DNA of 64,000 nt from a virus (taxonomy: Duplodnaviria; Caudoviricetes). Below, piece after piece: positions 1 to 64,000 of the stretch; position 1 is the stretch's first letter; every line of letters starts with the position of its first letter. Under the pieces are notes generated by a model. The model was not told the origin of the DNA, did not search any database, and was given only the letters and a program-made list of their open reading frames with translations. The position numbers and the translations under genes are program-made. The stretch lies in the IMG/VR virus record IMGVR_UViG_3300038443_000257, positions 23,496-87,495 of that record; one strand, given 5' to 3'.

Positions 1-453
1 GCGCTTGTTGTGAGCATCGTGCAGAGCCTGTGCCATCGAAGTGAGGTTATCATTCGTCTGTGCGCCCCTCACATCTTTAGCCAAATCTTCAAGTGGCTTT
101 AGCGCAGCGTCAATTTTAGCCTGATCCTCTTGCTTGTCATTCTTCACAAGCGTGAGGTTGGTTGCAGCACTATCGTCAAGCTTGCGGGCTTTGATGTTAG
201 TTTTGGGCAGACGGGCGCGCACCAAGAATTCCTCCGCTGGGAGATTATGTTGCTTTGCATACTCCTGCACGATCTTGTGTGCGATGCTGATATCGACCGG
301 GGAGCTAGCACGAAAATAGTCGATCCCGATTTCAGTCTCAGTATCCCGATCACTGAAGATAGCCTTGAGACGACCATTGTTCAGAGAGTTTGCGTCAACG
401 AACATTGGAACGTTGGACACAGGTGCCAGTCGAACAACCATTTGCTTTGCCAT
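1..453 (-). CDS. hypothetical phage protein, 3' end truncated by window edge
   Basis: Hand translation from ATG at 453 (MAKQMVVRLAPVSNVPMFVDANSLNNGRLKAIF...) stays open to base 1; AAGGAG RBS upstream. Missing from the ORF track because it has no stop in the window. Confidence 0.8.
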   Translation of the reverse strand, partial: MAKQMVVRLAPVSNVPMFVDANSLNNGRLKAIFSDRDTETEIGIDYFRASSPVDISIAHKIVQEYAKQHNLPAEEFLVRARLPKTNIKARKLDDSAATNLTLVKNDKQEDQAKIDAALKPLEDLAKDVRGAQTNDNLTSMAQALHDAHNKR

Positions 454-556
454 GATGTTACTCCTTATATAGTGTTTGATTACGTTAGATTGCTTTGCCA
501 GCTTCGACAGCTTTGCTTCTTGTATTGCATCGCTGTGTTGCGCTGTCGATGAATGC

Positions 557-586
557 ATCTTATCGCTACTTATATTCGGCTGTCAA
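557..586 (-). promoter_or_regulatory. sigma70-like promoter for the ORF starting at 453
   Basis: Minus strand TTGACA-18 nt-TAAGAT. Confidence 0.55.
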
Positions 587-1234
587 GAATTTTTTCGTAC
601 AACCCCTATCTTTCTGTTCAGAATCGTGCTAGGCAGTGAATTTCCACATCTCACCTGTATGCATAAACAGTTGTTATACTGTCCACGTAAGCCAACTCCT
701 ACAACATTCTTACAATTCTCACCAAAAAGCGTGAGAATTTGCTGTACATCCACAAAAGAAAGGCGTAACGTGATTGTAATTCTTACGAACCCTATCTTCT
801 GTGAGGTAGATAACGCTCAAACAACGATGACGCCCTATCAGAACTACTAGGGCACATGTGGAACATGTCTCGTCACACAGGCGTAACATGACATATAGGG
901 GAAATGTCTCCCAGCTTGTTAACTCTCTTGGATGAGGGTAAGGGAGAGTATTGTCCGCAGGGGCACAGCCACTGAGGAATTCAGTGGGTAGGGCGATCTA
1001 TCGTCTTTTGAAAGCTGCTCTAGAAGCGGCAGGGGAGGGGCTTGCCCGGAGAGAGGAGAAATGGATAGGGATGGTACGTTTTCAGAAACGTGTTTTTGAG
1101 GATGATGAACGGGCAAGAGGGGCAAGCTCCACACAGTTTCCCGGTAGAGCCTACCCTATGCGTTGATCCCAAGGGTGCTACGTCAGTGGTTCGGCACCTA
1201 ATTTTTACTTGTATTCATTTCTAGGATTTAGAAA

Positions 1235-1864
1235 TCATTTATTAGCCAGAGCAACCATACGCTGCCCAAAAAACACAACTTTCTGTGCGTCGTACAAACC
1301 ATCATCGTAACCTTTCTTTGCCACGCCAAGTTTACGGGCAGCACAAGAGCGCCAAATAGCCTTGAACGCATTCCCTTCTGCGTAGTTCATACCAAGAGCT
1401 TCAATGATATCGTTACACTCAGCGATGTACGGGTCTTTGTCAGGATCGGTTGGTTTGTCTACGGGCACGGTGTAGTAGCTGACGGAACCACCCGTGTACT
1501 CATCGTCTTGTTGTTCCACTTCTTCCTCTACAATTTCAAATCGGTGTTGCGACCAAGAGCATTTCATACCTTCAAGATAGAAATCGCATGCATCGTTCCA
1601 CACGTTTTCGCCAATCGCAGTGTAAACTTTTCCTTCCTCAAGCTGTTCTTCTGCGTTCATGTTGTCAATGCAACGTACACGGAACGGAAATTTTAGTTGC
1701 TCTTTAATCACTTCGCAATGCTCAGGGCCAATACCTACGTTCTTATCCTCTACAAGTGGGTAGTAATCATAACCGCCTCGGTGCACTGGCTTGCTCTCCA
1801 CTTCGTATTCTTCCCCCACTTTGTACCAGTTGTCATCTGTGACACGGGTTACTCGTACTCGCAT
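1235..1864 (-). CDS. phage protein with C-terminal DUF3310 / T7 gp1.7-like domain
   Basis: C-terminal YTGGSVSYY...ECNDIIEALGMNYAEGNAFKAIWR...YDAQKVVFF resembles DUF3310; two short SH3-like segments at the N-terminus; AGGAGG RBS. Confidence 0.65.
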   Translation of the reverse strand: MRVRVTRVTDDNWYKVGEEYEVESKPVHRGGYDYYPLVEDKNVGIGPEHCEVIKEQLKFPFRVRCIDNMNAEEQLEEGKVYTAIGENVWNDACDFYLEGMKCSWSQHRFEIVEEEVEQQDDEYTGGSVSYYTVPVDKPTDPDKDPYIAECNDIIEALGMNYAEGNAFKAIWRSCAARKLGVAKKGYDDGLYDAQKVVFFGQRMVALANK

Positions 1865-1896
1865 GATTCCCTCCTAAAATTGTTGTGAACGGGTGT

Positions 1897-1925
1897 ATGA
1901 TGGCACAGAACAACATTCGTGTCAA
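1897..1925 (-). promoter_or_regulatory. leftward sigma70-like promoter of a divergent pair
   Basis: Minus strand TTGACA-17-CATCAT. Confidence 0.45.
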
Positions 1926-1970
1926 GAGTATTCTGCGTAAGAATGTTAGATCAAACTCTTAAAAATGTTG

Positions 1971-1999
1971 TTGACATGCGCTTCGTCGCAGCCTACAAT
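1971..1999 (+). promoter_or_regulatory. rightward sigma70-like early promoter
   Basis: TTGACA-17-TACAAT immediately upstream of the + strand gene array. Confidence 0.75.
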
Positions 2000-2026
2000 A
2001 AGCGAACATTTTGATAAGGGGGATGT

Positions 2027-2296
2027 ATGAAAGGGTATCCAGTAGGTAGTTTGGTTGTTTTGCAGAACTGTACAAGGATTCCGGAGTTAAATGATGTGGA
2101 ATGTACAATCACAGCACCACTTGAAAGTAGGCTTACAATGATAGGGGAGATAGAAGCTTATCTAGTAGATTTTAAATATCATGGACACCAAGTAGCTCCG
2201 CAGAGGTGTCAAGTGCGCCTTAAGAAACTTCCGCCCGACGAAGCATTTGATAAGTTTCTTAACAACCTTAAGCAGCCAGTGGAGGAAACGGTATGA
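2027..2296 (+). CDS. hypothetical protein
   Basis: 89-aa ORF with RBS; ATGA overlap with the next gene. Confidence 0.75.
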   Translation: MKGYPVGSLVVLQNCTRIPELNDVECTITAPLESRLTMIGEIEAYLVDFKYHGHQVAPQRCQVRLKKLPPDEAFDKFLNNLKQPVEETV

Positions 2297-2592
2297 GTGT
2301 AGACGAGCTTAAAAACGATCTGTTTGATCGGGCATGGAACAACGAGTGTGACGGGCTTTGTGAAGAACATAGAGGCGAATGTAAAGTTGTGAGTGTAAGG
2401 GCTTGTAAGGTAGATTGGTGGTTCTCATACTGTGACGTAGCTATTGCAGAGGACACACGCAGAGGGTTGATTGTTACTGTGCATAATCTTGCCAAGATGT
2501 CTCGTGTAGAAGATACCCGCACACCAGATCAACGTGCCAAGGACGAGCTTTCCCATAATTTGCAGAAGCCTTACAACGTAGATGACCGATGA
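2293..2592 (+). CDS. hypothetical protein
   Basis: 99-aa ORF, GGAGG RBS, translationally coupled. Confidence 0.7.
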   Translation: MSVDELKNDLFDRAWNNECDGLCEEHRGECKVVSVRACKVDWWFSYCDVAIAEDTRRGLIVTVHNLAKMSRVEDTRTPDQRAKDELSHNLQKPYNVDDR

Positions 2593-2599
2593 CACAAAC

Positions 2600-2628
2600 T
2601 TGACATCAACTCAATGTTGTGGTAAGAT
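2600..2628 (+). promoter_or_regulatory. sigma70-like promoter
   Basis: TTGACA-17-TAAGAT with extended -10 TG. Confidence 0.65.
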
Positions 2629-2654
2629 AACATCTTTAACGATAAGAGGATGTT

Positions 2655-2843
2655 ATGGACTACAAGAATTGTACCGTCGAAGAGTTGGCAGACTACGTAG
2701 AGCAAAGCCCAGCCGCGCGCATCACACAACAGATGATTTACTATCGTGATCGAGGCGTGCAGGAAATGGTTGACAAGATTGCTGAGGCTCGCAAGATTGT
2801 AAAGCGCCGTAAGCTCAAACGCCAGTTGGAGGCGATGGAGTAA
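2655..2843 (+). CDS. hypothetical protein
   Basis: 62-aa ORF with GAGG RBS. Confidence 0.7.
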   Translation: MDYKNCTVEELADYVEQSPAARITQQMIYYRDRGVQEMVDKIAEARKIVKRRKLKRQLEAME

Positions 2844-2844
2844 G

Positions 2845-3600
2845 ATGGTTAGAGTTGAACAAGACCCGTTCATAGGGCAAAGGTTTGGTGAGGAGGGGCA
2901 GTTAGAAGTTATAGGGAAAAGTGACAGGCGATATAGGGATTGCTTTCCTTACTATTTCGTCCACTGTACTATATGTAAAAATGATCCAGAGCTTCATGGA
3001 GATGCCATTTACGAGTGTTTCAAGTCAGCATTAAACAATGGCAAGTACCCTTGTGGATGTAGTTCCAGACCTTTCTGGAGTCAGGCGCAATACCGAACAC
3101 TTATTAACAGGGCCTGCGAAAAGAAGCGTGTAAAATTAATATCCGCTGACGATATTATAACAGCAGACTCAAAGCTTACACTTTGTTGCGAAGCAGGACA
3201 TATTTGGAGCACTACGAAGGTCGTAACTTTTGTAAGAGACAAGCACACTTGTGCATCTTGCTCGCAGAGAGGTTTTGACAAAAACAAGGCAGGATACGTC
3301 TACATATTGAAAATTTGCTCTGAAAGCCAAGGGTTTACCGGATACGGTATTACCGGGAATTTAAATAAAAGGCTCAGCACCCACGCAAGAAATCTTAAAA
3401 AGTTAGGAATGTCTATAGTAGACAGCCGAACGTTTGATATTGAAAGCGGAACGGTGGTGCAAGAAGTGGAAGAATCAATAAAAAAGATGTTTCCCACAGT
3501 TCGGCAGAACGTAGAGGGTTTTGCTAAAGAGGCCACTTATTTGGATTTATATGAAGATGTAGTGACTTTTGTAGAGGAGAAGATTTGTGAACTTATTTAA
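2845..3600 (+). CDS. putative homing endonuclease (Cys-rich N-terminus, C-terminal GIY-YIG/T5orf172-like domain)
   Basis: CxxC motifs followed by GFDKNKAGYVYIL...GYGIT...R...E; paralogous C-terminus in ORFs 48008 and 54900. Confidence 0.7.
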   Translation: MVRVEQDPFIGQRFGEEGQLEVIGKSDRRYRDCFPYYFVHCTICKNDPELHGDAIYECFKSALNNGKYPCGCSSRPFWSQAQYRTLINRACEKKRVKLISADDIITADSKLTLCCEAGHIWSTTKVVTFVRDKHTCASCSQRGFDKNKAGYVYILKICSESQGFTGYGITGNLNKRLSTHARNLKKLGMSIVDSRTFDIESGTVVQEVEESIKKMFPTVRQNVEGFAKEATYLDLYEDVVTFVEEKICELI

Positions 3601-3627
3601 ACTTGGCTTTGGAAATGACAGGGAGCG

Positions 3628-3798
3628 ATGATGAATTACAACGGTGACACAGAAGAGGACGTAGAAGCAAATTCTGTTGTGTCGAAGCTTATGGGTGACG
3701 ATGATCTTGAGGGAGTGCAGAAGTTTATTGCGGCAGACTATTTTGCTTGGGGTTGGGAAGCTGCTATGGATTTCGTGAAGAAGAAAGGGCAAAGTTGA
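3628..3798 (+). CDS. small hypothetical protein (56 aa)
   Basis: Hand translation MMNYNGDTEEDVEANS...KKKGQS; GGGAG RBS; TTGA overlap with the next gene. Confidence 0.6.
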   Translation: MMNYNGDTEEDVEANSVVSKLMGDDDLEGVQKFIAADYFAWGWEAAMDFVKKKGQS

Positions 3799-4211
3799 GC
3801 ACAAGCAATGCCCTGCTTCTGGCCCTCATGCTTGCAACAGGTGCAAATACGAAAGCTGCTGACGACATCTGCCTCAAGGCTGTAGCGTACAAGGAAGCAG
3901 GGAATCAGCCAACACGAGGGGTCGCAGCCGTGATTCAAACTATCCGACACAGGGCCAAGAAACGTAAGAAGAGCGTGTGCAGTGTTGTGCGTGAGTCACA
4001 TCAGTTTTCCTCTGTAAAGCGTGGCATGAATCTTAAGGCTGTAAAAATTCCTAAAAAGTTCTTGCACAAGTTTGCAGAGGCGAGTAAGATGCGAAGCGTT
4101 GTCAGGAGTTGTGTTGACAGTTTTCACTCAGGGGCACCGCCTAGTTGGGCAAGCAAGGGTAAGTTCGACAGGCGGATTGCAGATCATTCATTTTATTGTG
4201 TTGGTGTGTAG
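3795..4211 (+). CDS. cell wall hydrolase, SleB/Hydrolase_2 family
   Basis: Signal-like N-terminus; CLKAVAYKEAGNQ...AVIQTIRHR...QFS...IADHSFY matches the SleB catalytic-Glu pattern; probable TTG start. Confidence 0.75.
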   Translation: MSTSNALLLALMLATGANTKAADDICLKAVAYKEAGNQPTRGVAAVIQTIRHRAKKRKKSVCSVVRESHQFSSVKRGMNLKAVKIPKKFLHKFAEASKMRSVVRSCVDSFHSGAPPSWASKGKFDRRIADHSFYCVGV

Positions 4212-4219
4212 GAGGGGTT

Positions 4220-4555
4220 ATGTCAGTAAGTCACAGTGCGTTTCTTGGCATTGGTCGTCGGCTGTCAAGTGAAGAAGAGGTAAAGGAATTTCTGTTAGAG
4301 CATTATAACGGGCTTGCAAAATGTCATGTTGAACAACTGAATGCAGGTTGGGATTTTGATGAGCTTCTTCCCTATCTGGAGGTCGATGTAAATTGCCTTG
4401 ATTGCTATAATGGCGATGATTGGTTTGTTGGCTTTCGTGTTGGCAAAACTCAACAGGCTAATGAGCTTTCTGACAACGTGGCAGATGCAGTAAACCTTTG
4501 GGAGCAGGGGTTTCCCGGTGTTGAAAGTCGTGTTATTTCAGTGATTTATAGCTAA
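4220..4555 (+). CDS. hypothetical protein
   Basis: AGGAGG RBS before ATG 4220. Confidence 0.7.
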   Translation: MSVSHSAFLGIGRRLSSEEEVKEFLLEHYNGLAKCHVEQLNAGWDFDELLPYLEVDVNCLDCYNGDDWFVGFRVGKTQQANELSDNVADAVNLWEQGFPGVESRVISVIYS

Positions 4556-4571
4556 TTTTAAGGAGAAGAAG

Positions 4572-4766
4572 ATGACGAAAGAAGAAGCACAAAAAGCCAT
4601 TGCATACAAACTGGCTGAGATTAGTGTTCTGTACCAAGAATGTGCAGAAATCGCAGAGAAAGCAAACGTGTATTTTCACTATAATGGTCCAGCAGGTTAC
4701 GGTGATGGTGGTTCGTACTGGCCCGGTTACGATGAGGGCTGGTCTGCTTCGTCCCAAAGCTGCTAA
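4572..4766 (+). CDS. small protein ending W-x-x-S-S-x-x-C
   Basis: 64 aa, AAGGAG RBS; helical N-terminus, GYGDGGSY, C-terminus WSASSQSC. Confidence 0.8.
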   Translation: MTKEEAQKAIAYKLAEISVLYQECAEIAEKANVYFHYNGPAGYGDGGSYWPGYDEGWSASSQSC

Positions 4767-4794
4767 CAATTTAAATTTTTTTAAGGAGAAAATA

Positions 4795-5241
4795 ATGCAA
4801 GAAATCATTATTGATGGTGTAAATCTGAACGAGATGAAGGTTAAGCATGATGCTCTGCAAGCTGAGATGCAACAGGCTCGTAACAGTATTCGTCAAGGTG
4901 CTGCTAAGTTCATTGCTGAGAAGATTGCAGAGGGGAAGAAAATTGTAGATGAACTGCTTGAGGAAGAAAACGATAAAGAAAAGGTTGAAGACCTTGCAAG
5001 TAAAGCTTTTGATCTTTTGTCCGCAGCAAGTTTTGTTAGCGATGTTGCTGGTGTTGCGTTCGACCTGCCTTACTATGACCGTCAAAGCGATTATTACCCT
5101 GACGGTACTCCTTACAGCAATCGCTTTGACGACAACGAGAATGGGCTGATTGAGTACGACAATCCTGCTATCAGCAAACTTTGGGGTTTGCTTGAAAGCA
5201 TGGAATCTGAAGTTCAAGATTGGAACACATCTTATTGCTAA
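4795..5241 (+). CDS. acidic protein ending W-x-x-S-x-C, probable paralogue of the upstream gene
   Basis: AAGGAG RBS before ATG 4795; C-terminus WNTSYC. Confidence 0.8.
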   Translation: MQEIIIDGVNLNEMKVKHDALQAEMQQARNSIRQGAAKFIAEKIAEGKKIVDELLEEENDKEKVEDLASKAFDLLSAASFVSDVAGVAFDLPYYDRQSDYYPDGTPYSNRFDDNENGLIEYDNPAISKLWGLLESMESEVQDWNTSYC

Positions 5242-5258
5242 TGTAAAGGAAGCTTGAC

Positions 5259-6167
5259 ATGATTTTGATTGGTAGCTGCGCGTTGCAGCAGCATGTAAAA
5301 CTGCCCGATGGACGTAAGATTTCTGACCAAGACTACGTGGGTACTTACGAAGAAGCGATGGAATTGCGTAAGCAAATCAATGCAACCGTATGCTTTCCAA
5401 TCAACGGGGGAAAGTCTATCTATATGCGTGGCAAAGACGGCTCTATCGTAGAAGTGGAGATCGCTTGGCCTGACAGTATGGCAGAGCGACTTGTCAAGTT
5501 TGTTGAGTCTCAGGAGGATAATCTTACCAGTTATATTGATGTCATTATTCCGTCCCTTGACGTGCTGTACTTGTTAAAGCTTTCGCACAGGTACAAAAAA
5601 GATTCTCCACATTGGTTGAAGACTCTTCGTGACATTCAGTTCATGCGAAAGCTTGGTGCTAAGATTCGTCCTGAGCACGAAGAATTCTTAAAACAGCGGG
5701 AGAAGGAAACTTACGATAACATTCTGCCAAAACTGAGCCAAAGTAAAAATGGATTCTTTAAAGATGACATCTATACGTGGGACCACGATACTATCCATCA
5801 AGCAGTTGCTATTGGCAGTCGTCCAGCGTATCTGGAATTCAAACCTGCGGATAGCGAAGTTATGGTGAGTAAGAAGATGTGGGACGAATGTTCTGACCAA
5901 ATCAAGCTTAATGCTGCGTATGAAGAAATCTGTGTTTTATGCATTGAGCGTGCGCTGGTGCCTTTTCCTGATAAGTGGCCCAACCCTAAAAAAGCATTTG
6001 ATCTTGCACACATGAAACTCGGGAGCAGCATTAGTGGCGGGTGGTTTCGCGAGTTCGTTTACGAGAGGTACGACGACATCCAAGCGATGTACAGCGACGA
6101 GTTTGTAACTAAATTTGAACAAGGGCTTGCGACAGGTGTTGTTAAGCCACATAGAGGAGGTAAATAA
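5259..6167 (+). CDS. nucleotidyltransferase-fold phage protein
   Basis: N-terminal ILIGS...SDQDY (GS...DxD Pol-beta superfamily signature); also LKLSHR, DHDTIH, EEICVLCIER, GWFREF. Confidence 0.65.
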   Translation: MILIGSCALQQHVKLPDGRKISDQDYVGTYEEAMELRKQINATVCFPINGGKSIYMRGKDGSIVEVEIAWPDSMAERLVKFVESQEDNLTSYIDVIIPSLDVLYLLKLSHRYKKDSPHWLKTLRDIQFMRKLGAKIRPEHEEFLKQREKETYDNILPKLSQSKNGFFKDDIYTWDHDTIHQAVAIGSRPAYLEFKPADSEVMVSKKMWDECSDQIKLNAAYEEICVLCIERALVPFPDKWPNPKKAFDLAHMKLGSSISGGWFREFVYERYDDIQAMYSDEFVTKFEQGLATGVVKPHRGGK

Positions 6168-6379
6168 TGAAATCTTATGTAGAAGTGGCAGTAACAATCT
6201 ATAAGAATATTCTTGTTGAGGTTGAACATGGAGCTGAACACCACGAAGACGAGATTGTTGATATGGCTGTGGATGCACTGGATGCACCTGCCGATTCTGT
6301 GATTGAGGTGACGGGAGTGCTAGACAAGAAGCCTAGCGATAGAGACATGGCACTGTATGATGAGTTTCAGGAGGTATGA
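6167..6379 (+). CDS. hypothetical protein
   Basis: 70-aa acidic ORF, AGGAGG RBS. Confidence 0.7.
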   Translation: MKSYVEVAVTIYKNILVEVEHGAEHHEDEIVDMAVDALDAPADSVIEVTGVLDKKPSDRDMALYDEFQEV

Positions 6380-6582
6380 TGAACGACAACCTAATGAAAA
6401 ACTTTGAAGCACGTATGGCAGACAAGAAAGCTAACAAGCCTGTGCTGCACGACTTCACGGCAGAATTCAAAATTGGGCTGAAAGCGATTGACGAAGAGAC
6501 GGCACAACAAACTGTCGATATCATTAGTAAGCATCTTGAGAGTTTTGAGGATATTGAGAGTGCTAAGGGGGTGTTGAAGTGA
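6376..6582 (+). CDS. hypothetical protein
   Basis: 68-aa coupled ORF. Confidence 0.65.
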   Translation: MMNDNLMKNFEARMADKKANKPVLHDFTAEFKIGLKAIDEETAQQTVDIISKHLESFEDIESAKGVLK

Positions 6583-6893
6583 AAAAGACAATCCGAGTCG
6601 TCATCGAAAAAGAATACGAAATCGAACTGAAAGACAACATTCTTACACAAGAAAACATCAAAGAGTTTGAGTCTTACATGTGGGAACTTGATGGTGATAC
6701 GCTGGAAGCGAAACAGGAAGAACTGTTCAAGTTTGCTGCACGCCAAATTGCAGAGTATGACGTAGATTTTGTAGAAGGTTTGGGCAACGTCTGCAAGGCT
6801 AGTATGGTGGGGTATTATGAACGAAACGGCGCTGTCATGAATGTTGTGTGGAATGACACGTATGAAGATGTTGAGACGGAGGTGGTGGGGTGA
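6579..6893 (+). CDS. hypothetical protein
   Basis: 104-aa coupled ORF (GTG start). Confidence 0.7.
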   Translation: MKKTIRVVIEKEYEIELKDNILTQENIKEFESYMWELDGDTLEAKQEELFKFAARQIAEYDVDFVEGLGNVCKASMVGYYERNGAVMNVVWNDTYEDVETEVVG

Positions 6894-7186
6894 CACACGA
6901 AGAACGCCTAGCAGGCCTAGACCGCTATGATCTTACAAATGTTATCGAGCTTGCAAAGAAAAAGCTTGCTGTGTTGCAAGACGCAGATAAAGAAGAATAT
7001 TATGTTGTGTCCGATGAATGGACCAACATTGGATTTTTCCGCAAAGATAATCTTGAGGGCGCTATTAAGATTATGACAGAGGTGTTACGTGGTGGTGCTG
7101 TCAAGGAGCGGGGAGATTATGTGCAGATTCAACTGCAACGTTGGTATGCGGATGAAGTGGAAGATTTGGTAAAGGGGCATGAATGA
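6890..7186 (+). CDS. hypothetical protein
   Basis: 98-aa coupled ORF. Confidence 0.7.
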   Translation: MTHEERLAGLDRYDLTNVIELAKKKLAVLQDADKEEYYVVSDEWTNIGFFRKDNLEGAIKIMTEVLRGGAVKERGDYVQIQLQRWYADEVEDLVKGHE

Positions 7187-8163
7187 TTGAATGTAGAGGT
7201 AAAGGAAGTGTTGCACGAATCCTCAAGGACAGTGTAAGTCCTTCCGGACATCGGCTTACGACGATGGAAATTGAAGTGCCCCGCATTGTATGGTGCGAAT
7301 TCCTCACACACGGCATGCTTGCTCGTAATGCACATAGTAGCCGAGCTATTCCGTTCAATAAGATGATTGAGCAGCTTACGGGTAAGCCTGTGCGATTTGG
7401 CGAGGCTAACAAAGGTATGCAGGATAAGGGCGAAGAGTTTGGCAACCTCATCAAGATTGTTCGGCACTCCGGAACTTATTTGTACACCCCGCAAGAAGCA
7501 TGGGAATTAGCTAAAGAAGATGCTGTTGAGTGGTCAAAAGCATATTATGAAGCGGGATACCATAAACAAGTTTACAACCGCCTAACTGAAGCATTTCAAA
7601 TGATTAAGGCTGTTGTGTCTGCTACGGAGTGGGACAACTACTATTGGCTTCGTGACGATGTTGCAGCCGATCCAACTCTTCACGATCTGGCTAGTACAAT
7701 GCGTAAGGCTCATGAGCAAAGTGTTCCGCAACTGCTTCAACCGGGTGAATGGCACCTACCGTACGTCGATGAAACTCGGGTAAATGGACAACAGTTTTTC
7801 TATATTGTAGATGCTGAAGGTGTTGAACATTTTGTATCACTGGAGCAGGCAATTAAAGTATCTTCGGCCCGAACAGGCGCAGTTTCGTTCCGTGCTGTTG
7901 ATTACGGCCTTGAACAATGTTTGCGAGTGTACGACAAGCTTGTTGGTGACGATAGGAAGCATGCTTCTGCTATGCAGCATCAGGCAACGCCGATGAAAGA
8001 TGCGCATTTCCTTAATGGTGTCAATATTGCAGGCATTGCTTCTACTTGGGAGCCCGGTGTTAGCCACGCCGACCGTGAAGGTGGCCTTTGGAGTGCACAG
8101 TTCTGCGGATGGATCATGAATCGTAAACGTATTCCGGGCGAGAATTACAAGGCACCAAAATAA
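7183..8163 (+). CDS. thyX: flavin-dependent thymidylate synthase (phage type)
   Basis: DSVSPSGHRLTTME...EFLTHGMLARNAHSSRAIP...HKQVYNRLTE...WHLPY...HASAMQHQATP follows the phage ThyX pattern. Confidence 0.85.
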   Translation: MIECRGKGSVARILKDSVSPSGHRLTTMEIEVPRIVWCEFLTHGMLARNAHSSRAIPFNKMIEQLTGKPVRFGEANKGMQDKGEEFGNLIKIVRHSGTYLYTPQEAWELAKEDAVEWSKAYYEAGYHKQVYNRLTEAFQMIKAVVSATEWDNYYWLRDDVAADPTLHDLASTMRKAHEQSVPQLLQPGEWHLPYVDETRVNGQQFFYIVDAEGVEHFVSLEQAIKVSSARTGAVSFRAVDYGLEQCLRVYDKLVGDDRKHASAMQHQATPMKDAHFLNGVNIAGIASTWEPGVSHADREGGLWSAQFCGWIMNRKRIPGENYKAPK

Positions 8164-8167
8164 GGTG

Positions 8168-8196
8168 TTGACAAGCCTCTCAACCTCCGCCATAAT
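8168..8196 (+). promoter_or_regulatory. sigma70-like promoter of a single-gene cassette
   Basis: TTGACA-17-CATAAT. Confidence 0.7.
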
Positions 8197-8248
8197 TCTT
8201 TCGTGCTCTACAAGGCACATTTCTAAAACAACTAAGAAAGGTAACACC

Positions 8249-8608
8249 ATGAAGAAAATTATCACCGCTCTGTTCCTGTCCATGCTGGCCTCGTCGGCAT
8301 TCGCGCAAATCGCTGTCTCGGCATCTTACGAAGCCCCTACACTGGCATCGGATGCAAAAGATGGTCGGCGCCCTGCTCCGTCGCTGAGCGATTGCTGTGG
8401 CGTTCCTGTGTCTGCTACGGCTGTTGCTTCGGATGTCTCTGCCCCGTCCGTTGGCGCAATGGGCTGCTGCGGTGTCCCTGTCTCGGCTCCTCAGTATGCC
8501 AAGAAAGATGAAGACAATTCGGATTCGTTGGCAATGGCAGGCTTGGGCTTCGGCCTGTTTGGTCTGGTAGGTGTGAGCAAGCTGGCTCGTCGGAAGAAGC
8601 AGAAGTAA
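8249..8608 (+). CDS. secreted, C-terminally anchored protein with two CCGVPVSA repeats and a PEP-CTERM-like tail
   Basis: Sec signal MKKIITALFLSMLASSAFA; CCGVPVSA twice; C-terminal LAMAGLGFGLFGLVGV plus RRKKQK. Confidence 0.75.
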   Translation: MKKIITALFLSMLASSAFAQIAVSASYEAPTLASDAKDGRRPAPSLSDCCGVPVSATAVASDVSAPSVGAMGCCGVPVSAPQYAKKDEDNSDSLAMAGLGFGLFGLVGVSKLARRKKQK

Positions 8609-8623
8609 TGTTCTAGCGAACAT

Positions 8624-8650
8624 AGAGGGCCGAAAGGCTCTCTTTCGTTT
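8624..8650 (+). terminator. intrinsic terminator
   Basis: AGAGGGCC-GAAA-GGCTCTCT hairpin followed by TTCGTTT. Confidence 0.75.
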
Positions 8651-8666
8651 AATTTGAGGAGGTTGT

Positions 8667-8900
8667 ATGCAGGAAATTAAAGGGAAGCTGTTGTATTATT
8701 CATATAACGAGGAAGATGTTCTCTTCTGCTATCCGCCCAATGAGAAGTGGTTTTTAGAGGTGTATCCTTCCAGTCTTGAATTGTGGGAGAACTCCGACCC
8801 GGCAGAGTTCATTGAAAGATTTGCACCGGAGGACTTTGAAAAAGCGATCAGTAAGGCCGAAGGTATTTTTGGCGATCTTCCTGCACGTTTTGGTAATTAA
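8667..8900 (+). CDS. hypothetical protein
   Basis: 77-aa ORF, GAGGAGG RBS. Confidence 0.7.
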   Translation: MQEIKGKLLYYSYNEEDVLFCYPPNEKWFLEVYPSSLELWENSDPAEFIERFAPEDFEKAISKAEGIFGDLPARFGN

Positions 8901-8909
8901 GGAGAAATC

Positions 8910-9146
8910 ATGAAAAAGCTTATCACAATTGCAGCAGTGGCTGTCACCCTGACGGGCTGTTCCAGTTACGACCACAACGAATGCCGTAATAGTGTCGTGC
9001 GAGACGTTGGCACGCAGGACGTTGTAGAAGTTCACTCTTGGCGTTTCGTTGCTCGTGATGCTCATGGTGCGATCTGGTACTACGAGACGATGAATCAGTT
9101 GGATACGCGAATTAGCAAGAAACAGCCTTTGTTTGCCGCACCATGA
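8910..9146 (+). CDS. small lipoprotein (Cor/Llp-like superinfection-exclusion candidate)
   Basis: MKKLITIAAVAVTLTGC lipobox; 78 aa; AAGGAG RBS. Confidence 0.65.
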   Translation: MKKLITIAAVAVTLTGCSSYDHNECRNSVVRDVGTQDVVEVHSWRFVARDAHGAIWYYETMNQLDTRISKKQPLFAAP

Positions 9147-9303
9147 AATCCTACAAAGTGGTAGTGGAGCACGATGACCATTTGTACAAGATTGGTACGA
9201 TTGTTAAAGTGGCCTATTATTGTGGCTCTGGCGAGTACGCTTGGTATGTAGATGACGAGGGCACTTGGCAGATCTTACATTCTAGTGAAATTGAGGAGGT
9301 TGT

Positions 9304-9531
9304 ATGATTTTGATCTTACTTGCAGTAGCGGGATTGGTGCTTGTATGGGGTTCTGTCTCCATCGTTAGGCTTGGAATTGTGCATAATCATATCTGCCATA
9401 GAATCGACGAAGTTTATGAATCAGAGGATTGGTACAAATACCCGATAGACGTTGATGGCACGTACAATTTAGCGCTATGGGATTATCGCAAATGGTCTTA
9501 CAAACAATTCTTTCCAGAGGAGGTTGTATGA
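9304..9531 (+). CDS. small membrane protein
   Basis: N-terminal hydrophobic helix; GAGGAGG RBS. Confidence 0.65.
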   Translation: MILILLAVAGLVLVWGSVSIVRLGIVHNHICHRIDEVYESEDWYKYPIDVDGTYNLALWDYRKWSYKQFFPEEVV

Positions 9532-9683
9532 AAGAAGTCTTTGAAGATTTAATCTTGCTACTCAAGCTCAACAGCGACCAGTATTTCTACGAAGCTGAGG
9601 ACGGTTCAGATGTGTTCGATGCTACAGCGCTCTACTCGGAGATTAGAGGGTTTGCTGAGGAATTTCAGAAGAGGATTCAATGA
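9528..9683 (+). CDS. small hypothetical protein
   Basis: MKEVFEDL...; GAGGAGG RBS; coupled. Confidence 0.6.
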   Translation: MKEVFEDLILLLKLNSDQYFYEAEDGSDVFDATALYSEIRGFAEEFQKRIQ

Positions 9684-9889
9684 ATATCATCGATAAAATC
9701 GAGCAACAGTGGCTTTCGTACGTGGGTGAGACAGGACGTATGCCAAAGTATCTCTACATGGGTCAACAAGAGGCTACAGCACTAGACAAACTCAAGGGCA
9801 TGTTCGTCATCTCGCACAAGGATATGTTTGTTGTTATGGTGGAGAAGGATTCGTGGCTGAGTGTTGGGGATCGGTATGAAGAAGCCTGA
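9680..9889 (+). CDS. hypothetical protein
   Basis: 69-aa coupled ORF. Confidence 0.65.
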   Translation: MNIIDKIEQQWLSYVGETGRMPKYLYMGQQEATALDKLKGMFVISHKDMFVVMVEKDSWLSVGDRYEEA

Positions 9890-10598
9890 GCGCAAGGATT
9901 TTGTTACGGATGCTCTGTACGATGCTGCGCTTGATGCGTTTATTACGTATTCGTTGACTAAGATTTTTGACAGCCTTATCTCTGAATGAGAGTCAATGGA
10001 CTCAGAAATAGCTGCTGTGCTGATGGACAATTTGTGGGAACTCTACGAGGATTAATGGCTTATGAACAAATATAAGATTCATATCGAAGATGGCGTTATC
10101 ACTGTGTGCCTGATTAAAGAAGAGTCTGTTCGCGCATTCTACTTCGATGCAGGCGGTGATGAGGAAGGCACTGCACAAGAGATGTACGATTTGCTTTTGA
10201 GTACGGGTGTCGATGTGGATGAGTGGGAGGGTTGATGGGTTATCAAACTAATAAAGAGGAGTTGTGTCAAGACTCATATTGGGTACAGCAAGGGCACACT
10301 GAAGATGAAGACGGAAATCCTTTAGTAAGTCGTTGTGAATGGGTGGTTGACAGTACGTACAGCGATGTTTGTAAAACTTGTGGTGCTATAGCTTGGTATG
10401 GATAGTGGGGGATTGATGCAAGATAAATTTGAAATTGAGGTGCACGGTGATGGTGTACAAGTGTGGGCCATCAATTGGAAAGGTGGGGCTGGACTAGCCT
10501 CGGAATTCTACAAGTCCCAAACATTCCATGAGATTGCACAAGAACTTTATGACTTGTTGGCAATGAGTGGGCACGAGGTGAAGTTTAAGGAGGGTTGA

Positions 10599-12380
10599 TT
10601 GTCTGAGATTGCTGAAAAGTACGGCATAGACTTAACGAGGGACCATAAAACGGGTTGCCCTCGCTGTATTCGTGAAGGTGGTGACAATAGCCGTAACAAT
10701 CTTCATGTGTATGGCAGTACAGAGAGTGCCTATTGCTTCGCCTGCTCTTGGACAATTCCTAGCAGGGAACATCGTGAAGCGATGGGATGGGTTGAGGAAG
10801 ATGAAGAATGTGAAGGGGGTGAAGTAGTGACAAAAGAACGGATTACTCCAGAAGAAAACGAAGCAATCAAGAAATACACGTCCACTAAGTCTAAAGGATG
10901 GCGCGGCATCAGAGATGAATCCAACGTGGCTTACGGCATTCGCTATGAGTATGACAAAGAGACTGGCGAACCTATTAAGCAGTACGTCCCAACCACGATT
11001 AATAACGAGCTTGTAGGATACAAGACTCGCAAATTCCCGAAAGACTTTGGCGCACCCATCGGCATCACGGGGAAGGAGTGCCAACTTGCAGGGCAGTTCC
11101 GCTACAAAAACGGCGGTAAAACTGTTCTGATTGTCGGCGGAGAAGTCGATATGGTTTCTGCTGAGCAAATGTTACGAGAGAATCAAGAGCGTCGTGGTTA
11201 TGGTGACTACGAGGCTTTTGCTGTTGTTGCCCCTACGATTGGAGAGAGTGGCGCTGACAAGCAGATTCAAGCGCAGTATGAATGGTTGAACAGCTTCGAT
11301 AAAATTGTTGTGGGGTTGGACAACGATGATGCTGGCAAGAAGGCTACGGAGAAGATTCTTAAAGTTCTTCCTCGTAACAAGGTATTCGTTGCAGAGTGGA
11401 GCCTGAAAGACCCAAACGAGTTTCTTGTTAAAGGCAAGGAAAAGCAATTCGTCAATGAGTTCTGGAAAGCCAAGCCGTACACGCCATCTGGTATCGTCAG
11501 CAGCACATCCATCTATGACGAGATTGTAGAGCGAAGCAAACAGCAGAAGTTGCCATTTCCACCAATGTTGAATAAACTGAATAAGATGCTTGCTGGAGGT
11601 ATCAATTGGGGCTATATCGTCAACATTCTAGCTGGTTCTGGCAGCGGTAAATCGTCCCTTACTAATCAGTGTATCGCTTACTGGATGGAAGAGTGTGACC
11701 AAGCTGTTCTAGTTGCCAGTCTAGAGGCGGAAGCAGCAGAATTCGGTGAAAACCTACTGAGCTACAAGATGGGTCGTAAAATTGCTATGATTTCTGATCC
11801 TCAAGAGAAGATCGATTTCGTTGGCAGTAAAGATGCTGAAGAAGCTGCGTACAATCTGTTCAACAAACCTGATGGTACTCCGCGTCTGTATCTGCTGGAT
11901 GATCGAGGCGACTACAGCAAGCTTCAGGAAAAGATTGAAGAGGTTATTGTGTCTTGTGGCGTCCGTGTCTGTGTTATCGACGTTATCTCGGATGTGTTCA
12001 GCGGCATGTCGATTGAGCAAATTGACCTGTGGATGGCTTGGGAGAAGAAGCTTGTCAAGCAGTACAATTGTATTCTTGTACAAGTGGCGCACACCCGCAA
12101 GGGCGGAAGTGGGGAGAAATCTGCAAGTCAAGGTAAGTTTCTTACTGAGGAGAGTATCATTGGCTCGGGTACGCAGTATCGTTCGGCAGGTATCAATATC
12201 GCTCTGCAACGTGACAAAACTGCCGAAGACTTCTTGGTACGCAACACCACGCAAGTGCATCTGCTGAAGTCGCGCGCTACGGGCATGACTGGCTTGGCTT
12301 GCGAGTTATTCTATGACGCCGACGCACACGTACTTTGGGACAAGGATGAGTATATGATGGCCCATCCGCAGGAGTTCTGA
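10599..12380 (+). CDS. DNA primase-helicase (T7 gp4-like)
   Basis: Zn finger CPRC...YCFAC; TOPRIM GGEVD and DNDDAG; Walker A AGSGSGKSS; helicase motifs VIDVIS, QVAH, KSR. Confidence 0.93.
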   Translation: MSEIAEKYGIDLTRDHKTGCPRCIREGGDNSRNNLHVYGSTESAYCFACSWTIPSREHREAMGWVEEDEECEGGEVVTKERITPEENEAIKKYTSTKSKGWRGIRDESNVAYGIRYEYDKETGEPIKQYVPTTINNELVGYKTRKFPKDFGAPIGITGKECQLAGQFRYKNGGKTVLIVGGEVDMVSAEQMLRENQERRGYGDYEAFAVVAPTIGESGADKQIQAQYEWLNSFDKIVVGLDNDDAGKKATEKILKVLPRNKVFVAEWSLKDPNEFLVKGKEKQFVNEFWKAKPYTPSGIVSSTSIYDEIVERSKQQKLPFPPMLNKLNKMLAGGINWGYIVNILAGSGSGKSSLTNQCIAYWMEECDQAVLVASLEAEAAEFGENLLSYKMGRKIAMISDPQEKIDFVGSKDAEEAAYNLFNKPDGTPRLYLLDDRGDYSKLQEKIEEVIVSCGVRVCVIDVISDVFSGMSIEQIDLWMAWEKKLVKQYNCILVQVAHTRKGGSGEKSASQGKFLTEESIIGSGTQYRSAGINIALQRDKTAEDFLVRNTTQVHLLKSRATGMTGLACELFYDADAHVLWDKDEYMMAHPQEF

Positions 12381-12961
12381 TGAGGGCGCCTGCTAAACCC
12401 CTGCCTACAAATTTGGACGAGCATTTCGTGTACGATGAAACCAGCCCGAGTGCCCTTCGTTGGAAAAGTGACAGGTACGCTAACGGGCTAATCAAGAGGT
12501 TGGTTGTTCGTGCTGGAGATGTTGCAGGGCATCTCCGCAAGGATGGATACTGGGCTGTGAAGCTGTTTGAAGAAGCTATCAAAGTTCATCGGATTGTTTA
12601 CCAGCTTCATAATCCGGAGCGTGATATGTCTGATATAATTCTTGACCATGTTGACGGAGATAGTAGCAACAACACGTACAGCAATCTTAAGCCCTCGTCG
12701 GACTACAGCAATGGAAAGAACAAGGCCAAGTACAAGAACAATTCTACAGGTGTTTCTGGAATATATCTCAAGACTGGTAACTATGCGGGAAGCTATGTTG
12801 CCACTTGGCGCACTCTTGATAAGATTCCTATGCGGAAGTTGTTCTCGATTTCCAAGCTAGGCAACGACGAAGCTTTTCGCCAAGCCTGTGAATATCGTGC
12901 TAAGATGATTGCTGAACTAAACGAGCAAGGTGCTAACTACACAGAGCGTCACGGCACTTAA
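12380..12961 (+). CDS. HNH homing endonuclease with AP2-like C-terminal domain
   Basis: VHRIVY...LDHVDGDSSNNTYSNL...N; NNSTGVSGI; AFRQACEYR. Confidence 0.85.
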   Translation: MRAPAKPLPTNLDEHFVYDETSPSALRWKSDRYANGLIKRLVVRAGDVAGHLRKDGYWAVKLFEEAIKVHRIVYQLHNPERDMSDIILDHVDGDSSNNTYSNLKPSSDYSNGKNKAKYKNNSTGVSGIYLKTGNYAGSYVATWRTLDKIPMRKLFSISKLGNDEAFRQACEYRAKMIAELNEQGANYTERHGT

Positions 12962-12969
12962 ATTATCGA

Positions 12970-12999
12970 TTGACACGAGCGTACAGAGTTTGCTATAAT
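12970..12999 (+). promoter_or_regulatory. sigma70-like promoter
   Basis: TTGACA-18-TATAAT with extended -10 TG. Confidence 0.7.
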
Positions 13000-13029
13000 T
13001 CTTACGCTCTAACATTTTAAGGAGGGAAG

Positions 13030-13572
13030 ATGTCACATTTGAAAAACATGAAAATTCGCCTGACAGAACAGCACAATTTTGATGTTGTCAGTAGAGCTTT
13101 GGCGGATGCTGGATATGAAAATGTTGTTGGTCAAACTGTGTTTGACGACGCTACAGAGTTATACGTCTACTCTTCCGGGTCGGTGTTGAAGACTACTAAG
13201 GAAAGCGGAAGTGGGGATTATTTCAAGCGGCATGTCAATGAAGAGTACTTTCTTACCCCTGCTGGATTTGTGCCTAAGGATTACTTTAAACAACCTGAAA
13301 CCAAGCTCAACATTCTAGAACGATTTGAAAATCCTGTCACGGACGAGGATATAGCTGTGGAGGGTGCTTTTGATGCAATAATTGAGGGCATGTGCAAACC
13401 TACTCAACTGCCCTCAAAAGCTGAGCACGAACGACTTCGTAAGGTTGCTATTCTGAAGGCTATGCTGTACAATCTTGAGAACAAGAAAGATGTTCCTACG
13501 GAGTGGCACGAAGAGTTGAACGAGCTTCTGTGGCAAGAGGTCAATCGCAAGCAATTTATTAAGGATGTGTGA
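13030..13572 (+). CDS. hypothetical protein
   Basis: 180-aa ORF, AAGGAGG RBS. Confidence 0.75.
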   Translation: MSHLKNMKIRLTEQHNFDVVSRALADAGYENVVGQTVFDDATELYVYSSGSVLKTTKESGSGDYFKRHVNEEYFLTPAGFVPKDYFKQPETKLNILERFENPVTDEDIAVEGAFDAIIEGMCKPTQLPSKAEHERLRKVAILKAMLYNLENKKDVPTEWHEELNELLWQEVNRKQFIKDV

Positions 13573-13729
13573 TGAACACCAACTACAAAGAAATCGTTTA
13601 TAATTGTTACGACTACGGTATGCCTGTAGAAGAATGCCTGAATGTGCTCAACACGGAGATTGGCGGATTCACTTGGTGGCAAGTGGCAGATATGTACATG
13701 GAAATCGAATGTGAAGAGGAGGGGAAATA

Positions 13730-14089
13730 ATGGGCTATTGTGAAGCAATGGAAGCAGCAGGGGCAAAAGTTTTGGCCTACGAAAGTTTCGGAAGCTATCA
13801 AGGTGAATGGTTCGCTAAAGTGGATTACAATGGTGATGTAGGATGGGTCACAGGTTCGTTCGGCTCTTGCTCATACTGCGATGCTTTTGAAGGGGAGTTT
13901 GGTTGGAATGACTACGAATCTCCAGACTACGAACAACGTCTTGCAGATTTTGGTCGTACGTATCTTGATACGATTCTCCCACAAGAGAAACAAGAAGAGT
14001 TGTTGCAATCTGCTTTGGATGGACGAGAAGGTCATTGGTATTATGAAGATGTCGAAGCAACCTACGATTTTGTGAAAGAGAATCGATAA
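13730..14089 (+). CDS. phage protein with GSCSxCD motif
   Basis: 119 aa; GSYQG...GSFGSCSYCDAFE. Confidence 0.75.
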   Translation: MGYCEAMEAAGAKVLAYESFGSYQGEWFAKVDYNGDVGWVTGSFGSCSYCDAFEGEFGWNDYESPDYEQRLADFGRTYLDTILPQEKQEELLQSALDGREGHWYYEDVEATYDFVKENR

Positions 14090-14526
14090 TGAAAGCAGCA
14101 CTGATTCAACGACAAATCAAACTGAACGAGCAAATCTTGACGGGCTTGCACGAGGAATATAAGAACCTTCGTGAGGCTCGTAAGATGTATAACGAACGTG
14201 CTGATGAGTGCTTTAAGCAGATGATGATTGCAGACGATCAACTTGACTTTGACGCCTCGCATCAGTACACCACGGAAGGTGAGGCCAATCGGGAACAAGC
14301 ATCGATGTTCACACCCTATATTCGCAAGTTCAAGAAGAAGATTGCTGCTGTAGAGGAAATTCAAAGGTGCCTCAAAGATGACCTAAAGGGGCAACAAGCT
14401 TTGGAAGCGTGGATTGTTGAAGATGATGCCTTCTGGATTCAGCAGGCTTATGTTGCACGACAAGAAGGTTATAGTGTGACGTACAGCTTTGACGAGGCTG
14501 CTAAGCTGTTTGTTGGGGAAGGGTGA
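14089..14526 (+). CDS. coiled-coil hypothetical protein
   Basis: 145-aa coupled ORF. Confidence 0.7.
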   Translation: MKAALIQRQIKLNEQILTGLHEEYKNLREARKMYNERADECFKQMMIADDQLDFDASHQYTTEGEANREQASMFTPYIRKFKKKIAAVEEIQRCLKDDLKGQQALEAWIVEDDAFWIQQAYVARQEGYSVTYSFDEAAKLFVGEG

Positions 14527-14867
14527 TGAACAATCTACATTTCTTTATGTTCTCTTCTGGTGAGTACAGCGACTATTGCGTTGGCGGTATGTACGTTTGC
14601 GATCATGTTGTTACTACAAGTGAGTGGGAGCAGTTTGCGGAGGACAAACTGGCACAGCGACAGAAGGCTCGGAGCGACAGCATTGTTGCATATCGTAACC
14701 GTAATGGTGAGACTACTGATATTTACGCAGGATATCCGACAGGTTGGTTTGGTAGCAAAGAATACGAAGGTTGGCTGGCGTATTGCGAGGACAACAATTC
14801 ACAAGACTTATTCATCAAGGCGCATAACATGAAACGTGTTGAATACACGGAACTTTGGGAATATTGA
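14523..14867 (+). CDS. hypothetical protein
   Basis: 114 aa, SSGEYSDY motif, coupled. Confidence 0.7.
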   Translation: MMNNLHFFMFSSGEYSDYCVGGMYVCDHVVTTSEWEQFAEDKLAQRQKARSDSIVAYRNRNGETTDIYAGYPTGWFGSKEYEGWLAYCEDNNSQDLFIKAHNMKRVEYTELWEY

Positions 14868-14880
14868 TTAGGAGAAAACC

Positions 14881-16953
14881 TTGAACAAGAAGTGGATTTG
14901 GGACATCGAAACTTACCCTAATGTGATGACCTTCAGTGTGGTTCGTGAGGATGGAAGATTCGCTAATACGTTTGAAGTAAGTCATCGCACGAATGAAGTT
15001 GACAGGATTTTTGCTTGTCTTGATTATCTACGCGATCAAGATGACTTCTTAGTAGGCTTCAATTCTTTGCAATTCGATTACCCTGTTGTCCACAAATTGT
15101 TGAAGCTGCGAGACGGTAAGATGCCAGTTAAAGGTGAAACTATTGCTCGCAGGGTGTACGGCTACGCACAAGAACAGATTGAGAGTATGAGAGGTGAATT
15201 CGCCAACACCGTGAAGGCTGAAGAACGCCATTGCAAACAAATCGACTTGTTCAAGGTACACCACTTCGATAATAAAGCCCGTATGACCAGTCTTAAAATG
15301 CTGGAATTCAACATGCGTTCTCACAACATCGAAGACCTTCCTTTTCCTGTCGGAATGGAACTTAGCAACGAGCAGATTGACGAGCTTAAGCGATACAATG
15401 CCCACGATGTTCGTATGACTTTGGATTTTTATAAACACAGTATTCCAAACATCGAACTTCGCGAGACTCTTACTGCGAAATATGGTCGTGACTTCATGAA
15501 CCATAACGATACTAAGATCGGTAAGGACTACTTCATTATGCGTCTTGAAGAGTCCAAGATTCCGGTCTATAAGATTGTTAATGGTAAACGCCAGATCAAC
15601 CAGACCAAACGGGATGTAATTCGTATTAAAGAGTGCTTGTTCAATTATTACGACTTCAATCGTCCAGAGTTCATTGCAGTCATGGACTGGCTATCTAAAC
15701 AAGTCATTCGTGAAACGAAAGGTGTGTTCACAGACATTGAAGAACATAAGCTTGGTGATGTAGCGAAGTACGCTGAGATGGTTGTGAAGCGCAAGAAGCT
15801 TAAAGGTGAACCATCTAAGTCAGAGTATGACGCATTTCGCAGAGAACATCCTTGTGGATGGGTTGACAAAGTTGAGTTGAAAGCAAAGAAAAAAGGTGAG
15901 ATTCAATATTCTTATTGGGCTTGCTGGAAGGTGGCTGAAACTCTTAACGTTGTTATCGAAGGCTTCAGGTTCGACTTTGGTACAGGTGGCATTCATGGCA
16001 GTCTCAGTAGTAAGATTGCTAAGAGAACTTCTGTGTACGATATTGTTGACGCTGACGTAAGTTCCATGTATCCTAATATTGCCATTGCGAACAAAGTGTA
16101 CCCTCAACACTTAGGGGTAAAGTTCTGCGACATTTACGAGGACGTTTACGAACAGCGAAAATCTTATCCCAAAGGCAGTGCCGAAAACGGTATGATGAAG
16201 TTGGCGTTGAACGGTGTGTATGGCGATAGTAACAATCAATTCAGCCCGTTCTACGATCCAGCATACACCATGAAGATTACGATCAATGGACAGCTTTCGT
16301 TGTGCCTGTTGGCTGAAAAGCTGCTTGAAATTGAAGGGTTGAAGCTGATTCAGGTGAACACTGATGGTGTTACTGTGGCACTTCGCAAAGACACCCGTGC
16401 TCAGTATGATGCAATATGTGAAGCATGGCAGAAGCAAGTTGGTTTGCAACTAGAGTTTGCTGAGTACGAAAAAATGTTCATCCGTGACGTGAACAACTAC
16501 ATCGCCCTCTACACGAATGGCAAGACAAAGAATAAGGGCGCTTATGAGTACAAGGACTTGGGATGGCATAAGAACCACTCGTCTCTGGTGATTCCGATGG
16601 CTGCTGAGGCTGCGATGCTTCACGGAACAGATATTCGTGAATTTGTCATGAACCACAAGGAGCGATTTGATTTTATGCTTCGTACTAAGGTTCCTCGTAA
16701 CAGTCGTCTTGTTCTTGTTATGGATGATGGCAGCGAAGTTCTGCAACAAAATATTTGTAGGTATTACCCTAGTAAATCGGGTGGTAAGCTTGTAAAAATC
16801 ATGCCCCCTCTTGAAGCTGGCGGTGAAGAACGTAGGCTATCAATTGATTCGGAATGGAAAGTGCGTCCTTGCAACAATATGGATGACTTTGACGGAGATA
16901 TCGATTATGATTACTACGTAGCTGAAGCAGAGAAACTTGTTATTAAACCATAG
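14881..16953 (+). CDS. DNA polymerase, family B, with 3'-5' exonuclease
   Basis: ExoI WDIET, ExoII GFNSLQFDY, ExoIII YNAHDV; polymerase motifs DVSSMYP, KLALNGVYG, NTDG. Confidence 0.92.
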   Translation: MNKKWIWDIETYPNVMTFSVVREDGRFANTFEVSHRTNEVDRIFACLDYLRDQDDFLVGFNSLQFDYPVVHKLLKLRDGKMPVKGETIARRVYGYAQEQIESMRGEFANTVKAEERHCKQIDLFKVHHFDNKARMTSLKMLEFNMRSHNIEDLPFPVGMELSNEQIDELKRYNAHDVRMTLDFYKHSIPNIELRETLTAKYGRDFMNHNDTKIGKDYFIMRLEESKIPVYKIVNGKRQINQTKRDVIRIKECLFNYYDFNRPEFIAVMDWLSKQVIRETKGVFTDIEEHKLGDVAKYAEMVVKRKKLKGEPSKSEYDAFRREHPCGWVDKVELKAKKKGEIQYSYWACWKVAETLNVVIEGFRFDFGTGGIHGSLSSKIAKRTSVYDIVDADVSSMYPNIAIANKVYPQHLGVKFCDIYEDVYEQRKSYPKGSAENGMMKLALNGVYGDSNNQFSPFYDPAYTMKITINGQLSLCLLAEKLLEIEGLKLIQVNTDGVTVALRKDTRAQYDAICEAWQKQVGLQLEFAEYEKMFIRDVNNYIALYTNGKTKNKGAYEYKDLGWHKNHSSLVIPMAAEAAMLHGTDIREFVMNHKERFDFMLRTKVPRNSRLVLVMDDGSEVLQQNICRYYPSKSGGKLVKIMPPLEAGGEERRLSIDSEWKVRPCNNMDDFDGDIDYDYYVAEAEKLVIKP

Positions 16954-16968
16954 GACAAACAGCAACAA

Positions 16969-17163
16969 ATGAAATCGAAATTCTACTACGAGGGTCGTGC
17001 AGCATACGCCCTCGGCATCACGAACAACCCGCACACTAACGGAGATTGCGACAGTGCAGCATACGAATGGGAAATGGGCTACGACGACGCAGAGCAAGAA
17101 GCCCTCGACAAAGAATACGTCACAAACGTACGGAGCAGGAATGCGCAACAATTTTACGAATAA
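16969..17163 (+). CDS. Rmf/CrpP-fold-like small protein
   Basis: YYEGRAAYALG...NPH...EWEMGYDDA resembles the G-x2-A-x3-G...P...W-x2-G-[WY] pattern of ribosome modulation factor homologues. Confidence 0.5.
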   Translation: MKSKFYYEGRAAYALGITNNPHTNGDCDSAAYEWEMGYDDAEQEALDKEYVTNVRSRNAQQFYE

Positions 17164-17226
17164 TCGTGATCTTGCTTTCAACGGGGATACGTGGCAGACG
17201 GTTCCGAATAAATACTTTGTGGAGGA

Positions 17227-17814
17227 ATGATGGAATTTGAGACAACAGGAGCCCCTGTTTATTTCAAATCCTACTACAAGGATGGGATTCAGATCGCTAC
17301 CCGAGAGGGATACCTTTGGGCTGGAATGAATCAGAGAACTTTGGTAGGAGGGGAGTACCAGAAGATAAAACCTACCTATATTGGGGTGGAAACTTCTGAC
17401 AATTTTAAAAATTTTCAATACTTTGCAGAGTGGTGCCAGCATCAGATAGGATTCTTGTGTAAAAACGGCAATGGCTCGTACTGGCAATTAGACAAGGATA
17501 TCGTAGGGAACGGAAAACTTTACAGCGAAAATACATGTGTTTTTGTTCCGAGCCACTTGAATTCGTTTTTATCAGGGCCACGGATTTCTAAACATGGGCT
17601 GCCCACAGGTATAACAAAAGTAGGAAACGGCTTTAAGGCGCGCTGCTCGGACGGGCGGGGCGAACGAATTTATCTAGGATATTTTCATACATTAGAAGAA
17701 GCCGCAGCTAGTTACAAGTCGGCGAAGGAGAGGGCCGCTCGCGAGATGGCTGCTATCTGGCAAGGCAGAGTTGATGATCGAGTTGTTGAGAAGTTGTTGG
17801 AGTTTGAGTTGTGA
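17227..17814 (+). CDS. HNH-like homing endonuclease family protein (LDKD variant) with AP2-like domain
   Basis: FKNFQYFAEWC..QIG..WQLDKD..YSENTCVFVP..N; LPTGI; YLGYF; paralogue of 31731 and 62517. Confidence 0.75.
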   Translation: MMEFETTGAPVYFKSYYKDGIQIATREGYLWAGMNQRTLVGGEYQKIKPTYIGVETSDNFKNFQYFAEWCQHQIGFLCKNGNGSYWQLDKDIVGNGKLYSENTCVFVPSHLNSFLSGPRISKHGLPTGITKVGNGFKARCSDGRGERIYLGYFHTLEEAAASYKSAKERAAREMAAIWQGRVDDRVVEKLLEFEL

Positions 17815-18209
17815 AGACGCCCACCAGATTCAAGCCCACTTCTGCACACAAAGCCACTACTCGCGAGGCAACAGATGCAGATTATACAAAACTTGCGGTA
17901 GTAGTTTTGACTGCGATAGTAAACAAGCAACGTGATGTGGTTATAAAACTGCCATACTTTGTTAAGATTAGTGACGACATGCCGAAAGGAGTCTGCATCA
18001 AGAAGGATGGACGCTACAATTGGTATCGCGCCAAGGCGTTCAAGATGATGGATTGGCTCTACAAGCACGGGCATGCAGCACAGGATGCAAAGGCTGTTGT
18101 AAAAAGTCTACGTGCTGTCAACAATCTTATCGGAGAGATTGATAGGATGCTTGTAAATCCTGAGAAAACAGTGTACAATGACGTGTTAGTTATTAAGGAC
18201 GATGTATGA
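17811..18209 (+). CDS. hypothetical protein
   Basis: 132-aa basic ORF, coupled. Confidence 0.7.
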   Translation: MKTPTRFKPTSAHKATTREATDADYTKLAVVVLTAIVNKQRDVVIKLPYFVKISDDMPKGVCIKKDGRYNWYRAKAFKMMDWLYKHGHAAQDAKAVVKSLRAVNNLIGEIDRMLVNPEKTVYNDVLVIKDDV

Positions 18210-18347
18210 CCAAAGAAGAAATTCAGGCTCGTATCGACGTTCTCTGTGATGAGATGGATGCCAACGAAGAAGAGAATCGTATGATGCAGAGCGAAGTGGA
18301 TCAACTGTACAAGATGCTAGATAAAATGTATGAATTGGAGAACGAAG

Positions 18348-18545
18348 ATGCCTAAGCAAGTGTGGCAAACTGAAGATGGAAATATCTTTCAAAGTGAGCA
18401 AGAGGCTGTAAACTGGGAAGACCACGTCAAGCACGTGGACGATATTGCGCAATACTTATACAACTCTACAGTCGGACTTTACGTTAATGATTGTAACGAA
18501 GCTGCTAGGGTGCTTTTAGAAAAATACACGGTAACACTAAAATGA
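18348..18545 (+). CDS. hypothetical protein
   Basis: MPKQVWQTEDGNIFQSEQEA...; GGAG RBS. Confidence 0.65.
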   Translation: MPKQVWQTEDGNIFQSEQEAVNWEDHVKHVDDIAQYLYNSTVGLYVNDCNEAARVLLEKYTVTLK

Positions 18546-18608
18546 ATGAGCTAGCCTACAAATGGATGCTCATCAAAATTGACTTAATTCTTATGTGGGA
18601 GGACATTC

Positions 18609-18872
18609 TTGAGTTATTCCGATCAAAGTAAACAGTTTTCTCCGAGTTTCTTCACTCGTAAAATCGTTTTACGTGGAGTTGAACTCGAAGTAGAATTCAG
18701 GTTCTACCAAGCCATTCCTTCAACGGCAGATGAGCCTGAATCCCCAGAGGAAGTGATTATCGAAGCAGTGTATGTCGATGATATTGAAATCAGCAATCTT
18801 ATTGGCACGAAAGCTTGGGATGAGATTGAAGCTGAAATTTTGAAACTTTATGATAGTAAGGAGGAAGTATGA
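18609..18872 (+). CDS. hypothetical protein
   Basis: 87-aa acidic ORF, GGAGG RBS. Confidence 0.65.
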   Translation: MSYSDQSKQFSPSFFTRKIVLRGVELEVEFRFYQAIPSTADEPESPEEVIIEAVYVDDIEISNLIGTKAWDEIEAEILKLYDSKEEV

Positions 18873-19186
18873 AAGTTGATGTGCTGAAGAAATCCAAGGA
18901 TGAGTCGCTTACGACACTTGTAGGCCAAGTTTTGTTGGTTCTTGGCTCCAGTGTTTACAAAGCTTGGGTGGTAACTGTTTTGTGGGCATGGTTTGTTGTA
19001 TCAATCTTCGGTGCACCTCCGCTCGGGATTGCCGCTGCAATGGGATTGACGCTGTTGGCACGATTTATGGGTGTTCCTAGCGTTGATTTCAAGGTGCTTG
19101 ACACTGTTGGAGAGTATGTTGCTGCATCCGTAATCCTGTCTACGGTTGTTCTGGCTGCTGGATATATTGTGCATATTTGTGTGTGA
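18869..19186 (+). CDS. membrane protein
   Basis: Several hydrophobic helices; coupled. Confidence 0.7.
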   Translation: MKVDVLKKSKDESLTTLVGQVLLVLGSSVYKAWVVTVLWAWFVVSIFGAPPLGIAAAMGLTLLARFMGVPSVDFKVLDTVGEYVAASVILSTVVLAAGYIVHICV

Positions 19187-19195
19187 GGTGGAATA

Positions 19196-19405
19196 ATGCT
19201 ATTGATCTATTTGTTGTTTTCAATGTTCTGTGTATTTACATACTGTCTCGCAAGTAAGAAGGTTGATGAACAAGATGTTACTATCGGTCTGATGGCTGGT
19301 TATGTCATCCTGAGCTTAATTCCTATTTTGAATATCGTGTCAGTTTTGTATTGTTTGTTCTACACTGCACACCACACGGGGTTCTGGAATAAAAAGTTGT
19401 TCTGA
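19196..19405 (+). CDS. small membrane protein
   Basis: Two hydrophobic segments (LSLIPILN). Confidence 0.65.
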   Translation: MLLIYLLFSMFCVFTYCLASKKVDEQDVTIGLMAGYVILSLIPILNIVSVLYCLFYTAHHTGFWNKKLF

Positions 19406-19408
19406 TGC

Positions 19409-19470
19409 GTCCTGCATTCTCAGGACAAAGCCTGCGCTGGCTCTAGCGCTTAAGAGTGTGCTTGCGCACA
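19409..19470 (+). promoter_or_regulatory. structured mRNA leader with H-type pseudoknot upstream of the probable SSB gene
   Basis: GTCCTG/CAGGAC hairpin; GCGCT/AGCGC stem whose loop GCTCT can pair with downstream AGAGT; then an AU-rich linker to the RBS. Confidence 0.5.
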
Positions 19471-19498
19471 ACAATTTACTCTAAAGGAAATATAATTT

Positions 19499-20542
19499 AT
19501 GAAACCACGCAATATCAACGCTCCTGCACGTAACGAGAACACTGAGCAGAAAGCATTCGTGCCGATCATCCCTGAAGAGGGTTTGGTTCCTGTTCAAGTA
19601 GGTCTGCTGGTCGACCTCGGAAGCCATAAGAAGCTGCCGAAGTTTGCTAAAGATAGTGCAGGCAAGCGTGAGCAAGATAAGGTGACGGGAGAGGATAAAA
19701 TCCTGTGGCCTAAAGCTGACGCTGTTGAGCAAAAGATTGCCTGCTACATCGACCTGTTGGACCAGACTCATGATTACGAAGGTGACATTGGTGTGAAGAA
19801 CATTCGCCTGCCGCTGCACGCTGTCACGCGCGGTATGTCGGAAGGTCTGAACTTCACCACTGTTGCGCCTCGCGATCCTGATGGCAATTACATCAAAGGT
19901 CGTCCGTGGATTCTGGCGAGTACGTCCAACTTCTACAAGATCGCTGGCGTGACCAAGTATGAAGATGGTACGAAAGTCAGTGATGTTATCTTTAAGCCGG
20001 ACTACAAGAATCCTAAGCTGAATGACATCTCGCAACTGCTGGCCAAGCCGTTCATGTTCAATCTGGAAGTGAAGGTGCAAGAGAAGGATGACAAGAAGTT
20101 TGTCAACACCAAGCTGAAGTCGCCCGTCCCACTCGGTAAGAACATGAAGGTTGATCCTGCGTTGATGCCTGCTGTATCTGTTGGCTTCGAAGACGAAGAT
20201 CTTCTTGAAGAAAAGGAAGAATTTGGTGGCATTGCTAAGATTGACCTGCTCCGTATTGCAGATATTCGCAAAATTGTCCTTGCTGAAGAGTATGTTGGCA
20301 GTAAGATGCAAGAAGCAATCGTAGAACGCAATGGTGAAGATGGTGAAAAAGAGATCATTGCAAAGGCTAAAGAGATTATGCAGAAGGTTGTCGAAAACGA
20401 CCGTGAACTGCAAGAAATTTTTGCTAAGTTCCCTAACGGTCCTGTTGGTAAAGAGGTTGCACATGATGCAGTGGTAGCTCAGCCAAAAACTCCGAGTAAA
20501 CCTGCGCCTAACTTTGATGATCTGGAAGATACGCCTTTCTAG
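19499..20542 (+). CDS. putative single-stranded DNA-binding protein
   Basis: Lies in the replication module; codon use looks like a highly expressed gene; acidic aromatic C-terminus NFDDLEDTPF typical of SSBs. Confidence 0.55.
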   Translation: MKPRNINAPARNENTEQKAFVPIIPEEGLVPVQVGLLVDLGSHKKLPKFAKDSAGKREQDKVTGEDKILWPKADAVEQKIACYIDLLDQTHDYEGDIGVKNIRLPLHAVTRGMSEGLNFTTVAPRDPDGNYIKGRPWILASTSNFYKIAGVTKYEDGTKVSDVIFKPDYKNPKLNDISQLLAKPFMFNLEVKVQEKDDKKFVNTKLKSPVPLGKNMKVDPALMPAVSVGFEDEDLLEEKEEFGGIAKIDLLRIADIRKIVLAEEYVGSKMQEAIVERNGEDGEKEIIAKAKEIMQKVVENDRELQEIFAKFPNGPVGKEVAHDAVVAQPKTPSKPAPNFDDLEDTPF

Positions 20543-20549
20543 GATGTAG

Positions 20550-21083
20550 ATGGAGACGCTAGTAAATAAGACGTGCTTTAAGTGCGGGGAGATTAAACCT
20601 CTCTCCGACTACTATAAGCATCCAGAGATGGCTGATGGTCACGTCAACAAATGTAAAGAGTGTAACAAGCTCGATGTTCGCACAAACCGTAAGAAGCGTG
20701 AAGAGTATTACAACGCCTATGATAGATTGCGCAGCACAGAACCCGAACGCAAGCAGCAAAAGAAGTTGAGGGAATCCAAACCTGAAGTTAGGGCAAAGAT
20801 TGCTGAATACAGAAAAAGTTACACTTACGACAAAGAGAGGAAAGCTGCGACCACAGCAGTTAACAATGCAGTTCGGGATGGCAAATTGACCAAGCTGCCC
20901 TGCTGGGTTTGCGGCACGACAGAAAATGTCGAAGGGCATCATGTTCATTACGACATGCCGCTTGATGTGATTTGGCTGTGTACTAAGCATCATGCGGAAG
21001 TGCACCGTGATTACGACCACGAGCAAGATCGTTTGACACTAAAAGCAACAGAGAAAGGTAGTCGTTGGAAGCAAGACGACTAA
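20550..21083 (+). CDS. Zn-finger HNH endonuclease
   Basis: KTCFKC...KCKEC; CWVCG...EGHHVHYDMPLDVIWLCTKHHAEVH. Confidence 0.75.
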   Translation: METLVNKTCFKCGEIKPLSDYYKHPEMADGHVNKCKECNKLDVRTNRKKREEYYNAYDRLRSTEPERKQQKKLRESKPEVRAKIAEYRKSYTYDKERKAATTAVNNAVRDGKLTKLPCWVCGTTENVEGHHVHYDMPLDVIWLCTKHHAEVHRDYDHEQDRLTLKATEKGSRWKQDD

Positions 21084-21088
21084 CACAA

Positions 21089-21120
21089 GCCCTGCTCCGA
21101 CAGGAGTGGGGCATTTTTAT
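21089..21120 (+). terminator. intrinsic terminator
   Basis: GCCCTGCTCC-GACA-GGAGTGGGGC followed by ATTTTT. Confidence 0.75.
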
Positions 21121-21134
21121 TAAGGAGAGTCTTA

Positions 21135-21902
21135 ATGCAGCATGCGAAAGAATTGCAACAAATCAAACAGGCAGCATCTCATTTCATGCCGAAAGGTGCT
21201 TTTATTGCAGGAGGAGCACTGACATCTGCTTTCACAGGCCAACCGATCAATGATGTAGATTTCTATTTCAAAACCAAAGAAGATTTCATCAATGCCGTGG
21301 CAGATGCATATGATGAGAGTCTGTGGTGTGTCTCTGCAACAGACCGTGCTGTGACGTTTGTATATAAAGACAATGTTATCCAACTTATGCATTTTGATTT
21401 CTTCCCTACTGCTGAAGCTGTGTTCGGTGCATTCGACTACACTGCTGTGATGGGGGCATACGACATTGACAAAGAAGATTTTGTGTTTCACGAAGACTTC
21501 TTCAAACACAATTCGCAACGCTTCCTACGATTCCACAGCGGCACGCGATACCCCTATGGCTCGTTGATGCGTGTGCTCAAGTATCAAGACCGAGGCTATA
21601 AGATTGGTAAAAGTGATCTGCTTCGTATTGGTCTTGCTTGCCAGAAGGTTGAACTCAACTCGTGGGATGATCTGGCTAAAGCGATTGGTGGACAGTACGG
21701 CGAGAAGGCTGCTATTGAGACAGATAAAGAATTCTCCCTCGACAATGCACTTGATCTGTTCAAAGATGCTGAGATCACTACGCCAGAGGCTGCTAAGTCC
21801 ATGCCTGACAATGCGTATGAATTGTTGAAGAGTGTTGGTATCGAACACGAAGAGTGGAAGAACGAAGAGAAGCCGTTTGGACCTAAGAGCTATTGGGGTT
21901 GA
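21135..21902 (+). CDS. nucleotidyltransferase, poly(A) polymerase/CCA-enzyme head-like
   Basis: FIAGGALTS...INDVDFYF; FDY; RVLKYQDRGY. Confidence 0.7.
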   Translation: MQHAKELQQIKQAASHFMPKGAFIAGGALTSAFTGQPINDVDFYFKTKEDFINAVADAYDESLWCVSATDRAVTFVYKDNVIQLMHFDFFPTAEAVFGAFDYTAVMGAYDIDKEDFVFHEDFFKHNSQRFLRFHSGTRYPYGSLMRVLKYQDRGYKIGKSDLLRIGLACQKVELNSWDDLAKAIGGQYGEKAAIETDKEFSLDNALDLFKDAEITTPEAAKSMPDNAYELLKSVGIEHEEWKNEEKPFGPKSYWG

Positions 21903-21903
21903 T

Positions 21904-22860
21904 ATGACAGAACGACTAGCCGTTGTGGACGGCGATCTGCTCGCGTACCGTTGTGCAGCCGCCACGGAGAAGCGAAGTGTAATCGCAACACACAAAGAAA
22001 ATCTTACAGAGCTTGAGTTCGACACTGTTACACTATTCAAGGAATGGGCAGGCAGCGAAGCTGGGGATTACGATCTTAAGCCTGTACAAACGCCTGAACC
22101 AATTGCCAACACCATCTATGCAATGAAGCAAATGCTTAAGATGATTTTGGATAAGACTAAATGTACCGCTTATCACATCGTTGTATCAGGCCTGAGTGAT
22201 GGCAACTTTAGGAAGCATCTGCCCTTACCTACACAGTACAAAGATAATCGGACTAACATTTCTAAGCCAATTAATCTTGAAGAGGCTAAGCAGTACCTTG
22301 TCGATAAGCACAATGCTGAGGTGGCTGTAGGTGAAGCAGATGATCTGATTGCAGCTTATAAATACCAAGGCTATCGCAAGAAAGAATACGTTGTATCCGT
22401 AACAATCGACAAGGACGATAATGCCACTCCGGGTTGGCAATTTAATTGGTTGCATATGGAGGAGCCTGAGTTTGTAGATGGGTTTGGTAAGCTGTACTTG
22501 AATGACAAGGAAGAAGTGAAGGGATACGGCAGGGTGTTTGCCTATTTCCAAATGCTGTTCGGTGATCCAGCAGATTGCTATAAGCCGTCCGAGATTGCTA
22601 AGAAAAAGTTTGGCGAGAAGGGTGCGTATAAGCTTCTTAAGGATTGCGAGACGGACAAAGAGGCTGTGCAAGCTGTTGTAAATCAGTACAAAAAATGGTA
22701 TCCTGAAGAAATCTATTACACAGCATGGGACGGTTCACGACACAAGGCAGATTGGCTTACCATCTGGCAGATGTACGCAGATTGTGTGCACATGCGTAGG
22801 TGGGAAGGTGACAGGCTGGATGTGAAGAAACTCTGTGAAAAATTGGAGATTGAACTATGA
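21904..22860 (+). CDS. 5'-3' exonuclease (T7 gp6/T5 D15-like flap nuclease)
   Basis: VVDGDLLAY, NFR, YKDNR, EADD, DKD, GDPAD. Confidence 0.85.
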   Translation: MTERLAVVDGDLLAYRCAAATEKRSVIATHKENLTELEFDTVTLFKEWAGSEAGDYDLKPVQTPEPIANTIYAMKQMLKMILDKTKCTAYHIVVSGLSDGNFRKHLPLPTQYKDNRTNISKPINLEEAKQYLVDKHNAEVAVGEADDLIAAYKYQGYRKKEYVVSVTIDKDDNATPGWQFNWLHMEEPEFVDGFGKLYLNDKEEVKGYGRVFAYFQMLFGDPADCYKPSEIAKKKFGEKGAYKLLKDCETDKEAVQAVVNQYKKWYPEEIYYTAWDGSRHKADWLTIWQMYADCVHMRRWEGDRLDVKKLCEKLEIEL

Positions 22861-23072
22861 ACAAGAAAATTACTATCGTAACAAACGAAGACGATTGGGA
22901 AGGTTTGTACATTGACGGAAAGATCGCTGTGCAAGACCATAAGCTTAGAGTAGAAGATGTACTCGATGCACTTGGAATCTGCGCGGAGAGTGTTACGTGC
23001 GACTACGATTGGCTTTTCGACCAAGGATATCTGCCTAGCGACCTCAAAGATGTGGTGGTGCAAGATGACTGA
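22857..23072 (+). CDS. hypothetical protein
   Basis: 71 aa, DDWEGLYIDG motif, coupled. Confidence 0.7.
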   Translation: MNKKITIVTNEDDWEGLYIDGKIAVQDHKLRVEDVLDALGICAESVTCDYDWLFDQGYLPSDLKDVVVQDD

Positions 23073-23262
23073 GCAAAAATCTTTCCCAGTGCGATATATG
23101 GCAATTCACACGTGGTATGGTTGGAAGGTGATCGATACACTGTCATCAAGACCGCGAGTTGTGCGCAGATTTTTAGGTGGCTTTAGTGGCCTTAAGATTC
23201 TTGACGTGTACAACTATGTCCGCAACAAGAACGAAGCGGAGGGATATGTCTACAAGCCGTAA
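23065..23262 (+). CDS. hypothetical protein
   Basis: MTEQKSFPVRY...; overlaps both neighbours. Confidence 0.55.
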   Translation: MTEQKSFPVRYMAIHTWYGWKVIDTLSSRPRVVRRFLGGFSGLKILDVYNYVRNKNEAEGYVYKP

Positions 23263-24136
23263 AGATATCCATACATTTTTATATTGGATTCACGACATTA
23301 AACATTCCGACATCTATTCTGAAGGCTATGTCGGCATCACATCTGTGAGTGTACCAGTTAGGTTTAAGCAACATGTTTCTTGGGCGAAAGCTGGCACCTA
23401 TAGTGAAGATTTCGCTAAGGCACTCCTGCAATCTCAATCACTGATGTACGAGACAATAATGGTAGGAACACGTGAAGAGATGCTAGAGGCAGAGAACCAC
23501 TTCAGACCTGAGCCTTACATCGGCTGGAACAGGGCATCAGGTGGTGAAGGTGGATGTGTGATTAAACATGGACTCACCGGACACCCCATCAAGCCGATCT
23601 ACTACAACATGTTTACAAGGGCAGCGCATCACGGAGTGTCTGTCGCTGATGAATGGTGTGGAGAGGGAGGTCTTGAAAGGTTTTACAAAGATATGGGAGA
23701 TTGCCCTAAAGGCTACAATCTCACGCGCTACGATCTTAATGGGGGTTACGGTCCGGGTCTGTGTATGTGGGAGTCTAGGAAGGATTTCTTGAATCGGATA
23801 AGTAGAGCCAGCGACATTGAATATAACGGCGAGAAATATAATTATGTTGTACTGGCAGAAAAACTCGGAGTCAAGCCGAACACTCTTCAATATAGAATTA
23901 TCCGAGGTTGGACCGTCGAGGAAGCTGTGGTAGGTAAGCGAGAGGGGCGGAAAATATTGACTCTTGATGCCACAGAAATTCCTTATAGCGGAGCCCTCTC
24001 AGACCAAGCTATACGAGAAATGGTGTGGCTGAGGTTGGAGGGATTAGGTATTGTAAAAATAGGAGAAATCATAGGAATTGACAGCAGCCAAGTTAGTCGT
24101 CTATGTGCTAAAATGGGAGTTAAGATTGAAAAATAA
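23246..24136 (+). CDS. chimeric homing endonuclease (GIY-YIG + degenerate HNH-like + HTH domains)
   Basis: LYWIH...EGYVGIT...RFKQH...E...GWN; then KHGL...FYKDMG..P....LTRYDLNGGYGPGLCMWE; LAEKLGVKPNTLQYRIIRGW. Confidence 0.7.
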   Translation: MSTSRKDIHTFLYWIHDIKHSDIYSEGYVGITSVSVPVRFKQHVSWAKAGTYSEDFAKALLQSQSLMYETIMVGTREEMLEAENHFRPEPYIGWNRASGGEGGCVIKHGLTGHPIKPIYYNMFTRAAHHGVSVADEWCGEGGLERFYKDMGDCPKGYNLTRYDLNGGYGPGLCMWESRKDFLNRISRASDIEYNGEKYNYVVLAEKLGVKPNTLQYRIIRGWTVEEAVVGKREGRKILTLDATEIPYSGALSDQAIREMVWLRLEGLGIVKIGEIIGIDSSQVSRLCAKMGVKIEK

Positions 24137-24659
24137 AAATCTTACTCGGTGCAGCCAAACTATGACCGAATCTCAGTATCTAGCCTTCATTCGTTCAGCA
24201 CTCCGCTCCAAATGGTTGAGATGGAAACCTCGCTCGGACGCATTTTTGGCGGCACGCAGAAAATCTGAAAGCGATAATAAAAAGTTGAAATGGGAGTTTC
24301 AATGCAGCCTGTGCTCTCAATGGTTTTGCCAAAAAGACTGTGAATGCGATCATTACCCGAAAGATGCAGGTAGTATTCTTAGTGTGCAAGACATCGGGCA
24401 GTTTTGCGAGAATCTTTTTTGTGAAACTGATAATTTACGTATCTGCTGCAAGCCTTGTCACTCTGCTTGGACTTATGCCTCTGCTAACGGAATCAGCGTA
24501 GATGAAGCGAAATTGCAAAAAGAAGTCATTGCCATCTGTAAGAAGTCTGTGAAGGATGTAAAGCAATTTTGCTACGATTACGGCTACACAGATGCTCATC
24601 TTAGCAATCCTGACAAGCGCCGCAGTGTAGTAGAGGAAATTCTTCGCAGTGTAAAATAA
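24126..24659 (+). CDS. HNH-type endonuclease
   Basis: FIRSALR...FQCSLC...ECDH...NLRICCKPCH. Confidence 0.7.
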   Translation: MKNKNLTRCSQTMTESQYLAFIRSALRSKWLRWKPRSDAFLAARRKSESDNKKLKWEFQCSLCSQWFCQKDCECDHYPKDAGSILSVQDIGQFCENLFCETDNLRICCKPCHSAWTYASANGISVDEAKLQKEVIAICKKSVKDVKQFCYDYGYTDAHLSNPDKRRSVVEEILRSVK

Positions 24660-24662
24660 CCC

Positions 24663-24691
24663 TTGCGCATATGCAAGAACAAGAGTAAAAT
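24663..24691 (+). promoter_or_regulatory. sigma70-like promoter
   Basis: TTGCGC-17-TAAAAT in an intergenic gap. Confidence 0.45.
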
Positions 24692-24721
24692 ACGTTTGTT
24701 GTGCAATCTTAAGGAGAACAA

Positions 24722-24901
24722 ATGAAATACGAATTCTATGTAGAGGATGAGGGAGACTGGTACGGTGTGTTCTTGGAGGGTGCAAGTTACATCTGTGTAC
24801 AACAGGACGTGGCACAACCGTTTGCAACTGCGTACCCTTGCAATAATGATCCTGAGAATTGGATCAACTTTGTACAACGATATCCGACTAAGGAGAAATG
24901 A
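24722..24901 (+). CDS. small hypothetical protein (59 aa)
   Basis: Hand translation MKYEFYVEDEGDWYGVF...YPTKEK; AAGGAG RBS; ATGA overlap. Confidence 0.65.
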   Translation: MKYEFYVEDEGDWYGVFLEGASYICVQQDVAQPFATAYPCNNDPENWINFVQRYPTKEK

Positions 24902-25509
24902 TGAAACAGCTTCCAGACAAATTTCAAATGCGTACTTACGGTTTTCCCGGATTCACTCACACTGTAAAGCTCAACCCGCATGGTGACTACGAAGTGACGT
25001 GGGCACGAGGGTTTGATCGCAAGAGCTATTCGATGGGCAAAATGCTGCCGAATGTTGTGTTTACGGAAGAAGAGGTGCGGAAAAACGTAGCGGGTTGCTT
25101 GTGGTATGTTGTGGAGGACACACCGGCGCAAAAGGAAATGAGTGCTAGTATGCCTGATGAGTTCATTGCGAGCAATACATTCAGTCGTAGTAGTTGGTCC
25201 ATGAAGAAAGACGGCGCCACTTGGCGTGCATACTGCTTAGAAGGCGGGACACTTCTCTCAATTAATTATTACAGCGAAGATGATGTTCGCAACTACATTA
25301 AAAAAGGCACTTGGACGATTCAAGAGCGGGTCGCACTCACAGCCGAACAGCAACGCGCTCTGAAAGAGTTCAAAGAACAAGTCGCACAACTCGACCAATC
25401 TATCAAGCTGAATGAACAGGACATCGCTCACAAGGAACATCTCATTGGAAACTATCGTCAACGTCAAGATGATCTTCGCAAGAAGATTGAAGAACTGGAG
25501 GGCAAATGA
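24898..25509 (+). CDS. hypothetical protein with duplicated small domain and C-terminal coiled coil
   Basis: LPDKF...EEVRKNVAGCLW and MPDEF...DDVRNYIKKGTW internal repeat. Confidence 0.7.
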   Translation: MMKQLPDKFQMRTYGFPGFTHTVKLNPHGDYEVTWARGFDRKSYSMGKMLPNVVFTEEEVRKNVAGCLWYVVEDTPAQKEMSASMPDEFIASNTFSRSSWSMKKDGATWRAYCLEGGTLLSINYYSEDDVRNYIKKGTWTIQERVALTAEQQRALKEFKEQVAQLDQSIKLNEQDIAHKEHLIGNYRQRQDDLRKKIEELEGK

Positions 25510-26456
25510 ATATTGCAGATAAAGATTGGGCAGTGGAAGCCGTACGACTTGCCAATGAGCATCCTGATATGTCGTGGCGTGAAATCTCTCGCCGGATCGG
25601 TGTTGCGAAGTCTACTGTGTCGGACAACCTGCGCAAGTACTTCAAGTTCCGCGAAACTGAAGTGGAAGCTGTAGAAGGTGTTGTTCCAAAGGGTGCTAAG
25701 ATTCTTCTGCTTGATATCGAGTGTGCCCCTACTACAGCATATGTGTGGGGCCGTTGGGATAACAATGTTAGCCAGAAGCAAGTTGTACACGAGGGTTATC
25801 TGCTGACGTATTCTGCCAAGTGGCTTGGTGAGCCAACTATTGTGTCGAATCGAATCTACGAAGCTCGCAACGATGAAGTGCTTGTACGAGAGCTTGCAGA
25901 CCTGATGAGCCAAGCGGACCTGTGCGTGGCACACAATGCGCAGAAGTTCGACATTCCACTCATCAAGACTCGCATGGTTGCTCTTGGGATGACGCCTCCT
26001 GCATCTAGTAAGATTGTAGATACGCTTCGGATTGCTAAGGCCGAGTTCCGCTTCCCAAGCAACAGTCTTGACAGTATTGCAGCATATCTTGGCCTGCAAC
26101 GTAAAGCAAGCCATAGCGGCTTTGAACTGTGGACTCGCTGCATGGCTATGGACGATGAGGCATTTGACGAGATGCTTGAATATAACATTCAGGACGTCGT
26201 AGTGCTGGAGGAAGTGTATATGCGTTTGCGCCACTGGAGTAAGACACATCCCAATGTAGCCCTGTATGAACCTGCTGGAAAGCTGCGTTGTGTTTGCTGC
26301 GGTAGTGAAAAGCTGGCGGAGATTGATAAGAAATATTACACTGCAACATCTGAGTTTATGCTGTATAATTGCCTTTCTTGTGGGAAGCAAAATCGGGGAC
26401 GTAAGAATGTCTCTGAACACAAGAGCGATAACAGTCTTACGAACGTGGGGAGGTAA
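25506..26456 (+). CDS. HTH + DnaQ/RNase H-like 3'-5' exonuclease + Zn ribbon
   Basis: SWREISRRIGVAKSTVSD; LLDIE, HNAQKFD, YNIQDV; CVCCG...CLSCG. Confidence 0.85.
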   Translation: MNIADKDWAVEAVRLANEHPDMSWREISRRIGVAKSTVSDNLRKYFKFRETEVEAVEGVVPKGAKILLLDIECAPTTAYVWGRWDNNVSQKQVVHEGYLLTYSAKWLGEPTIVSNRIYEARNDEVLVRELADLMSQADLCVAHNAQKFDIPLIKTRMVALGMTPPASSKIVDTLRIAKAEFRFPSNSLDSIAAYLGLQRKASHSGFELWTRCMAMDDEAFDEMLEYNIQDVVVLEEVYMRLRHWSKTHPNVALYEPAGKLRCVCCGSEKLAEIDKKYYTATSEFMLYNCLSCGKQNRGRKNVSEHKSDNSLTNVGR

Positions 26457-26457
26457 A

Positions 26458-26649
26458 ATGTCAACAATTGATATCCGAGATAACCCTGTAGTTACAAGAA
26501 TCAAGTTTAACGATTCTCAGGGTGTTTACATGGCAGGAAATAATTTGATGATTGAGGGCGAAAGTGTTGCTGCTAAGATTCCTAAAGCTGACGTAGAAAA
26601 TCTCATCAAAGCCTTGCAGAAAGCTGTTGAGCTTGGGTGGACGAAATGA
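26458..26649 (+). CDS. hypothetical protein
   Basis: GGAGG RBS before ATG 26458. Confidence 0.65.
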   Translation: MSTIDIRDNPVVTRIKFNDSQGVYMAGNNLMIEGESVAAKIPKADVENLIKALQKAVELGWTK

Positions 26650-26840
26650 AAACTCGTGTCTACAAATACGGCAAGTACTATTATCCTCAGTACAAAGGTT
26701 GGTTCGTTTGGCATTTCATGCACGAGGCAATGACGTTTGAAGATTGTGTGGTACATTTTGACACTGCTGAAGAAGCCATCAAGTATGTACAAGATGGTAA
26801 TTGGGCTAAATATGAAGCAGTTGTATGGGAGAGCAAATGA
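26646..26840 (+). CDS. hypothetical protein
   Basis: YYPQYKGWFVW motif; coupled. Confidence 0.65.
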   Translation: MKTRVYKYGKYYYPQYKGWFVWHFMHEAMTFEDCVVHFDTAEEAIKYVQDGNWAKYEAVVWESK

Positions 26841-27292
26841 ATATTCAAAAGCATTATGACGAAGTGTTGAAATTTAATAAGATCGGCAAGTCTTTCGACG
26901 AGCCATTTGAGGCAGTTTGTCTGTATGTAGACCTTATTAAAGAGGAGCTTGCTGAGACAATTACCGCTTTACACGCAACCGGAGACAGCGTAGAACTTCT
27001 TGACGGGGCATGTGACGTGTTTGTTGTTACATGCGGACTACTGCAAGCTATGGAGAAAGCTGGATTCAATGTGGACGAAGCACTACGTCGAGTGACTAAG
27101 AACAATAATGATAAGTTTGTTCCGTCCCTCTTCATGTCTGACTATCCGTCTGACTACTCTTTTGAAGACAACGAAGAGTACGGAGTCATTGTCATTAAAG
27201 ATAACAAGGGCAAGATTCGTAAGCCTGTTGGTTTTGAGCCCGTTACCTTAGATGATCTTGTGCCCGATAATTTCTTCGGGGGTGAAGCGTGA
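26837..27292 (+). CDS. MazG-like nucleoside triphosphate pyrophosphohydrolase
   Basis: LIKEELAE...ELLDGACD...V..NNNDK...GKIRKP. Confidence 0.8.
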   Translation: MNIQKHYDEVLKFNKIGKSFDEPFEAVCLYVDLIKEELAETITALHATGDSVELLDGACDVFVVTCGLLQAMEKAGFNVDEALRRVTKNNNDKFVPSLFMSDYPSDYSFEDNEEYGVIVIKDNKGKIRKPVGFEPVTLDDLVPDNFFGGEA

Positions 27293-27861
27293 AAACTATC
27301 TCGGTAACAGATTTGAAGCTTATTGATGGCCTTAGTCATCTTAACTACATGGAAATGGTGCATCCCTCCAACGACCAATTAGTTGGGAAGTACCTTGACA
27401 TGATCGGCATTGATATTACTAAACCATTGGAGTACCGGGCGTACCAACACAGAAATTTGCAAGGTAAAGTGGTTGTTAATTTTCTTATTGCAGGTGACTT
27501 GAAGCTTGACCGCAAGAGTCTTACAAGTCAGTTTAGTACGTACGAAGATCGCCTAATTGCCTCAAGCATCTACGACCGATCCTTGTTTGAACAACTACAT
27601 GAACTCGGCAACACTTCGCCTACATACGGCGGCACAGCGCCTGATGAGGATGTCCCAACAAGGGAATCGGAAGAGTGTAAAGAAGATGAACTAAAGATTG
27701 CAAAAGAGATTGCCATGCTGGAAGATATTCTGTACCATATCCGGGGCAGTCAAGTGAACCCCGACGGATCATTCAAGACGATGGATGAGTATGTGAATCC
27801 TCGTCCCGTTGACAAACCTCGTAAGAAACACAAATCGCGTAAGAATGTAGAAGGAGTTTAA
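27289..27861 (+). CDS. hypothetical protein
   Basis: 190-aa coupled ORF. Confidence 0.7.
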   Translation: MKTISVTDLKLIDGLSHLNYMEMVHPSNDQLVGKYLDMIGIDITKPLEYRAYQHRNLQGKVVVNFLIAGDLKLDRKSLTSQFSTYEDRLIASSIYDRSLFEQLHELGNTSPTYGGTAPDEDVPTRESEECKEDELKIAKEIAMLEDILYHIRGSQVNPDGSFKTMDEYVNPRPVDKPRKKHKSRKNVEGV

Positions 27862-30099
27862 ATGACTGAGAAGCATATTATGGTTACTAAGCGGGATGGT
27901 TCTGTTGTCCCGTTTGATCCTGAGAAGCTTACTCGTTGGGCAAAGTGGGCAGGTAACATCGGTGTGGATTGGTTTGGCATTGTTGCTGACACCTATCAAA
28001 AGCTGCCCGACACTTGCACGACTAAGGACTTGCAGCAAGCTATGATTCAGGCATGCATGGATTATGAAGATACTCCGCATATGCTGATGGCTGGCCGTCT
28101 GCTGATTGGTGATGTGTATAAGCAAGCGTTTGGTGGGCATGAGTGTGTTCCAGAAGTGCGGTATATGTACGCCCACATGGTCATGGACGGCTTATGGGAA
28201 GATATGGGATATTCCCTTGATGAGCTTGACGAGGCGGAATCCTTCATCAACCACGAGCGCGATTTGAATAGCGTCTACTCTGTCATCAATCAGATCACGA
28301 CCAAATACGCTATCAAGGATATCGAGAAGAACATTGTGTTGGAGTCGCCTGCATTCGTTTGGATGCGCATGGCTCTTGGGGTGTGCAAAGATGAGCCTAA
28401 GGCCACTCGCATGCAGGAAGTGCGAGCATTCTACGAAGATTACGCAACTGGTCGCATCAATGCGCCTACGCCTAACATTAACAATCTTGGCACTCCTAAG
28501 CGAACTTATGCTTCTTGCTGCGTTTACAAGAGTAACGATGAACTTGGCAGTTTGGCTGCTGGCGATCACATTGCTACGATTATGACAGCATCTAGTGCTG
28601 GTATTGGCGGCATGCTGATGACTCGTAGTAAGGGGGATGGTGTTCGTAAGAATACTATTCGCCACGGTGGGAAACTGCCATACTACAACGCACAGGCAAG
28701 TGCTGTGAATGCCAACCTGCAAGGCGGTCGTGGCGGAGCGGAGACGATGCACATCAATGCTCTTGATCCTGAGATTGAGACGCTGCTGCGCCTTCGTCAC
28801 CCAACTACTGTTGCATCGAAAGCAGAGCGACGACTCGACTACAGTTTTGGCTTCCACCCTCTGCTTGCAGAGAAGGCTGCTAAGAATGAACAGTGGATGA
28901 ACATCAGCTATAAGGTGAATCCTAATCTGTGGGAAGCTATGTACCGTGCAGACGGCAGCTTTGAGAAGCTGTATGAGGAACACGAAAAGAGCAGCAAGCG
29001 TAAGAAGTTTATTCCTGCGCGTAAACTTGCTCTAGAGTTCCTTCGTATGGAAGAAGAGACGGGTCGGATGTACGAGCACAATACGTATGAACTGAACCGC
29101 CATACGCCGTTCAAAGACCCTGTGTATAGCTCTAACCTTTGCCAAGAAATCGGCCTGCCGACACAAGGCTACAAGGATGTTACCGAGCTTTACCGAATGG
29201 ACGATGATGTGCAGGGTGAGATTGGTCTGTGCAATCTAGGTGCAATTGTTGCAGGGCGTGTGACACCTGAAATGTATGAGGAAGTGGCGTACCGCACTCT
29301 CAAGATGGTTGACAACGTGATTTCGATCATGGACTACCCGTTCCCGCATCTGAAGTACACTGCACAGGCTCGTCGTTCTGCTGGCATTGGTATCACAAAC
29401 CTTGCACATGATATGGCAGTTAAGGGGCTTCGATACGATACGGCAGAGGGTAAAGCTTACATGCACCGACTAGCTGAGATGCATTCTTACTGGCTCCACA
29501 AGGCTAGTGTGCGTCTTGCCAAGGAGCGTGGCAAGTGCGATTGGTTCCACAAGACGAAGTATGCAGATGGCTGGTTGCCTATTGACACCTACTGCAAACA
29601 CATCGATAATGTGACGAATCAACCCCTTCTGTGTGATTGGGAAGGTCTTCGTAAGGAGATTGCAGAGCACGGCATGCGTAACAGCGTTCTTGAAGCGTAT
29701 ATGCCTGTCGAATCAAGCAGCATTGCTGGCAACACGACCAATAGTATTTATCCGGTTCGTGAGCTTGTGGTTGTTAAGACGAGTGGCACTAACAAAAATG
29801 TGTTTCTTGCACCGGACTTGGAAGAATTGAAAGATGCGTATCAGTTGGCTTGGACTGTTCCAGCTAAGGATATTGCTGAGATGTACGGCATCTTCCAGAA
29901 GTTCTGTGGGCAGGCTATTAGTGCTGACAAGTACCGTGCTTTCCCTGCGGGTGTGACGCCTAAGATTAGTGCAACGGAGATGTTTGAAGACTGGCTCTAC
30001 CGCATTACGTGCGGCCATAAGTCCGGATACTATTCCAACACCAAAGCTGGCCTCACTCTTGAAGAAAATGAGGCTGAGTGCGAAAGCTGCAAATTGTAA
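27862..30099 (+). CDS. nrdA: ribonucleotide reductase class Ia alpha subunit
   Basis: ATP cone VTKRDG; APTP; ASCC; SNLCQEI; LCNL; GMRNS; GYY; C-terminal CESC. Confidence 0.95.
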   Translation: MTEKHIMVTKRDGSVVPFDPEKLTRWAKWAGNIGVDWFGIVADTYQKLPDTCTTKDLQQAMIQACMDYEDTPHMLMAGRLLIGDVYKQAFGGHECVPEVRYMYAHMVMDGLWEDMGYSLDELDEAESFINHERDLNSVYSVINQITTKYAIKDIEKNIVLESPAFVWMRMALGVCKDEPKATRMQEVRAFYEDYATGRINAPTPNINNLGTPKRTYASCCVYKSNDELGSLAAGDHIATIMTASSAGIGGMLMTRSKGDGVRKNTIRHGGKLPYYNAQASAVNANLQGGRGGAETMHINALDPEIETLLRLRHPTTVASKAERRLDYSFGFHPLLAEKAAKNEQWMNISYKVNPNLWEAMYRADGSFEKLYEEHEKSSKRKKFIPARKLALEFLRMEEETGRMYEHNTYELNRHTPFKDPVYSSNLCQEIGLPTQGYKDVTELYRMDDDVQGEIGLCNLGAIVAGRVTPEMYEEVAYRTLKMVDNVISIMDYPFPHLKYTAQARRSAGIGITNLAHDMAVKGLRYDTAEGKAYMHRLAEMHSYWLHKASVRLAKERGKCDWFHKTKYADGWLPIDTYCKHIDNVTNQPLLCDWEGLRKEIAEHGMRNSVLEAYMPVESSSIAGNTTNSIYPVRELVVVKTSGTNKNVFLAPDLEELKDAYQLAWTVPAKDIAEMYGIFQKFCGQAISADKYRAFPAGVTPKISATEMFEDWLYRITCGHKSGYYSNTKAGLTLEENEAECESCKL

Positions 30100-30107
30100 G
30101 GATGAAC

Positions 30108-31202
30108 ATGACTGTATTTAACCAAGATAATGATGAATGGAAGACTGGCAAGTACAGTTTGTTTCTAGGGCAAGCCCCCGGACTGTACGATAGCATCAAC
30201 GTAGCACACCCTAAACTGTTTAAGTATTACAAGGATCAAAAGTCCGCTGATTGGTCCGAAGATGAAATTGATCTTGAGCAAAGTCGTATCGACATGCTCA
30301 CTTGCAAGCCGGAAGCACGAGAAATCATGCTTGAGAATCTTGCGCTTCAGTGGGAGACTGACAGCTTTGCTGCCCGCAGTATTGCACCTCTATTCGCACC
30401 GTTTGTTACAAACAGTGAATACTGGGCAGCACTGCTGAAGATTAGCGAAATTGAAGTGCTGCACGCTCTAACCTACTCGGAAATCGTTCGGGTGTGCATG
30501 GAGAATCCCAAAGACATCTTTGAGCGCATCATGAAGAACGATGCCATCATTGGTAGGCTTGAAGCTGTCTCTAGGGCATTCAATGAATTGAAGTACGCAG
30601 GTGCAGCCTACACTTTGAGTTTGATTGCAAAAGAGGATGCCTACCCTGTTGTGATGCGTGCTGTAGTGGCGTTGTACTGCCTTGAACGCCTTCAGTTTGT
30701 GGATTCGTTCGCTGCGACGTTCGGTGTGGTGGAAGGTGAGCAATGCTTTCAAGGCATCGGCAAGCTGGTTCAGAAGATTATGCAGGACGAACGTTTTATC
30801 CACGCCGAAGCTGGTAAATATGTTATCAAGCACGAACTGAGTACTGATCGCGGTGCGGCATGGTTTGAGAAGGACAAAGACATCATCCGTAGCATGCTGG
30901 ACGAGGTTGTTCAGGCAGAGTATAAGTGGAACACCTACCTGTTCAGCAACGGTCGTAAGTGTGTTGGCTTCACTGAGCAAAGTGGAATTGACTGGATCGA
31001 CTACAACGCACAAGAAGTGTATGAAGTGTTTGGCTTTGAGCCGCCACGCAAGATTGAAAAGAATCCTTTGAAATATATGGAGAACTGGCTTGATCTGAAC
31101 AAAACTCAGAATGCCAACCAAGAGGGCGACCAAGCAAACTATCGCCTTAATATTATTATTGACGATCTTGGTGACAAGATTATTGAATGGAGCTATCGAT
31201 AA
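30108..31202 (+). CDS. nrdB: ribonucleotide reductase class Ia beta subunit
   Basis: W..DEID; EVLHALTYS; LERLQF; DERFIH di-metal ligands; C-terminal QE...Y. Confidence 0.92.
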   Translation: MTVFNQDNDEWKTGKYSLFLGQAPGLYDSINVAHPKLFKYYKDQKSADWSEDEIDLEQSRIDMLTCKPEAREIMLENLALQWETDSFAARSIAPLFAPFVTNSEYWAALLKISEIEVLHALTYSEIVRVCMENPKDIFERIMKNDAIIGRLEAVSRAFNELKYAGAAYTLSLIAKEDAYPVVMRAVVALYCLERLQFVDSFAATFGVVEGEQCFQGIGKLVQKIMQDERFIHAEAGKYVIKHELSTDRGAAWFEKDKDIIRSMLDEVVQAEYKWNTYLFSNGRKCVGFTEQSGIDWIDYNAQEVYEVFGFEPPRKIEKNPLKYMENWLDLNKTQNANQEGDQANYRLNIIIDDLGDKIIEWSYR

Positions 31203-31450
31203 TGCTAGTTGTATATAGTAAGAATAATTGTCCTGAGTGTGCCAAGGCTGCTGCATTGCTGGATGCGAAAGGTGTAGAGTATAAAACGGTAAAAGTGGAT
31301 GAAGACCCTGTAGTCCGGGCAATGCTCATGTCGATGGGGCATCGATCTGTTCCGCAAATCTACATGGAAGGTCAAAATGATGCAACGCTGGTAGGTGACT
31401 ACAAAGCTCTTACCAAGCTTACCGACGAACAGTGGGCTGCTTTGAAATAA
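31202..31450 (+). CDS. glutaredoxin
   Basis: VYSKNNCPEC...RSVPQIY. Confidence 0.9.
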   Translation: MLVVYSKNNCPECAKAAALLDAKGVEYKTVKVDEDPVVRAMLMSMGHRSVPQIYMEGQNDATLVGDYKALTKLTDEQWAALK

Positions 31451-31465
31451 ATTTTAAAATTCTTG

Positions 31466-31494
31466 TTGACAAGGGCCAAGCTCATCAGTAGAAT
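31466..31494 (+). promoter_or_regulatory. sigma70-like promoter
   Basis: TTGACA-17-TAGAAT. Confidence 0.7.
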
Positions 31495-31540
31495 AGCTCT
31501 TGTCGATTTAGACGAAACACAAATCTTAAGGAGAAATCGT

Positions 31541-31723
31541 ATGAACATTGTTAAACAAATTGCCGACCGTGTAAACGCCATCCTGCGTACGGGCGCATCG
31601 AAAGAGAAAGCTGCTCGTTACATCAATGCCGAGTTCCACGCTTGTGCGTATGTTGGTAAAGGTAAGCTGTGGGCTTCGTTCACTGGCGAAGATGGCAAAC
31701 AGCGTGTGCAGGTTTTTGCGTAA
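31541..31723 (+). CDS. small hypothetical protein
   Basis: AAGGAG RBS before ATG 31541 (MNIVKQIADR...). Confidence 0.7.
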   Translation: MNIVKQIADRVNAILRTGASKEKAARYINAEFHACAYVGKGKLWASFTGEDGKQRVQVFA

Positions 31724-31730
31724 GGCGAAA

Positions 31731-32330
31731 ATGGCTGTCCCTGACTACAAAGGTTTAGATGGAAGGTGGGTAAGGTCTACAGGTCGAGGTAAAAATCAAA
31801 TCTATACCAGAGCAGGCAACATTTGGCGCTGCGTACAGACGCGATGTAAACTTGATGGGCAGTACCAAAAAGATCGCGACACATACAAAGGTGTCCGAAA
31901 TGAATTTATAGATTTCCAACACTTCGCAGAGTGGTGTCAAAAACAGATTGGTTACTCTTCAGATGAAGTTTGGCAAATTGACAAAGACCTGCTATACAAG
32001 AATTGCAAAGTGTACTCGGAAGGCACCTGTTTGTTTCTACCTATACAGATTAATAATTTTTTAATCCAAGCGAACATGCGGAGGGGTAAACTGCCAATTG
32101 GTGTAAAAATGGAAAAGAAGGTTACTGCACGGTATAAGGCACAATGTGCACCTTCTGGAACAGATTTTAAAAATTATATAGGCAATTTCGACACCCCGGA
32201 AGAAGCCTTCTACGCTTACAAGACCCGCAAAGAGTGTATCGCAAAAATTTTGGCGGAAAGATGGAAGGACAAGATTGACCCACGGGCATATGAAGCCCTA
32301 CAAAATTTTACCGTAAATATTAACGACTAA
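31731..32330 (+). CDS. HNH-like homing endonuclease family protein (IDKD variant) with AP2-like domain
   Basis: FQHFAEWCQKQIG...WQIDKD...YSEGTCLFLP..IN; LPIGV; YIGNF. Confidence 0.75.
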   Translation: MAVPDYKGLDGRWVRSTGRGKNQIYTRAGNIWRCVQTRCKLDGQYQKDRDTYKGVRNEFIDFQHFAEWCQKQIGYSSDEVWQIDKDLLYKNCKVYSEGTCLFLPIQINNFLIQANMRRGKLPIGVKMEKKVTARYKAQCAPSGTDFKNYIGNFDTPEEAFYAYKTRKECIAKILAERWKDKIDPRAYEALQNFTVNIND

Positions 32331-32342
32331 GGAGTTTTAAAA

Positions 32343-32606
32343 ATGACCAAGCATGTTACCGTAGATCAGGCAACCTTTGATGCGGCAGACCTTACCAAGT
32401 TTTTGCAACGGGGTATCAATGTTCTTGCCGAAGAGGCTGCGTTGAAAGACGACTTCAAGGCTCTTGTCGAAGAAGCTGCCAACGCAACCAAGATTGAGAA
32501 GAAGATCATTCGCAAGTTCATCAAGTCTCGCTTTGCTGTCAAGACCAAAGACATCGTTGCGGAAGCTGAAACTCTCGATGCTCTGAGCAAAGCTGTGGAC
32601 GAATAA
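32343..32606 (+). CDS. small dsDNA-binding protein (T4 DsbA/GapR-like)
   Basis: Helical EEAALKDDFKALVEEA...KKIIRKFIKSR pattern. Confidence 0.5.
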   Translation: MTKHVTVDQATFDAADLTKFLQRGINVLAEEAALKDDFKALVEEAANATKIEKKIIRKFIKSRFAVKTKDIVAEAETLDALSKAVDE

Positions 32607-32701
32607 GCAGTTCTTGCAGGCAAGCTATGCTGTCAATGCAACAATGTCACAAGATTATGTATATGTCGTTTTAATGACACGCAATAAATCACGAACATTT
32701 C

Positions 32702-32731
32702 TTGACAGCACATCTTCTGTAGGCATACACT
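32702..32731 (+). promoter_or_regulatory. sigma70-like promoter
   Basis: TTGACA-18-TACACT. Confidence 0.5.
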
Positions 32732-32866
32732 TACATCAATGCTGATTCGGAACATGCCGTTCCCTCTGAATCTGCCAATAACAAGAAGCCGTAAGGCCGC
32801 GCAGTACGTTTATATAAACAATCTTTGAACAAATCTACCAAGCTAACATAAGGAAAGCTAAACACT

Positions 32867-33139
32867 ATGAACATCATTGCAACCGCAAACATCATCCTGA
32901 CCCTGCTGCCTGTTGTGAGCGACACTGTTAAGAACGTTGAAGCGTTCGCAGGTACGGGTAACGGCGCAGCTAAACAACAAGCTGCCCTCGGCATCATCAA
33001 GTCGCTGTACGAAGCATCCTCTCCCCCGGTTCCGTTTGAGCAGATCGTTGCACAAGTCACTCAACTGATCAACGAAGTTGTTGTGTTTTACAATGCTATC
33101 AAGGCATTTAGCCGCTCTGCACACCAAGCAGCAGCCTAA
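32867..33139 (+). CDS. holin-like (LL-H family-like) small protein
   Basis: Hydrophobic N-terminus, VKNVE...GNGAAKQQAA...LINEVV pattern. Confidence 0.5.
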   Translation: MNIIATANIILTLLPVVSDTVKNVEAFAGTGNGAAKQQAALGIIKSLYEASSPPVPFEQIVAQVTQLINEVVVFYNAIKAFSRSAHQAAA

Positions 33140-33144
33140 TAAAT

Positions 33145-33174
33145 AAAAAAGCCCCAACACTTTCGTGAAGGGGC
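33145..33174 (-). terminator. intrinsic terminator of the leftward late/lysis transcript
   Basis: Minus strand GCCCCTTCAC-GAAA-GTGTTGGGGC-TTTTTT. Confidence 0.7.
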
Positions 33175-33205
33175 GAACGAACTCTCTACCAAGAGTTGCT
33201 AAGGA

Positions 33206-33243
33206 AAGCGTGAGGACCGAGCTAAGGTTGTCTCACGCTTTTT
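33206..33243 (+). terminator. intrinsic terminator of the rightward arm
   Basis: AAAGCGTGAG...CTCACGCTTT hairpin followed by T run. Confidence 0.7.
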
Positions 33244-33287
33244 AGTATAGTCGACATTTCAAAGAGATGTCAATGCCTTTGACACTA

Positions 33288-33752
33288 TCAAGCATCATTC
33301 GATAGGCCGTTTGTTGTGCTATGCTGTCTTGCCCATTCAAGGGCGCGAGCACGTACGTCGTCATCAATTGATGCATTAACAATTCCTCGTCCAGCATCAG
33401 GTGCGATTTCAGCTTGCACGTTGGCGGGCTTTTCTTCGGCAGGCGGCCCATCGCTTCGCACAGTCTGTTCGGTTTCTCGTACGGCTCCCGATGGCAATCC
33501 GTGGTCTTTGGAGGTTGCGATGTTGATGCCGATGTTAATTGCACTGAGCAAACCAATAGCGATGTCAGCACAAGTCTGCATGTCGATACCAAAGTCATAA
33601 CCAAAACTCCGCAACAGGGAAACAATAGCAAACAGCAGTGCAGCTATCATGTTCGCACTGATCTGATGGCCCACCCACTTCTTCTTGTCGGCAACTTCTT
33701 CGCCTGCCTTAAACACTGAATATAGTGCTTTAATCTTTTCAATACTTAGCAT
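33288..33752 (-). CDS. membrane protein of the lysis cassette (holin candidate)
   Basis: Two transmembrane segments; overlaps the endolysin stop. Confidence 0.6.
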   Translation of the reverse strand: MLSIEKIKALYSVFKAGEEVADKKKWVGHQISANMIAALLFAIVSLLRSFGYDFGIDMQTCADIAIGLLSAINIGINIATSKDHGLPSGAVRETEQTVRSDGPPAEEKPANVQAEIAPDAGRGIVNASIDDDVRARALEWARQHSTTNGLSNDA

Positions 33753-34288
33753 TTCAATACCTCTCTTGCTTTCTTAAAGTAAGCTTGCCTTGCTGTCCAC
33801 CCATTAGGCAAACCCGTCACTTTGTTCTTTCCGTTTACGTGGATGCTCAATGTCAAAAAATCTTCAGAATCTGCCAAGGCGTTTAGTCCACGATCCTTAA
33901 AAAACCATGCCGCCGACCTACAAGCATTCTCAGGGAGGGACAGCAACTCCGGATGCTCTACACAATCAATCCCCAGTGCCATCATCGTTTTAAGAAAATT
34001 GAAATACCCCGTTGTTTGGATCAACCCTCTTCCTTTGTACAACTTACCCCATCCGGGATGCACATTGCCTAAGTCCTTCCGACCTTCATACGCCTCTCCA
34101 GAAGCAATCTCCTCTGTGTAACGAAGCTCTACTGATTCGTGGGCCACTTGGGCTAAGAATGCTGCCATGCGGAGGGGTGTATTAATCTCAAATTCTGCCA
34201 TAGCAGCATTCAACGGAGCCAAGAAAACACTTGCACGATTCTTGGCATATGGCATAATGGCAGTAAGTTGTGCAAGTGTGATGTCCAT
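33746..34288 (-). CDS. endolysin, glycoside hydrolase family 19
   Basis: AAFLAQVAHES, YEGRKDLGN, YKGRGLIQTTG, SAAWFF, NG. Confidence 0.9.
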   Translation of the reverse strand: MDITLAQLTAIMPYAKNRASVFLAPLNAAMAEFEINTPLRMAAFLAQVAHESVELRYTEEIASGEAYEGRKDLGNVHPGWGKLYKGRGLIQTTGYFNFLKTMMALGIDCVEHPELLSLPENACRSAAWFFKDRGLNALADSEDFLTLSIHVNGKNKVTGLPNGWTARQAYFKKAREVLKC

Positions 34289-34572
34289 CAGTGCTCCTTC
34301 TGGTCAATCATCTTGTTCAGACGTTCCTCTAGCCGATCAAGACGCATGTCAAGTTTTGTTCCATATGCCTCAAACGCTTTATTGATGTCTCGCAGAGCTT
34401 CTTTTAGTTCTGTGCTAGATGCGTAAGTCTCTGCCACATGCACCTTGTACGTTGCAAGATCGTTTTCCACCTTCTCCGCTTTCTTTTTTGTTTCTGTAAG
34501 ATTTGCCCACAGCACGGCACACAGAGCACCCAGCAGCGCTTGCACTGGTCCCAACAACATGTTAAAATCCAT
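34288..34572 (-). CDS. single-TM coiled-coil lysis protein (holin/antiholin candidate)
   Basis: N-terminal TM then coiled coil; coupled to the endolysin. Confidence 0.55.
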   Translation of the reverse strand: MDFNMLLGPVQALLGALCAVLWANLTETKKKAEKVENDLATYKVHVAETYASSTELKEALRDINKAFEAYGTKLDMRLDRLEERLNKMIDQKEH

Positions 34573-34573
34573 A

Positions 34574-35083
34574 TTAATCTCTCTCTACAAAGGTGAGTGT
34601 GTAGCCCTTAGAAAGAGCTTTTTGTACTACAGCAGCAGGCGTTGCGATCGACCCTAAATCCAGAGAAGACAACCTGCGCATAGAAATGGTAAGCTCGCTG
34701 CACTGCCAGCGACGATCTTGTGCAATGTCTAACATGTGAAAAAATCCTTCGACTGCTTGGACCTTACTGTAATTGTCACCAACATGGGACATCCCGTAAG
34801 CCTCTTCTTCTTTACTCATTGGTTTGTCTGTAGTGGCAATGTGATAGAAGCCGTGATCTAAATACTTCGTAAGTGGACTTACAGATACTTTAGGCACCAC
34901 TGCCTCTATCACATGAGGCTCGCCACTCTTATCCTTCCAAACAACCGCAACATGGCTGTATTCGGACTCTGTTGCCATTCTCACAATCTGACTTTCTACG
35001 TCAGCAATAGTATCCCACTCTTGGTGGCTAACCGCTACAATGTCACCACTTTGACAGACATCTTTAAATTCAGAGTACTTCAT
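34574..35083 (-). CDS. permuted papain-like amidase (YaeF/YiiX, C92-like)
   Basis: GDIV...YSHVAV...IEA...WQCSEL...TP. Confidence 0.75.
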   Translation of the reverse strand: MKYSEFKDVCQSGDIVAVSHQEWDTIADVESQIVRMATESEYSHVAVVWKDKSGEPHVIEAVVPKVSVSPLTKYLDHGFYHIATTDKPMSKEEEAYGMSHVGDNYSKVQAVEGFFHMLDIAQDRRWQCSELTISMRRLSSLDLGSIATPAAVVQKALSKGYTLTFVERD

Positions 35084-35095
35084 ATAGTATCCCCA

Positions 35096-35908
35096 TTAAA
35101 TTTCTTCCACGTCAATCTTAGCAGCCATAAAATTGAAGTACGGCGTCAACATCGCGGCGTTAGTAGACAGCCTCCCGTACAACATATGGGCCTGCTCTTT
35201 CTTGGCCTCAGTATTGTCCGGGAAAAGACTCAGGAACACTGGCTTCACCATTCCATTGTTGTACAAGATAGACCACAAAGCTGCCCTGTCATTGGCATCC
35301 AACGAGGGCATAGAAATAGACTGCTTACGGAATCTAGGCTTGACTGTAACTCGCATATCACCACTATATGTGCGGGACTGCTCACTCATGTCATTCATCG
35401 TCATCGATGTGTTACCTTGCTCCGCTCCAACAACAGACTCCCAATAGTTTCCAACGATGAGTCGGCCTGCCTCTACATACCCTTGTGTGTTGCCTGCGTC
35501 AGAGATAGTGATAACTAGCTTTTGCACTGTTACGCGCTGAGCAAACCAGCAACGGGCATAAATACCACCACCATAAGCAAAATAATTTACACCCCTATTC
35601 GTTGCTACACCTCCGCTTGACGCTGTTACAGACGTAGAGTACACTGGTGTTGTGTCTCCACTGTTAGTATAAGCATTCACCGTGATAGTGGCATTGTCTG
35701 TGCAGTTAGTGAATGCAAACATAACACCACCAATTGTTTCTGCTGTAGTCCATGTCGCGGTAACGGTGAGGGATGTTGTGGTAGACCTGCACACATCAGA
35801 CTTCAAATCTGTGGTAAGCTTAGTTACATCCAACCCTGTAGCTGTTGCTGTGGAAGAAAGGGTTGCCCTATCTGCCGCATTGTCATAGATAACTCTAAGG
35901 TTTGCCAT
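35096..35908 (-). CDS. tail/baseplate structural protein
   Basis: 270 aa, GYVEAGRLIVG motif, within the tail module. Confidence 0.65.
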   Translation of the reverse strand: MANLRVIYDNAADRATLSSTATATGLDVTKLTTDLKSDVCRSTTTSLTVTATWTTAETIGGVMFAFTNCTDNATITVNAYTNSGDTTPVYSTSVTASSGGVATNRGVNYFAYGGGIYARCWFAQRVTVQKLVITISDAGNTQGYVEAGRLIVGNYWESVVGAEQGNTSMTMNDMSEQSRTYSGDMRVTVKPRFRKQSISMPSLDANDRAALWSILYNNGMVKPVFLSLFPDNTEAKKEQAHMLYGRLSTNAAMLTPYFNFMAAKIDVEEI

Positions 35909-35947
35909 GATACCCTTTCAAAAATGAGCTAATAAAATCCTTAGAAG

Positions 35948-35976
35948 ATTGTATCACGGCAAACACTTCTTGTCAA
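35948..35976 (-). promoter_or_regulatory. promoter upstream of tail/lysis genes
   Basis: Minus strand TTGACA-17-TACAAT with extended -10 TG. Confidence 0.7.
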
Positions 35977-35982
35977 AACAGC

Positions 35983-36498
35983 TTACATCGTTTCGATAAC
36001 AGTTTTATCCGTGTTGACAATGAAAGTGCGATAAGACTCCCAAGTATCATCGGGGATAAGATTGGCTTTCACAAGATTCGCTTTGTAAAGCTTAGACAGC
36101 GTGAGTGCATCTTGGATTACAAGAGGGGAATCAGGATGGCTAGCAAGAGCCGCATCATTCCAAGCTTTCGCTGCATCATCTTCTGAGCAAGCGGGATTTG
36201 CTTTAATAAAGTCTATTGCCGCACTCTTAGCAGCAAATCTCTCCGATTCCACCAACTGTGTGATGACAGATTTAGGACCATAATCTGCGGTAATTCCCGG
36301 CCCAGCCCCAGCTTCCAATGCAATCAATTCATCTTGAGCAGACGCCAAGGAGATTTGAGCATCGCTGTTGACACTGTTTAAGCGCTGCACCAAAGATGCA
36401 GTAGCATTCATAGAGCCTTGTAGCCCAGCGATTTTTTGTCGAAGCTCTTGGCGACGTGCTTCGTTCGCCAATGCTGTTTGTACATCAGTGTTATTCAT
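35983..36498 (-). CDS. hypothetical protein downstream of the tail fibre (chaperone candidate)
   Basis: 171 aa, N-terminal coiled coil, AAGGA RBS. Confidence 0.7.
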   Translation of the reverse strand: MNNTDVQTALANEARRQELRQKIAGLQGSMNATASLVQRLNSVNSDAQISLASAQDELIALEAGAGPGITADYGPKSVITQLVESERFAAKSAAIDFIKANPACSEDDAAKAWNDAALASHPDSPLVIQDALTLSKLYKANLVKANLIPDDTWESYRTFIVNTDKTVIETM

Positions 36499-36510
36499 AT
36501 TGATTCCTTA

Positions 36511-39500
36511 TTAGACAGATTTTGTGTTGTGGCAAAGGAGCCCGCCAGCGAAATAAGTACCCGCGCCTTCGACACGGAAGCTAACTACTTGACCTTCTCC
36601 AACAGCTAGCACAGACTCCACAATGCTTTCCTTCAGGCCGAGAATCTGGTCGCCGCCGCGAAGGTTTTGTACAGTCACCCAGCCACGCTCGGCTACAGCA
36701 AATCGGTGATTTTCACTCCACTCCGTTGCTTCGCCGTTAGTAAGCTTGACACGATAGCGCTGTGCCCAAATGGTTGCCAAGTCTCGCACAGTGCCGCCTT
36801 GTGGCAAAGCCTGCATAGTTGAGTCATTGATAGCTGCTAGTTTAGCTCCGTTATGAAGTTCAGACGCATTGACTTCTTTACCGTTCAACAGCTTCACTTT
36901 CACCCAAGGAGCGGGGCACGCACCACCTTGGCTACCAGAACCTCCGCCACTAGAGCCTGCAACACCTGTGATTGTTCCCGTAGGAAGATTGGCATTATTC
37001 TGGTAGCTGTTTGAGTTAGACCCTGATACTCGCGATCCGTTGGGGGCAAAATCCTGCGTTGCAGACCAACCGTAACTATTTGCAATACGGATGCGCAAAT
37101 AACCAATATATACATACTGGCCACCTCCATTATTGGTGTCAAACACCACGTTCGGAGCAACCCCCGAAAGATTTGGATTGGAAGCAGAAGGATACGGAGA
37201 GTTGGCCAGAGAACTTCCGTTAAAAAAGAAGCCTAGTGCCCATGTCCCCCGAACGGTTCCAGTAGCACCGTCATACGTACGCGAAGGGCAGGCCGCGTAT
37301 AGTTCTATGAACGGAGACAAATCGGTAGGCTTTGCAAAAAACTGCACATGTATCTGGCTCATCGCATCCAGATTATCTGTATTGCCAGAGTAAGATGTAG
37401 GGGTAAGGGCATAACTGTGGTAGACAGATATGCTTCCAGATGCATCACCCTGCCACTGTTGGTTTAAGTTGTTTGTGGTGAAGTTCACCATAGCTGGTTT
37501 TGGAATAACCGACAAACAAGCGATATTTGGTGCACCACCCCTCGTCGTCGCATCGTTGTTGCCCCTCCAGATAATCCTGCCGTTAGCAATATTACCGTCA
37601 ACTCCTTGCAGCAATCGGAACCAGTAGTCTGACAGAACCTGTGTACCGACTTGCATAGAGTTGGCTGCAACTTTCAATGCTGTGCCAGTGGACGCCAACT
37701 TAGCACCCGCAGTAGGATTACCAATACCATCTTCCGCATAATTCGTTGTGCGCAGATCAGAAATATGCACAGAGTTGATAGCCTGATTGGCAATTAGAGT
37801 GGACGAGTTGGAACTAGTAATCTGCCCATTAACGTTCGTGCCAAGCGTTGCACCCACCGTGGCGTTGTCCGCAGGTTTGCCTGTGCCGGACACACCACTC
37901 CAAGTTGAAGTTGTCGATGCAATCGAAATATCCGCTGAAGTGTCTTCTGGAGCAGGCGTCCACGCCGTACCTTTATTACCCTCTTCAATTTGAATGGCAT
38001 CTACGGCCATCCAGGCATACGTTGTGCAATGAAAACCGAACCTAGGCTCTATGGTTGTTACGCCAGAAGGACAAGTCCAAACCAAAGAGGCTTTTGTCCA
38101 ACTGTCTTGATTCCCAAATACAACCCCGAAGTTCGCACCACCTATATGGGTTCCGTTTGACAATCTCCAAAAGGTACTTGTATTTGTAATTCCGCCCGCA
38201 GATTTATAATAGAAACTAAGTGTGTATGCCTTTCCCGGTGTAACTTGAGCTAGCGGGCCACCCAAGTAAAGATATGCATCCACTTCAGCACCCCCTGTAG
38301 GGTCGCTATCAAAAAACAAAAACTTACTTCCTACGTAGGGTGATGTAGCCCCTGTATCGATTACACCGCCTGTTTGAGTGGCACGGCTAACACTTCCAGA
38401 TGTTTCCGAGCAAGGGTGTTGTCCACGCTCAAATCCAGAGTCTTGTAGCAAGTTCCTTCCGCCCACAACAATATCAGCATTAAGTGTACCGGGCGCGGCA
38501 TTATTAGGATTCAACTGTGCGCCAGCCGCCAACAATACTGAGCCATCTGGATTATATATAGTGGCAGATTTCATAGTGACACCACCTGAAGCATCCACTG
38601 CAAAATTACCATTTGCAGAACTAATTGTCCCACTTACAGTTAAGTTGCCCGTATTTTCTGAAACAGAGTTAAGGCTTCCCACTTTCAACGAAGACCAATA
38701 TGGAATCGACCACGTCACTTTGTTCGTAGTGGGGTCATAAATACCGTCAGATTGATACAGGTATTGTCCAGAAGTTAGCGATGGTACTGTGCTGCTCCAC
38801 GTCCCAGTAATACCTCCATCGTTCGTAGCAGGTAAACTTGTATTGCCGGTTGTCTGTGCGGGAGTTGTGGTAGTTGTGGCTGTAGCAGACGCACAGTAAG
38901 CTGTAACGTACGATGCACCCTGTTGCCCCGTATTGCCGTTGCTGCCTGCGTATCCTACAGATGAAACAGATGCAGATGTCCAATTGAAACTTGTTTGTGT
39001 TACGGTAGCTGAGTCTACGAGATAGACCTTTGCCTCCCAAAGAGTCATCCCCGGAGTAGGAGACACCCCTGCCGAGGCAGACCAACCAGAAGGAAAAGAA
39101 CTTACTGCCCTGTTGCTCCATGTATAAGTTGCTGTACCAGAAGGGCTTGCTGGGATGCTTGCTGCCCATTGATAGACTGCTGTAGATGCACTCTGTACAC
39201 CACTATCACCTTGAGGGCCAGTTGCACCGTTCTTGGTCCACGCTTGAACAGTGGCGCTTGAATAGCTCACAGAGCTTGATGTTGTTCCAGATGCGGCTAC
39301 AATCTGCGCAATAGCCACAAACAGACTAAGATTGGCAGTACCCGGATTCGTAGGCACAGTGGTGCTCCAACCATCACCTGTCACGTATCCCGTGTTAGCA
39401 CCAGTTGACCAGTTATAATTAGATGTCCCTGTCGGATTTGCTGGAACAGTTGCCGCCCACTGATACAAGAAAGCCGTAGCGTATTGATTAGCTGGCGTGC

Positions 39501-40482
39501 CTGCTACACCTGTCTTAGACTTAGCAAGAGTCACTGTGAGCGGAATCGTAACTCCGTTATAAACTGCTTGCAGAACAGCACTCGCTGTATCTGCTGACAT
39601 TGCTGTGATGCTATATACACCCGAGGTATTAATAGTAATCGTACAATTGTTTTGTGAGGCAACAGAGTAAGTTACGCTTGCGCCAGTCTTATCAGTAATA
39701 CCATCATACACTTTGAACGTACCTGTAGCAGATGCATAGCTACCTACGGTGCCATCAGTTGCTGCTGCAAGTGTGATGGATTGATTGGTCAAGAAGCCAC
39801 TAACAGAATTTGTACCACCTGTCACTTGCACAAGCGTCATTTCATCTACATAGACGCTGCCGTTAATCGTCGCCTGTACACGATAATTACGCGACGATGT
39901 AAAGTCTCCAGATGCCACCTCATATGTCGCGGAAGTGGCCCCGCTGATGTTCGTCCAAGTAGTACCGTTCCAATATTGCCACTGGAATGATGTCGCGTTA
40001 TTACCGTACGGTGTTGCATTCAGCACAATAGATGTGGGAGTGAATGCAGATGTTGCAGTTGGGCGGCTAAACACTTGTCCACCAAACGTGGAGATTTCAA
40101 CCCAAGCAGCAGACGAGCCAGTTTGGCCCGCAGAGCCGTCTACAACTTTAGTGAGAGTTGTACTAGCATTGTACGTAGAACCATTTCGTGTTACACTTGC
40201 AGTAATAACAGCACTGCTCCCCGACATGCCGTTGTACGCTACAGTGGCAGTGTTATCTCCATTATCTGTAATAGTTGCACCAGCGGCGGTGAACGAAGCT
40301 GTACCAATAATGTTGAGGAGGTGGGCGGTAACAGTAATGTAGGAGGGATTGGTTGTCCCAGTTGCACTTACGTGGAATGTAGGAGAATCACTCGTAATTA
40401 GAATTGTTGCATCTTGAGAATTTACGTCTCGTTGAGTTATCCCCAACAAAAGTACATCCCTATCATTCATTACTGTTGCCAT
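36511..40482 (-). CDS. tail fibre/tail tip protein with repeats, CBM-like domain and C-terminal Hint domain
   Basis: 1323 aa, Thr/Ser/Gly-rich Ig-like repeats; GGRNLLQDSGFE...IEEGNKGTAWTPAPED; C-terminal CPAP...ENHRF...CHN-TKSV. Confidence 0.85.
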   Translation of the reverse strand: MATVMNDRDVLLLGITQRDVNSQDATILITSDSPTFHVSATGTTNPSYITVTAHLLNIIGTASFTAAGATITDNGDNTATVAYNGMSGSSAVITASVTRNGSTYNASTTLTKVVDGSAGQTGSSAAWVEISTFGGQVFSRPTATSAFTPTSIVLNATPYGNNATSFQWQYWNGTTWTNISGATSATYEVASGDFTSSRNYRVQATINGSVYVDEMTLVQVTGGTNSVSGFLTNQSITLAAATDGTVGSYASATGTFKVYDGITDKTGASVTYSVASQNNCTITINTSGVYSITAMSADTASAVLQAVYNGVTIPLTVTLAKSKTGVAGTPANQYATAFLYQWAATVPANPTGTSNYNWSTGANTGYVTGDGWSTTVPTNPGTANLSLFVAIAQIVAASGTTSSSVSYSSATVQAWTKNGATGPQGDSGVQSASTAVYQWAASIPASPSGTATYTWSNRAVSSFPSGWSASAGVSPTPGMTLWEAKVYLVDSATVTQTSFNWTSASVSSVGYAGSNGNTGQQGASYVTAYCASATATTTTTPAQTTGNTSLPATNDGGITGTWSSTVPSLTSGQYLYQSDGIYDPTTNKVTWSIPYWSSLKVGSLNSVSENTGNLTVSGTISSANGNFAVDASGGVTMKSATIYNPDGSVLLAAGAQLNPNNAAPGTLNADIVVGGRNLLQDSGFERGQHPCSETSGSVSRATQTGGVIDTGATSPYVGSKFLFFDSDPTGGAEVDAYLYLGGPLAQVTPGKAYTLSFYYKSAGGITNTSTFWRLSNGTHIGGANFGVVFGNQDSWTKASLVWTCPSGVTTIEPRFGFHCTTYAWMAVDAIQIEEGNKGTAWTPAPEDTSADISIASTTSTWSGVSGTGKPADNATVGATLGTNVNGQITSSNSSTLIANQAINSVHISDLRTTNYAEDGIGNPTAGAKLASTGTALKVAANSMQVGTQVLSDYWFRLLQGVDGNIANGRIIWRGNNDATTRGGAPNIACLSVIPKPAMVNFTTNNLNQQWQGDASGSISVYHSYALTPTSYSGNTDNLDAMSQIHVQFFAKPTDLSPFIELYAACPSRTYDGATGTVRGTWALGFFFNGSSLANSPYPSASNPNLSGVAPNVVFDTNNGGGQYVYIGYLRIRIANSYGWSATQDFAPNGSRVSGSNSNSYQNNANLPTGTITGVAGSSGGGSGSQGGACPAPWVKVKLLNGKEVNASELHNGAKLAAINDSTMQALPQGGTVRDLATIWAQRYRVKLTNGEATEWSENHRFAVAERGWVTVQNLRGGDQILGLKESIVESVLAVGEGQVVSFRVEGAGTYFAGGLLCHNTKSV
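36526..36918 (-). other. Hint (intein-like) autoprocessing domain within the tail fibre
   Basis: Starts with Cys after a Gly/Ser linker; block B SENHRF; GWVTVQNLRGGD; ends HN with +1 Thr. Confidence 0.8.
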
Positions 40483-40491
40483 TGTTTTCCT

Positions 40492-41970
40492 TTAAATTAA
40501 AACTTCCACCATGATAGTGCCATTGAACCAATTGGGACTTAGAGACACCACCACGCCATTTTTGCCGTTTGACAGGCCATACCGAGGATGCACCAAAGTG
40601 ATTGCACAGCCTAATGTCAAAGAGTTGATTAAATCGGACGTTCCTGTAAACTGAAACACGTTCCGAGGGGTGCTCCACAAAGTTACACGTCTATCAGCTT
40701 CCGCCGCTGCATCTACCCTACGCAAGAGCATTGTGTCAACTTGTGGGGGTGCTGCGTTAAGCTTGTAGTCGGCTTTGGCCGTTGCATTTGTCGATGTTGT
40801 TGTTAGCCATTCTTGTGCGAAAAGCTTCTTATGCTCATCTGGAATGCTCGTAAGTAGATTATCCTGCACAGTGTAGTTTTTGTCAAATCCTAGCTTAATC
40901 GATGCTTGTACAAGAGGTCTGCTGCTGATTTTAAGGCTACCCACAATAATCTGAGTCGTATCAATTCTTACAGGAGTGCCTGTCCCGTTGATATTCACTT
41001 GAATAAGGCGAAGCAAGCCAGAACGTGATGTAACCAAACGAGCATCGACACTTTTAGCTAATTCTTGGCAAGTGGTCAGCACATTATCTCCACTCTCCAA
41101 GAACACCCCCACAGGTTGCGGGCACGCTGTATCGAACGCTGAAAAGTTTGTAAGATCAATGTCGGAGTCAGTGTAACGGGAGGTAGCTGTACCAAAGTTG
41201 GTTGCCATCCGTCGGATAACACCAGCGATAGTGTTTACGTAGGTTGTGTTCTTATCCCCTTGAACAGATGCGGTAATTACCCCGGCAGACGAGTGGGACA
41301 AAGTGAACGTACCGTCAGATAAGCTCTTAGTAATTGCGATAGGAATGCCATTGTCCCGCACTTCGATAATATCTTCGATTGGACCATTATGCACTTGATA
41401 CTTAAGCTGAGTGGCGTCTAACAGTTCTGGTGTAACGTTGTGAACCTCACCAAAAGCCAACTTAAACAGGTTATCTTTATTTGTTGGATTGGTTGTATTG
41501 ACATCTCCAATCTTTTGCTCTGTAGCTGGAGTGTTCAACCGTTGAAGCTTGTCGAGAATCGTAAGTGTAAGGGTCTTCTCGTCCTTGCTGTCGATAGTGG
41601 CAACAATGCCATTGAAGATCATCTGAAAGTCCGAACGCTGCCAACTAGGATCGCCAATCCAAGCAACAATAGAACGATTATCCCACACATCATTAAGCCA
41701 ACTATCTCGCTCGCCGTTATTGTTAGCAATCTCAAGATCACCACCAGACAATCCGCCTGTCCCCTCAACATCCAGTTTTTCTGTGTATTGCAAACCGGAT
41801 GTCAGTACAGGAAGATATTGCTGGTTAGCAGGGGTGTCTGTGGGGGCCGTAACATAAGCCCCCGTTGAAAGGTAGCGAGTTGTTTCCACCCCGCCACTCT
41901 TCACATTCACCTCAACCAACACAATACGAGGAGCGGCAGGATTTTTAAGCCATGCCGCAAAATCAATCAT
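40492..41970 (-). CDS. tail hub/minor tail protein
   Basis: 492 aa directly after the tape measure; FGEVHNVTP, VRDNG. Confidence 0.75.
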   Translation of the reverse strand: MIDFAAWLKNPAAPRIVLVEVNVKSGGVETTRYLSTGAYVTAPTDTPANQQYLPVLTSGLQYTEKLDVEGTGGLSGGDLEIANNNGERDSWLNDVWDNRSIVAWIGDPSWQRSDFQMIFNGIVATIDSKDEKTLTLTILDKLQRLNTPATEQKIGDVNTTNPTNKDNLFKLAFGEVHNVTPELLDATQLKYQVHNGPIEDIIEVRDNGIPIAITKSLSDGTFTLSHSSAGVITASVQGDKNTTYVNTIAGVIRRMATNFGTATSRYTDSDIDLTNFSAFDTACPQPVGVFLESGDNVLTTCQELAKSVDARLVTSRSGLLRLIQVNINGTGTPVRIDTTQIIVGSLKISSRPLVQASIKLGFDKNYTVQDNLLTSIPDEHKKLFAQEWLTTTSTNATAKADYKLNAAPPQVDTMLLRRVDAAAEADRRVTLWSTPRNVFQFTGTSDLINSLTLGCAITLVHPRYGLSNGKNGVVVSLSPNWFNGTIMVEVLI

Positions 41971-41971
41971 A

Positions 41972-44900
41972 TTACCTCTCTACAATTTTATAAGATGTTC
42001 CAACTTTAGTTGCTGCAATTGCAGTTGTAGTTCCACTCACAATCTTGTTAGCAGCATTGTCTTGAGAATCATACACAGCCCCCACAAGCGTGTTGGTCGT
42101 AGCTTGATTAGACTCTGCGACAGTGGCTTTCAAGTCGTTAATAGCTGCAACAACATCGGCATGCACAACGGATTGCGTACCTGTCGAAACGGTTGCTGTC
42201 ACAGGAGTTATTGCCTGAGTGCTCCCAGTGCTTCCAATCGGCTTAATTTCACCCTTAGCTTCAGGGCTATTAGCAATGGCATTTGCAATATCTGTCAGCG
42301 AAACGCCTTGGCTAATTTTATCCAGCCAGAATTGCATACCTGCTGCGTCAGAAGCACGATGAAGGATGTCGTTGTACAACTTCTCAATTGCAGACTGTGC
42401 ATTGCTTGCCGCTTGATTCGCCACTTGATCACCTTTCGGAGTACCCTTGAGTGCAGTGATGAGATTGGCGATAGCTTGAGAAACAGTGAGCAGGCTATCA
42501 TTAACATCAATCAAACCTTCTACTTGCTTGTTCAAAGCATCTAACGTTGCTTGAGCGACATTCACTTGCTTCTGAGCCCATTCAGTTGCTTGCTGTGTCA
42601 CCTTCTGTGCGTACACAAAGTCTTTTTGATATTGTGCACCAGAGGCATTAGCCACTTTAGAAGCTTCAAGGAATGCTGTGTAGGACGCTTCAAACTGGTC
42701 TTGCGCATCTTTATCACCGTTCTGAGCTTTTTCAGCAACAGTCTCAAATTGAGATTTAGCTTCAAGGTACTTCTGCTGAGGAGTGAGAGGAGAAAGATCG
42801 CCAAGCATGCTAGAAGAGGACAATTGCTTCAACGTGGTGACAAGACTCTTCATCTTGTCTTGCGTCTCTTTAATCGCATCAGACTCGCGTTTGTAAGCGT
42901 CAGTCAGAGCACTGCGAGCATCATTTGCAAGCTTCTCAGTGTCATCGATTGTCTGCGCGAATGCAGGGGCAATGTTCATCAACGTGGCAAACATTTTCGC
43001 ACCGGCTTCTGTCGTCAAATCAAGGCTATCCACAACTTGCTTGAATTGCTCTTTAGTTTTGACGTAAGACAACCCAAGGCCATCCATAGCAGTAGACACA
43101 GACTTGATGATCGGCATAAGCTTTTCTTGATCTGTGTAGATTGCGTTAATGTAGGACTTAACACCTTTTGTCAGATTGTCAACAGAACCAAATTGTTCGA
43201 TCAAAGCTTCAGATGTGGAGATTGCATCTACTGCTTTTGGAATTGTTTTGCTGAGCGAATCAAACACATCTTTAACCTGTTGCAAGTCATTCGCAACACG
43301 CACCACAGTTTCCATCAACCCTTCACCAATCTTTTGATACTTCTGAAGGTCGGAGAACGCGAATTGCGCCATTTGATCGCCAAGCTTGGAGAATACATTC
43401 TGAAGAGTCTTTTGAATCTCGTCGCCGGTCATCCCTTTCAAGCTGATATTACCAATGTCAACAACAAAACTTTGCAGCTTCTTGTCAAACTCGTCGCCAC
43501 CAATACCAAGACCAACAGCAGCAGTTTTGAGCGTGTCTTCCATGCTCAACACAACCTGAGTGATTTGGCTATTGAAATCTGTGCCGAGTGACGTAACATC
43601 AGTATTGTGTCTATCGCTTCTGAACCATCCACCACTTGTCGTAGTGTTTGTATATTGTCCAGCAGACAAACCACTTTGAGCAATTTGACCTAAGTTTGCA
43701 GAATTGACCTTAAGGCCCGTATCGTCAACTGTAGTCTTTCCACCAAAGATCGATGTCGCAATTTTCCCTAAGATGCCGCCAACCACAGGAATACCGCCAA
43801 TTGCAGATGCCAATCCAGATACAGAAGAATTTGCCGTATAGCCTGTGAGGTTGGAGTCCCTGGCAATCAACGTTGCGAAAGCGGAAATACTGTTGTCCAA
43901 CTTACGCAAAGCATCCAGCATGTCATTTTGCACAATAAGACCAAGTCCAGAATTCTTCTCAGCGATTTTCAAGGAGTTGGCAATTGAGTCAGACTTTTGG
44001 CCAACAAGCTTGACATCAACACCGTCAAGGATTGTGGGAGCACCTAACACTGTGCCCGTACCTTGAGTTTTTTGTTGCAGGTCGGAAGACATTGGACCAC
44101 CACCTCCTCCACCCGTAACAGCCACGCCAAGTCCAGCAACAAGAGCCGTCATTGCAGCCATACGGGCAAATGCAGTGTACGGATCACCTTCACCTTGTGT
44201 CAGGATTGCGTTCACACCTTTAATCAAGGATAGGGCAACTTCGGCAGTGTGCAACACCATCGCAGCTTTAGCCATTGCCTGATAGCCTGTAGAGCCCTTC
44301 TCAAAGAACATCGATGCGGCACCTGCCATATCGCCGTACATGCCGAGTTGGTTTTGAGCACCTTGCAGACGAATGTCGTTAAGTTGCTTTTCCTTTTCGG
44401 TTTCACTGAGAGACTTGTTCTCGCTAATCACGCGAGCCTTGTCTGTAAGGCTAATTGCATCAGCCTGACCTTCTGCAAACGCTTTGAACATCTTGCCAGC
44501 AGCTTCCCCCGATGCACCAAAGGCATTCTTCAACGACTTCTCGATTTCGCTACCGATGTCTTTCCACATACGGATTTGTTCTGTGGCTACTTTCGTGAGT
44601 GCAGCAGAACGTCCAGCGTTAGCGTTAATTTTCGCTTGCACCTGTTCCCAAGCTTCTTGTGCCTTAGCACGATCTTCAAGGGCTTTCTTTTCTGCTGTGA
44701 GACGAATCACCTCTTCAGCACTACCTTCACCCATTGCAGTGATAGCATCGATCTGTTGTTGTTTCCAATCGATCTCTGCTTTGGTGAATTCATCTTGCAT
44801 CTGCTTCTCGTTAGTGATTGCATCACGAGCAGCGTCAGGCAAGCGGTTGTATGCGTCAATCTTGGCTTGCAGAGCCTGCGTCTGAGAATTCACTTGCGTG

Positions 44901-47086
44901 ACAAACTGCACAGTTTTAGCATCAGCATCATCTTGCTCTTTTTGCTGACGAGCAGCGGGGTCAGTTTCTGCAATAACTTTACGAGTTGCTGTGTCAGCTT
45001 GATTGCGCTCAAGACGCTTCTTGATTTCATTTCGCTTAGTTGCAGCCTCTTCCATAAGTTTTGTATCTTTGGAATAGAAGGAGTCGACCAACTTCAACTG
45101 AGCATTCAGCGAATTTTCTTCAAGCTTCGATTCGTTTTCAAGGAACTCTGCTTTAGCATGCTCGGCTGCCGAATTAGAAATCAGCTTCTTTTGTTGCAGA
45201 TCGTTGATGAACTTCAGTTGATTGTCATAATAGCGCTTATCAATTTCATATTCAGCATTGATTTCTGCAATCTTTGCGTTCAAACCCGCAAGACCTTCCT
45301 GCTTAGGCTTCGGTGCAGCTTTAATACTGTCCCGTTCAACCTGTTTACGCATCATTTCGACACTCGCATCCGACAATACACCTTGCATCATCGCAGCATA
45401 CGCTGGATCATTCTTAGCTTTCTCACGTTGCTGAGCGATGACGTTATCAAAACGAGCAAGACGTTGCTGAAGATTTTCTTCGCCTTTGGAACGTTCCATC
45501 AAGTTACGTAGATAGACTTGCTGTTCGTTAGCAAGGCGATCCATTGTCTTATTGTGCGCCTTATCCGCAGCGTCATATTCGCCCTGAAGAATTGCATTTT
45601 GAAGCTCTTTAATCTTGGCCTTGTCCTCGCGCACACCAAAGTCATTGTCACCTTTGCCGAAACTCTCAAGACGGGCAAGGTGCTCTTGCGTCTCTTTAAG
45701 TTGGTCTGTCAAACTTCCTTTGTGCAACAGGTTGTTCCAGAAGTTGGATGCCTTCTGTCCCATAGTGTCTAGAAGCGAGCCTAATGATGTAAGCTGAGAC
45801 TTCAATTCCTCAGCACGCTTCTTCTCCTCTTCCGCCAATGCGGCAATGGCAACGCGAGATGCTTGTGCATGTTCGCCTTGACGTTCAAGTTGAATAATGT
45901 GTGCGAGCACAGACGGCTCAAGGAAGTGCATTTGTTCGTCAAGCTGCATGGCAGCGTTAGACACATCTTTGAAACCTTTGTCTGTAATCTTCAAAGGATT
46001 GCCAGCCAACTTCTCAAAAGCCGCTGCTGTCTTTTCAATAGACACACCTGCGTACTTCTCCATGCCAACAGCAGCTTCGGCAATTAGATTAATTTGATCA
46101 GCAGTAAACTTGCCTGTGGAAGCAACAGCGATAACAGCCTCACGAGCCTTGCCGAATTCCCCGTAGGCAGAGCCAATACGATTTGCCATCGTGTACAGTG
46201 CATCTCCTGTTGCCCCAGCAGAGTTCCCTGTCAGAATAACTTCTTTGTTCAAATCTTTTAGAGCAGAAGCACTGTGCATGTACGTCATAATACCGGCAGC
46301 AAGTGCGACACCGACAGCCACGATGGCACTGAGCAACACACCGAACGATACACCAAGCGCACTTGCTGCACTTCCCAACGCCTTCCAAATTGCAGGCATT
46401 ACATTGACACGCTCGCCCAACACAAGCAAGGAGCCGTAAAAACGATTAAGCTGTCCTGTAGCAAGTTCGTGAGTCAAGACCAACAACTCACGAGACGTAC
46501 CCGCCGTAGCAAGGCTCAATCCTTCATGGGCACCTTTTGCGTTTTTAAGCTTGTTGATATATCCGTCAACTTGATCTGATACTCCAAGTTGGGCAGCACG
46601 CGAGCGCAATTGCTCTGCGTTATAATCTCGGATTTCTTTTGTTGTCATCCCCATTGTGTCAGCTTGACGCTTCAATGTCGCCACAAACGCATCTACATCT
46701 CTGTTAATGCTATTGGCAGCGGTTTGAGCTTGGCGCAGTGCAGCAGCCTCTTCTCGCGCTGCTGTTGCAGCATCTTTCCACCTCTGCACTTGCGACATCA
46801 TGTCGATTTTTTCCATCTGCTCACGGATTTTAGCAGCCATTTTAGCTGCTTCGTCTTGCGCAGATGTAGCATTCCTGACACTGCTTGTAAGTGCATTGAA
46901 TCCTTGTACAGCTTGTTGGGCAGCATCCACTTGCGCTTTTGCAGAGGCTTGTGCACCGCTACCAATATTGGATGTATTCTTCTCAGCTTTCTCGCCAGCA
47001 GTTGCAAGATCATTGAGTGCTTTTGTAGCATCAGCGATGCCTGTCGAATTAACGACAATTGTTAGACTTGAAGCTTCAAGGCTCAT
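41972..47086 (-). CDS. tail tape measure protein
   Basis: 1704 aa, Ala-rich and helical, lambda H-like N-terminal region (VILTGNSAG); follows the tail chaperones. Confidence 0.92.
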   Translation of the reverse strand: MSLEASSLTIVVNSTGIADATKALNDLATAGEKAEKNTSNIGSGAQASAKAQVDAAQQAVQGFNALTSSVRNATSAQDEAAKMAAKIREQMEKIDMMSQVQRWKDAATAAREEAAALRQAQTAANSINRDVDAFVATLKRQADTMGMTTKEIRDYNAEQLRSRAAQLGVSDQVDGYINKLKNAKGAHEGLSLATAGTSRELLVLTHELATGQLNRFYGSLLVLGERVNVMPAIWKALGSAASALGVSFGVLLSAIVAVGVALAAGIMTYMHSASALKDLNKEVILTGNSAGATGDALYTMANRIGSAYGEFGKAREAVIAVASTGKFTADQINLIAEAAVGMEKYAGVSIEKTAAAFEKLAGNPLKITDKGFKDVSNAAMQLDEQMHFLEPSVLAHIIQLERQGEHAQASRVAIAALAEEEKKRAEELKSQLTSLGSLLDTMGQKASNFWNNLLHKGSLTDQLKETQEHLARLESFGKGDNDFGVREDKAKIKELQNAILQGEYDAADKAHNKTMDRLANEQQVYLRNLMERSKGEENLQQRLARFDNVIAQQREKAKNDPAYAAMMQGVLSDASVEMMRKQVERDSIKAAPKPKQEGLAGLNAKIAEINAEYEIDKRYYDNQLKFINDLQQKKLISNSAAEHAKAEFLENESKLEENSLNAQLKLVDSFYSKDTKLMEEAATKRNEIKKRLERNQADTATRKVIAETDPAARQQKEQDDADAKTVQFVTQVNSQTQALQAKIDAYNRLPDAARDAITNEKQMQDEFTKAEIDWKQQQIDAITAMGEGSAEEVIRLTAEKKALEDRAKAQEAWEQVQAKINANAGRSAALTKVATEQIRMWKDIGSEIEKSLKNAFGASGEAAGKMFKAFAEGQADAISLTDKARVISENKSLSETEKEKQLNDIRLQGAQNQLGMYGDMAGAASMFFEKGSTGYQAMAKAAMVLHTAEVALSLIKGVNAILTQGEGDPYTAFARMAAMTALVAGLGVAVTGGGGGGPMSSDLQQKTQGTGTVLGAPTILDGVDVKLVGQKSDSIANSLKIAEKNSGLGLIVQNDMLDALRKLDNSISAFATLIARDSNLTGYTANSSVSGLASAIGGIPVVGGILGKIATSIFGGKTTVDDTGLKVNSANLGQIAQSGLSAGQYTNTTTSGGWFRSDRHNTDVTSLGTDFNSQITQVVLSMEDTLKTAAVGLGIGGDEFDKKLQSFVVDIGNISLKGMTGDEIQKTLQNVFSKLGDQMAQFAFSDLQKYQKIGEGLMETVVRVANDLQQVKDVFDSLSKTIPKAVDAISTSEALIEQFGSVDNLTKGVKSYINAIYTDQEKLMPIIKSVSTAMDGLGLSYVKTKEQFKQVVDSLDLTTEAGAKMFATLMNIAPAFAQTIDDTEKLANDARSALTDAYKRESDAIKETQDKMKSLVTTLKQLSSSSMLGDLSPLTPQQKYLEAKSQFETVAEKAQNGDKDAQDQFEASYTAFLEASKVANASGAQYQKDFVYAQKVTQQATEWAQKQVNVAQATLDALNKQVEGLIDVNDSLLTVSQAIANLITALKGTPKGDQVANQAASNAQSAIEKLYNDILHRASDAAGMQFWLDKISQGVSLTDIANAIANSPEAKGEIKPIGSTGSTQAITPVTATVSTGTQSVVHADVVAAINDLKATVAESNQATTNTLVGAVYDSQDNAANKIVSGTTTAIAATKVGTSYKIVER

Positions 47087-47087
47087 A

Positions 47088-47585
47088 TCACTCCCTTTGT
47101 TGTTGTCTCAAAAGTTTCATTTGTTCCATGAAGCCAATCGCCTTTCCAACATGGTCAACTTCATTTTCTTCCACCTCGGGGGTGTACGGTGCAGGACGTT
47201 TAGGGTCGCTTGCACGGCTGTATTCTGCACAATATGCTTCTGACATGCGCTTCAGGAGTTCCCTTTCCCAAAGCGTAATGTCTATTTCGTTCACATCAAT
47301 AAATGCCTTAATTTCAAGCCAAGATAAAGGCGTCAGCCCCATACCGGACTGCAACGCTTGCCCCGAAAGTGAAAAGATCGCGAGCAGATGACTCCACGGG
47401 CCGGGAATCTCCGGTAGTTGAATCTCTGTCGCGATCTCTATCAGGTTGCCATCTTCGTCACGTTGCCCAAGATGCTTACCTTGGGCCATTTCAAAACGGC
47501 TGTATTTTGATTTTTCAGGTGCAGCACCTAAGAACGCAAGCTGTCTTGCGTATAATATAAATTGGGAACTTAGACTTTCAAAAAA
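47088..47585 (-). CDS. tail assembly chaperone, -1 frameshift (gpT-like) segment
   Basis: The -1 frame from the TTTTTTG slippery site is open (FESLSSQFILYARQ...) into the ORF at 47489; PLSWLEIKAF...WERELL motif. Confidence 0.75.
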   Translation of the reverse strand, partial: FFESLSSQFILYARQLAFLGAAPEKSKYSRFEMAQGKHLGQRDEDGNLIEIATEIQLPEIPGPWSHLLAIFSLSGQALQSGMGLTPLSWLEIKAFIDVNEIDITLWERELLKRMSEAYCAEYSRASDPKRPAPYTPEVEENEVDHVGKAIGFMEQMKLLRQQQRE

Positions 47586-47986
47586 GCCGAGGTATCTCCA
47601 ATGGCCTCGTTAACCTGCTTCTTCAGCCAATCATACTGCGGGTTAGAATAAAGCTTACGGAACGCATCTGCGCTATCCACTGGCTCACCGTCCAGTGTAA
47701 GATTATCAATCTTAACCGAAAGGGCAACCAGAAATTCCACACTCTGTTCACGCATCTCGTCAGGTGTAGCTTCACGCTTGCCGCGCTTAGCAGCCTTCTT
47801 CATCATTGCATCAACAGCTTTACGATAGGCTGCACTCGCTTCGCCTTTTACGGTAACCTGAACAGGTTTCGATTCCGGGTCTTCCCCCTTCTCGACTGGT
47901 GCGAAGATTGGCATATCTGTTTTAGGGTTAATCAGTTGGAACGAGGTTTCGTCTGCAAGGGCCAGCGAGTTAAGTTCAAAAGTCAT
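47570..47986 (-). CDS. tail assembly chaperone (gpG-like)
   Basis: 138 aa between tail tube and tape measure; ends GCT TTT TTG AAA GTC TAA. Confidence 0.85.
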   Translation of the reverse strand: MTFELNSLALADETSFQLINPKTDMPIFAPVEKGEDPESKPVQVTVKGEASAAYRKAVDAMMKKAAKRGKREATPDEMREQSVEFLVALSVKIDNLTLDGEPVDSADAFRKLYSNPQYDWLKKQVNEAIGDTSAFLKV

Positions 47987-48007
47987 GGTAGAGTTCCTTT
48001 AGTTATG

Positions 48008-49204
48008 TTATGCTTCTTGTGAAGCTTGGTTGTTAGAGCTATGTTGCTCTTTGGTTTGTTGCGAAATTAATTCTTCGGTGCGGTTTAAGAGGGATGCTAG
48101 GTTTACGTCGTAGAAGGTTTCTTTATATCCGTCAAAGCGTTCAAGAGGTTGTTTATATTGCACCCTAAGTTCCCTAAGCAACTGTGTTTCAATATCTCTA
48201 GGTATTGTCCCATCCTCAAAGTAATATGCCTTAAGAACTTTAAAATCCCTAGTAGATTCCCTTGACACAGATTTGCGACGGACGTTGGGATTCCTATTCG
48301 TTATACCTACTTTTGTCATCTCTCCTTCATGAAGAACATAGAGATACCCCGGCTTTCCTGCTTTGTAACCAGATTGAGTGCACTCTGGGCAGCCTCCGTT
48401 ACTGTCCGGGTGCAAATGAAAATTTGGCGTCACGTTGAACCACTTATCATGTTCGACGCAACGAATTCTAACCTTAAGATCACTCTTGACATATTCCACA
48501 CCTGTGTAGTCAAAAGATTCGCCAAATTTCAACGTTGCGTCTGCTACGAATTTGTCCGTATTGCTGCGGTTCTTAAGCCCACCTGCGATCTTTGCACATT
48601 TGGGGCAACCTGCACCTTTTACGTGTGTAGCAGCCGTAGTTGTGAAACACTCTTCGTGAACCGTGCAATATAATTCAAACTTGGTGTTCTTGATTCCACA
48701 CCACATGGACTCAACATGTTCGTATGAGAACACGCCTTTGTGTTTTTGGTGCGCATCTCTGGAAAATTCAGAAAACCCTATTTGAGAGCCTTTCCCGTTC
48801 CGTTTGTACCCGCAGTCTTTGCACCCTTGCCCCATTAAGTGTGCCTCTGGCATCATTTGGAATACACATCCACAACTATTGCATGTGATGTTTACCTTGA
48901 TGTCCGACCTTACGTATATTACGTCCGTATAATCGTAACTGTTACCGTGTAAAGTAAGGCAGTCGCTTATAAACTTCTCTTGTGTACTCCGATGGTTAAG
49001 TCCGTTCTGTACCCAAGCACATTTTGCGCAACCAGTTCCGCGCATGAACGACCCTGCCTGCACGCTGAAAATTCCGTGCTCATGACATTCGACATCGATT
49101 TTTTCGGTGGTTCTGGTGTAAACTATGTGTTGTAGTCCATAAGTGTTTCCATGCGTGTTAGCACAGCGCACTAAGTATTCTTCTTGTGTCAGCTTCTTAC
49201 CCAT
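48008..49204 (-). CDS. putative homing endonuclease (DUF723-like Zn repeats + GIY-YIG-like domain)
   Basis: Four repeats H/F-G..Y.Y....Y...K..I.C..H...G.GC..C; GYKAGKPGYLY...KVGIT. Confidence 0.75.
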   Translation of the reverse strand: MGKKLTQEEYLVRCANTHGNTYGLQHIVYTRTTEKIDVECHEHGIFSVQAGSFMRGTGCAKCAWVQNGLNHRSTQEKFISDCLTLHGNSYDYTDVIYVRSDIKVNITCNSCGCVFQMMPEAHLMGQGCKDCGYKRNGKGSQIGFSEFSRDAHQKHKGVFSYEHVESMWCGIKNTKFELYCTVHEECFTTTAATHVKGAGCPKCAKIAGGLKNRSNTDKFVADATLKFGESFDYTGVEYVKSDLKVRIRCVEHDKWFNVTPNFHLHPDSNGGCPECTQSGYKAGKPGYLYVLHEGEMTKVGITNRNPNVRRKSVSRESTRDFKVLKAYYFEDGTIPRDIETQLLRELRVQYKQPLERFDGYKETFYDVNLASLLNRTEELISQQTKEQHSSNNQASQEA

Positions 49205-49340
49205 GTGTATCCTCATTCAAATAAGATACACTTAAGGCGGGAATAGGGTATAAGGCCACTATTCCCATAAGTGTTTAAACGTTAAAGGCTCTCGCAAGAA
49301 AGCTCTTAAGGTTTAGAGGGTTTACACCCTCTTACACCAA

Positions 49341-49787
49341 TCAGGTGCCTTCGATCACACTGTTGTCAAGCTCAATGTCTACCGTGGTTTGCAGAATCTG
49401 GTCTGCGTTGCCGACGTTAGTTTGAAGACCTGTAACAATACCTGTAAAGTATGCGCTACCAAGTGTCGCCGGATACGTCACCTTGAACGCATTCGATGTA
49501 CGACCATTAAACGCAGTTTGCAGGGCAGTCATGTCGGTGCCGGTGTGCTTGGCAAGAGTCATGTTAATCGTGCCATAATCGACGCTACCTGCACGCTTAA
49601 TAACAGTCGCAGTGTCCAGCGGAATAAATTTCTGTACGGAAACTTTGCCCCCGAAAACGCCCAGTTGGCTCACCTCTGCGATAGGAATCCAAGTCAAGGC
49701 CGAGAAACCCGTAGAGTCGTATGTCGTAGGCAGCGTTGTCGAGATCGAGATAGTAGTAGTCGCACTTGTAACAACGGTTTGAGTCAT
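49341..49787 (-). CDS. major tail (tube) protein
   Basis: 148 aa Thr-rich; KRAGSVDYG; siphovirus synteny. Confidence 0.8.
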   Translation of the reverse strand: MTQTVVTSATTTISISTTLPTTYDSTGFSALTWIPIAEVSQLGVFGGKVSVQKFIPLDTATVIKRAGSVDYGTINMTLAKHTGTDMTALQTAFNGRTSNAFKVTYPATLGSAYFTGIVTGLQTNVGNADQILQTTVDIELDNSVIEGT

Positions 49788-49849
49788 TTGTATTTCCTTT
49801 AAATTAAATTATCTTTTGCAAAAGATGCTTCATAACCTTGCGGCTATCC

Positions 49850-50257
49850 TTACGAGCTTGATAGCTCTTGTCTATACTGCACCCTCACCACAGCAACTCT
49901 AAAAGCGGCATCCGTCATAGGAGGGCTAATGTTGGCTGGCTGTTCCACACTAAACGTGCTATACTTGGCCTTGTCGTACACAGGAAAGAGTGCTGCAACT
50001 GCGCTTGTAAGCGTATCAAGCTGCTTCATGCCTTTTCCGTCCGGTACACACACCATAACTTGGAACGAGCCATAAACACGCTGTCGCATCGCATCCACAG
50101 TAGCATTTTTAATAGCATTGTTAAGAAACACTACTTGCAAGTACGGCGATCCAACAGGCTTGTTAAACGCTACACCTTCATACGCAACAGAGATTGCAGG
50201 ACTTTGTGCAGCAGCGAAGGCCGCGATAGCTGACTCCACCTCTTGTCTAATGTTCAT
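49850..50257 (-). CDS. tail terminator protein (DUF4128-like)
   Basis: VAYEGVAF.KP...YGSFQV...P.GKG. Confidence 0.75.
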   Translation of the reverse strand: MNIRQEVESAIAAFAAAQSPAISVAYEGVAFNKPVGSPYLQVVFLNNAIKNATVDAMRQRVYGSFQVMVCVPDGKGMKQLDTLTSAVAALFPVYDKAKYSTFSVEQPANISPPMTDAAFRVAVVRVQYRQELSSS

Positions 50258-50697
50258 AGCTCTCCTTTAATCGCTGTGAATGCGCTCTGCACGGGCGCAT
50301 ACACTCTACGCATGCCGGTCCACGTCCAACCGCTGATAGGGTCTTTGCCTGCTTTCCAACCTAGGTATTCCACATTGGCAGCGTAGCTAAGATTGTTAGA
50401 CAGGCTCACAAACCCGTCCTTCTGAAAGAACGCTGTGCTAGGCTTGATAATACTTTCAATTCTTGCTAAGCTGTCGCCGCCATCACTCGTAGCACCTGTG
50501 ATAGATGTGTCGAAGCTATTAACAGCAGGGAACCAGTTGGCAACGAAGTGACCTGCTACATATGGGCCATCACCGACATGAGGGGAATTGTTTACAATGC
50601 GAGTGAACAGGTTGTATGCAACAGCGTTAATCTTGAAGTTAACTTCTGTCTGCACCCGTTGGATGTTCGATCTGAGGGAATCTGCAAAACTTCCCAT
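50254..50697 (-). CDS. tail completion/neck protein (HK97 gp10-like)
   Basis: SP...GHFVANW...LSNNLSYAANVEYLG. Confidence 0.75.
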   Translation of the reverse strand: MGSFADSLRSNIQRVQTEVNFKINAVAYNLFTRIVNNSPHVGDGPYVAGHFVANWFPAVNSFDTSITGATSDGGDSLARIESIIKPSTAFFQKDGFVSLSNNLSYAANVEYLGWKAGKDPISGWTWTGMRRVYAPVQSAFTAIKGEL

Positions 50698-50718
50698 ATA
50701 CCTCCCTTACAGAAAAGA

Positions 50719-50747
50719 ATTATAGCATTGGTGCACTATCTTGTCAA
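50719..50747 (-). promoter_or_regulatory. consensus sigma70 promoter in the structural module
   Basis: Minus strand TTGACA-17-TATAAT with extended -10 TG. Confidence 0.8.
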
Positions 50748-50765
50748 TTTTAATAGCCCAACAGA

Positions 50766-51095
50766 TTATTTTGTGATGTCCTGCTGGTAAACATACGCAC
50801 CTTTACAAAGGGTATGTATGTTTCCATATGTATCTGTCATTTGGATATCATAATAGAAAAACCCCACGCGATCAGCTTGACTGAGTGTAGGAGAAAACTC
50901 CACAACACCGTTGATGGCATCAACAATTGCGCCGTTGATTTGGTACAATTGAGTTGACGTGTCTATTGGATTTTGAGCAGTACTTATAGTAAGTAAGAAA
51001 GAGCATCCAGAAATATTCGTTGCGTCTTGCGTACCAACCGTCGTGATTGTGCAAGTGTCGGGGCGCGTATCCCCCCTAAACCTCATAATTTGCAT
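50766..51095 (-). CDS. BppU-like Ig-fold virion protein
   Basis: RGDT...G.VEF....YYDIQMTD..G...TL..G...DIT. Confidence 0.6.
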   Translation of the reverse strand: MQIMRFRGDTRPDTCTITTVGTQDATNISGCSFLLTISTAQNPIDTSTQLYQINGAIVDAINGVVEFSPTLSQADRVGFFYYDIQMTDTYGNIHTLCKGAYVYQQDITK

Positions 51096-51103
51096 AAGTG
51101 ACC

Positions 51104-52810
51104 TCAGTTAATGTCCGCATGATACTTAACCGTCTGAATGTTGATCAAGTAAGGAGATAGCGTTATGGTGATGTTAAATTTGTCTCCAGAAGCCGTGTAG
51201 TGCAACCCGCCCTCGGTAACTCCGGAAACAGTTGCCTTACCGCCTGAGTTGCCAATAACTGTTGCCACAAACGCTGCAATCGCCTGAACCTGTGCAGCCG
51301 ATACAGAGATGCCACCAGCGCCATAAATGGCAACAGACAGTCCTCCAACGCTGGCGAGCCCCGTTGCCGCACCCGTTGCGCACGCAAGAATTACCCCGCC
51401 AGCGTTCGCTACCGAAGTTCCAAACGAACCTGCATTAGTAGCCATCCGGGCGGCTGCGCTTCCAGTGCTACTAGCTAACCCGGAAGCATTAGCTATCGAG
51501 CTACTTATAGACGCGCCACTTGCGGAAGATGAGGCACTACCAACAGCACTAGCAATGGCGTTATAAAACGCGCTCGCAATAGCTGCTGCATTCGATGTGC
51601 CGATTGCACTTCCATCTGCTGACCCTGACGCTGGAGTTAATGCTGCACCTGTACCAGATACGGATGATGTACCTGCTGATCCCCCAGCCACAGGAAATAG
51701 CGATACGCCGCTTCCTGATCCCACCGCAGTACCTACCGTGTTAGCTTGCACGCTCCAGATCGAGTATGCGTTTCCAGATACCGTTGCAGAACACGAGCTT
51801 GCACCCGTTGTGAGATAGATAGATACACAGTTAGCAGTATTTGAAGTGGTTCCGTATGAGCTTCCACCAGAGTAAAACAAGCTGACAGTAGAGCCTGACA
51901 GCGACCCCGACCCAACAGAACTTCCAGAACTTCCTGCAATTGCCACAGACGCAGCCCCGTTGGTTGCTGCGGCTTGACTGGAGGCGAAGGTGTTAAAAAT
52001 CGCCTGCGCAATTGAGGACAGACTTGATGCTCCAATAGAGCTTCCGTCCGCTGATACGATAGTTGGTCCCGACCCGCCGCTGGCAACTAGAACATCGAGT
52101 GTTTCTTCTTCGTCCGAAGATGTCAGTGCTTGCCACATCGAAGCAGACAGCGCGCGGGCGGATTCCTTGGGAATACCTTTGCTAAACCGTGCATGTGCAA
52201 AGAACGTCGCATTAATCACCCCACCCGTCGCAGTGGCCCCACCGATAAATCCAGTTGGTGTACCGGCAAGTCCGAAGAGGGAGAACGTGCGTGTTACCGA
52301 AAACTTCTCAACACCATCAAGGTATCCACGCCAGTTCGTGCCGTCGTACGTGTAGACGACAACGTGCGGTAGCGTGTCATTGACGACGATGCCGCTGCCC
52401 GTGCGTGGGTCAGTGCCAGTGTATCCCTGAGCGAAAAATTCTACGGTGTTAGCGACGTACCCGTAGATTACGGCCGTTTGGTCGGCACTGGCACCATCCA
52501 TTACAATGTACTTTTGACTCTGCCCGGTCGCATTCAACTGGAACGCAACGGCGACAGTGAATTGGTTTCCTACGCCGATGGTCTTACCCTTGGCGCCCAC
52601 TGTCCACGTGTTGTTACCACCATTCTGAGAAACACCTATACCCTGAGGTGTGACCCGTACGGTGTGGCCCGTACCGGAACGGACAAGTCCAGATGGCCCT
52701 GCGGCCTCAAAATCGGTCGCTTGGAAAACAGTGAAGCTTTCTAGACCAAGATTGCGCCACGCTGGCGAGGCGACAGCACGTCCCTGTGGTTGGTAGCGCA
52801 TCCCCGGCAT
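51104..52810 (-). CDS. LamG/concanavalin-like domain + Ala/Ser/Gly-rich repeat virion protein (fibre candidate)
   Basis: FTVAVAF...PHVVVYTYDGTNWRGYLDG, then long low-complexity A/S/G repeats. Confidence 0.65.
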   Translation of the reverse strand: MPGMRYQPQGRAVASPAWRNLGLESFTVFQATDFEAAGPSGLVRSGTGHTVRVTPQGIGVSQNGGNNTWTVGAKGKTIGVGNQFTVAVAFQLNATGQSQKYIVMDGASADQTAVIYGYVANTVEFFAQGYTGTDPRTGSGIVVNDTLPHVVVYTYDGTNWRGYLDGVEKFSVTRTFSLFGLAGTPTGFIGGATATGGVINATFFAHARFSKGIPKESARALSASMWQALTSSDEEETLDVLVASGGSGPTIVSADGSSIGASSLSSIAQAIFNTFASSQAAATNGAASVAIAGSSGSSVGSGSLSGSTVSLFYSGGSSYGTTSNTANCVSIYLTTGASSCSATVSGNAYSIWSVQANTVGTAVGSGSGVSLFPVAGGSAGTSSVSGTGAALTPASGSADGSAIGTSNAAAIASAFYNAIASAVGSASSSASGASISSSIANASGLASSTGSAAARMATNAGSFGTSVANAGGVILACATGAATGLASVGGLSVAIYGAGGISVSAAQVQAIAAFVATVIGNSGGKATVSGVTEGGLHYTASGDKFNITITLSPYLINIQTVKYHADIN

Positions 52811-52811
52811 G

Positions 52812-53186
52812 TTATACTCCTGTAACAGCTTGCAATGTGGCCTCTACGGTAATAGCATTAGTTATGTTACCATATGCGATAGCTCTAACATACATCACCC
52901 CCCTATCGAGGATAATCGATCCACTGTACGTACTACTTGCAGTAGTATCTCCTCCAACAGAGAAGTAGTCATACCATGTAGTGTTATCTGGAGATACCTG
53001 AAACGTAATCGCTCCGGCTGCAGTTGGAGCCGAGCTTCCGTTCGTGATTCGCCAGTTAAGTTCCCCACCATAGTACGTAGTGCAATCGGTGGCTGTACTA
53101 GTGATGGACGGGGATGTTTTAGTTCCGCCTGCGGTACATGACGTGCCCGCTGCAATAATTGTTTTTAGCGATTTTGTAATGGCCAT
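52812..53186 (-). CDS. virion-associated beta-rich protein
   Basis: 124 aa, QVSPDNTTW...YVRA. Confidence 0.6.
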   Translation of the reverse strand: MAITKSLKTIIAAGTSCTAGGTKTSPSITSTATDCTTYYGGELNWRITNGSSAPTAAGAITFQVSPDNTTWYDYFSVGGDTTASSTYSGSIILDRGVMYVRAIAYGNITNAITVEATLQAVTGV

Positions 53187-53593
53187 TACTTCATACTCCC
53201 GTCAGGATTGAAAAGAATTTCCGCCACTTCTGCCTGTGACACGGGGTCTGGTGTAATGCTCAATGCAATCAGCTTTTCCGCTTGATCTTGCGTCAGAACA
53301 GCAGGCACAAAGCTTTGAAGTGTGTAAATCACCAACGGATCGCTGATAATCAGCCGTCCTTGATCGAGAAGCGGCACTACATATTTGAATCGAGAGTCAT
53401 TGTGCAGAACATCTAGGAGAGTATTAGCTGTTGCCAGATCGTTTAGAACCGAAATAATTGTTCCGTTTCCGATCATAAGATTGCTCGGTTTATTTCGTCC
53501 TGTGCTAACTGCCTCCGCAATTGCATGGCAATCACGGCTGGCAATCAGTTCAGCGGAACACTTTGCAAGAATTTCGTCTTTCGTGATTGCCAT
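53186..53593 (-). CDS. hypothetical protein
   Basis: 135-aa coupled ORF. Confidence 0.65.
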   Translation of the reverse strand: MAITKDEILAKCSAELIASRDCHAIAEAVSTGRNKPSNLMIGNGTIISVLNDLATANTLLDVLHNDSRFKYVVPLLDQGRLIISDPLVIYTLQSFVPAVLTQDQAEKLIALSITPDPVSQAEVAEILFNPDGSMK

Positions 53594-53599
53594 TTTGGA

Positions 53600-54043
53600 T
53601 TAGTCCTCTGTTACCAGGCCCGCAGCCGTAGTGATACGCGGTTGCACTCCGACGTTCATTACGATATTTGGCGACAGCGTACCGCTGTACAGAAGCTTAC
53701 CAGCACCGCTTGACGAGGTTCCGACACCGAAGTGGGTAAGGTTTCCGCCCGGAGATGCTGTGCATTGTCCGAAGTCGCCATTAGCCGTTAGGTTCACAGA
53801 GTTACCTGTCACCGTAAAGCCAGCAGATGAGCGGGCGACAGCGATACGAGCATAGCCGGTGTATGCAGTTTCATTAGTAGCCTGCGTGCCAGTTTCGCCC
53901 GGATCGGCTGTGTGTAGCGACAGGTACAGGCTTCCAGTTGTGCCGCTAGGGAGAAGCCCTGTAGCATCACCAATAAGAGACGTACCTACGTTATTAAAAA
54001 CCAGCTTAAGCAGGTCGTTTTCCCATGTATCGGATTTACTCAT
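53600..54043 (-). CDS. virion structural protein (fibre-associated)
   Basis: LYLSLHTADPGETG...YTGYAR...THFG. Confidence 0.7.
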   Translation of the reverse strand: MSKSDTWENDLLKLVFNNVGTSLIGDATGLLPSGTTGSLYLSLHTADPGETGTQATNETAYTGYARIAVARSSAGFTVTGNSVNLTANGDFGQCTASPGGNLTHFGVGTSSSGAGKLLYSGTLSPNIVMNVGVQPRITTAAGLVTED

Positions 54044-54052
54044 TTCTATTCC

Positions 54053-54448
54053 TTATTCACGAATGTAAAGTTCAAACAACACGCATCCGTCGTTAGACAT
54101 CGAAGGATTAAGTTGTTTGATTGTAATAATCTTGTAAACTTTTCCGTCCACTTTCAAATAATCTTTGTTAGGGGAAAAGTGAGGCAGAGGCAACCCGTCT
54201 TGTGTTTTTTGCGGCGGTTGGATGTAAACTTGTTTGTCGCCAGTTTTTATAAGAGTGCTATTTTCGGTCCCTTCACCCTCATTCTTGCGTACATAATCAA
54301 AAAACATTGCTTTCACAGGGATGTCTTTGAAGGACACAATGTTTTCCGAAGTATCTGTGTTGTACGACTCTGTAAGAGATACCATTACATGCGCTGTGGT
54401 GCCGAACTTAGCCATCATTGACGCTACTGTGCGGTCGAAGGAATTCAT
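54053..54448 (-). CDS. head closure protein
   Basis: 131 aa; IKTGDK; DYLKVDGKVYKI; synteny. Confidence 0.7.
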   Translation of the reverse strand: MNSFDRTVASMMAKFGTTAHVMVSLTESYNTDTSENIVSFKDIPVKAMFFDYVRKNEGEGTENSTLIKTGDKQVYIQPPQKTQDGLPLPHFSPNKDYLKVDGKVYKIITIKQLNPSMSNDGCVLFELYIRE

Positions 54449-54906
54449 TACTGCGGCTCCACGCCACCGTTAGCAACAGGGCCGCTGTATGGATCAAAGG
54501 GACCGGCAGCAATTTGATGCAAACGTTCGTCAGATGTCGGGCGATTCTGTGCGTTAGTGAAGTCCTCTTTGAATTGCAAAATAGGATGGACTTCGTCTGC
54601 ACCTGCAACATAGGGCAATGGGCAAACGCCGTTGAAAGCGGGGTCTCTTAGGACTAAAAGCAGATAGTCTTTGTACTGGTTGTAGACCTGACTCCCATAA
54701 GATGTAATAATACCCATCTTAGCGTCAGAGTCGAAACTGAGTGTAGCAAGGATATATTGCCCACACAGAGCACGTGCAGCTTTAAAATTGTTGTTGTACT
54801 TGTCAAGGGCACTTTGGTAGATGTCATCGTTCAATACGGGCAAATCCCTCCAATCGCCGAGTGCCAACCTAAGTTGTCCTATTAGTGTGGACGGATCAAT
54901 TAACAT
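54448..54906 (-). CDS. head-tail adaptor protein
   Basis: LRLALGD...LNDD; position after the capsid gene. Confidence 0.7.
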   Translation of the reverse strand: MLIDPSTLIGQLRLALGDWRDLPVLNDDIYQSALDKYNNNFKAARALCGQYILATLSFDSDAKMGIITSYGSQVYNQYKDYLLLVLRDPAFNGVCPLPYVAGADEVHPILQFKEDFTNAQNRPTSDERLHQIAAGPFDPYSGPVANGGVEPQ

Positions 54907-55829
54907 AGTTCTTCCTCAATAAGTTCTCTAACACGATTAATTATTCCTTCTCTATCCACACCGTAGAAGCATTCCGTGCTTCCGTCAAACTTCACAGTTA
55001 AAGAGTTGTAATGTTCACACATCTCCTCTAAAATAACTCTTTCAAGAGTCTGCGCCATACAACCTTGTTCAAACCGCCAATACAATACCAGTTCAAAATG
55101 CAAACCTGCTGATTTAGATATTTCAGAAATCCTAGTAATAACATCCCTATTTGTGATTCCAATTTTAGTGATGTCGTCACAACAAGAAATATAAAGATAC
55201 CCTGCCTTATTCGGGTTGTATCCACAAGATATACAGGATGGACAACCAGAACCACTATAGTGATTGTATGGCACTTGCCAAAATAGGCCGTGTTCTTTGC
55301 ACTCAATCTTTATAGGCACTTCGCAGCCTTTATAGATAGCGTGGTCGTAGTTATACTTTTCCCCGTGAATCTGTGCTGCACGCATTTTAAAATGCTCTAA
55401 ATCTGCTGTCCGCATCTTTGACATCAAATCATCCGCACACTTCCTACAGCCTTTACCAGATAAGTGGCAATTTGGTGTCATACTGAACTTACCATGTTGC
55501 TTACAAATTATGTCTACTTTGACAGAAGATTTCTCATATTCCACCACAGAGTAGTCAAACCTATCTCCGTGCAAAGAAACTGCCTTGCGGATAAAAGCTT
55601 CGGTGTTACTTCTGCTGCCCTTACCGATGGATTCGTCTGCGCATTTCCTGCAACCACAACCTTTTAAAAGATTGCCCGGAAGTACCCACGACACACCATG
55701 CTTCTTACAGGAGACTTCTACCTTGACGGAAGAACCCTTGTAGTCTATCCTTGACAAATCCCATACAGGATTTACCTTTTGACGGAGTTTGATTAAAAAC
55801 TCTTCCGGTGTACTGTAACGCCTTCCCAT
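54900..55829 (-). CDS. putative homing endonuclease (DUF723-like Zn repeats + GIY-YIG-like domain)
   Basis: Three Zn repeats then GYNPNKAGYLY...KIGIT; AAGGAG RBS before ATG 55829. Confidence 0.75.
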   Translation of the reverse strand: MGRRYSTPEEFLIKLRQKVNPVWDLSRIDYKGSSVKVEVSCKKHGVSWVLPGNLLKGCGCRKCADESIGKGSRSNTEAFIRKAVSLHGDRFDYSVVEYEKSSVKVDIICKQHGKFSMTPNCHLSGKGCRKCADDLMSKMRTADLEHFKMRAAQIHGEKYNYDHAIYKGCEVPIKIECKEHGLFWQVPYNHYSGSGCPSCISCGYNPNKAGYLYISCCDDITKIGITNRDVITRISEISKSAGLHFELVLYWRFEQGCMAQTLERVILEEMCEHYNSLTVKFDGSTECFYGVDREGIINRVRELIEEELC

Positions 55830-55861
55830 AAATCTCCTTAACATAAGAACCTCAACGTTTT

Positions 55862-55890
55862 ATTATCTCACGAGAAGTTCTTACAGTCAA
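55862..55890 (-). promoter_or_regulatory. sigma70-like promoter after the capsid terminator
   Basis: Minus strand TTGACT-17-GATAAT. Confidence 0.55.
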
Positions 55891-55896
55891 GAGACT

Positions 55897-55916
55897 AAAG
55901 CCCTCCGAAGAGGGCT
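55897..55916 (-). terminator. terminator after the major capsid gene
   Basis: AGCCCTC-TTCG-GAGGGCT-TT. Confidence 0.75.
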
Positions 55917-55921
55917 AATAT

Positions 55922-56974
55922 TTAGTTACTCGACGTCAATTTGATAATGGATGCGGGCCTTGTGGTAAAGTACAATGGCGCTGCCTCCATTTCGAACTCA
56001 ACAAATTCGTCGCGAACGTCGATGTACTGACGCACGAAGATTTCCTGACCGGGCTGGTTGGCCTCGGAGAGTTTAGCCGAAGGACCAGCATAACCACGGA
56101 ACAGGTCGCGCACACCTTCAGCAAAAGCGATACCGCTGTTGTCAGCGAATGCTTGCTCAGTAGTGCCACCCGGCAGGTTGAACGTTGCGTCATACGACAC
56201 AAACTTAATACCGCGCAGAGCGAATGCATCCATGATGCCCCACTGCATGTACGACGTATTGTCATCACGCAGGACCGTGTTGCCAGCGCCGTTAGCCATG
56301 TAGAACTGGTAAGCAGCTTTGACGTTCGGGTGCGAAATCAGCTTGTCGTAGAACAGCGGATCAACCAGAACTTGAATGCCCGAAATTGCGCCACCATTCA
56401 TAACGTTGGTCGAAACAGCCTTCTTCAGTTGACGGATAACCGAATCAACGTTAGTGGACGATGTGCCGAGCAGGAAATCCTGCGTAACTTGCGAAATACC
56501 GAATTCGCTGTACATGTCAGCAACAACCGTGCCGTCCGGGGTTTTCATAGCACCCTTCAGGGCTTGCAGCTTCATGTACTCTTGTGTTTGGTCCCAAGCA
56601 CGGCGCATGTCCGTCATTTTCTCTGCCGTAGCGCGACCGTACGTTTCCGAGTCGGTCGAGCCAGGAACGCGCCAGCCTTGGATGTCTTCGTTCGTCAGGC
56701 GGTCTTCGTGTTTGAAGTAAGCCAGTTTCAGGGCGAACGTGTCAGCTTTGCGCTCGTGGCCTTCCGTCGAAGCCTTGGCACCACGATTCACTTGCGGCAG
56801 CAGCGTAACGTTTGCATAGTCTTTGTCGAAGACGATAGCGGTTTGGTTGGTCGATTTGACCGAGAACAGATTTTGGCTGTTGATGTAGCCATACTGAATG
56901 GGGACTTGCGAAATCGAGTCAACGAAGTCAGCGTTCTTGAAGCTGTTGAAATAGTCGCGAATAGTCATGCTCAT
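55922..56974 (-). CDS. major capsid protein (lambda gpE-like family)
   Basis: 350 aa; EDIQGWR, TQEYMKLQALKG, FYDKLISHP; strongly biased codons; synteny. Confidence 0.9.
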   Translation of the reverse strand: MSMTIRDYFNSFKNADFVDSISQVPIQYGYINSQNLFSVKSTNQTAIVFDKDYANVTLLPQVNRGAKASTEGHERKADTFALKLAYFKHEDRLTNEDIQGWRVPGSTDSETYGRATAEKMTDMRRAWDQTQEYMKLQALKGAMKTPDGTVVADMYSEFGISQVTQDFLLGTSSTNVDSVIRQLKKAVSTNVMNGGAISGIQVLVDPLFYDKLISHPNVKAAYQFYMANGAGNTVLRDDNTSYMQWGIMDAFALRGIKFVSYDATFNLPGGTTEQAFADNSGIAFAEGVRDLFRGYAGPSAKLSEANQPGQEIFVRQYIDVRDEFVEFEMEAAPLYFTTRPASIIKLTSSN

Positions 56975-57010
56975 TTGAGAGTTCCTTTAATTATTAGACG
57001 CCGGGTTGGC

Positions 57011-57406
57011 TTAGACGCCGGTACGGACGTGGATGTTTTTAGCGCGCAGAGCGTTTGCAACGATGGTCTTGTTGCCCGAAGTGACGACATCTTTGTACAG
57101 CAGACCAGCATCAACAACACCAGCGTGACCAGTGCGCAGCACCGTCAGCGTGTAATCGCCGGGGGTAAGCGACGGGACATCCAGATTCGATTCGATCAGC
57201 ACAACCACATCAGCGTTCAGCGTTGCAACGTCAGCGTTAGCGACCCATTTGTATTTGCTCGTGCCGTCATATTGCAGGACAGCGCCGACATCCATACCAG
57301 CAGCAACCGTAACGGTCACAGCACGACGGCAGACGCCATGTTCCGGCATTTCTTCAAAAGCGAGAACGCCCGACAGTTTATTGCTACGAGTAGCGAGTTT
57401 AGTCAT
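57011..57406 (-). CDS. head decoration protein
   Basis: 131 aa directly upstream of the capsid gene; VGAVL. Confidence 0.75.
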   Translation of the reverse strand: MTKLATRSNKLSGVLAFEEMPEHGVCRRAVTVTVAAGMDVGAVLQYDGTSKYKWVANADVATLNADVVVLIESNLDVPSLTPGDYTLTVLRTGHAGVVDAGLLYKDVVTSGNKTIVANALRAKNIHVRTGV

Positions 57407-57969
57407 TATTTCGATTCCTTCTTGGTGGATTTCTTAGGGAGATATTGATTAAAATGTTCAACCTTCGGCTCGTCTTTGGCGTCTGCCTTGGTTTCTACGC
57501 CGACTTCATTGAACATCTCGCTTTTTGCCTCGGCAGCAGCATTAGTAGCGAAAATTTGCAGGAACGATTCGACTTTAGCGTCGTCCATACCTTCAGTTGC
57601 AGCCATAAAAGCAGCAGCTTTTTCAGTGCCCATTTGAGCTTCAACTTCTTTACGGCGGGCTTCCAGTTTTGCAGCCAGCGCATCAGCTTTAGCTTGTTCT
57701 TCGGCAGCGGCATAAGCCGACAGCTTTTCTTCGTACTCAGCTTTCATAGCTTCAGCAGCAGCCTTAACCGATTCCATTTCGGCAGTCAGGGCAGACAGTT
57801 GAGCCAGAACGGCTTCGTGCGCAGCAAGCTCGATAGTTTGAGCTTTATCTTCTACACTCATCGTTTCTTCCTTTTCTTGTTCAGGCAAATCGCCTGTAGT
57901 TACGACTTCTTCCGAAGCCTCCGGGGTTACAGGCGTTGCGCCCAACTTCTTTTTGAGAAAATCCAGCAT
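57406..57969 (-). CDS. capsid scaffolding protein
   Basis: Ala/Glu-rich coiled coil between protease and decoration genes. Confidence 0.75.
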   Translation of the reverse strand: MLDFLKKKLGATPVTPEASEEVVTTGDLPEQEKEETMSVEDKAQTIELAAHEAVLAQLSALTAEMESVKAAAEAMKAEYEEKLSAYAAAEEQAKADALAAKLEARRKEVEAQMGTEKAAAFMAATEGMDDAKVESFLQIFATNAAAEAKSEMFNEVGVETKADAKDEPKVEHFNQYLPKKSTKKESK

Positions 57970-57978
57970 AGTTATCCT

Positions 57979-58803
57979 TTAACTGAGCACGTAATCTACG
58001 AACTCGGAACGAGTCATAATTTTGTTGACCAAACCAATTGACAGAGCGTCTTGAGCGGAGTACACTCGTGCTTGTGTGTCCTTGAGGTCTTTTGTGGACA
58101 AGCCCGTGTAATTAGAGACGTGAGCACGGAATGCATCACCAAGCTCGGCAACACGCTTCTGCATGTCTTCAAGGAAGCCATCTCGCCACGAACCATCGTC
58201 TGCGAAAGGAACTTTGTCGCTGCCATCTGTAACGAATGTACGTTGAATGCCAGCTTGTTCAAGCTTCTTACTATCGTTGTAAAGGCAAATCAAGACTCCG
58301 ATAGAGCCCACGTCAGCGTAAGGGTTGGCAATCACTTCGTCGCAAGAACACGCAATAGCATAAGCAGCAGAACATGCTGAACCGTCAACGTAGCTAACGA
58401 GGCGAACACCAGCGGCATCACACATTTTGCGAAGTTCGTCAACTGATTCAAAACAGCCGTAAGCCTCGCCACCACCTGAATCAATGTCAAGAACAAGAGT
58501 TTTCGCTTTAGCTGCAATAAGTTCCTCAGCTTGATCCAGAAGCATTTCGTAGGAAAAACCTCCGCACATACCCTCCCAACCTGTGGAACGGTATGTAAGA
58601 GGTCCACGAATAGTAATCACTCCAATATCGCCAGCAACAGGCACATCTTTTTTATTTTCTGTGCTCTTACTGCCTTCGATATCGATCATGCCGGCGTTAC
58701 GAGCGTCAAGATAAGCCTCAACTTCTTGAAAGGCTGTTTTAGAAATTAGATGCGGGCGGTTTCGCAGGGAAGCGGTAAGCCGCAAAAGTTTGTGTTTATT
58801 CAT
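57979..58803 (-). CDS. prohead maturation protease, S49 family
   Basis: LDIDSGGG, ACSAAYAIA, VGSIGV. Confidence 0.9.
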   Translation of the reverse strand: MNKHKLLRLTASLRNRPHLISKTAFQEVEAYLDARNAGMIDIEGSKSTENKKDVPVAGDIGVITIRGPLTYRSTGWEGMCGGFSYEMLLDQAEELIAAKAKTLVLDIDSGGGEAYGCFESVDELRKMCDAAGVRLVSYVDGSACSAAYAIACSCDEVIANPYADVGSIGVLICLYNDSKKLEQAGIQRTFVTDGSDKVPFADDGSWRDGFLEDMQKRVAELGDAFRAHVSNYTGLSTKDLKDTQARVYSAQDALSIGLVNKIMTRSEFVDYVLS

Positions 58804-59542
58804 GCATTTGCTCCGTCAAGTATCGCTCCTTAAACTGGAGCCACGCAGGGTCTTCTTTTGGAATCCAACCAGATTTGAACTTATCTTTCATTTTCCAAGG
58901 GTTGCAGTTTAAGAAACCAAGCATTTCCGCAAGACTCCTTGCCGCTGCTTTAGGATGCTCCAAATGTTTCTCATAAAAAAGGTCTGCAACTGCCCACAAA
59001 TCTTTTCTAGCGGCGCTGTTTTCCCAAAGATTTCTCCCTGTCATGGCGAGTGCAAACTTCCTCTTAGATTCTTCACTCTTTACTCGCCCCGTGGCCTTTT
59101 GTCGAATCTTGTTTCGTGACTCTTCAGATAAGGGTCGCCCCTTCGACGCAGCGGACATCCTCTTACGGGTTTCTTCAGATATTTGTTTACCCTTGTGGGC
59201 CTTAGACATTTTTAGCTTAGAAGCTTCAGAATGACCCCTCCCGGAGAGGGGAGGTATCAACCCTCCGGGAGCCAAGTTCCATGCGACCTCAGCGACGGGT
59301 CGCAATTCAGACTCTACGAAATAGCAAAACTCCTCATCACCTTTCGCTATGACTGTTCTGAGGATATCGTCACCGTATTTCCGCATAGCCCGGTGCACCA
59401 AATACTCAGAACCACTCCTTACACTGTAGTCGTGCACAGTCATTCTTCGGTCAAAGTTGTTTGTAACACCAACGTAACCTTCAGACTTAATATCGGTATG
59501 ATTTTTATGTCTAATCCAATATACTACGTGGTCTTCAATCAA
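58796..59542 (-). CDS. GIY-YIG homing endonuclease with NUMOD3 repeats
   Basis: VYWI...GYVGVT...R...E...WNLAPGG; HSEASKLKMSKAHKG-type repeats. Confidence 0.85.
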   Translation of the reverse strand: MIEDHVVYWIRHKNHTDIKSEGYVGVTNNFDRRMTVHDYSVRSGSEYLVHRAMRKYGDDILRTVIAKGDEEFCYFVESELRPVAEVAWNLAPGGLIPPLSGRGHSEASKLKMSKAHKGKQISEETRKRMSAASKGRPLSEESRNKIRQKATGRVKSEESKRKFALAMTGRNLWENSAARKDLWAVADLFYEKHLEHPKAAARSLAEMLGFLNCNPWKMKDKFKSGWIPKEDPAWLQFKERYLTEQMHE

Positions 59543-61023
59543 GCTGAATTCTCCGAATTTTGCGAACTTGAATCTTTTTTAGTGGGTTTTGTTGCTGTTC
59601 CGTCGTAAGGAGTTTGCATCCCCTCTCCAGAATTACTGGATTCCATTGTAAACTCCACAGACTCTAAATCAGTGTCAGGTGGAAGTGTACTAACGCCGAT
59701 TGCGCGGAGAAGCCTGTTAACAACGTCTACATTCTTAGGAATAAGACCGATCGATCCAGTTCTCTGCATAAGTTTTCCTAATTCATCAGCGCTCATCTCG
59801 GAAATATCTCCGGGGATGAATTTAGGCAACCGTTCTATTTTCCACGAATTGAGTTTGTAGAGTTGCGGAACTAGATCATTGTTCAAGACATCAGCAATCT
59901 CATTGAGCCGGTGCCCCATCGCAAGAGACACAACATTTGTATCCGAATCAGCAAGGCTAAAAGAGCCAACTTCGCTACCACCCTTAAGAATATCAATTCC
60001 AAGTGCAGAATAAACTTCATCTGCGTAGCGACGAATAGCTTGATCGATGTTAGCACCGGGTATACCCTTCTTCTCCAGTAACTCAATCGAGAATCTATCC
60101 TGTTTGGTTTGTTCATCTACAAGCTTAGGGAAGATGATTCCGCGATTTGTACCTGCCTGCATGGTGTCAAGCAGTTTTTGGCAAGCTTGATATACTGCCT
60201 TCATATCATCGGGTGCATCAGCAGCCATGTACTCAGGTGGAAGTTTAATCAATGGAAGTCCAGCAGATTCTTTAGCAATGCCAAGAAGCTCCTGTGAACG
60301 GAGCATGTCAAGCTGTTTGTAAGCTTTGTACACACCTTTAAGAATAGAGTTGCCTGTAGGATCACCCTTAGTAGGGTCTGCACGGAAAAGCAAGAATTTA
60401 TCTCGCTTAATAGGAATAAGACCGTGCTCATTGGCTTGATCCATGAACATTGCTGCGTGTTCAAGCTTATAGATGGATTGTTCACAACCCAGCAGATCAC
60501 GACCATCTTCAGAGAACGTCCAACGTGCAATAGTGTCTTGTGAGCGCGGAGTGAGCTTGCGGATTCCAACTTTACCGTCGTTAAATTTGCTACCGTTCTT
60601 ATAGAGGCGGCGGCGGTAGACCTTCTCCTGTACAGAGAATCCGTAGGGAAGATATGTAACTACATCGGACATGAACTCTGCCCACGAGCCTTCCATGTCG
60701 TCCATGCACGACTGAACAAATTTAGCACGCTCTTTTTCTTCTTCTGTGGCGTCTACAGGTGGAACTACGGTCCAATTGACACGGGACAGCAGCATCCGAT
60801 AAGTGTTCATTGCAGATGCAATAACTGCATCATTGAGCATTTCTTTGACCGTGATAACAAAGTTATCAAGATGAAATGCCCTGTTCGGATCGTCAATAAC
60901 TTTCCCAAAAATTGTGCGAAGGCCGATAAAGCCTGTTTCCCCTAACTGAATACGGGGCACTGCAACACCATCGTCAGCCGCCAGAGCAGCCGTATTATCT
61001 TGTGGCTTCTTTTTAGCGGCCAT
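59539..61023 (-). CDS. portal protein
   Basis: 494 aa after TerL; YGFSVQEKVY, PTGNSIL, GSFSLA (DUF935-like). Confidence 0.88.
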   Translation of the reverse strand: MAAKKKPQDNTAALAADDGVAVPRIQLGETGFIGLRTIFGKVIDDPNRAFHLDNFVITVKEMLNDAVIASAMNTYRMLLSRVNWTVVPPVDATEEEKERAKFVQSCMDDMEGSWAEFMSDVVTYLPYGFSVQEKVYRRRLYKNGSKFNDGKVGIRKLTPRSQDTIARWTFSEDGRDLLGCEQSIYKLEHAAMFMDQANEHGLIPIKRDKFLLFRADPTKGDPTGNSILKGVYKAYKQLDMLRSQELLGIAKESAGLPLIKLPPEYMAADAPDDMKAVYQACQKLLDTMQAGTNRGIIFPKLVDEQTKQDRFSIELLEKKGIPGANIDQAIRRYADEVYSALGIDILKGGSEVGSFSLADSDTNVVSLAMGHRLNEIADVLNNDLVPQLYKLNSWKIERLPKFIPGDISEMSADELGKLMQRTGSIGLIPKNVDVVNRLLRAIGVSTLPPDTDLESVEFTMESSNSGEGMQTPYDGTATKPTKKDSSSQNSENSA

Positions 61024-61050
61024 TATTGCTCCTTTTCTTTACTGAAACGA

Positions 61051-61079
61051 ATTGTACCATTGCAAGTAAGTCTTGTCAA
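61051..61079 (-). promoter_or_regulatory. promoter upstream of the portal gene
   Basis: Minus strand TTGACA-17-TACAAT with extended -10 TG. Confidence 0.75.
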
Positions 61080-61089
61080 ATTTGTGCTA

Positions 61090-62520
61090 CTACACCGATG
61101 GAATTGGGGATGGCTGAGTATTTACGGACAGAGTAAACGACGGAATAGTGATCTGCTTCATAACAGCCTTACACGCCGTAGCCGTGCTATCCCACATGTC
61201 GTCCTTCTGATTCCTATTGCCGTCAATATAATCTTCTAGCTCGTTGAACCACATTTCATTCCACTCGCCCCTTACCACCCGGACAAGCCCCGCCTCCGCA
61301 AGAGACAAGAATGGTTGCATACGAGACAGCTTGCCAGTGTGTCCTGAAACCATCTCTGTGCGAGCGTCTACACCATTCTCTACAAGCGTCTTAATGAAGA
61401 ACATATTTGCTGCCGCTCCGCCAGCGCCGGGGTCTTTCGGAATAAACACAGGAACTTGTTGCCCTAGCTCGTCGCGATCCTTGATAGCACACTTGGCAAT
61501 CTCTTCAAGAACCCCGTGCGTCAGCTTTCTATATCGCTCAACATGTTCGACGTAATAGAAACCATCTTTTCCTTTAGAAATGCGGGTAGATGCCGTCCAG
61601 TCGGGATTGGGGTTACTTTCTGACTTGAGTGTACTCGCTAAGTCCATCCCCCTCGCACGATTACTAACTAGTGCAGGAACTTTATCAACAATCTCACACC
61701 AATCTCGTTTAAAATACCCTGACGACTCTTCCTTGGCAAACCACGAGCCAAGCAGCAGACGTTCACGCTCAACACGCTTAAGGTTCTCAAGACGGGCCAC
61801 GTATCCGGGGTTGAGCACCTTCATCCTTGGGTTGTCCCGAATAGTGGCGCTGATGAACGTATAGCTCTGTGGCCGTACTCCGGGATATGTCTCAATCAGT
61901 TCTTCTTTTGTATCAGCAAACACCATCGTCCCGTTGTACGAAGCGTAATACCGCTCAACACCTGAACGCTCAGGAATGGGAATACCTGTGTCTTGATCCA
62001 AATACCAGTTCACAAAAGGCATAAGATGGCTGTCGCGACGTGGGTTGCAAGTGCAACATAGTTGGTGCGGGCCTTGAGCTTGTGAGCGAATACGCGACTC
62101 CAAATATCTAATTTGAACATCGGTATGATTCTGCGCTTCGTCAAATACGACAAGGGAAAACTGTCCACCGTCAAAGTTTGTAATATCTCTGTCTGCACCG
62201 CAGACTTTAAACTGCACTTGTGCACCTGATGGGAAAGTTGCTGTCATCTGAGGGTGCGTCTTGAACTTAGCGCCAAATTGGCGCCACATCTTTTCTGCTT
62301 CTTGATACAGGCCACCGGCTTGCGAAAGCTGGGTACTTGTCTCTCGAATGAAAACACCCCTAAAATTGGGGTCATCTTTATATTTAAGAACTTTGAGGAG
62401 GGCTTGGTGAGATTTGCCACAACCGGCACCCCCACCAAAAATAATATAGTCACTTGTACAGTCAAGGAATTTTTTGTGGGTGATAGAGTCCGGCCCCCAC
62501 ACTGTTTTTTGTTTTTTCAA
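61090..62520 (-). CDS. terL: terminase large subunit
   Basis: Walker A GGGAGCGKS, Walker B VFDE, TCNP, DLA, PDWT, KDDMWD. Confidence 0.93.
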   Translation of the reverse strand: MKKQKTVWGPDSITHKKFLDCTSDYIIFGGGAGCGKSHQALLKVLKYKDDPNFRGVFIRETSTQLSQAGGLYQEAEKMWRQFGAKFKTHPQMTATFPSGAQVQFKVCGADRDITNFDGGQFSLVVFDEAQNHTDVQIRYLESRIRSQAQGPHQLCCTCNPRRDSHLMPFVNWYLDQDTGIPIPERSGVERYYASYNGTMVFADTKEELIETYPGVRPQSYTFISATIRDNPRMKVLNPGYVARLENLKRVERERLLLGSWFAKEESSGYFKRDWCEIVDKVPALVSNRARGMDLASTLKSESNPNPDWTASTRISKGKDGFYYVEHVERYRKLTHGVLEEIAKCAIKDRDELGQQVPVFIPKDPGAGGAAANMFFIKTLVENGVDARTEMVSGHTGKLSRMQPFLSLAEAGLVRVVRGEWNEMWFNELEDYIDGNRNQKDDMWDSTATACKAVMKQITIPSFTLSVNTQPSPIPSV

Positions 62521-63134
62521 TCTGTTATCTCCACTTCATAATTAATCAAAGCGAAATAAAGATCATCAGAAATCTTCCCGCGAAATTTGTTAGCTTCGTA
62601 AGAAATCAACTCTTCTTTCTTTTTCTTGTAAGCTTGAAACGCTTCGATTGGTGTGTCATAAACCCCAATGTGGCCTTTGCCAAAGCTGTCTCTAGCACGC
62701 ACATTTCCGACCCGAGCCACATATTTTTTAATTTTCTTAAAATATTGCACACCAATCGGCAAGTCGCCACGGGAAGCGTTAGATTTTGCAAGAAGCATGT
62801 TGATGCTGTTAGGGACAAATCTGCAAGTATCTTCAGAGTAGACTTTGTTATTCTTAATCAGTATGTCTTTCTCAAGTTGGTATCCCGTCTCACCAAACCC
62901 AATTTGTTTATTGCACCACTTCGCAAACCACTGGAAATTCTTAAAGTTCTCCGACACAGAGCAACCTTTATAGCGTGGTCGCAACTTGTTCATCGCTGGC
63001 GAGTAGCAGCGTGCAAGCATGTTCTTCCAAAGTTCATATTCTGGCGTCTTACGGTTCTTTCCGTCTTCACCTTTACAAGAGCGTTTATATTCACCGTCTT
63101 CGCTTACACCAACTCCATAAACTAATTTAATCAT
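62517..63134 (-). CDS. HNH-like homing endonuclease family protein (LEKD variant) with AP2-like domain
   Basis: WKNMLARC...FKNFQWFAKWC..QIG..YQLEKD..YSEDTCRFVP..IN; LPIGV. Confidence 0.75.
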   Translation of the reverse strand: MIKLVYGVGVSEDGEYKRSCKGEDGKNRKTPEYELWKNMLARCYSPAMNKLRPRYKGCSVSENFKNFQWFAKWCNKQIGFGETGYQLEKDILIKNNKVYSEDTCRFVPNSINMLLAKSNASRGDLPIGVQYFKKIKKYVARVGNVRARDSFGKGHIGVYDTPIEAFQAYKKKKEELISYEANKFRGKISDDLYFALINYEVEITD

Positions 63135-63224
63135 TTTATCTCCGTAATAGATTAATAGATGTGACTATCTGAGATTACGGCTCAGAGAGGGAGCTACCCG
63201 ATTCGCCACAAAACTTGAAACAAC

Positions 63225-63256
63225 AAAAAGCCACACAGCATTCCTGCCGTGCAGCC
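63225..63256 (-). terminator. intrinsic terminator
   Basis: Minus strand GGCTGCACGGCA-GGAA-TGCTGTGTGGCT-TTTT. Confidence 0.65.
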
Positions 63257-63312
63257 TCCTTTAGAATATTGACTAGCCGCTGCCTAGTCTGCCTATACTT
63301 AGTCTTTACAAC

Positions 63313-63497
63313 TTGGCCTAGACAGGCGCTTACGCGGTGTGCCCTATATTTAATGAGCGCGCACATCACAAACGCTCTTATTCGGTGTCGCAGCGCCACT
63401 CAACCATGCCTGCGAGCTTTAGTGACCTTGATGCCACCCTCTCCACTAATCCGCTTTCGCGGAGTATGCCCAATCGGAGCGAAGTCCCTCTAGGCAA
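63313..63497 (-). ncRNA. candidate multibranched structured non-coding RNA
   Basis: Closing helix GCCTAGA/TCTAGGC encloses hairpins TCCGC-GAAA-GCGGA, GTGGC/GTCAC, TCGCAG/CTGCGA, GAGCG/CGCTC, GCG-TAAG-CGC; no credible ORF. Confidence 0.5.
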
Positions 63498-63533
63498 ATT
63501 TGTTACGAGTATTAGTTGGTTTCCCAACCGATG

Positions 63534-63836
63534 TCAGCCCTCGTCGGCTTTCGTGACCTCGACAGTAATCCTGCAACCAGATTCTTTTCTAATTACATTA
63601 CCTTCTGCATCAATCGACACAGTTGACCAATCTCCACCGATAGTCCCAACTGTCAAGACACCTACCTTACTACCAACAGACGACAAACTTTCAACCTGTA
63701 GGACTTCTGGCTTCGCTTCCTCTTTCTTACCGAAGATTGCATCGAAATTATCGTAATAATTCTTCCAACCAGTGCCACGGGGCCGAGACCCCTTACCAGC
63801 ATCTGCATGAAATGTTTTCGTATTGTTATCAGACAT
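63534..63836 (-). CDS. hypothetical phage protein
   Basis: AGKGSRPR...YYDNFDAIF; AAGGAG RBS. Confidence 0.7.
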   Translation of the reverse strand: MSDNNTKTFHADAGKGSRPRGTGWKNYYDNFDAIFGKKEEAKPEVLQVESLSSVGSKVGVLTVGTIGGDWSTVSIDAEGNVIRKESGCRITVEVTKADEG

Positions 63837-63848
63837 ACATCTCCTTTA

Positions 63849-64000
63849 TTACAAATACAATCCGCCTGTCCCGGTGTCTGTATATCCTGCTGCGTTACCC
63901 GGCATAATTGTATTAGCTGCACCGTAAGATTGGACCATCCCGCCAGCGTAGACATAATAACGTGTGCCAACTGAACCTGTTGTCGTGAATGTGGTGTTGT
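63849..64000 (-). CDS. C-terminus of a tailspike/beta-helix-like protein, 5' end truncated by window edge
   Basis: Hand translation ...GSVGTRYYVYAGGMVQSYGAANTIMPGNAAGYTDTGTGGLYL*. Confidence 0.55.
   Translation of the reverse strand, partial: NTTFTTTGSVGTRYYVYAGGMVQSYGAANTIMPGNAAGYTDTGTGGLYL

Follow-up and report, generated by a model that had tools for sequence, protein, structure and literature searches.

A conserved structured RNA between tRNA genes and the large-terminase gene in a group of uncultured phages

Introduction

To our knowledge, few structured non-coding RNAs of virulent phages are understood. A short terminated transcript ahead of late genes is familiar from phage lambda, in which 6S RNA made from pR′ ends at tR′ and is read through with Q. 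Small structured RNAs are also produced at the 3′ end of the T4 tRNA cluster. These species 1 and 2 stable RNAs, encoded by rnaC and rnaD, were first described in the 1970s (PMC4933390); they are expressed late, their function is given as still unknown, and the same tRNA cluster contains the homing endonuclease gene segB (PMC9697503). A related arrangement is reported for phage PAK_P3, where two abundant late small RNAs, sRNA1 and sRNA2, come from the tRNA region preceding the large terminase gene (TerL) (PMC4933390).

Other phage RNAs act in cis on transcription. The put RNA of HK022 spans about 70 nt and folds into two stem-loops (PMC9378689); together with canT of Tn916 it represents the cis-acting processive antiterminator RNAs. 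At a larger scale, 8495 candidate structured RNAs (csRNAs) were catalogued from IMG/VR DNA-virus contigs, and 14 of them are described as lying consistently ahead of a putative large terminase gene (Fremin et al. 2023; PMC10690425).

Here we describe a structured RNA in the final 64 kb, referred to as the window, of an 87,495-bp IMG/VR virus record. The RNA occupies a gap that follows a small ORF and precedes the genes for an HNH endonuclease, the large terminase subunit and the portal protein. A preliminary description made from the letters of the window had drawn attention to this gap; its claims are taken up below where the relevant results are given.

A strand-specific fold in an intergenic gap

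Roughly 400 nt had been noted as free of genes, and the ORF listing gives 399 nt (63135-63533) on the minus strand, between the stop of a 100-aa ORF and the start of the 205-aa endonuclease ORF. The minus-strand RNA of the gap has a minimum free energy of -142.1 kcal/mol (z = -4.44), which none of 100 shuffles equals; the plus strand reaches z = -1.20, with 11 of 100 shuffles as good. Folding that is far better than in shuffles on the minus strand, and not on the plus strand, points to a strand-specific fold. Combined with strong covariation, the energy of the minus strand upholds the earlier proposal of a structured phage RNA.

The gap is overlapped in the window by two minus-strand ORFs (49 and 74 aa) and a plus-strand ORF of 139 aa, none with a Pfam match. 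Coding is unlikely because 15 of 24 full-length homologues lack a stop-free frame on either strand, no frame being open in all of them, and because element lengths modulo 3 are spread over all residues (11, 7 and 6 homologues).

Architecture of the RNA

The gap RNA is, as predicted from the alignments, a row of local hairpins and not a closed multibranch (Table 1). In the window it totals about 330 nt, made up of P0 to P4 (63544-63387), a four-hairpin insert and an intrinsic terminator. Compared with the interval first assigned to it (63270-63530), the element starts earlier, with P0 at 63544 inside the upstream ORF, and ends later, at 63225. Common to all clades are only P3 and P4 with their purine-rich linkers, about 70 nt in total.

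Table 1. Positions of the RNA parts and of neighbouring genes in the window
Feature	Position	Strand	Details
Small ORF, 100 aa	63534..63836	minus	N-terminal ~44 aa conserved, C-terminus variable
P0 helix	63505..63544	minus	ACGAG (63544-63540) / CTCGT (63509-63505)
P0a, optional hairpin in P0 loop	63529-63515	minus	GGTTGGGAAACCAAC; contains GGTTGG-GAAA-CCAAC
Conserved single-stranded linker	63496..63504	minus	AACAAATTT; sequence conservation
P1 with inner helix P1a	63467..63496	minus	P1 TGCCTA/TGGGCA; P1a GGA/TCC
P2, GNRA-capped hairpin	63449..63464	minus	CTCCGC-GAAA-GCGGA
Purine-rich linker	63439..63449	minus	TTAGTGGAGAG; GG-N-GAG part kept in all clades
P3 hairpin, universal core	63421..63438	minus	6 bp, 6-nt loop, near-invariant G-U closing pair
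P4 hairpin, universal core	63387..63416	minus	8 bp, one bulge, 11-nt loop
P4 loop, conserved 11 nt	63407-63397	minus	ATGGTTGAGTG
3′ tail, conserved	63380..63387	minus	CACCGAAT; sequence conservation
Optional insert, 112 nt	63267..63379	minus	Four hairpins
Insert hairpin P5	63365-63338	minus	
Insert hairpin P6	63336-63327	minus	
Insert hairpin P7	63324-63290	minus	
Insert hairpin P8	63289-63271	minus	
Intrinsic terminator	63217..63260 (stem 63260-63225)	minus	16-pair stem, many G-U pairs, then T-run TTTTTGTTGTTT
HNH homing endonuclease	62517..63134	minus	AP2-like domain; PHROG 953, E = 2e-66
Large terminase subunit	61090..62520	minus	Pfam Terminase_6N and Terminase_6C
Portal gene	59539-61023		After large terminase

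The individual hairpins singled out in the preliminary description are all present: TCCGC-GAAA-GCGGA corresponds to P2, GGTTGG-GAAA-CCAAC to P0a within the P0 loop, and GACTAG/CTAGTC to P8. The long-range helix that was thought to enclose them fares differently. Its two strands, GCCTAGA (63495-63489) and TCTAGGC (63322-63316), do occur, but that they close a multibranched domain is not supported. GCCTAGA instead pairs locally with TTGGGC in P1, with compensatory changes in relatives; TCTAGGC sits in the insert, which is present in no more than 8 of the 30 loci where the script detected a terminator; and in L009, which bears the insert, the two strands are no longer complementary.

The small ORF runs into P0: its last codons supply the 5′ strand of the helix, and its stop codon (63536-63534) falls in the loop, which also holds the optional hairpin P0a, missing from most relatives. 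An A-U to U-A compensatory change in P0, first seen in a structure-blind alignment, occurs in 8 of 24 sequences. Where a codon of the ORF has changed from Glu to Val, the 3′ strand of P0 has changed with it, so RNA pairing constrains the end of the ORF. The linker that follows P0 is A/U-rich, single-stranded and conserved.

In the alignment of 28 sequences, compensatory changes are found at all five pairs of P1 and at all five pairs of P2. P3, which also occurs in a distant clade, is paired in 100% of cells, with compensatory changes in five of its six pairs; for P4 the corresponding values are 99.5% and seven of eight. The P4 loop is the most conserved stretch across clades, and the core contains invariant unpaired purines. 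G-U pairs are abundant in the helices. The optional insert shows compensatory changes of its own in a four-sequence alignment; it was also considered as a repeat, a possibility that was dropped as no second copy was found in the window or among the loci searched.

A scan of all column pairs for pseudoknots yielded no consecutive covarying run outside the six helices. The GGU of the P4 loop could form a 3-bp contact with A-Y-Y of the 3′ tail, which would be compatible with most sequences; the changes at these positions are one-sided only.

Homologues and covariation

A search with blastn followed by MAFFT alignment found the gap sequence conserved upstream of the terminase gene in ten sequences. 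These served to build a covariance model, R1, of 164 positions and 31 pairs, with an effective sequence number of the seed of 1.68. Loci were collected by a terminase-based scan of IMG/VR (22 loci), a terminase-alignment scan (three more) and a metagenome scan (11 loci, nine of them searched with R1, of which L045 and L047 matched; the remaining two are from contigs equal in length to those of L010 and L018). A DNA-pattern scan made without the terminase returned 25 stretches, 16 from new contigs, and R1 scored 15 of these 16 at 50-175 bits. Altogether, a homologue at E ≤ 0.01 is present in 35 of 40 loci searched, giving 28 distinct sequences, all from related uncultured phage contigs.

Matches to R1 become weaker and shorter in more distant loci. 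In a distant clade (L017-L021 and L047) the conserved part is limited to P3, P4 and the GG-N-GAG linker, some 70 nt. At L016, which has a relative of the terminase, R1 found no significant match and only a P4-like hairpin is left. Partial matches at L035 and L037 (E = 0.12-0.48) and the match at L021 (E = 0.026) are not significant, and L049-L055, with terminases 35-44% identical, gave no significant R1 match. Three further loci (L010, L015 and L022) have at most 14 nt of upstream sequence and are uninformative either way. GenBank phages yielded no DNA match to the 399-nt gap, no cultured phage had a TerL more than 60% identical to either terminase type, and phages PS24 and EM gave no R1 match ahead of TerL. 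A strict and narrow pattern of the main-clade core had no match in 185,579 bacterial and archaeal genomes, a result that does not imply absence from them.

The preliminary description had named covariation among homologues as a check, and it is found. Applied to a structure-blind MAFFT alignment, RNAalifold recovers six helices, with compensatory changes in 14 of 31 pairs. Fitted to the model, the 28 distinct sequences form an alignment in which standard pairs make up 97.6% of 785 cells, compared with 76.0% in shuffles, and changes on both sides are seen in 25 of 31 pairs, figures to be read knowing that alignments A3 and A5 are fitted to the model and lean towards it, and that most sequences are close relatives. 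None of 500 shuffles reaches any of the observed measures. An 18-sequence version of the alignment likewise shows strong covariation. As a control, sliding the 3′ partners by 1-3 columns lowers pairing to 29-47%.

Downstream genes and the terminator

The intrinsic terminator anticipated at the end of the RNA was located (Table 1), and no other terminator-like site in 40 kb comes close to it in strength. A strict script detects a terminator 3′ of the RNA in 30 of 35 loci; at L041 a terminator-like hairpin with a long loop, missed by the script, was recognised by eye. The stem sequence varies between clades while pairing is kept. No terminator follows the core in L017, L018, L019 and L047, where the core leads straight into the terminase ribosome-binding site or the endonuclease leader. 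Only 8 nt, and no terminator, separate the core from the terminase start in L017 and L018, and for this reason the core must be 5′ UTR there.

In 34 of 35 loci a terminase homologue is found downstream on the same strand, the exception being L061, which has 1.4 kb of downstream sequence. The closest named TerLs to that of the window belong to PAK_P3-like Pseudomonas phages (Nankokuvirus and others), at 41% identity. Between the RNA and the terminase gene lie 8-180 nt in 11 loci and 850-1603 nt in a further 22. L077 is set apart by a gap of 4400 nt; there the RNA stands at the head of a module in which two unknown ORFs are followed by portal, major head protein and TerL. Nearly identical RNAs precede terminases that are only 35-45% identical to each other; the terminase behind the constant RNA appears to have been replaced by at least three lineages. 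Group I introns (Rfam Intron_gpI, 74-91 bits) lie inside TerL in seven of nine relatives.

The arrangement is most compact in genomes without an endonuclease at the junction. In L002, L003, L004, L056 and L063 the end of the RNA is 58-65 nt from TerL, terminator included, with no promoter-like site between, and endonuclease-free genomes have about 20 nt from terminator to terminase start. With so short a distance and no promoter-like site, the terminase there must come from read-through transcripts, which include the RNA. The terminator itself carries AAAGGAGG in its 5′ arm and an ATG in its loop. In five of eight endonuclease-free main-clade loci, the AUG of the terminator loop opens an upstream ORF (uORF) of 13-14 codons whose UGA overlaps the terminase AUG (AUGA), an overlap seen with two terminase types. 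The exceptions are L056, in which the uORF runs in frame into the terminase, L070, with an early stop, and L045, without the AUG.

The HNH gene of the window had been suggested as the protein partner of the RNA, a suggestion that their adjacency in the window invites. The wider set of loci speaks against it. The RNA-terminase gaps of 8-180 nt leave no room for an endonuclease gene, so that 11 of 34 loci have the RNA without space for the supposed partner; the window's own HNH gene is absent from L002, L003, L004 and others. Where endonucleases do occur at the junction they belong to different PHROG families, in three groups (953 in the window, 374 in L009 and 681/559 in L041), and no constant nuclease family of the kind expected for HEARO or omega-RNA-like systems is seen. 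The terminator, moreover, separates the two, with the RNA on its upstream side and the endonuclease on its downstream side. Gaps of 850-1603 nt are consistent with an inserted endonuclease gene, ORFs having been examined in four loci with longer gaps. The diversity of families indicates several mobile insertions here, the window's HNH gene being one of them, and it is best assigned, by its genomic context, as an insertion between RNA and terminase outside the RNA system. In L006, L013 and L075 the endonuclease cassette has its own 12/12 sigma70-type promoter downstream of the terminator.

Upstream genes and promoter-like sites

The small ORF that ends in P0 has 19 homologues, all unnamed hypothetical proteins of the same phage group, and no Pfam or PHROG family was found for it. 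Farther upstream, tRNA genes are present on the same strand in 13 of 18 loci scanned, the tRNA of L041 being 33 nt away; Rfam adds L017. ARAGORN finds no tRNA or tmRNA gene in the window. The window's genome has tRNA-Thr and tRNA-Ser genes at the opposite end of the contig, and in L065 that tRNA-bearing end is collinear with the window's end, bar a short variable stretch at the junction.

A sigma70-type site matching 11 of 12 positions lies about 200 nt upstream of the tRNA-Thr and tRNA-Ser genes of the window's genome. Comparable sites, identified as consensus matches without a shuffle control, occur upstream of the RNA in 18 of 18 loci scanned, ahead of the tRNAs where these were found. Gene order on the two sides of the RNA thus suggests a usual unit of promoter, tRNAs, small ORF, RNA, terminator, optional endonuclease and terminase.

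Promoter candidates beside the RNA itself were rejected. The conserved box AATWCWCGTA has one exact copy and is not enriched with one mismatch (17 copies against 13.2 expected); the candidate CTGACA-18-AATACT (63537-63508) is broken in relatives without the P0a hairpin. A TATTAA-like late promoter is not enriched either (5 against 3.1; 7 against 7.2). Late genes have sigma70-like promoters of their own, for example at 61079-61051 just before the portal gene. Terminator-like sites in the late region number 22 against 19.5 expected and 14 against 18.5 expected.

Comparison with known RNAs

None of the 4227 families of Rfam 15 matches anywhere in the window at the gathering score, which agrees with the earlier view that the RNA is undescribed there; Intron_gpI, too, finds no group I intron in the window. 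Relaxing the threshold to E ≤ 10 on 62900-63800 gives only snoR130 (17.3 bits, E = 3.2), which is outside the element. In nine relatives only tRNAs and group I introns were matched, none of them at the RNA. Taken with its small universal core and fixed genomic place, the RNA is judged from these comparisons to be a real family absent from Rfam.

Of the described RNAs, those of T4 and PAK_P3 are closest in position. T4 rnaC and rnaD likewise encode small structured RNAs at the 3′ end of a tRNA cluster, but they are not beside the terminase gene. The best R1 score in the T4 tRNA region is 6.3 bits, in an alignment that skips P3-P4. In the PAK_P3 tRNA region the best score, 7.2 bits, falls at another place; sRNA1 and sRNA2 are about 83 and 134 nt long, and they have not been described as having a conserved structure. 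In phage EM a tRNA lies 59 nt before TerL, which suggests that stable RNAs abutting TerL are normal in this group.

In form, the universal core resembles put, grouped above with canT, in having two stem-loops in about 70 nt, and here too a terminator follows the RNA in an operon-heading position; the likeness is no more than a resemblance. The put site lies just downstream of early promoters, whereas the RNA described here follows tRNA genes, and R1 run on the whole HK022 genome with filters off gives a best score of 7.6 bits (E = 0.43). The late leader of lambda is comparable as a short terminated transcript before late genes that are expressed by read-through, but it has its own promoter and a Q protein acting at a DNA site, and here no promoter is found beside the RNA. 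A literature search, in which the IMG/VR survey was covered by its text, found no description of the RNA; it may be one of the 14 terminase-upstream csRNAs reported there, for which passages of the text describe neither structure nor function (PMC10690425).

Proposed role and alternatives

The RNA very probably represents both the end of a tRNA operon and the leader of the large-terminase gene. The fold with its conservation, the order of the genes and the terminator can be read directly in the genomes; from them we infer a promoter, the ends of the RNA, read-through and an effect of the RNA on read-through. Our preferred reading, held tentatively and with rather less than even confidence, is that the RNA closes the tRNA operon as a cis-acting leader and sets the share of transcription and translation that gets past the terminator into the terminase gene. 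This reading is favoured because the terminase needs read-through where there is no endonuclease and because the uORF of the terminator loop overlaps the terminase AUG. Transcription would start at the sigma70-like promoter upstream of the tRNA genes, and polymerase would cross the tRNAs, the small ORF and then the RNA. The majority of polymerases would halt at the terminator, and terminase would be made only from read-through transcripts. On passage, the P3-P4 core would act in cis, either modifying the transcribing polymerase or binding a factor, and would thereby set or time the fraction of transcripts that enters the head and packaging genes. The terminator hairpin may also limit translation of the terminase, since it holds the Shine-Dalgarno sequence and AUG of the uORF that ends on the terminase AUG.

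The covariation of P4 independently of the terminator and the tolerance of a 112-nt insert suggest that such a leader would act at a distance rather than as a hairpin switch. Against it counts that no alternative antiterminator and no competing P4-terminator pairing was seen. Further points against it are that the late region has no excess of strong terminators that would call for processive antitermination, that the late genes have strong promoter-like sites of their own, and that R1 shows no similarity to put. Where the endonuclease cassette brings its own promoter (L006, L013 and L075), the terminase could also be transcribed without the RNA.

The main rival is a stable trans-acting small RNA cut from the tRNA operon transcript, which we regard as a real though doubtful possibility. 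Its 5′ end would be made by tRNA processing or RNase E-type cleavage and its 3′ end by the terminator, the P3-P4 core would act on a conserved host or phage factor such as the ribosome, and the terminator would merely throttle the terminase. Such an RNA would account equally well for the terminator, the setting in a tRNA operon and the hairpins, which are ornate and modular. tRNAs lie upstream on the same strand, some only tens of nucleotides away, with a near-consensus sigma70 site ahead of them and, in most loci, a strong terminator after the RNA; T4 rnaC/rnaD and PAK_P3 sRNA1/2 provide experimental precedents by position, to which the tRNA of EM adds; and the RNA is conserved independently of terminase type. 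However, four loci of the distant clade have no terminator after the core, there is no homology to the T4 or PAK_P3 RNAs, and no target or partner is identifiable.

A processing element dividing the tRNA/small-ORF transcript from the terminase mRNA, whether as a ribozyme that cleaves itself or as an entry site for a nuclease, would suit the location between stable-RNA genes and an mRNA, the compact conserved core with its invariant unpaired purines and the conserved A/U-rich linker after P0. It is nevertheless improbable, as no Rfam ribozyme matches even at E ≤ 10 and no catalytic core is recognisable. The succession of an aptamer-like conserved core, an intrinsic terminator and a gene recalls a metabolite- or ion-sensing riboswitch controlling the terminator. 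That reading is quite improbable in view of the covariation in P4 while the terminator sequence stays fixed, the insert separating P4 from the terminator in eight loci, the distant clade without terminator after the core and the lack of an Rfam riboswitch match; inspection by eye and the column scan, which are not exhaustive, likewise gave no mutually exclusive aptamer and terminator pairing. Position directly upstream of the terminase gene would also be expected of a packaging-associated RNA like the pRNA of phi29, or of a packaging signal at the DNA level. Yet no Rfam match of any kind was obtained with a library that includes a phi29 pRNA family, an RNA that stays the same across swapped terminases speaks against its being a specific partner of that enzyme, and G-U-rich, strand-specific helices argue against a signal in double-stranded DNA, which leaves a packaging role highly improbable. 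A guide or partner RNA of the adjacent HNH endonuclease, or a part of its mobile cassette, is hardly conceivable given the loci and families described above, and the same slight probability attaches to a protein-coding sequence or a chance fold, with which covariation that fits RNA pairing is at odds.

Within the preferred reading of a cis-acting leader, the P3-P4 core of about 70 nt could represent a new class of RNA that acts in cis on polymerase or on a bound factor without a hairpin switch. It would then be an antiterminator of the put/canT kind, unrelated in sequence, gating the passage from tRNA operon to terminase and head genes and so timing packaging. We consider this unlikely. T-box RNAs and RNase P RNAs read the 3′ ends of tRNAs, and a bolder variant by analogy would have the invariant GGU of the P4 loop read the 3′ ends of the co-transcribed tRNAs.

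Implications

Thousands of comparable candidate RNAs are already catalogued. The comparative support for this one is unusually clean: its universal core is small, and its position, where a tRNA operon meets packaging genes, is fixed. The terminase gene behind it has been exchanged, interrupted by introns and separated from it by homing endonucleases, yet the RNA remains. Control of read-through would make it a new RNA-based switch for terminase dosage; as a stable RNA, it would offer a tractable relative, by position, of the T4 and PAK_P3 RNAs. Either way, the RNA marks a recombination hotspot and should be useful for following the modular exchange of packaging genes.

Mobile elements at the RNA-terminase junction

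The junction between the conserved structured RNA and the terminase gene is a hotspot for homing endonucleases. The enzymes found there fall into PHROG families 953 (window), 374 (L009) and 681/559 (L041), the L numbers denoting loci on related uncultured phage contigs. A leader of about 100 nt that includes a hairpin is conserved between endonuclease genes from different loci, and at L006, L013 and L075 the endonuclease cassette carries its own 12/12 promoter-like site (TTGACA-17-TATAAT).

Insertions also occur within the terminase gene itself, which is split by group I introns in seven of nine relatives tested (Rfam Intron_gpI, 74-91 bits). The intron site lies about 86 nt into the gene, immediately 5' of a Walker A-like GAGCGKS motif; the same Rfam family has no match in the window's terminase gene. 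At this position the terminase of L047, from the distant clade, has an in-frame insertion of approximately 230 aa, for which a Pfam search returned no match and which is suspected to be an intein.

Coordinates of features at and around the RNA-terminase region
Feature	Locus	Position	Strand	Remark
Homing endonuclease at junction	window	62517-63134		
Homing endonuclease at junction	L009	3244-3978		
Homing endonuclease at junction	L041	2042-2998		
Hairpin of endonuclease-gene leader	window	63187-63168		
Group I intron in terminase	L006	4061-4270		Rfam Intron_gpI
Group I intron in terminase	L011	4049-4266		Rfam Intron_gpI
Group I intron in terminase	L013	1535-1752		Rfam Intron_gpI
Group I intron in terminase	L014	2841-3057		Rfam Intron_gpI
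Group I intron in terminase	L017	4068-4269		Rfam Intron_gpI
Group I intron in terminase	L019	4088-4352		Rfam Intron_gpI
Group I intron in terminase	L045	1087-1331		Rfam Intron_gpI
uORF with AUGA overlap onto terminase start	L002, L003, L004, L063, L067			
Sigma70-type promoter-like site, near-perfect, extended TG	window	61079-61051	-	11/12; inside structural region, exactly at terminase-portal junction
Sigma70-type promoter-like site, near-perfect, extended TG	window	50747-50719	-	12/12; inside structural region
Two tRNA genes and sigma70-like site	window's genome contig	123-304 and 534	-	11/12 site; contig end opposite RNA

Terminase replacement downstream of the RNA

In otherwise collinear genomes, the terminase gene (window 61090-62520) has been swapped (loci L056, L063, L067, L068, L069, L070, L074 and L078). 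Despite the swap, the portal gene and upstream genes retain 70-88% nucleotide identity. At least three terminase lineages are found downstream of near-identical RNAs (106-175 bits). The terminase is at least 84% identical to that of the window at 15 loci and 62-69% identical at 10; a second type is present at three loci, and a third, sharing 41-45% identity with the second, at five.

L077, a contig of 12,506 bp with a GC content of 37% at the RNA, carries a 50-bit RNA with its own terminator, 4.4 kb upstream of a terminase homologue. The RNA is followed by a pair of unknown ORFs and then by the genes for the portal and the major head protein. Part of the terminase homologue lies at each end of the contig, which resembles the layout of a circular or repeated assembly.

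Flanking elements of the RNA

The window's terminator (63260-63217) contains AAAGGAGG, together with an AUG in its loop. In five of eight endonuclease-free loci, representing two terminase types, this AUG begins a uORF of 13-14 codons (MLCGFLLF...) that overlaps the terminase start codon as AUGA. In the window it starts a 15-codon ORF that stops upstream of the HNH gene.

Loci of the distant clade carry a long, branched hairpin immediately upstream of the RNA core (L017 3820-3900; also L016, L018, L019, L020 and L021). Its outer stem is formed by AACGGCTCT pairing with AGAGCCGTT, and three unpaired CU-rich stretches (TTCTCC-like) complement the core's purine-rich linker. The hairpin may serve as a weak terminator or belong to the RNA as a 5' domain.

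The small ORF preceding the RNA (window 63534-63836, minus strand) has 19 homologues, all unnamed and confined to this phage group. Its N-terminus is conserved over approximately 44 aa (GKGSRPR...W..Y..NFD.IFGKK); its C-terminus varies. Because the protein is basic and its gene lies immediately upstream of the RNA, a putative RNA-binding role is conceivable.

Promoter-like sites are commoner in window 44001-64000 than in shuffled sequences (37 vs. 23.7 ± 4.8). ARAGORN detects only two tRNA genes in the window's genome, Thr-TGT and Ser-GCT. In relatives, tRNA genes and a sigma70-like site are collinear with the RNA; the window's linear genome contig thus resembles an almost complete circle opened inside this tRNA-RNA operon.
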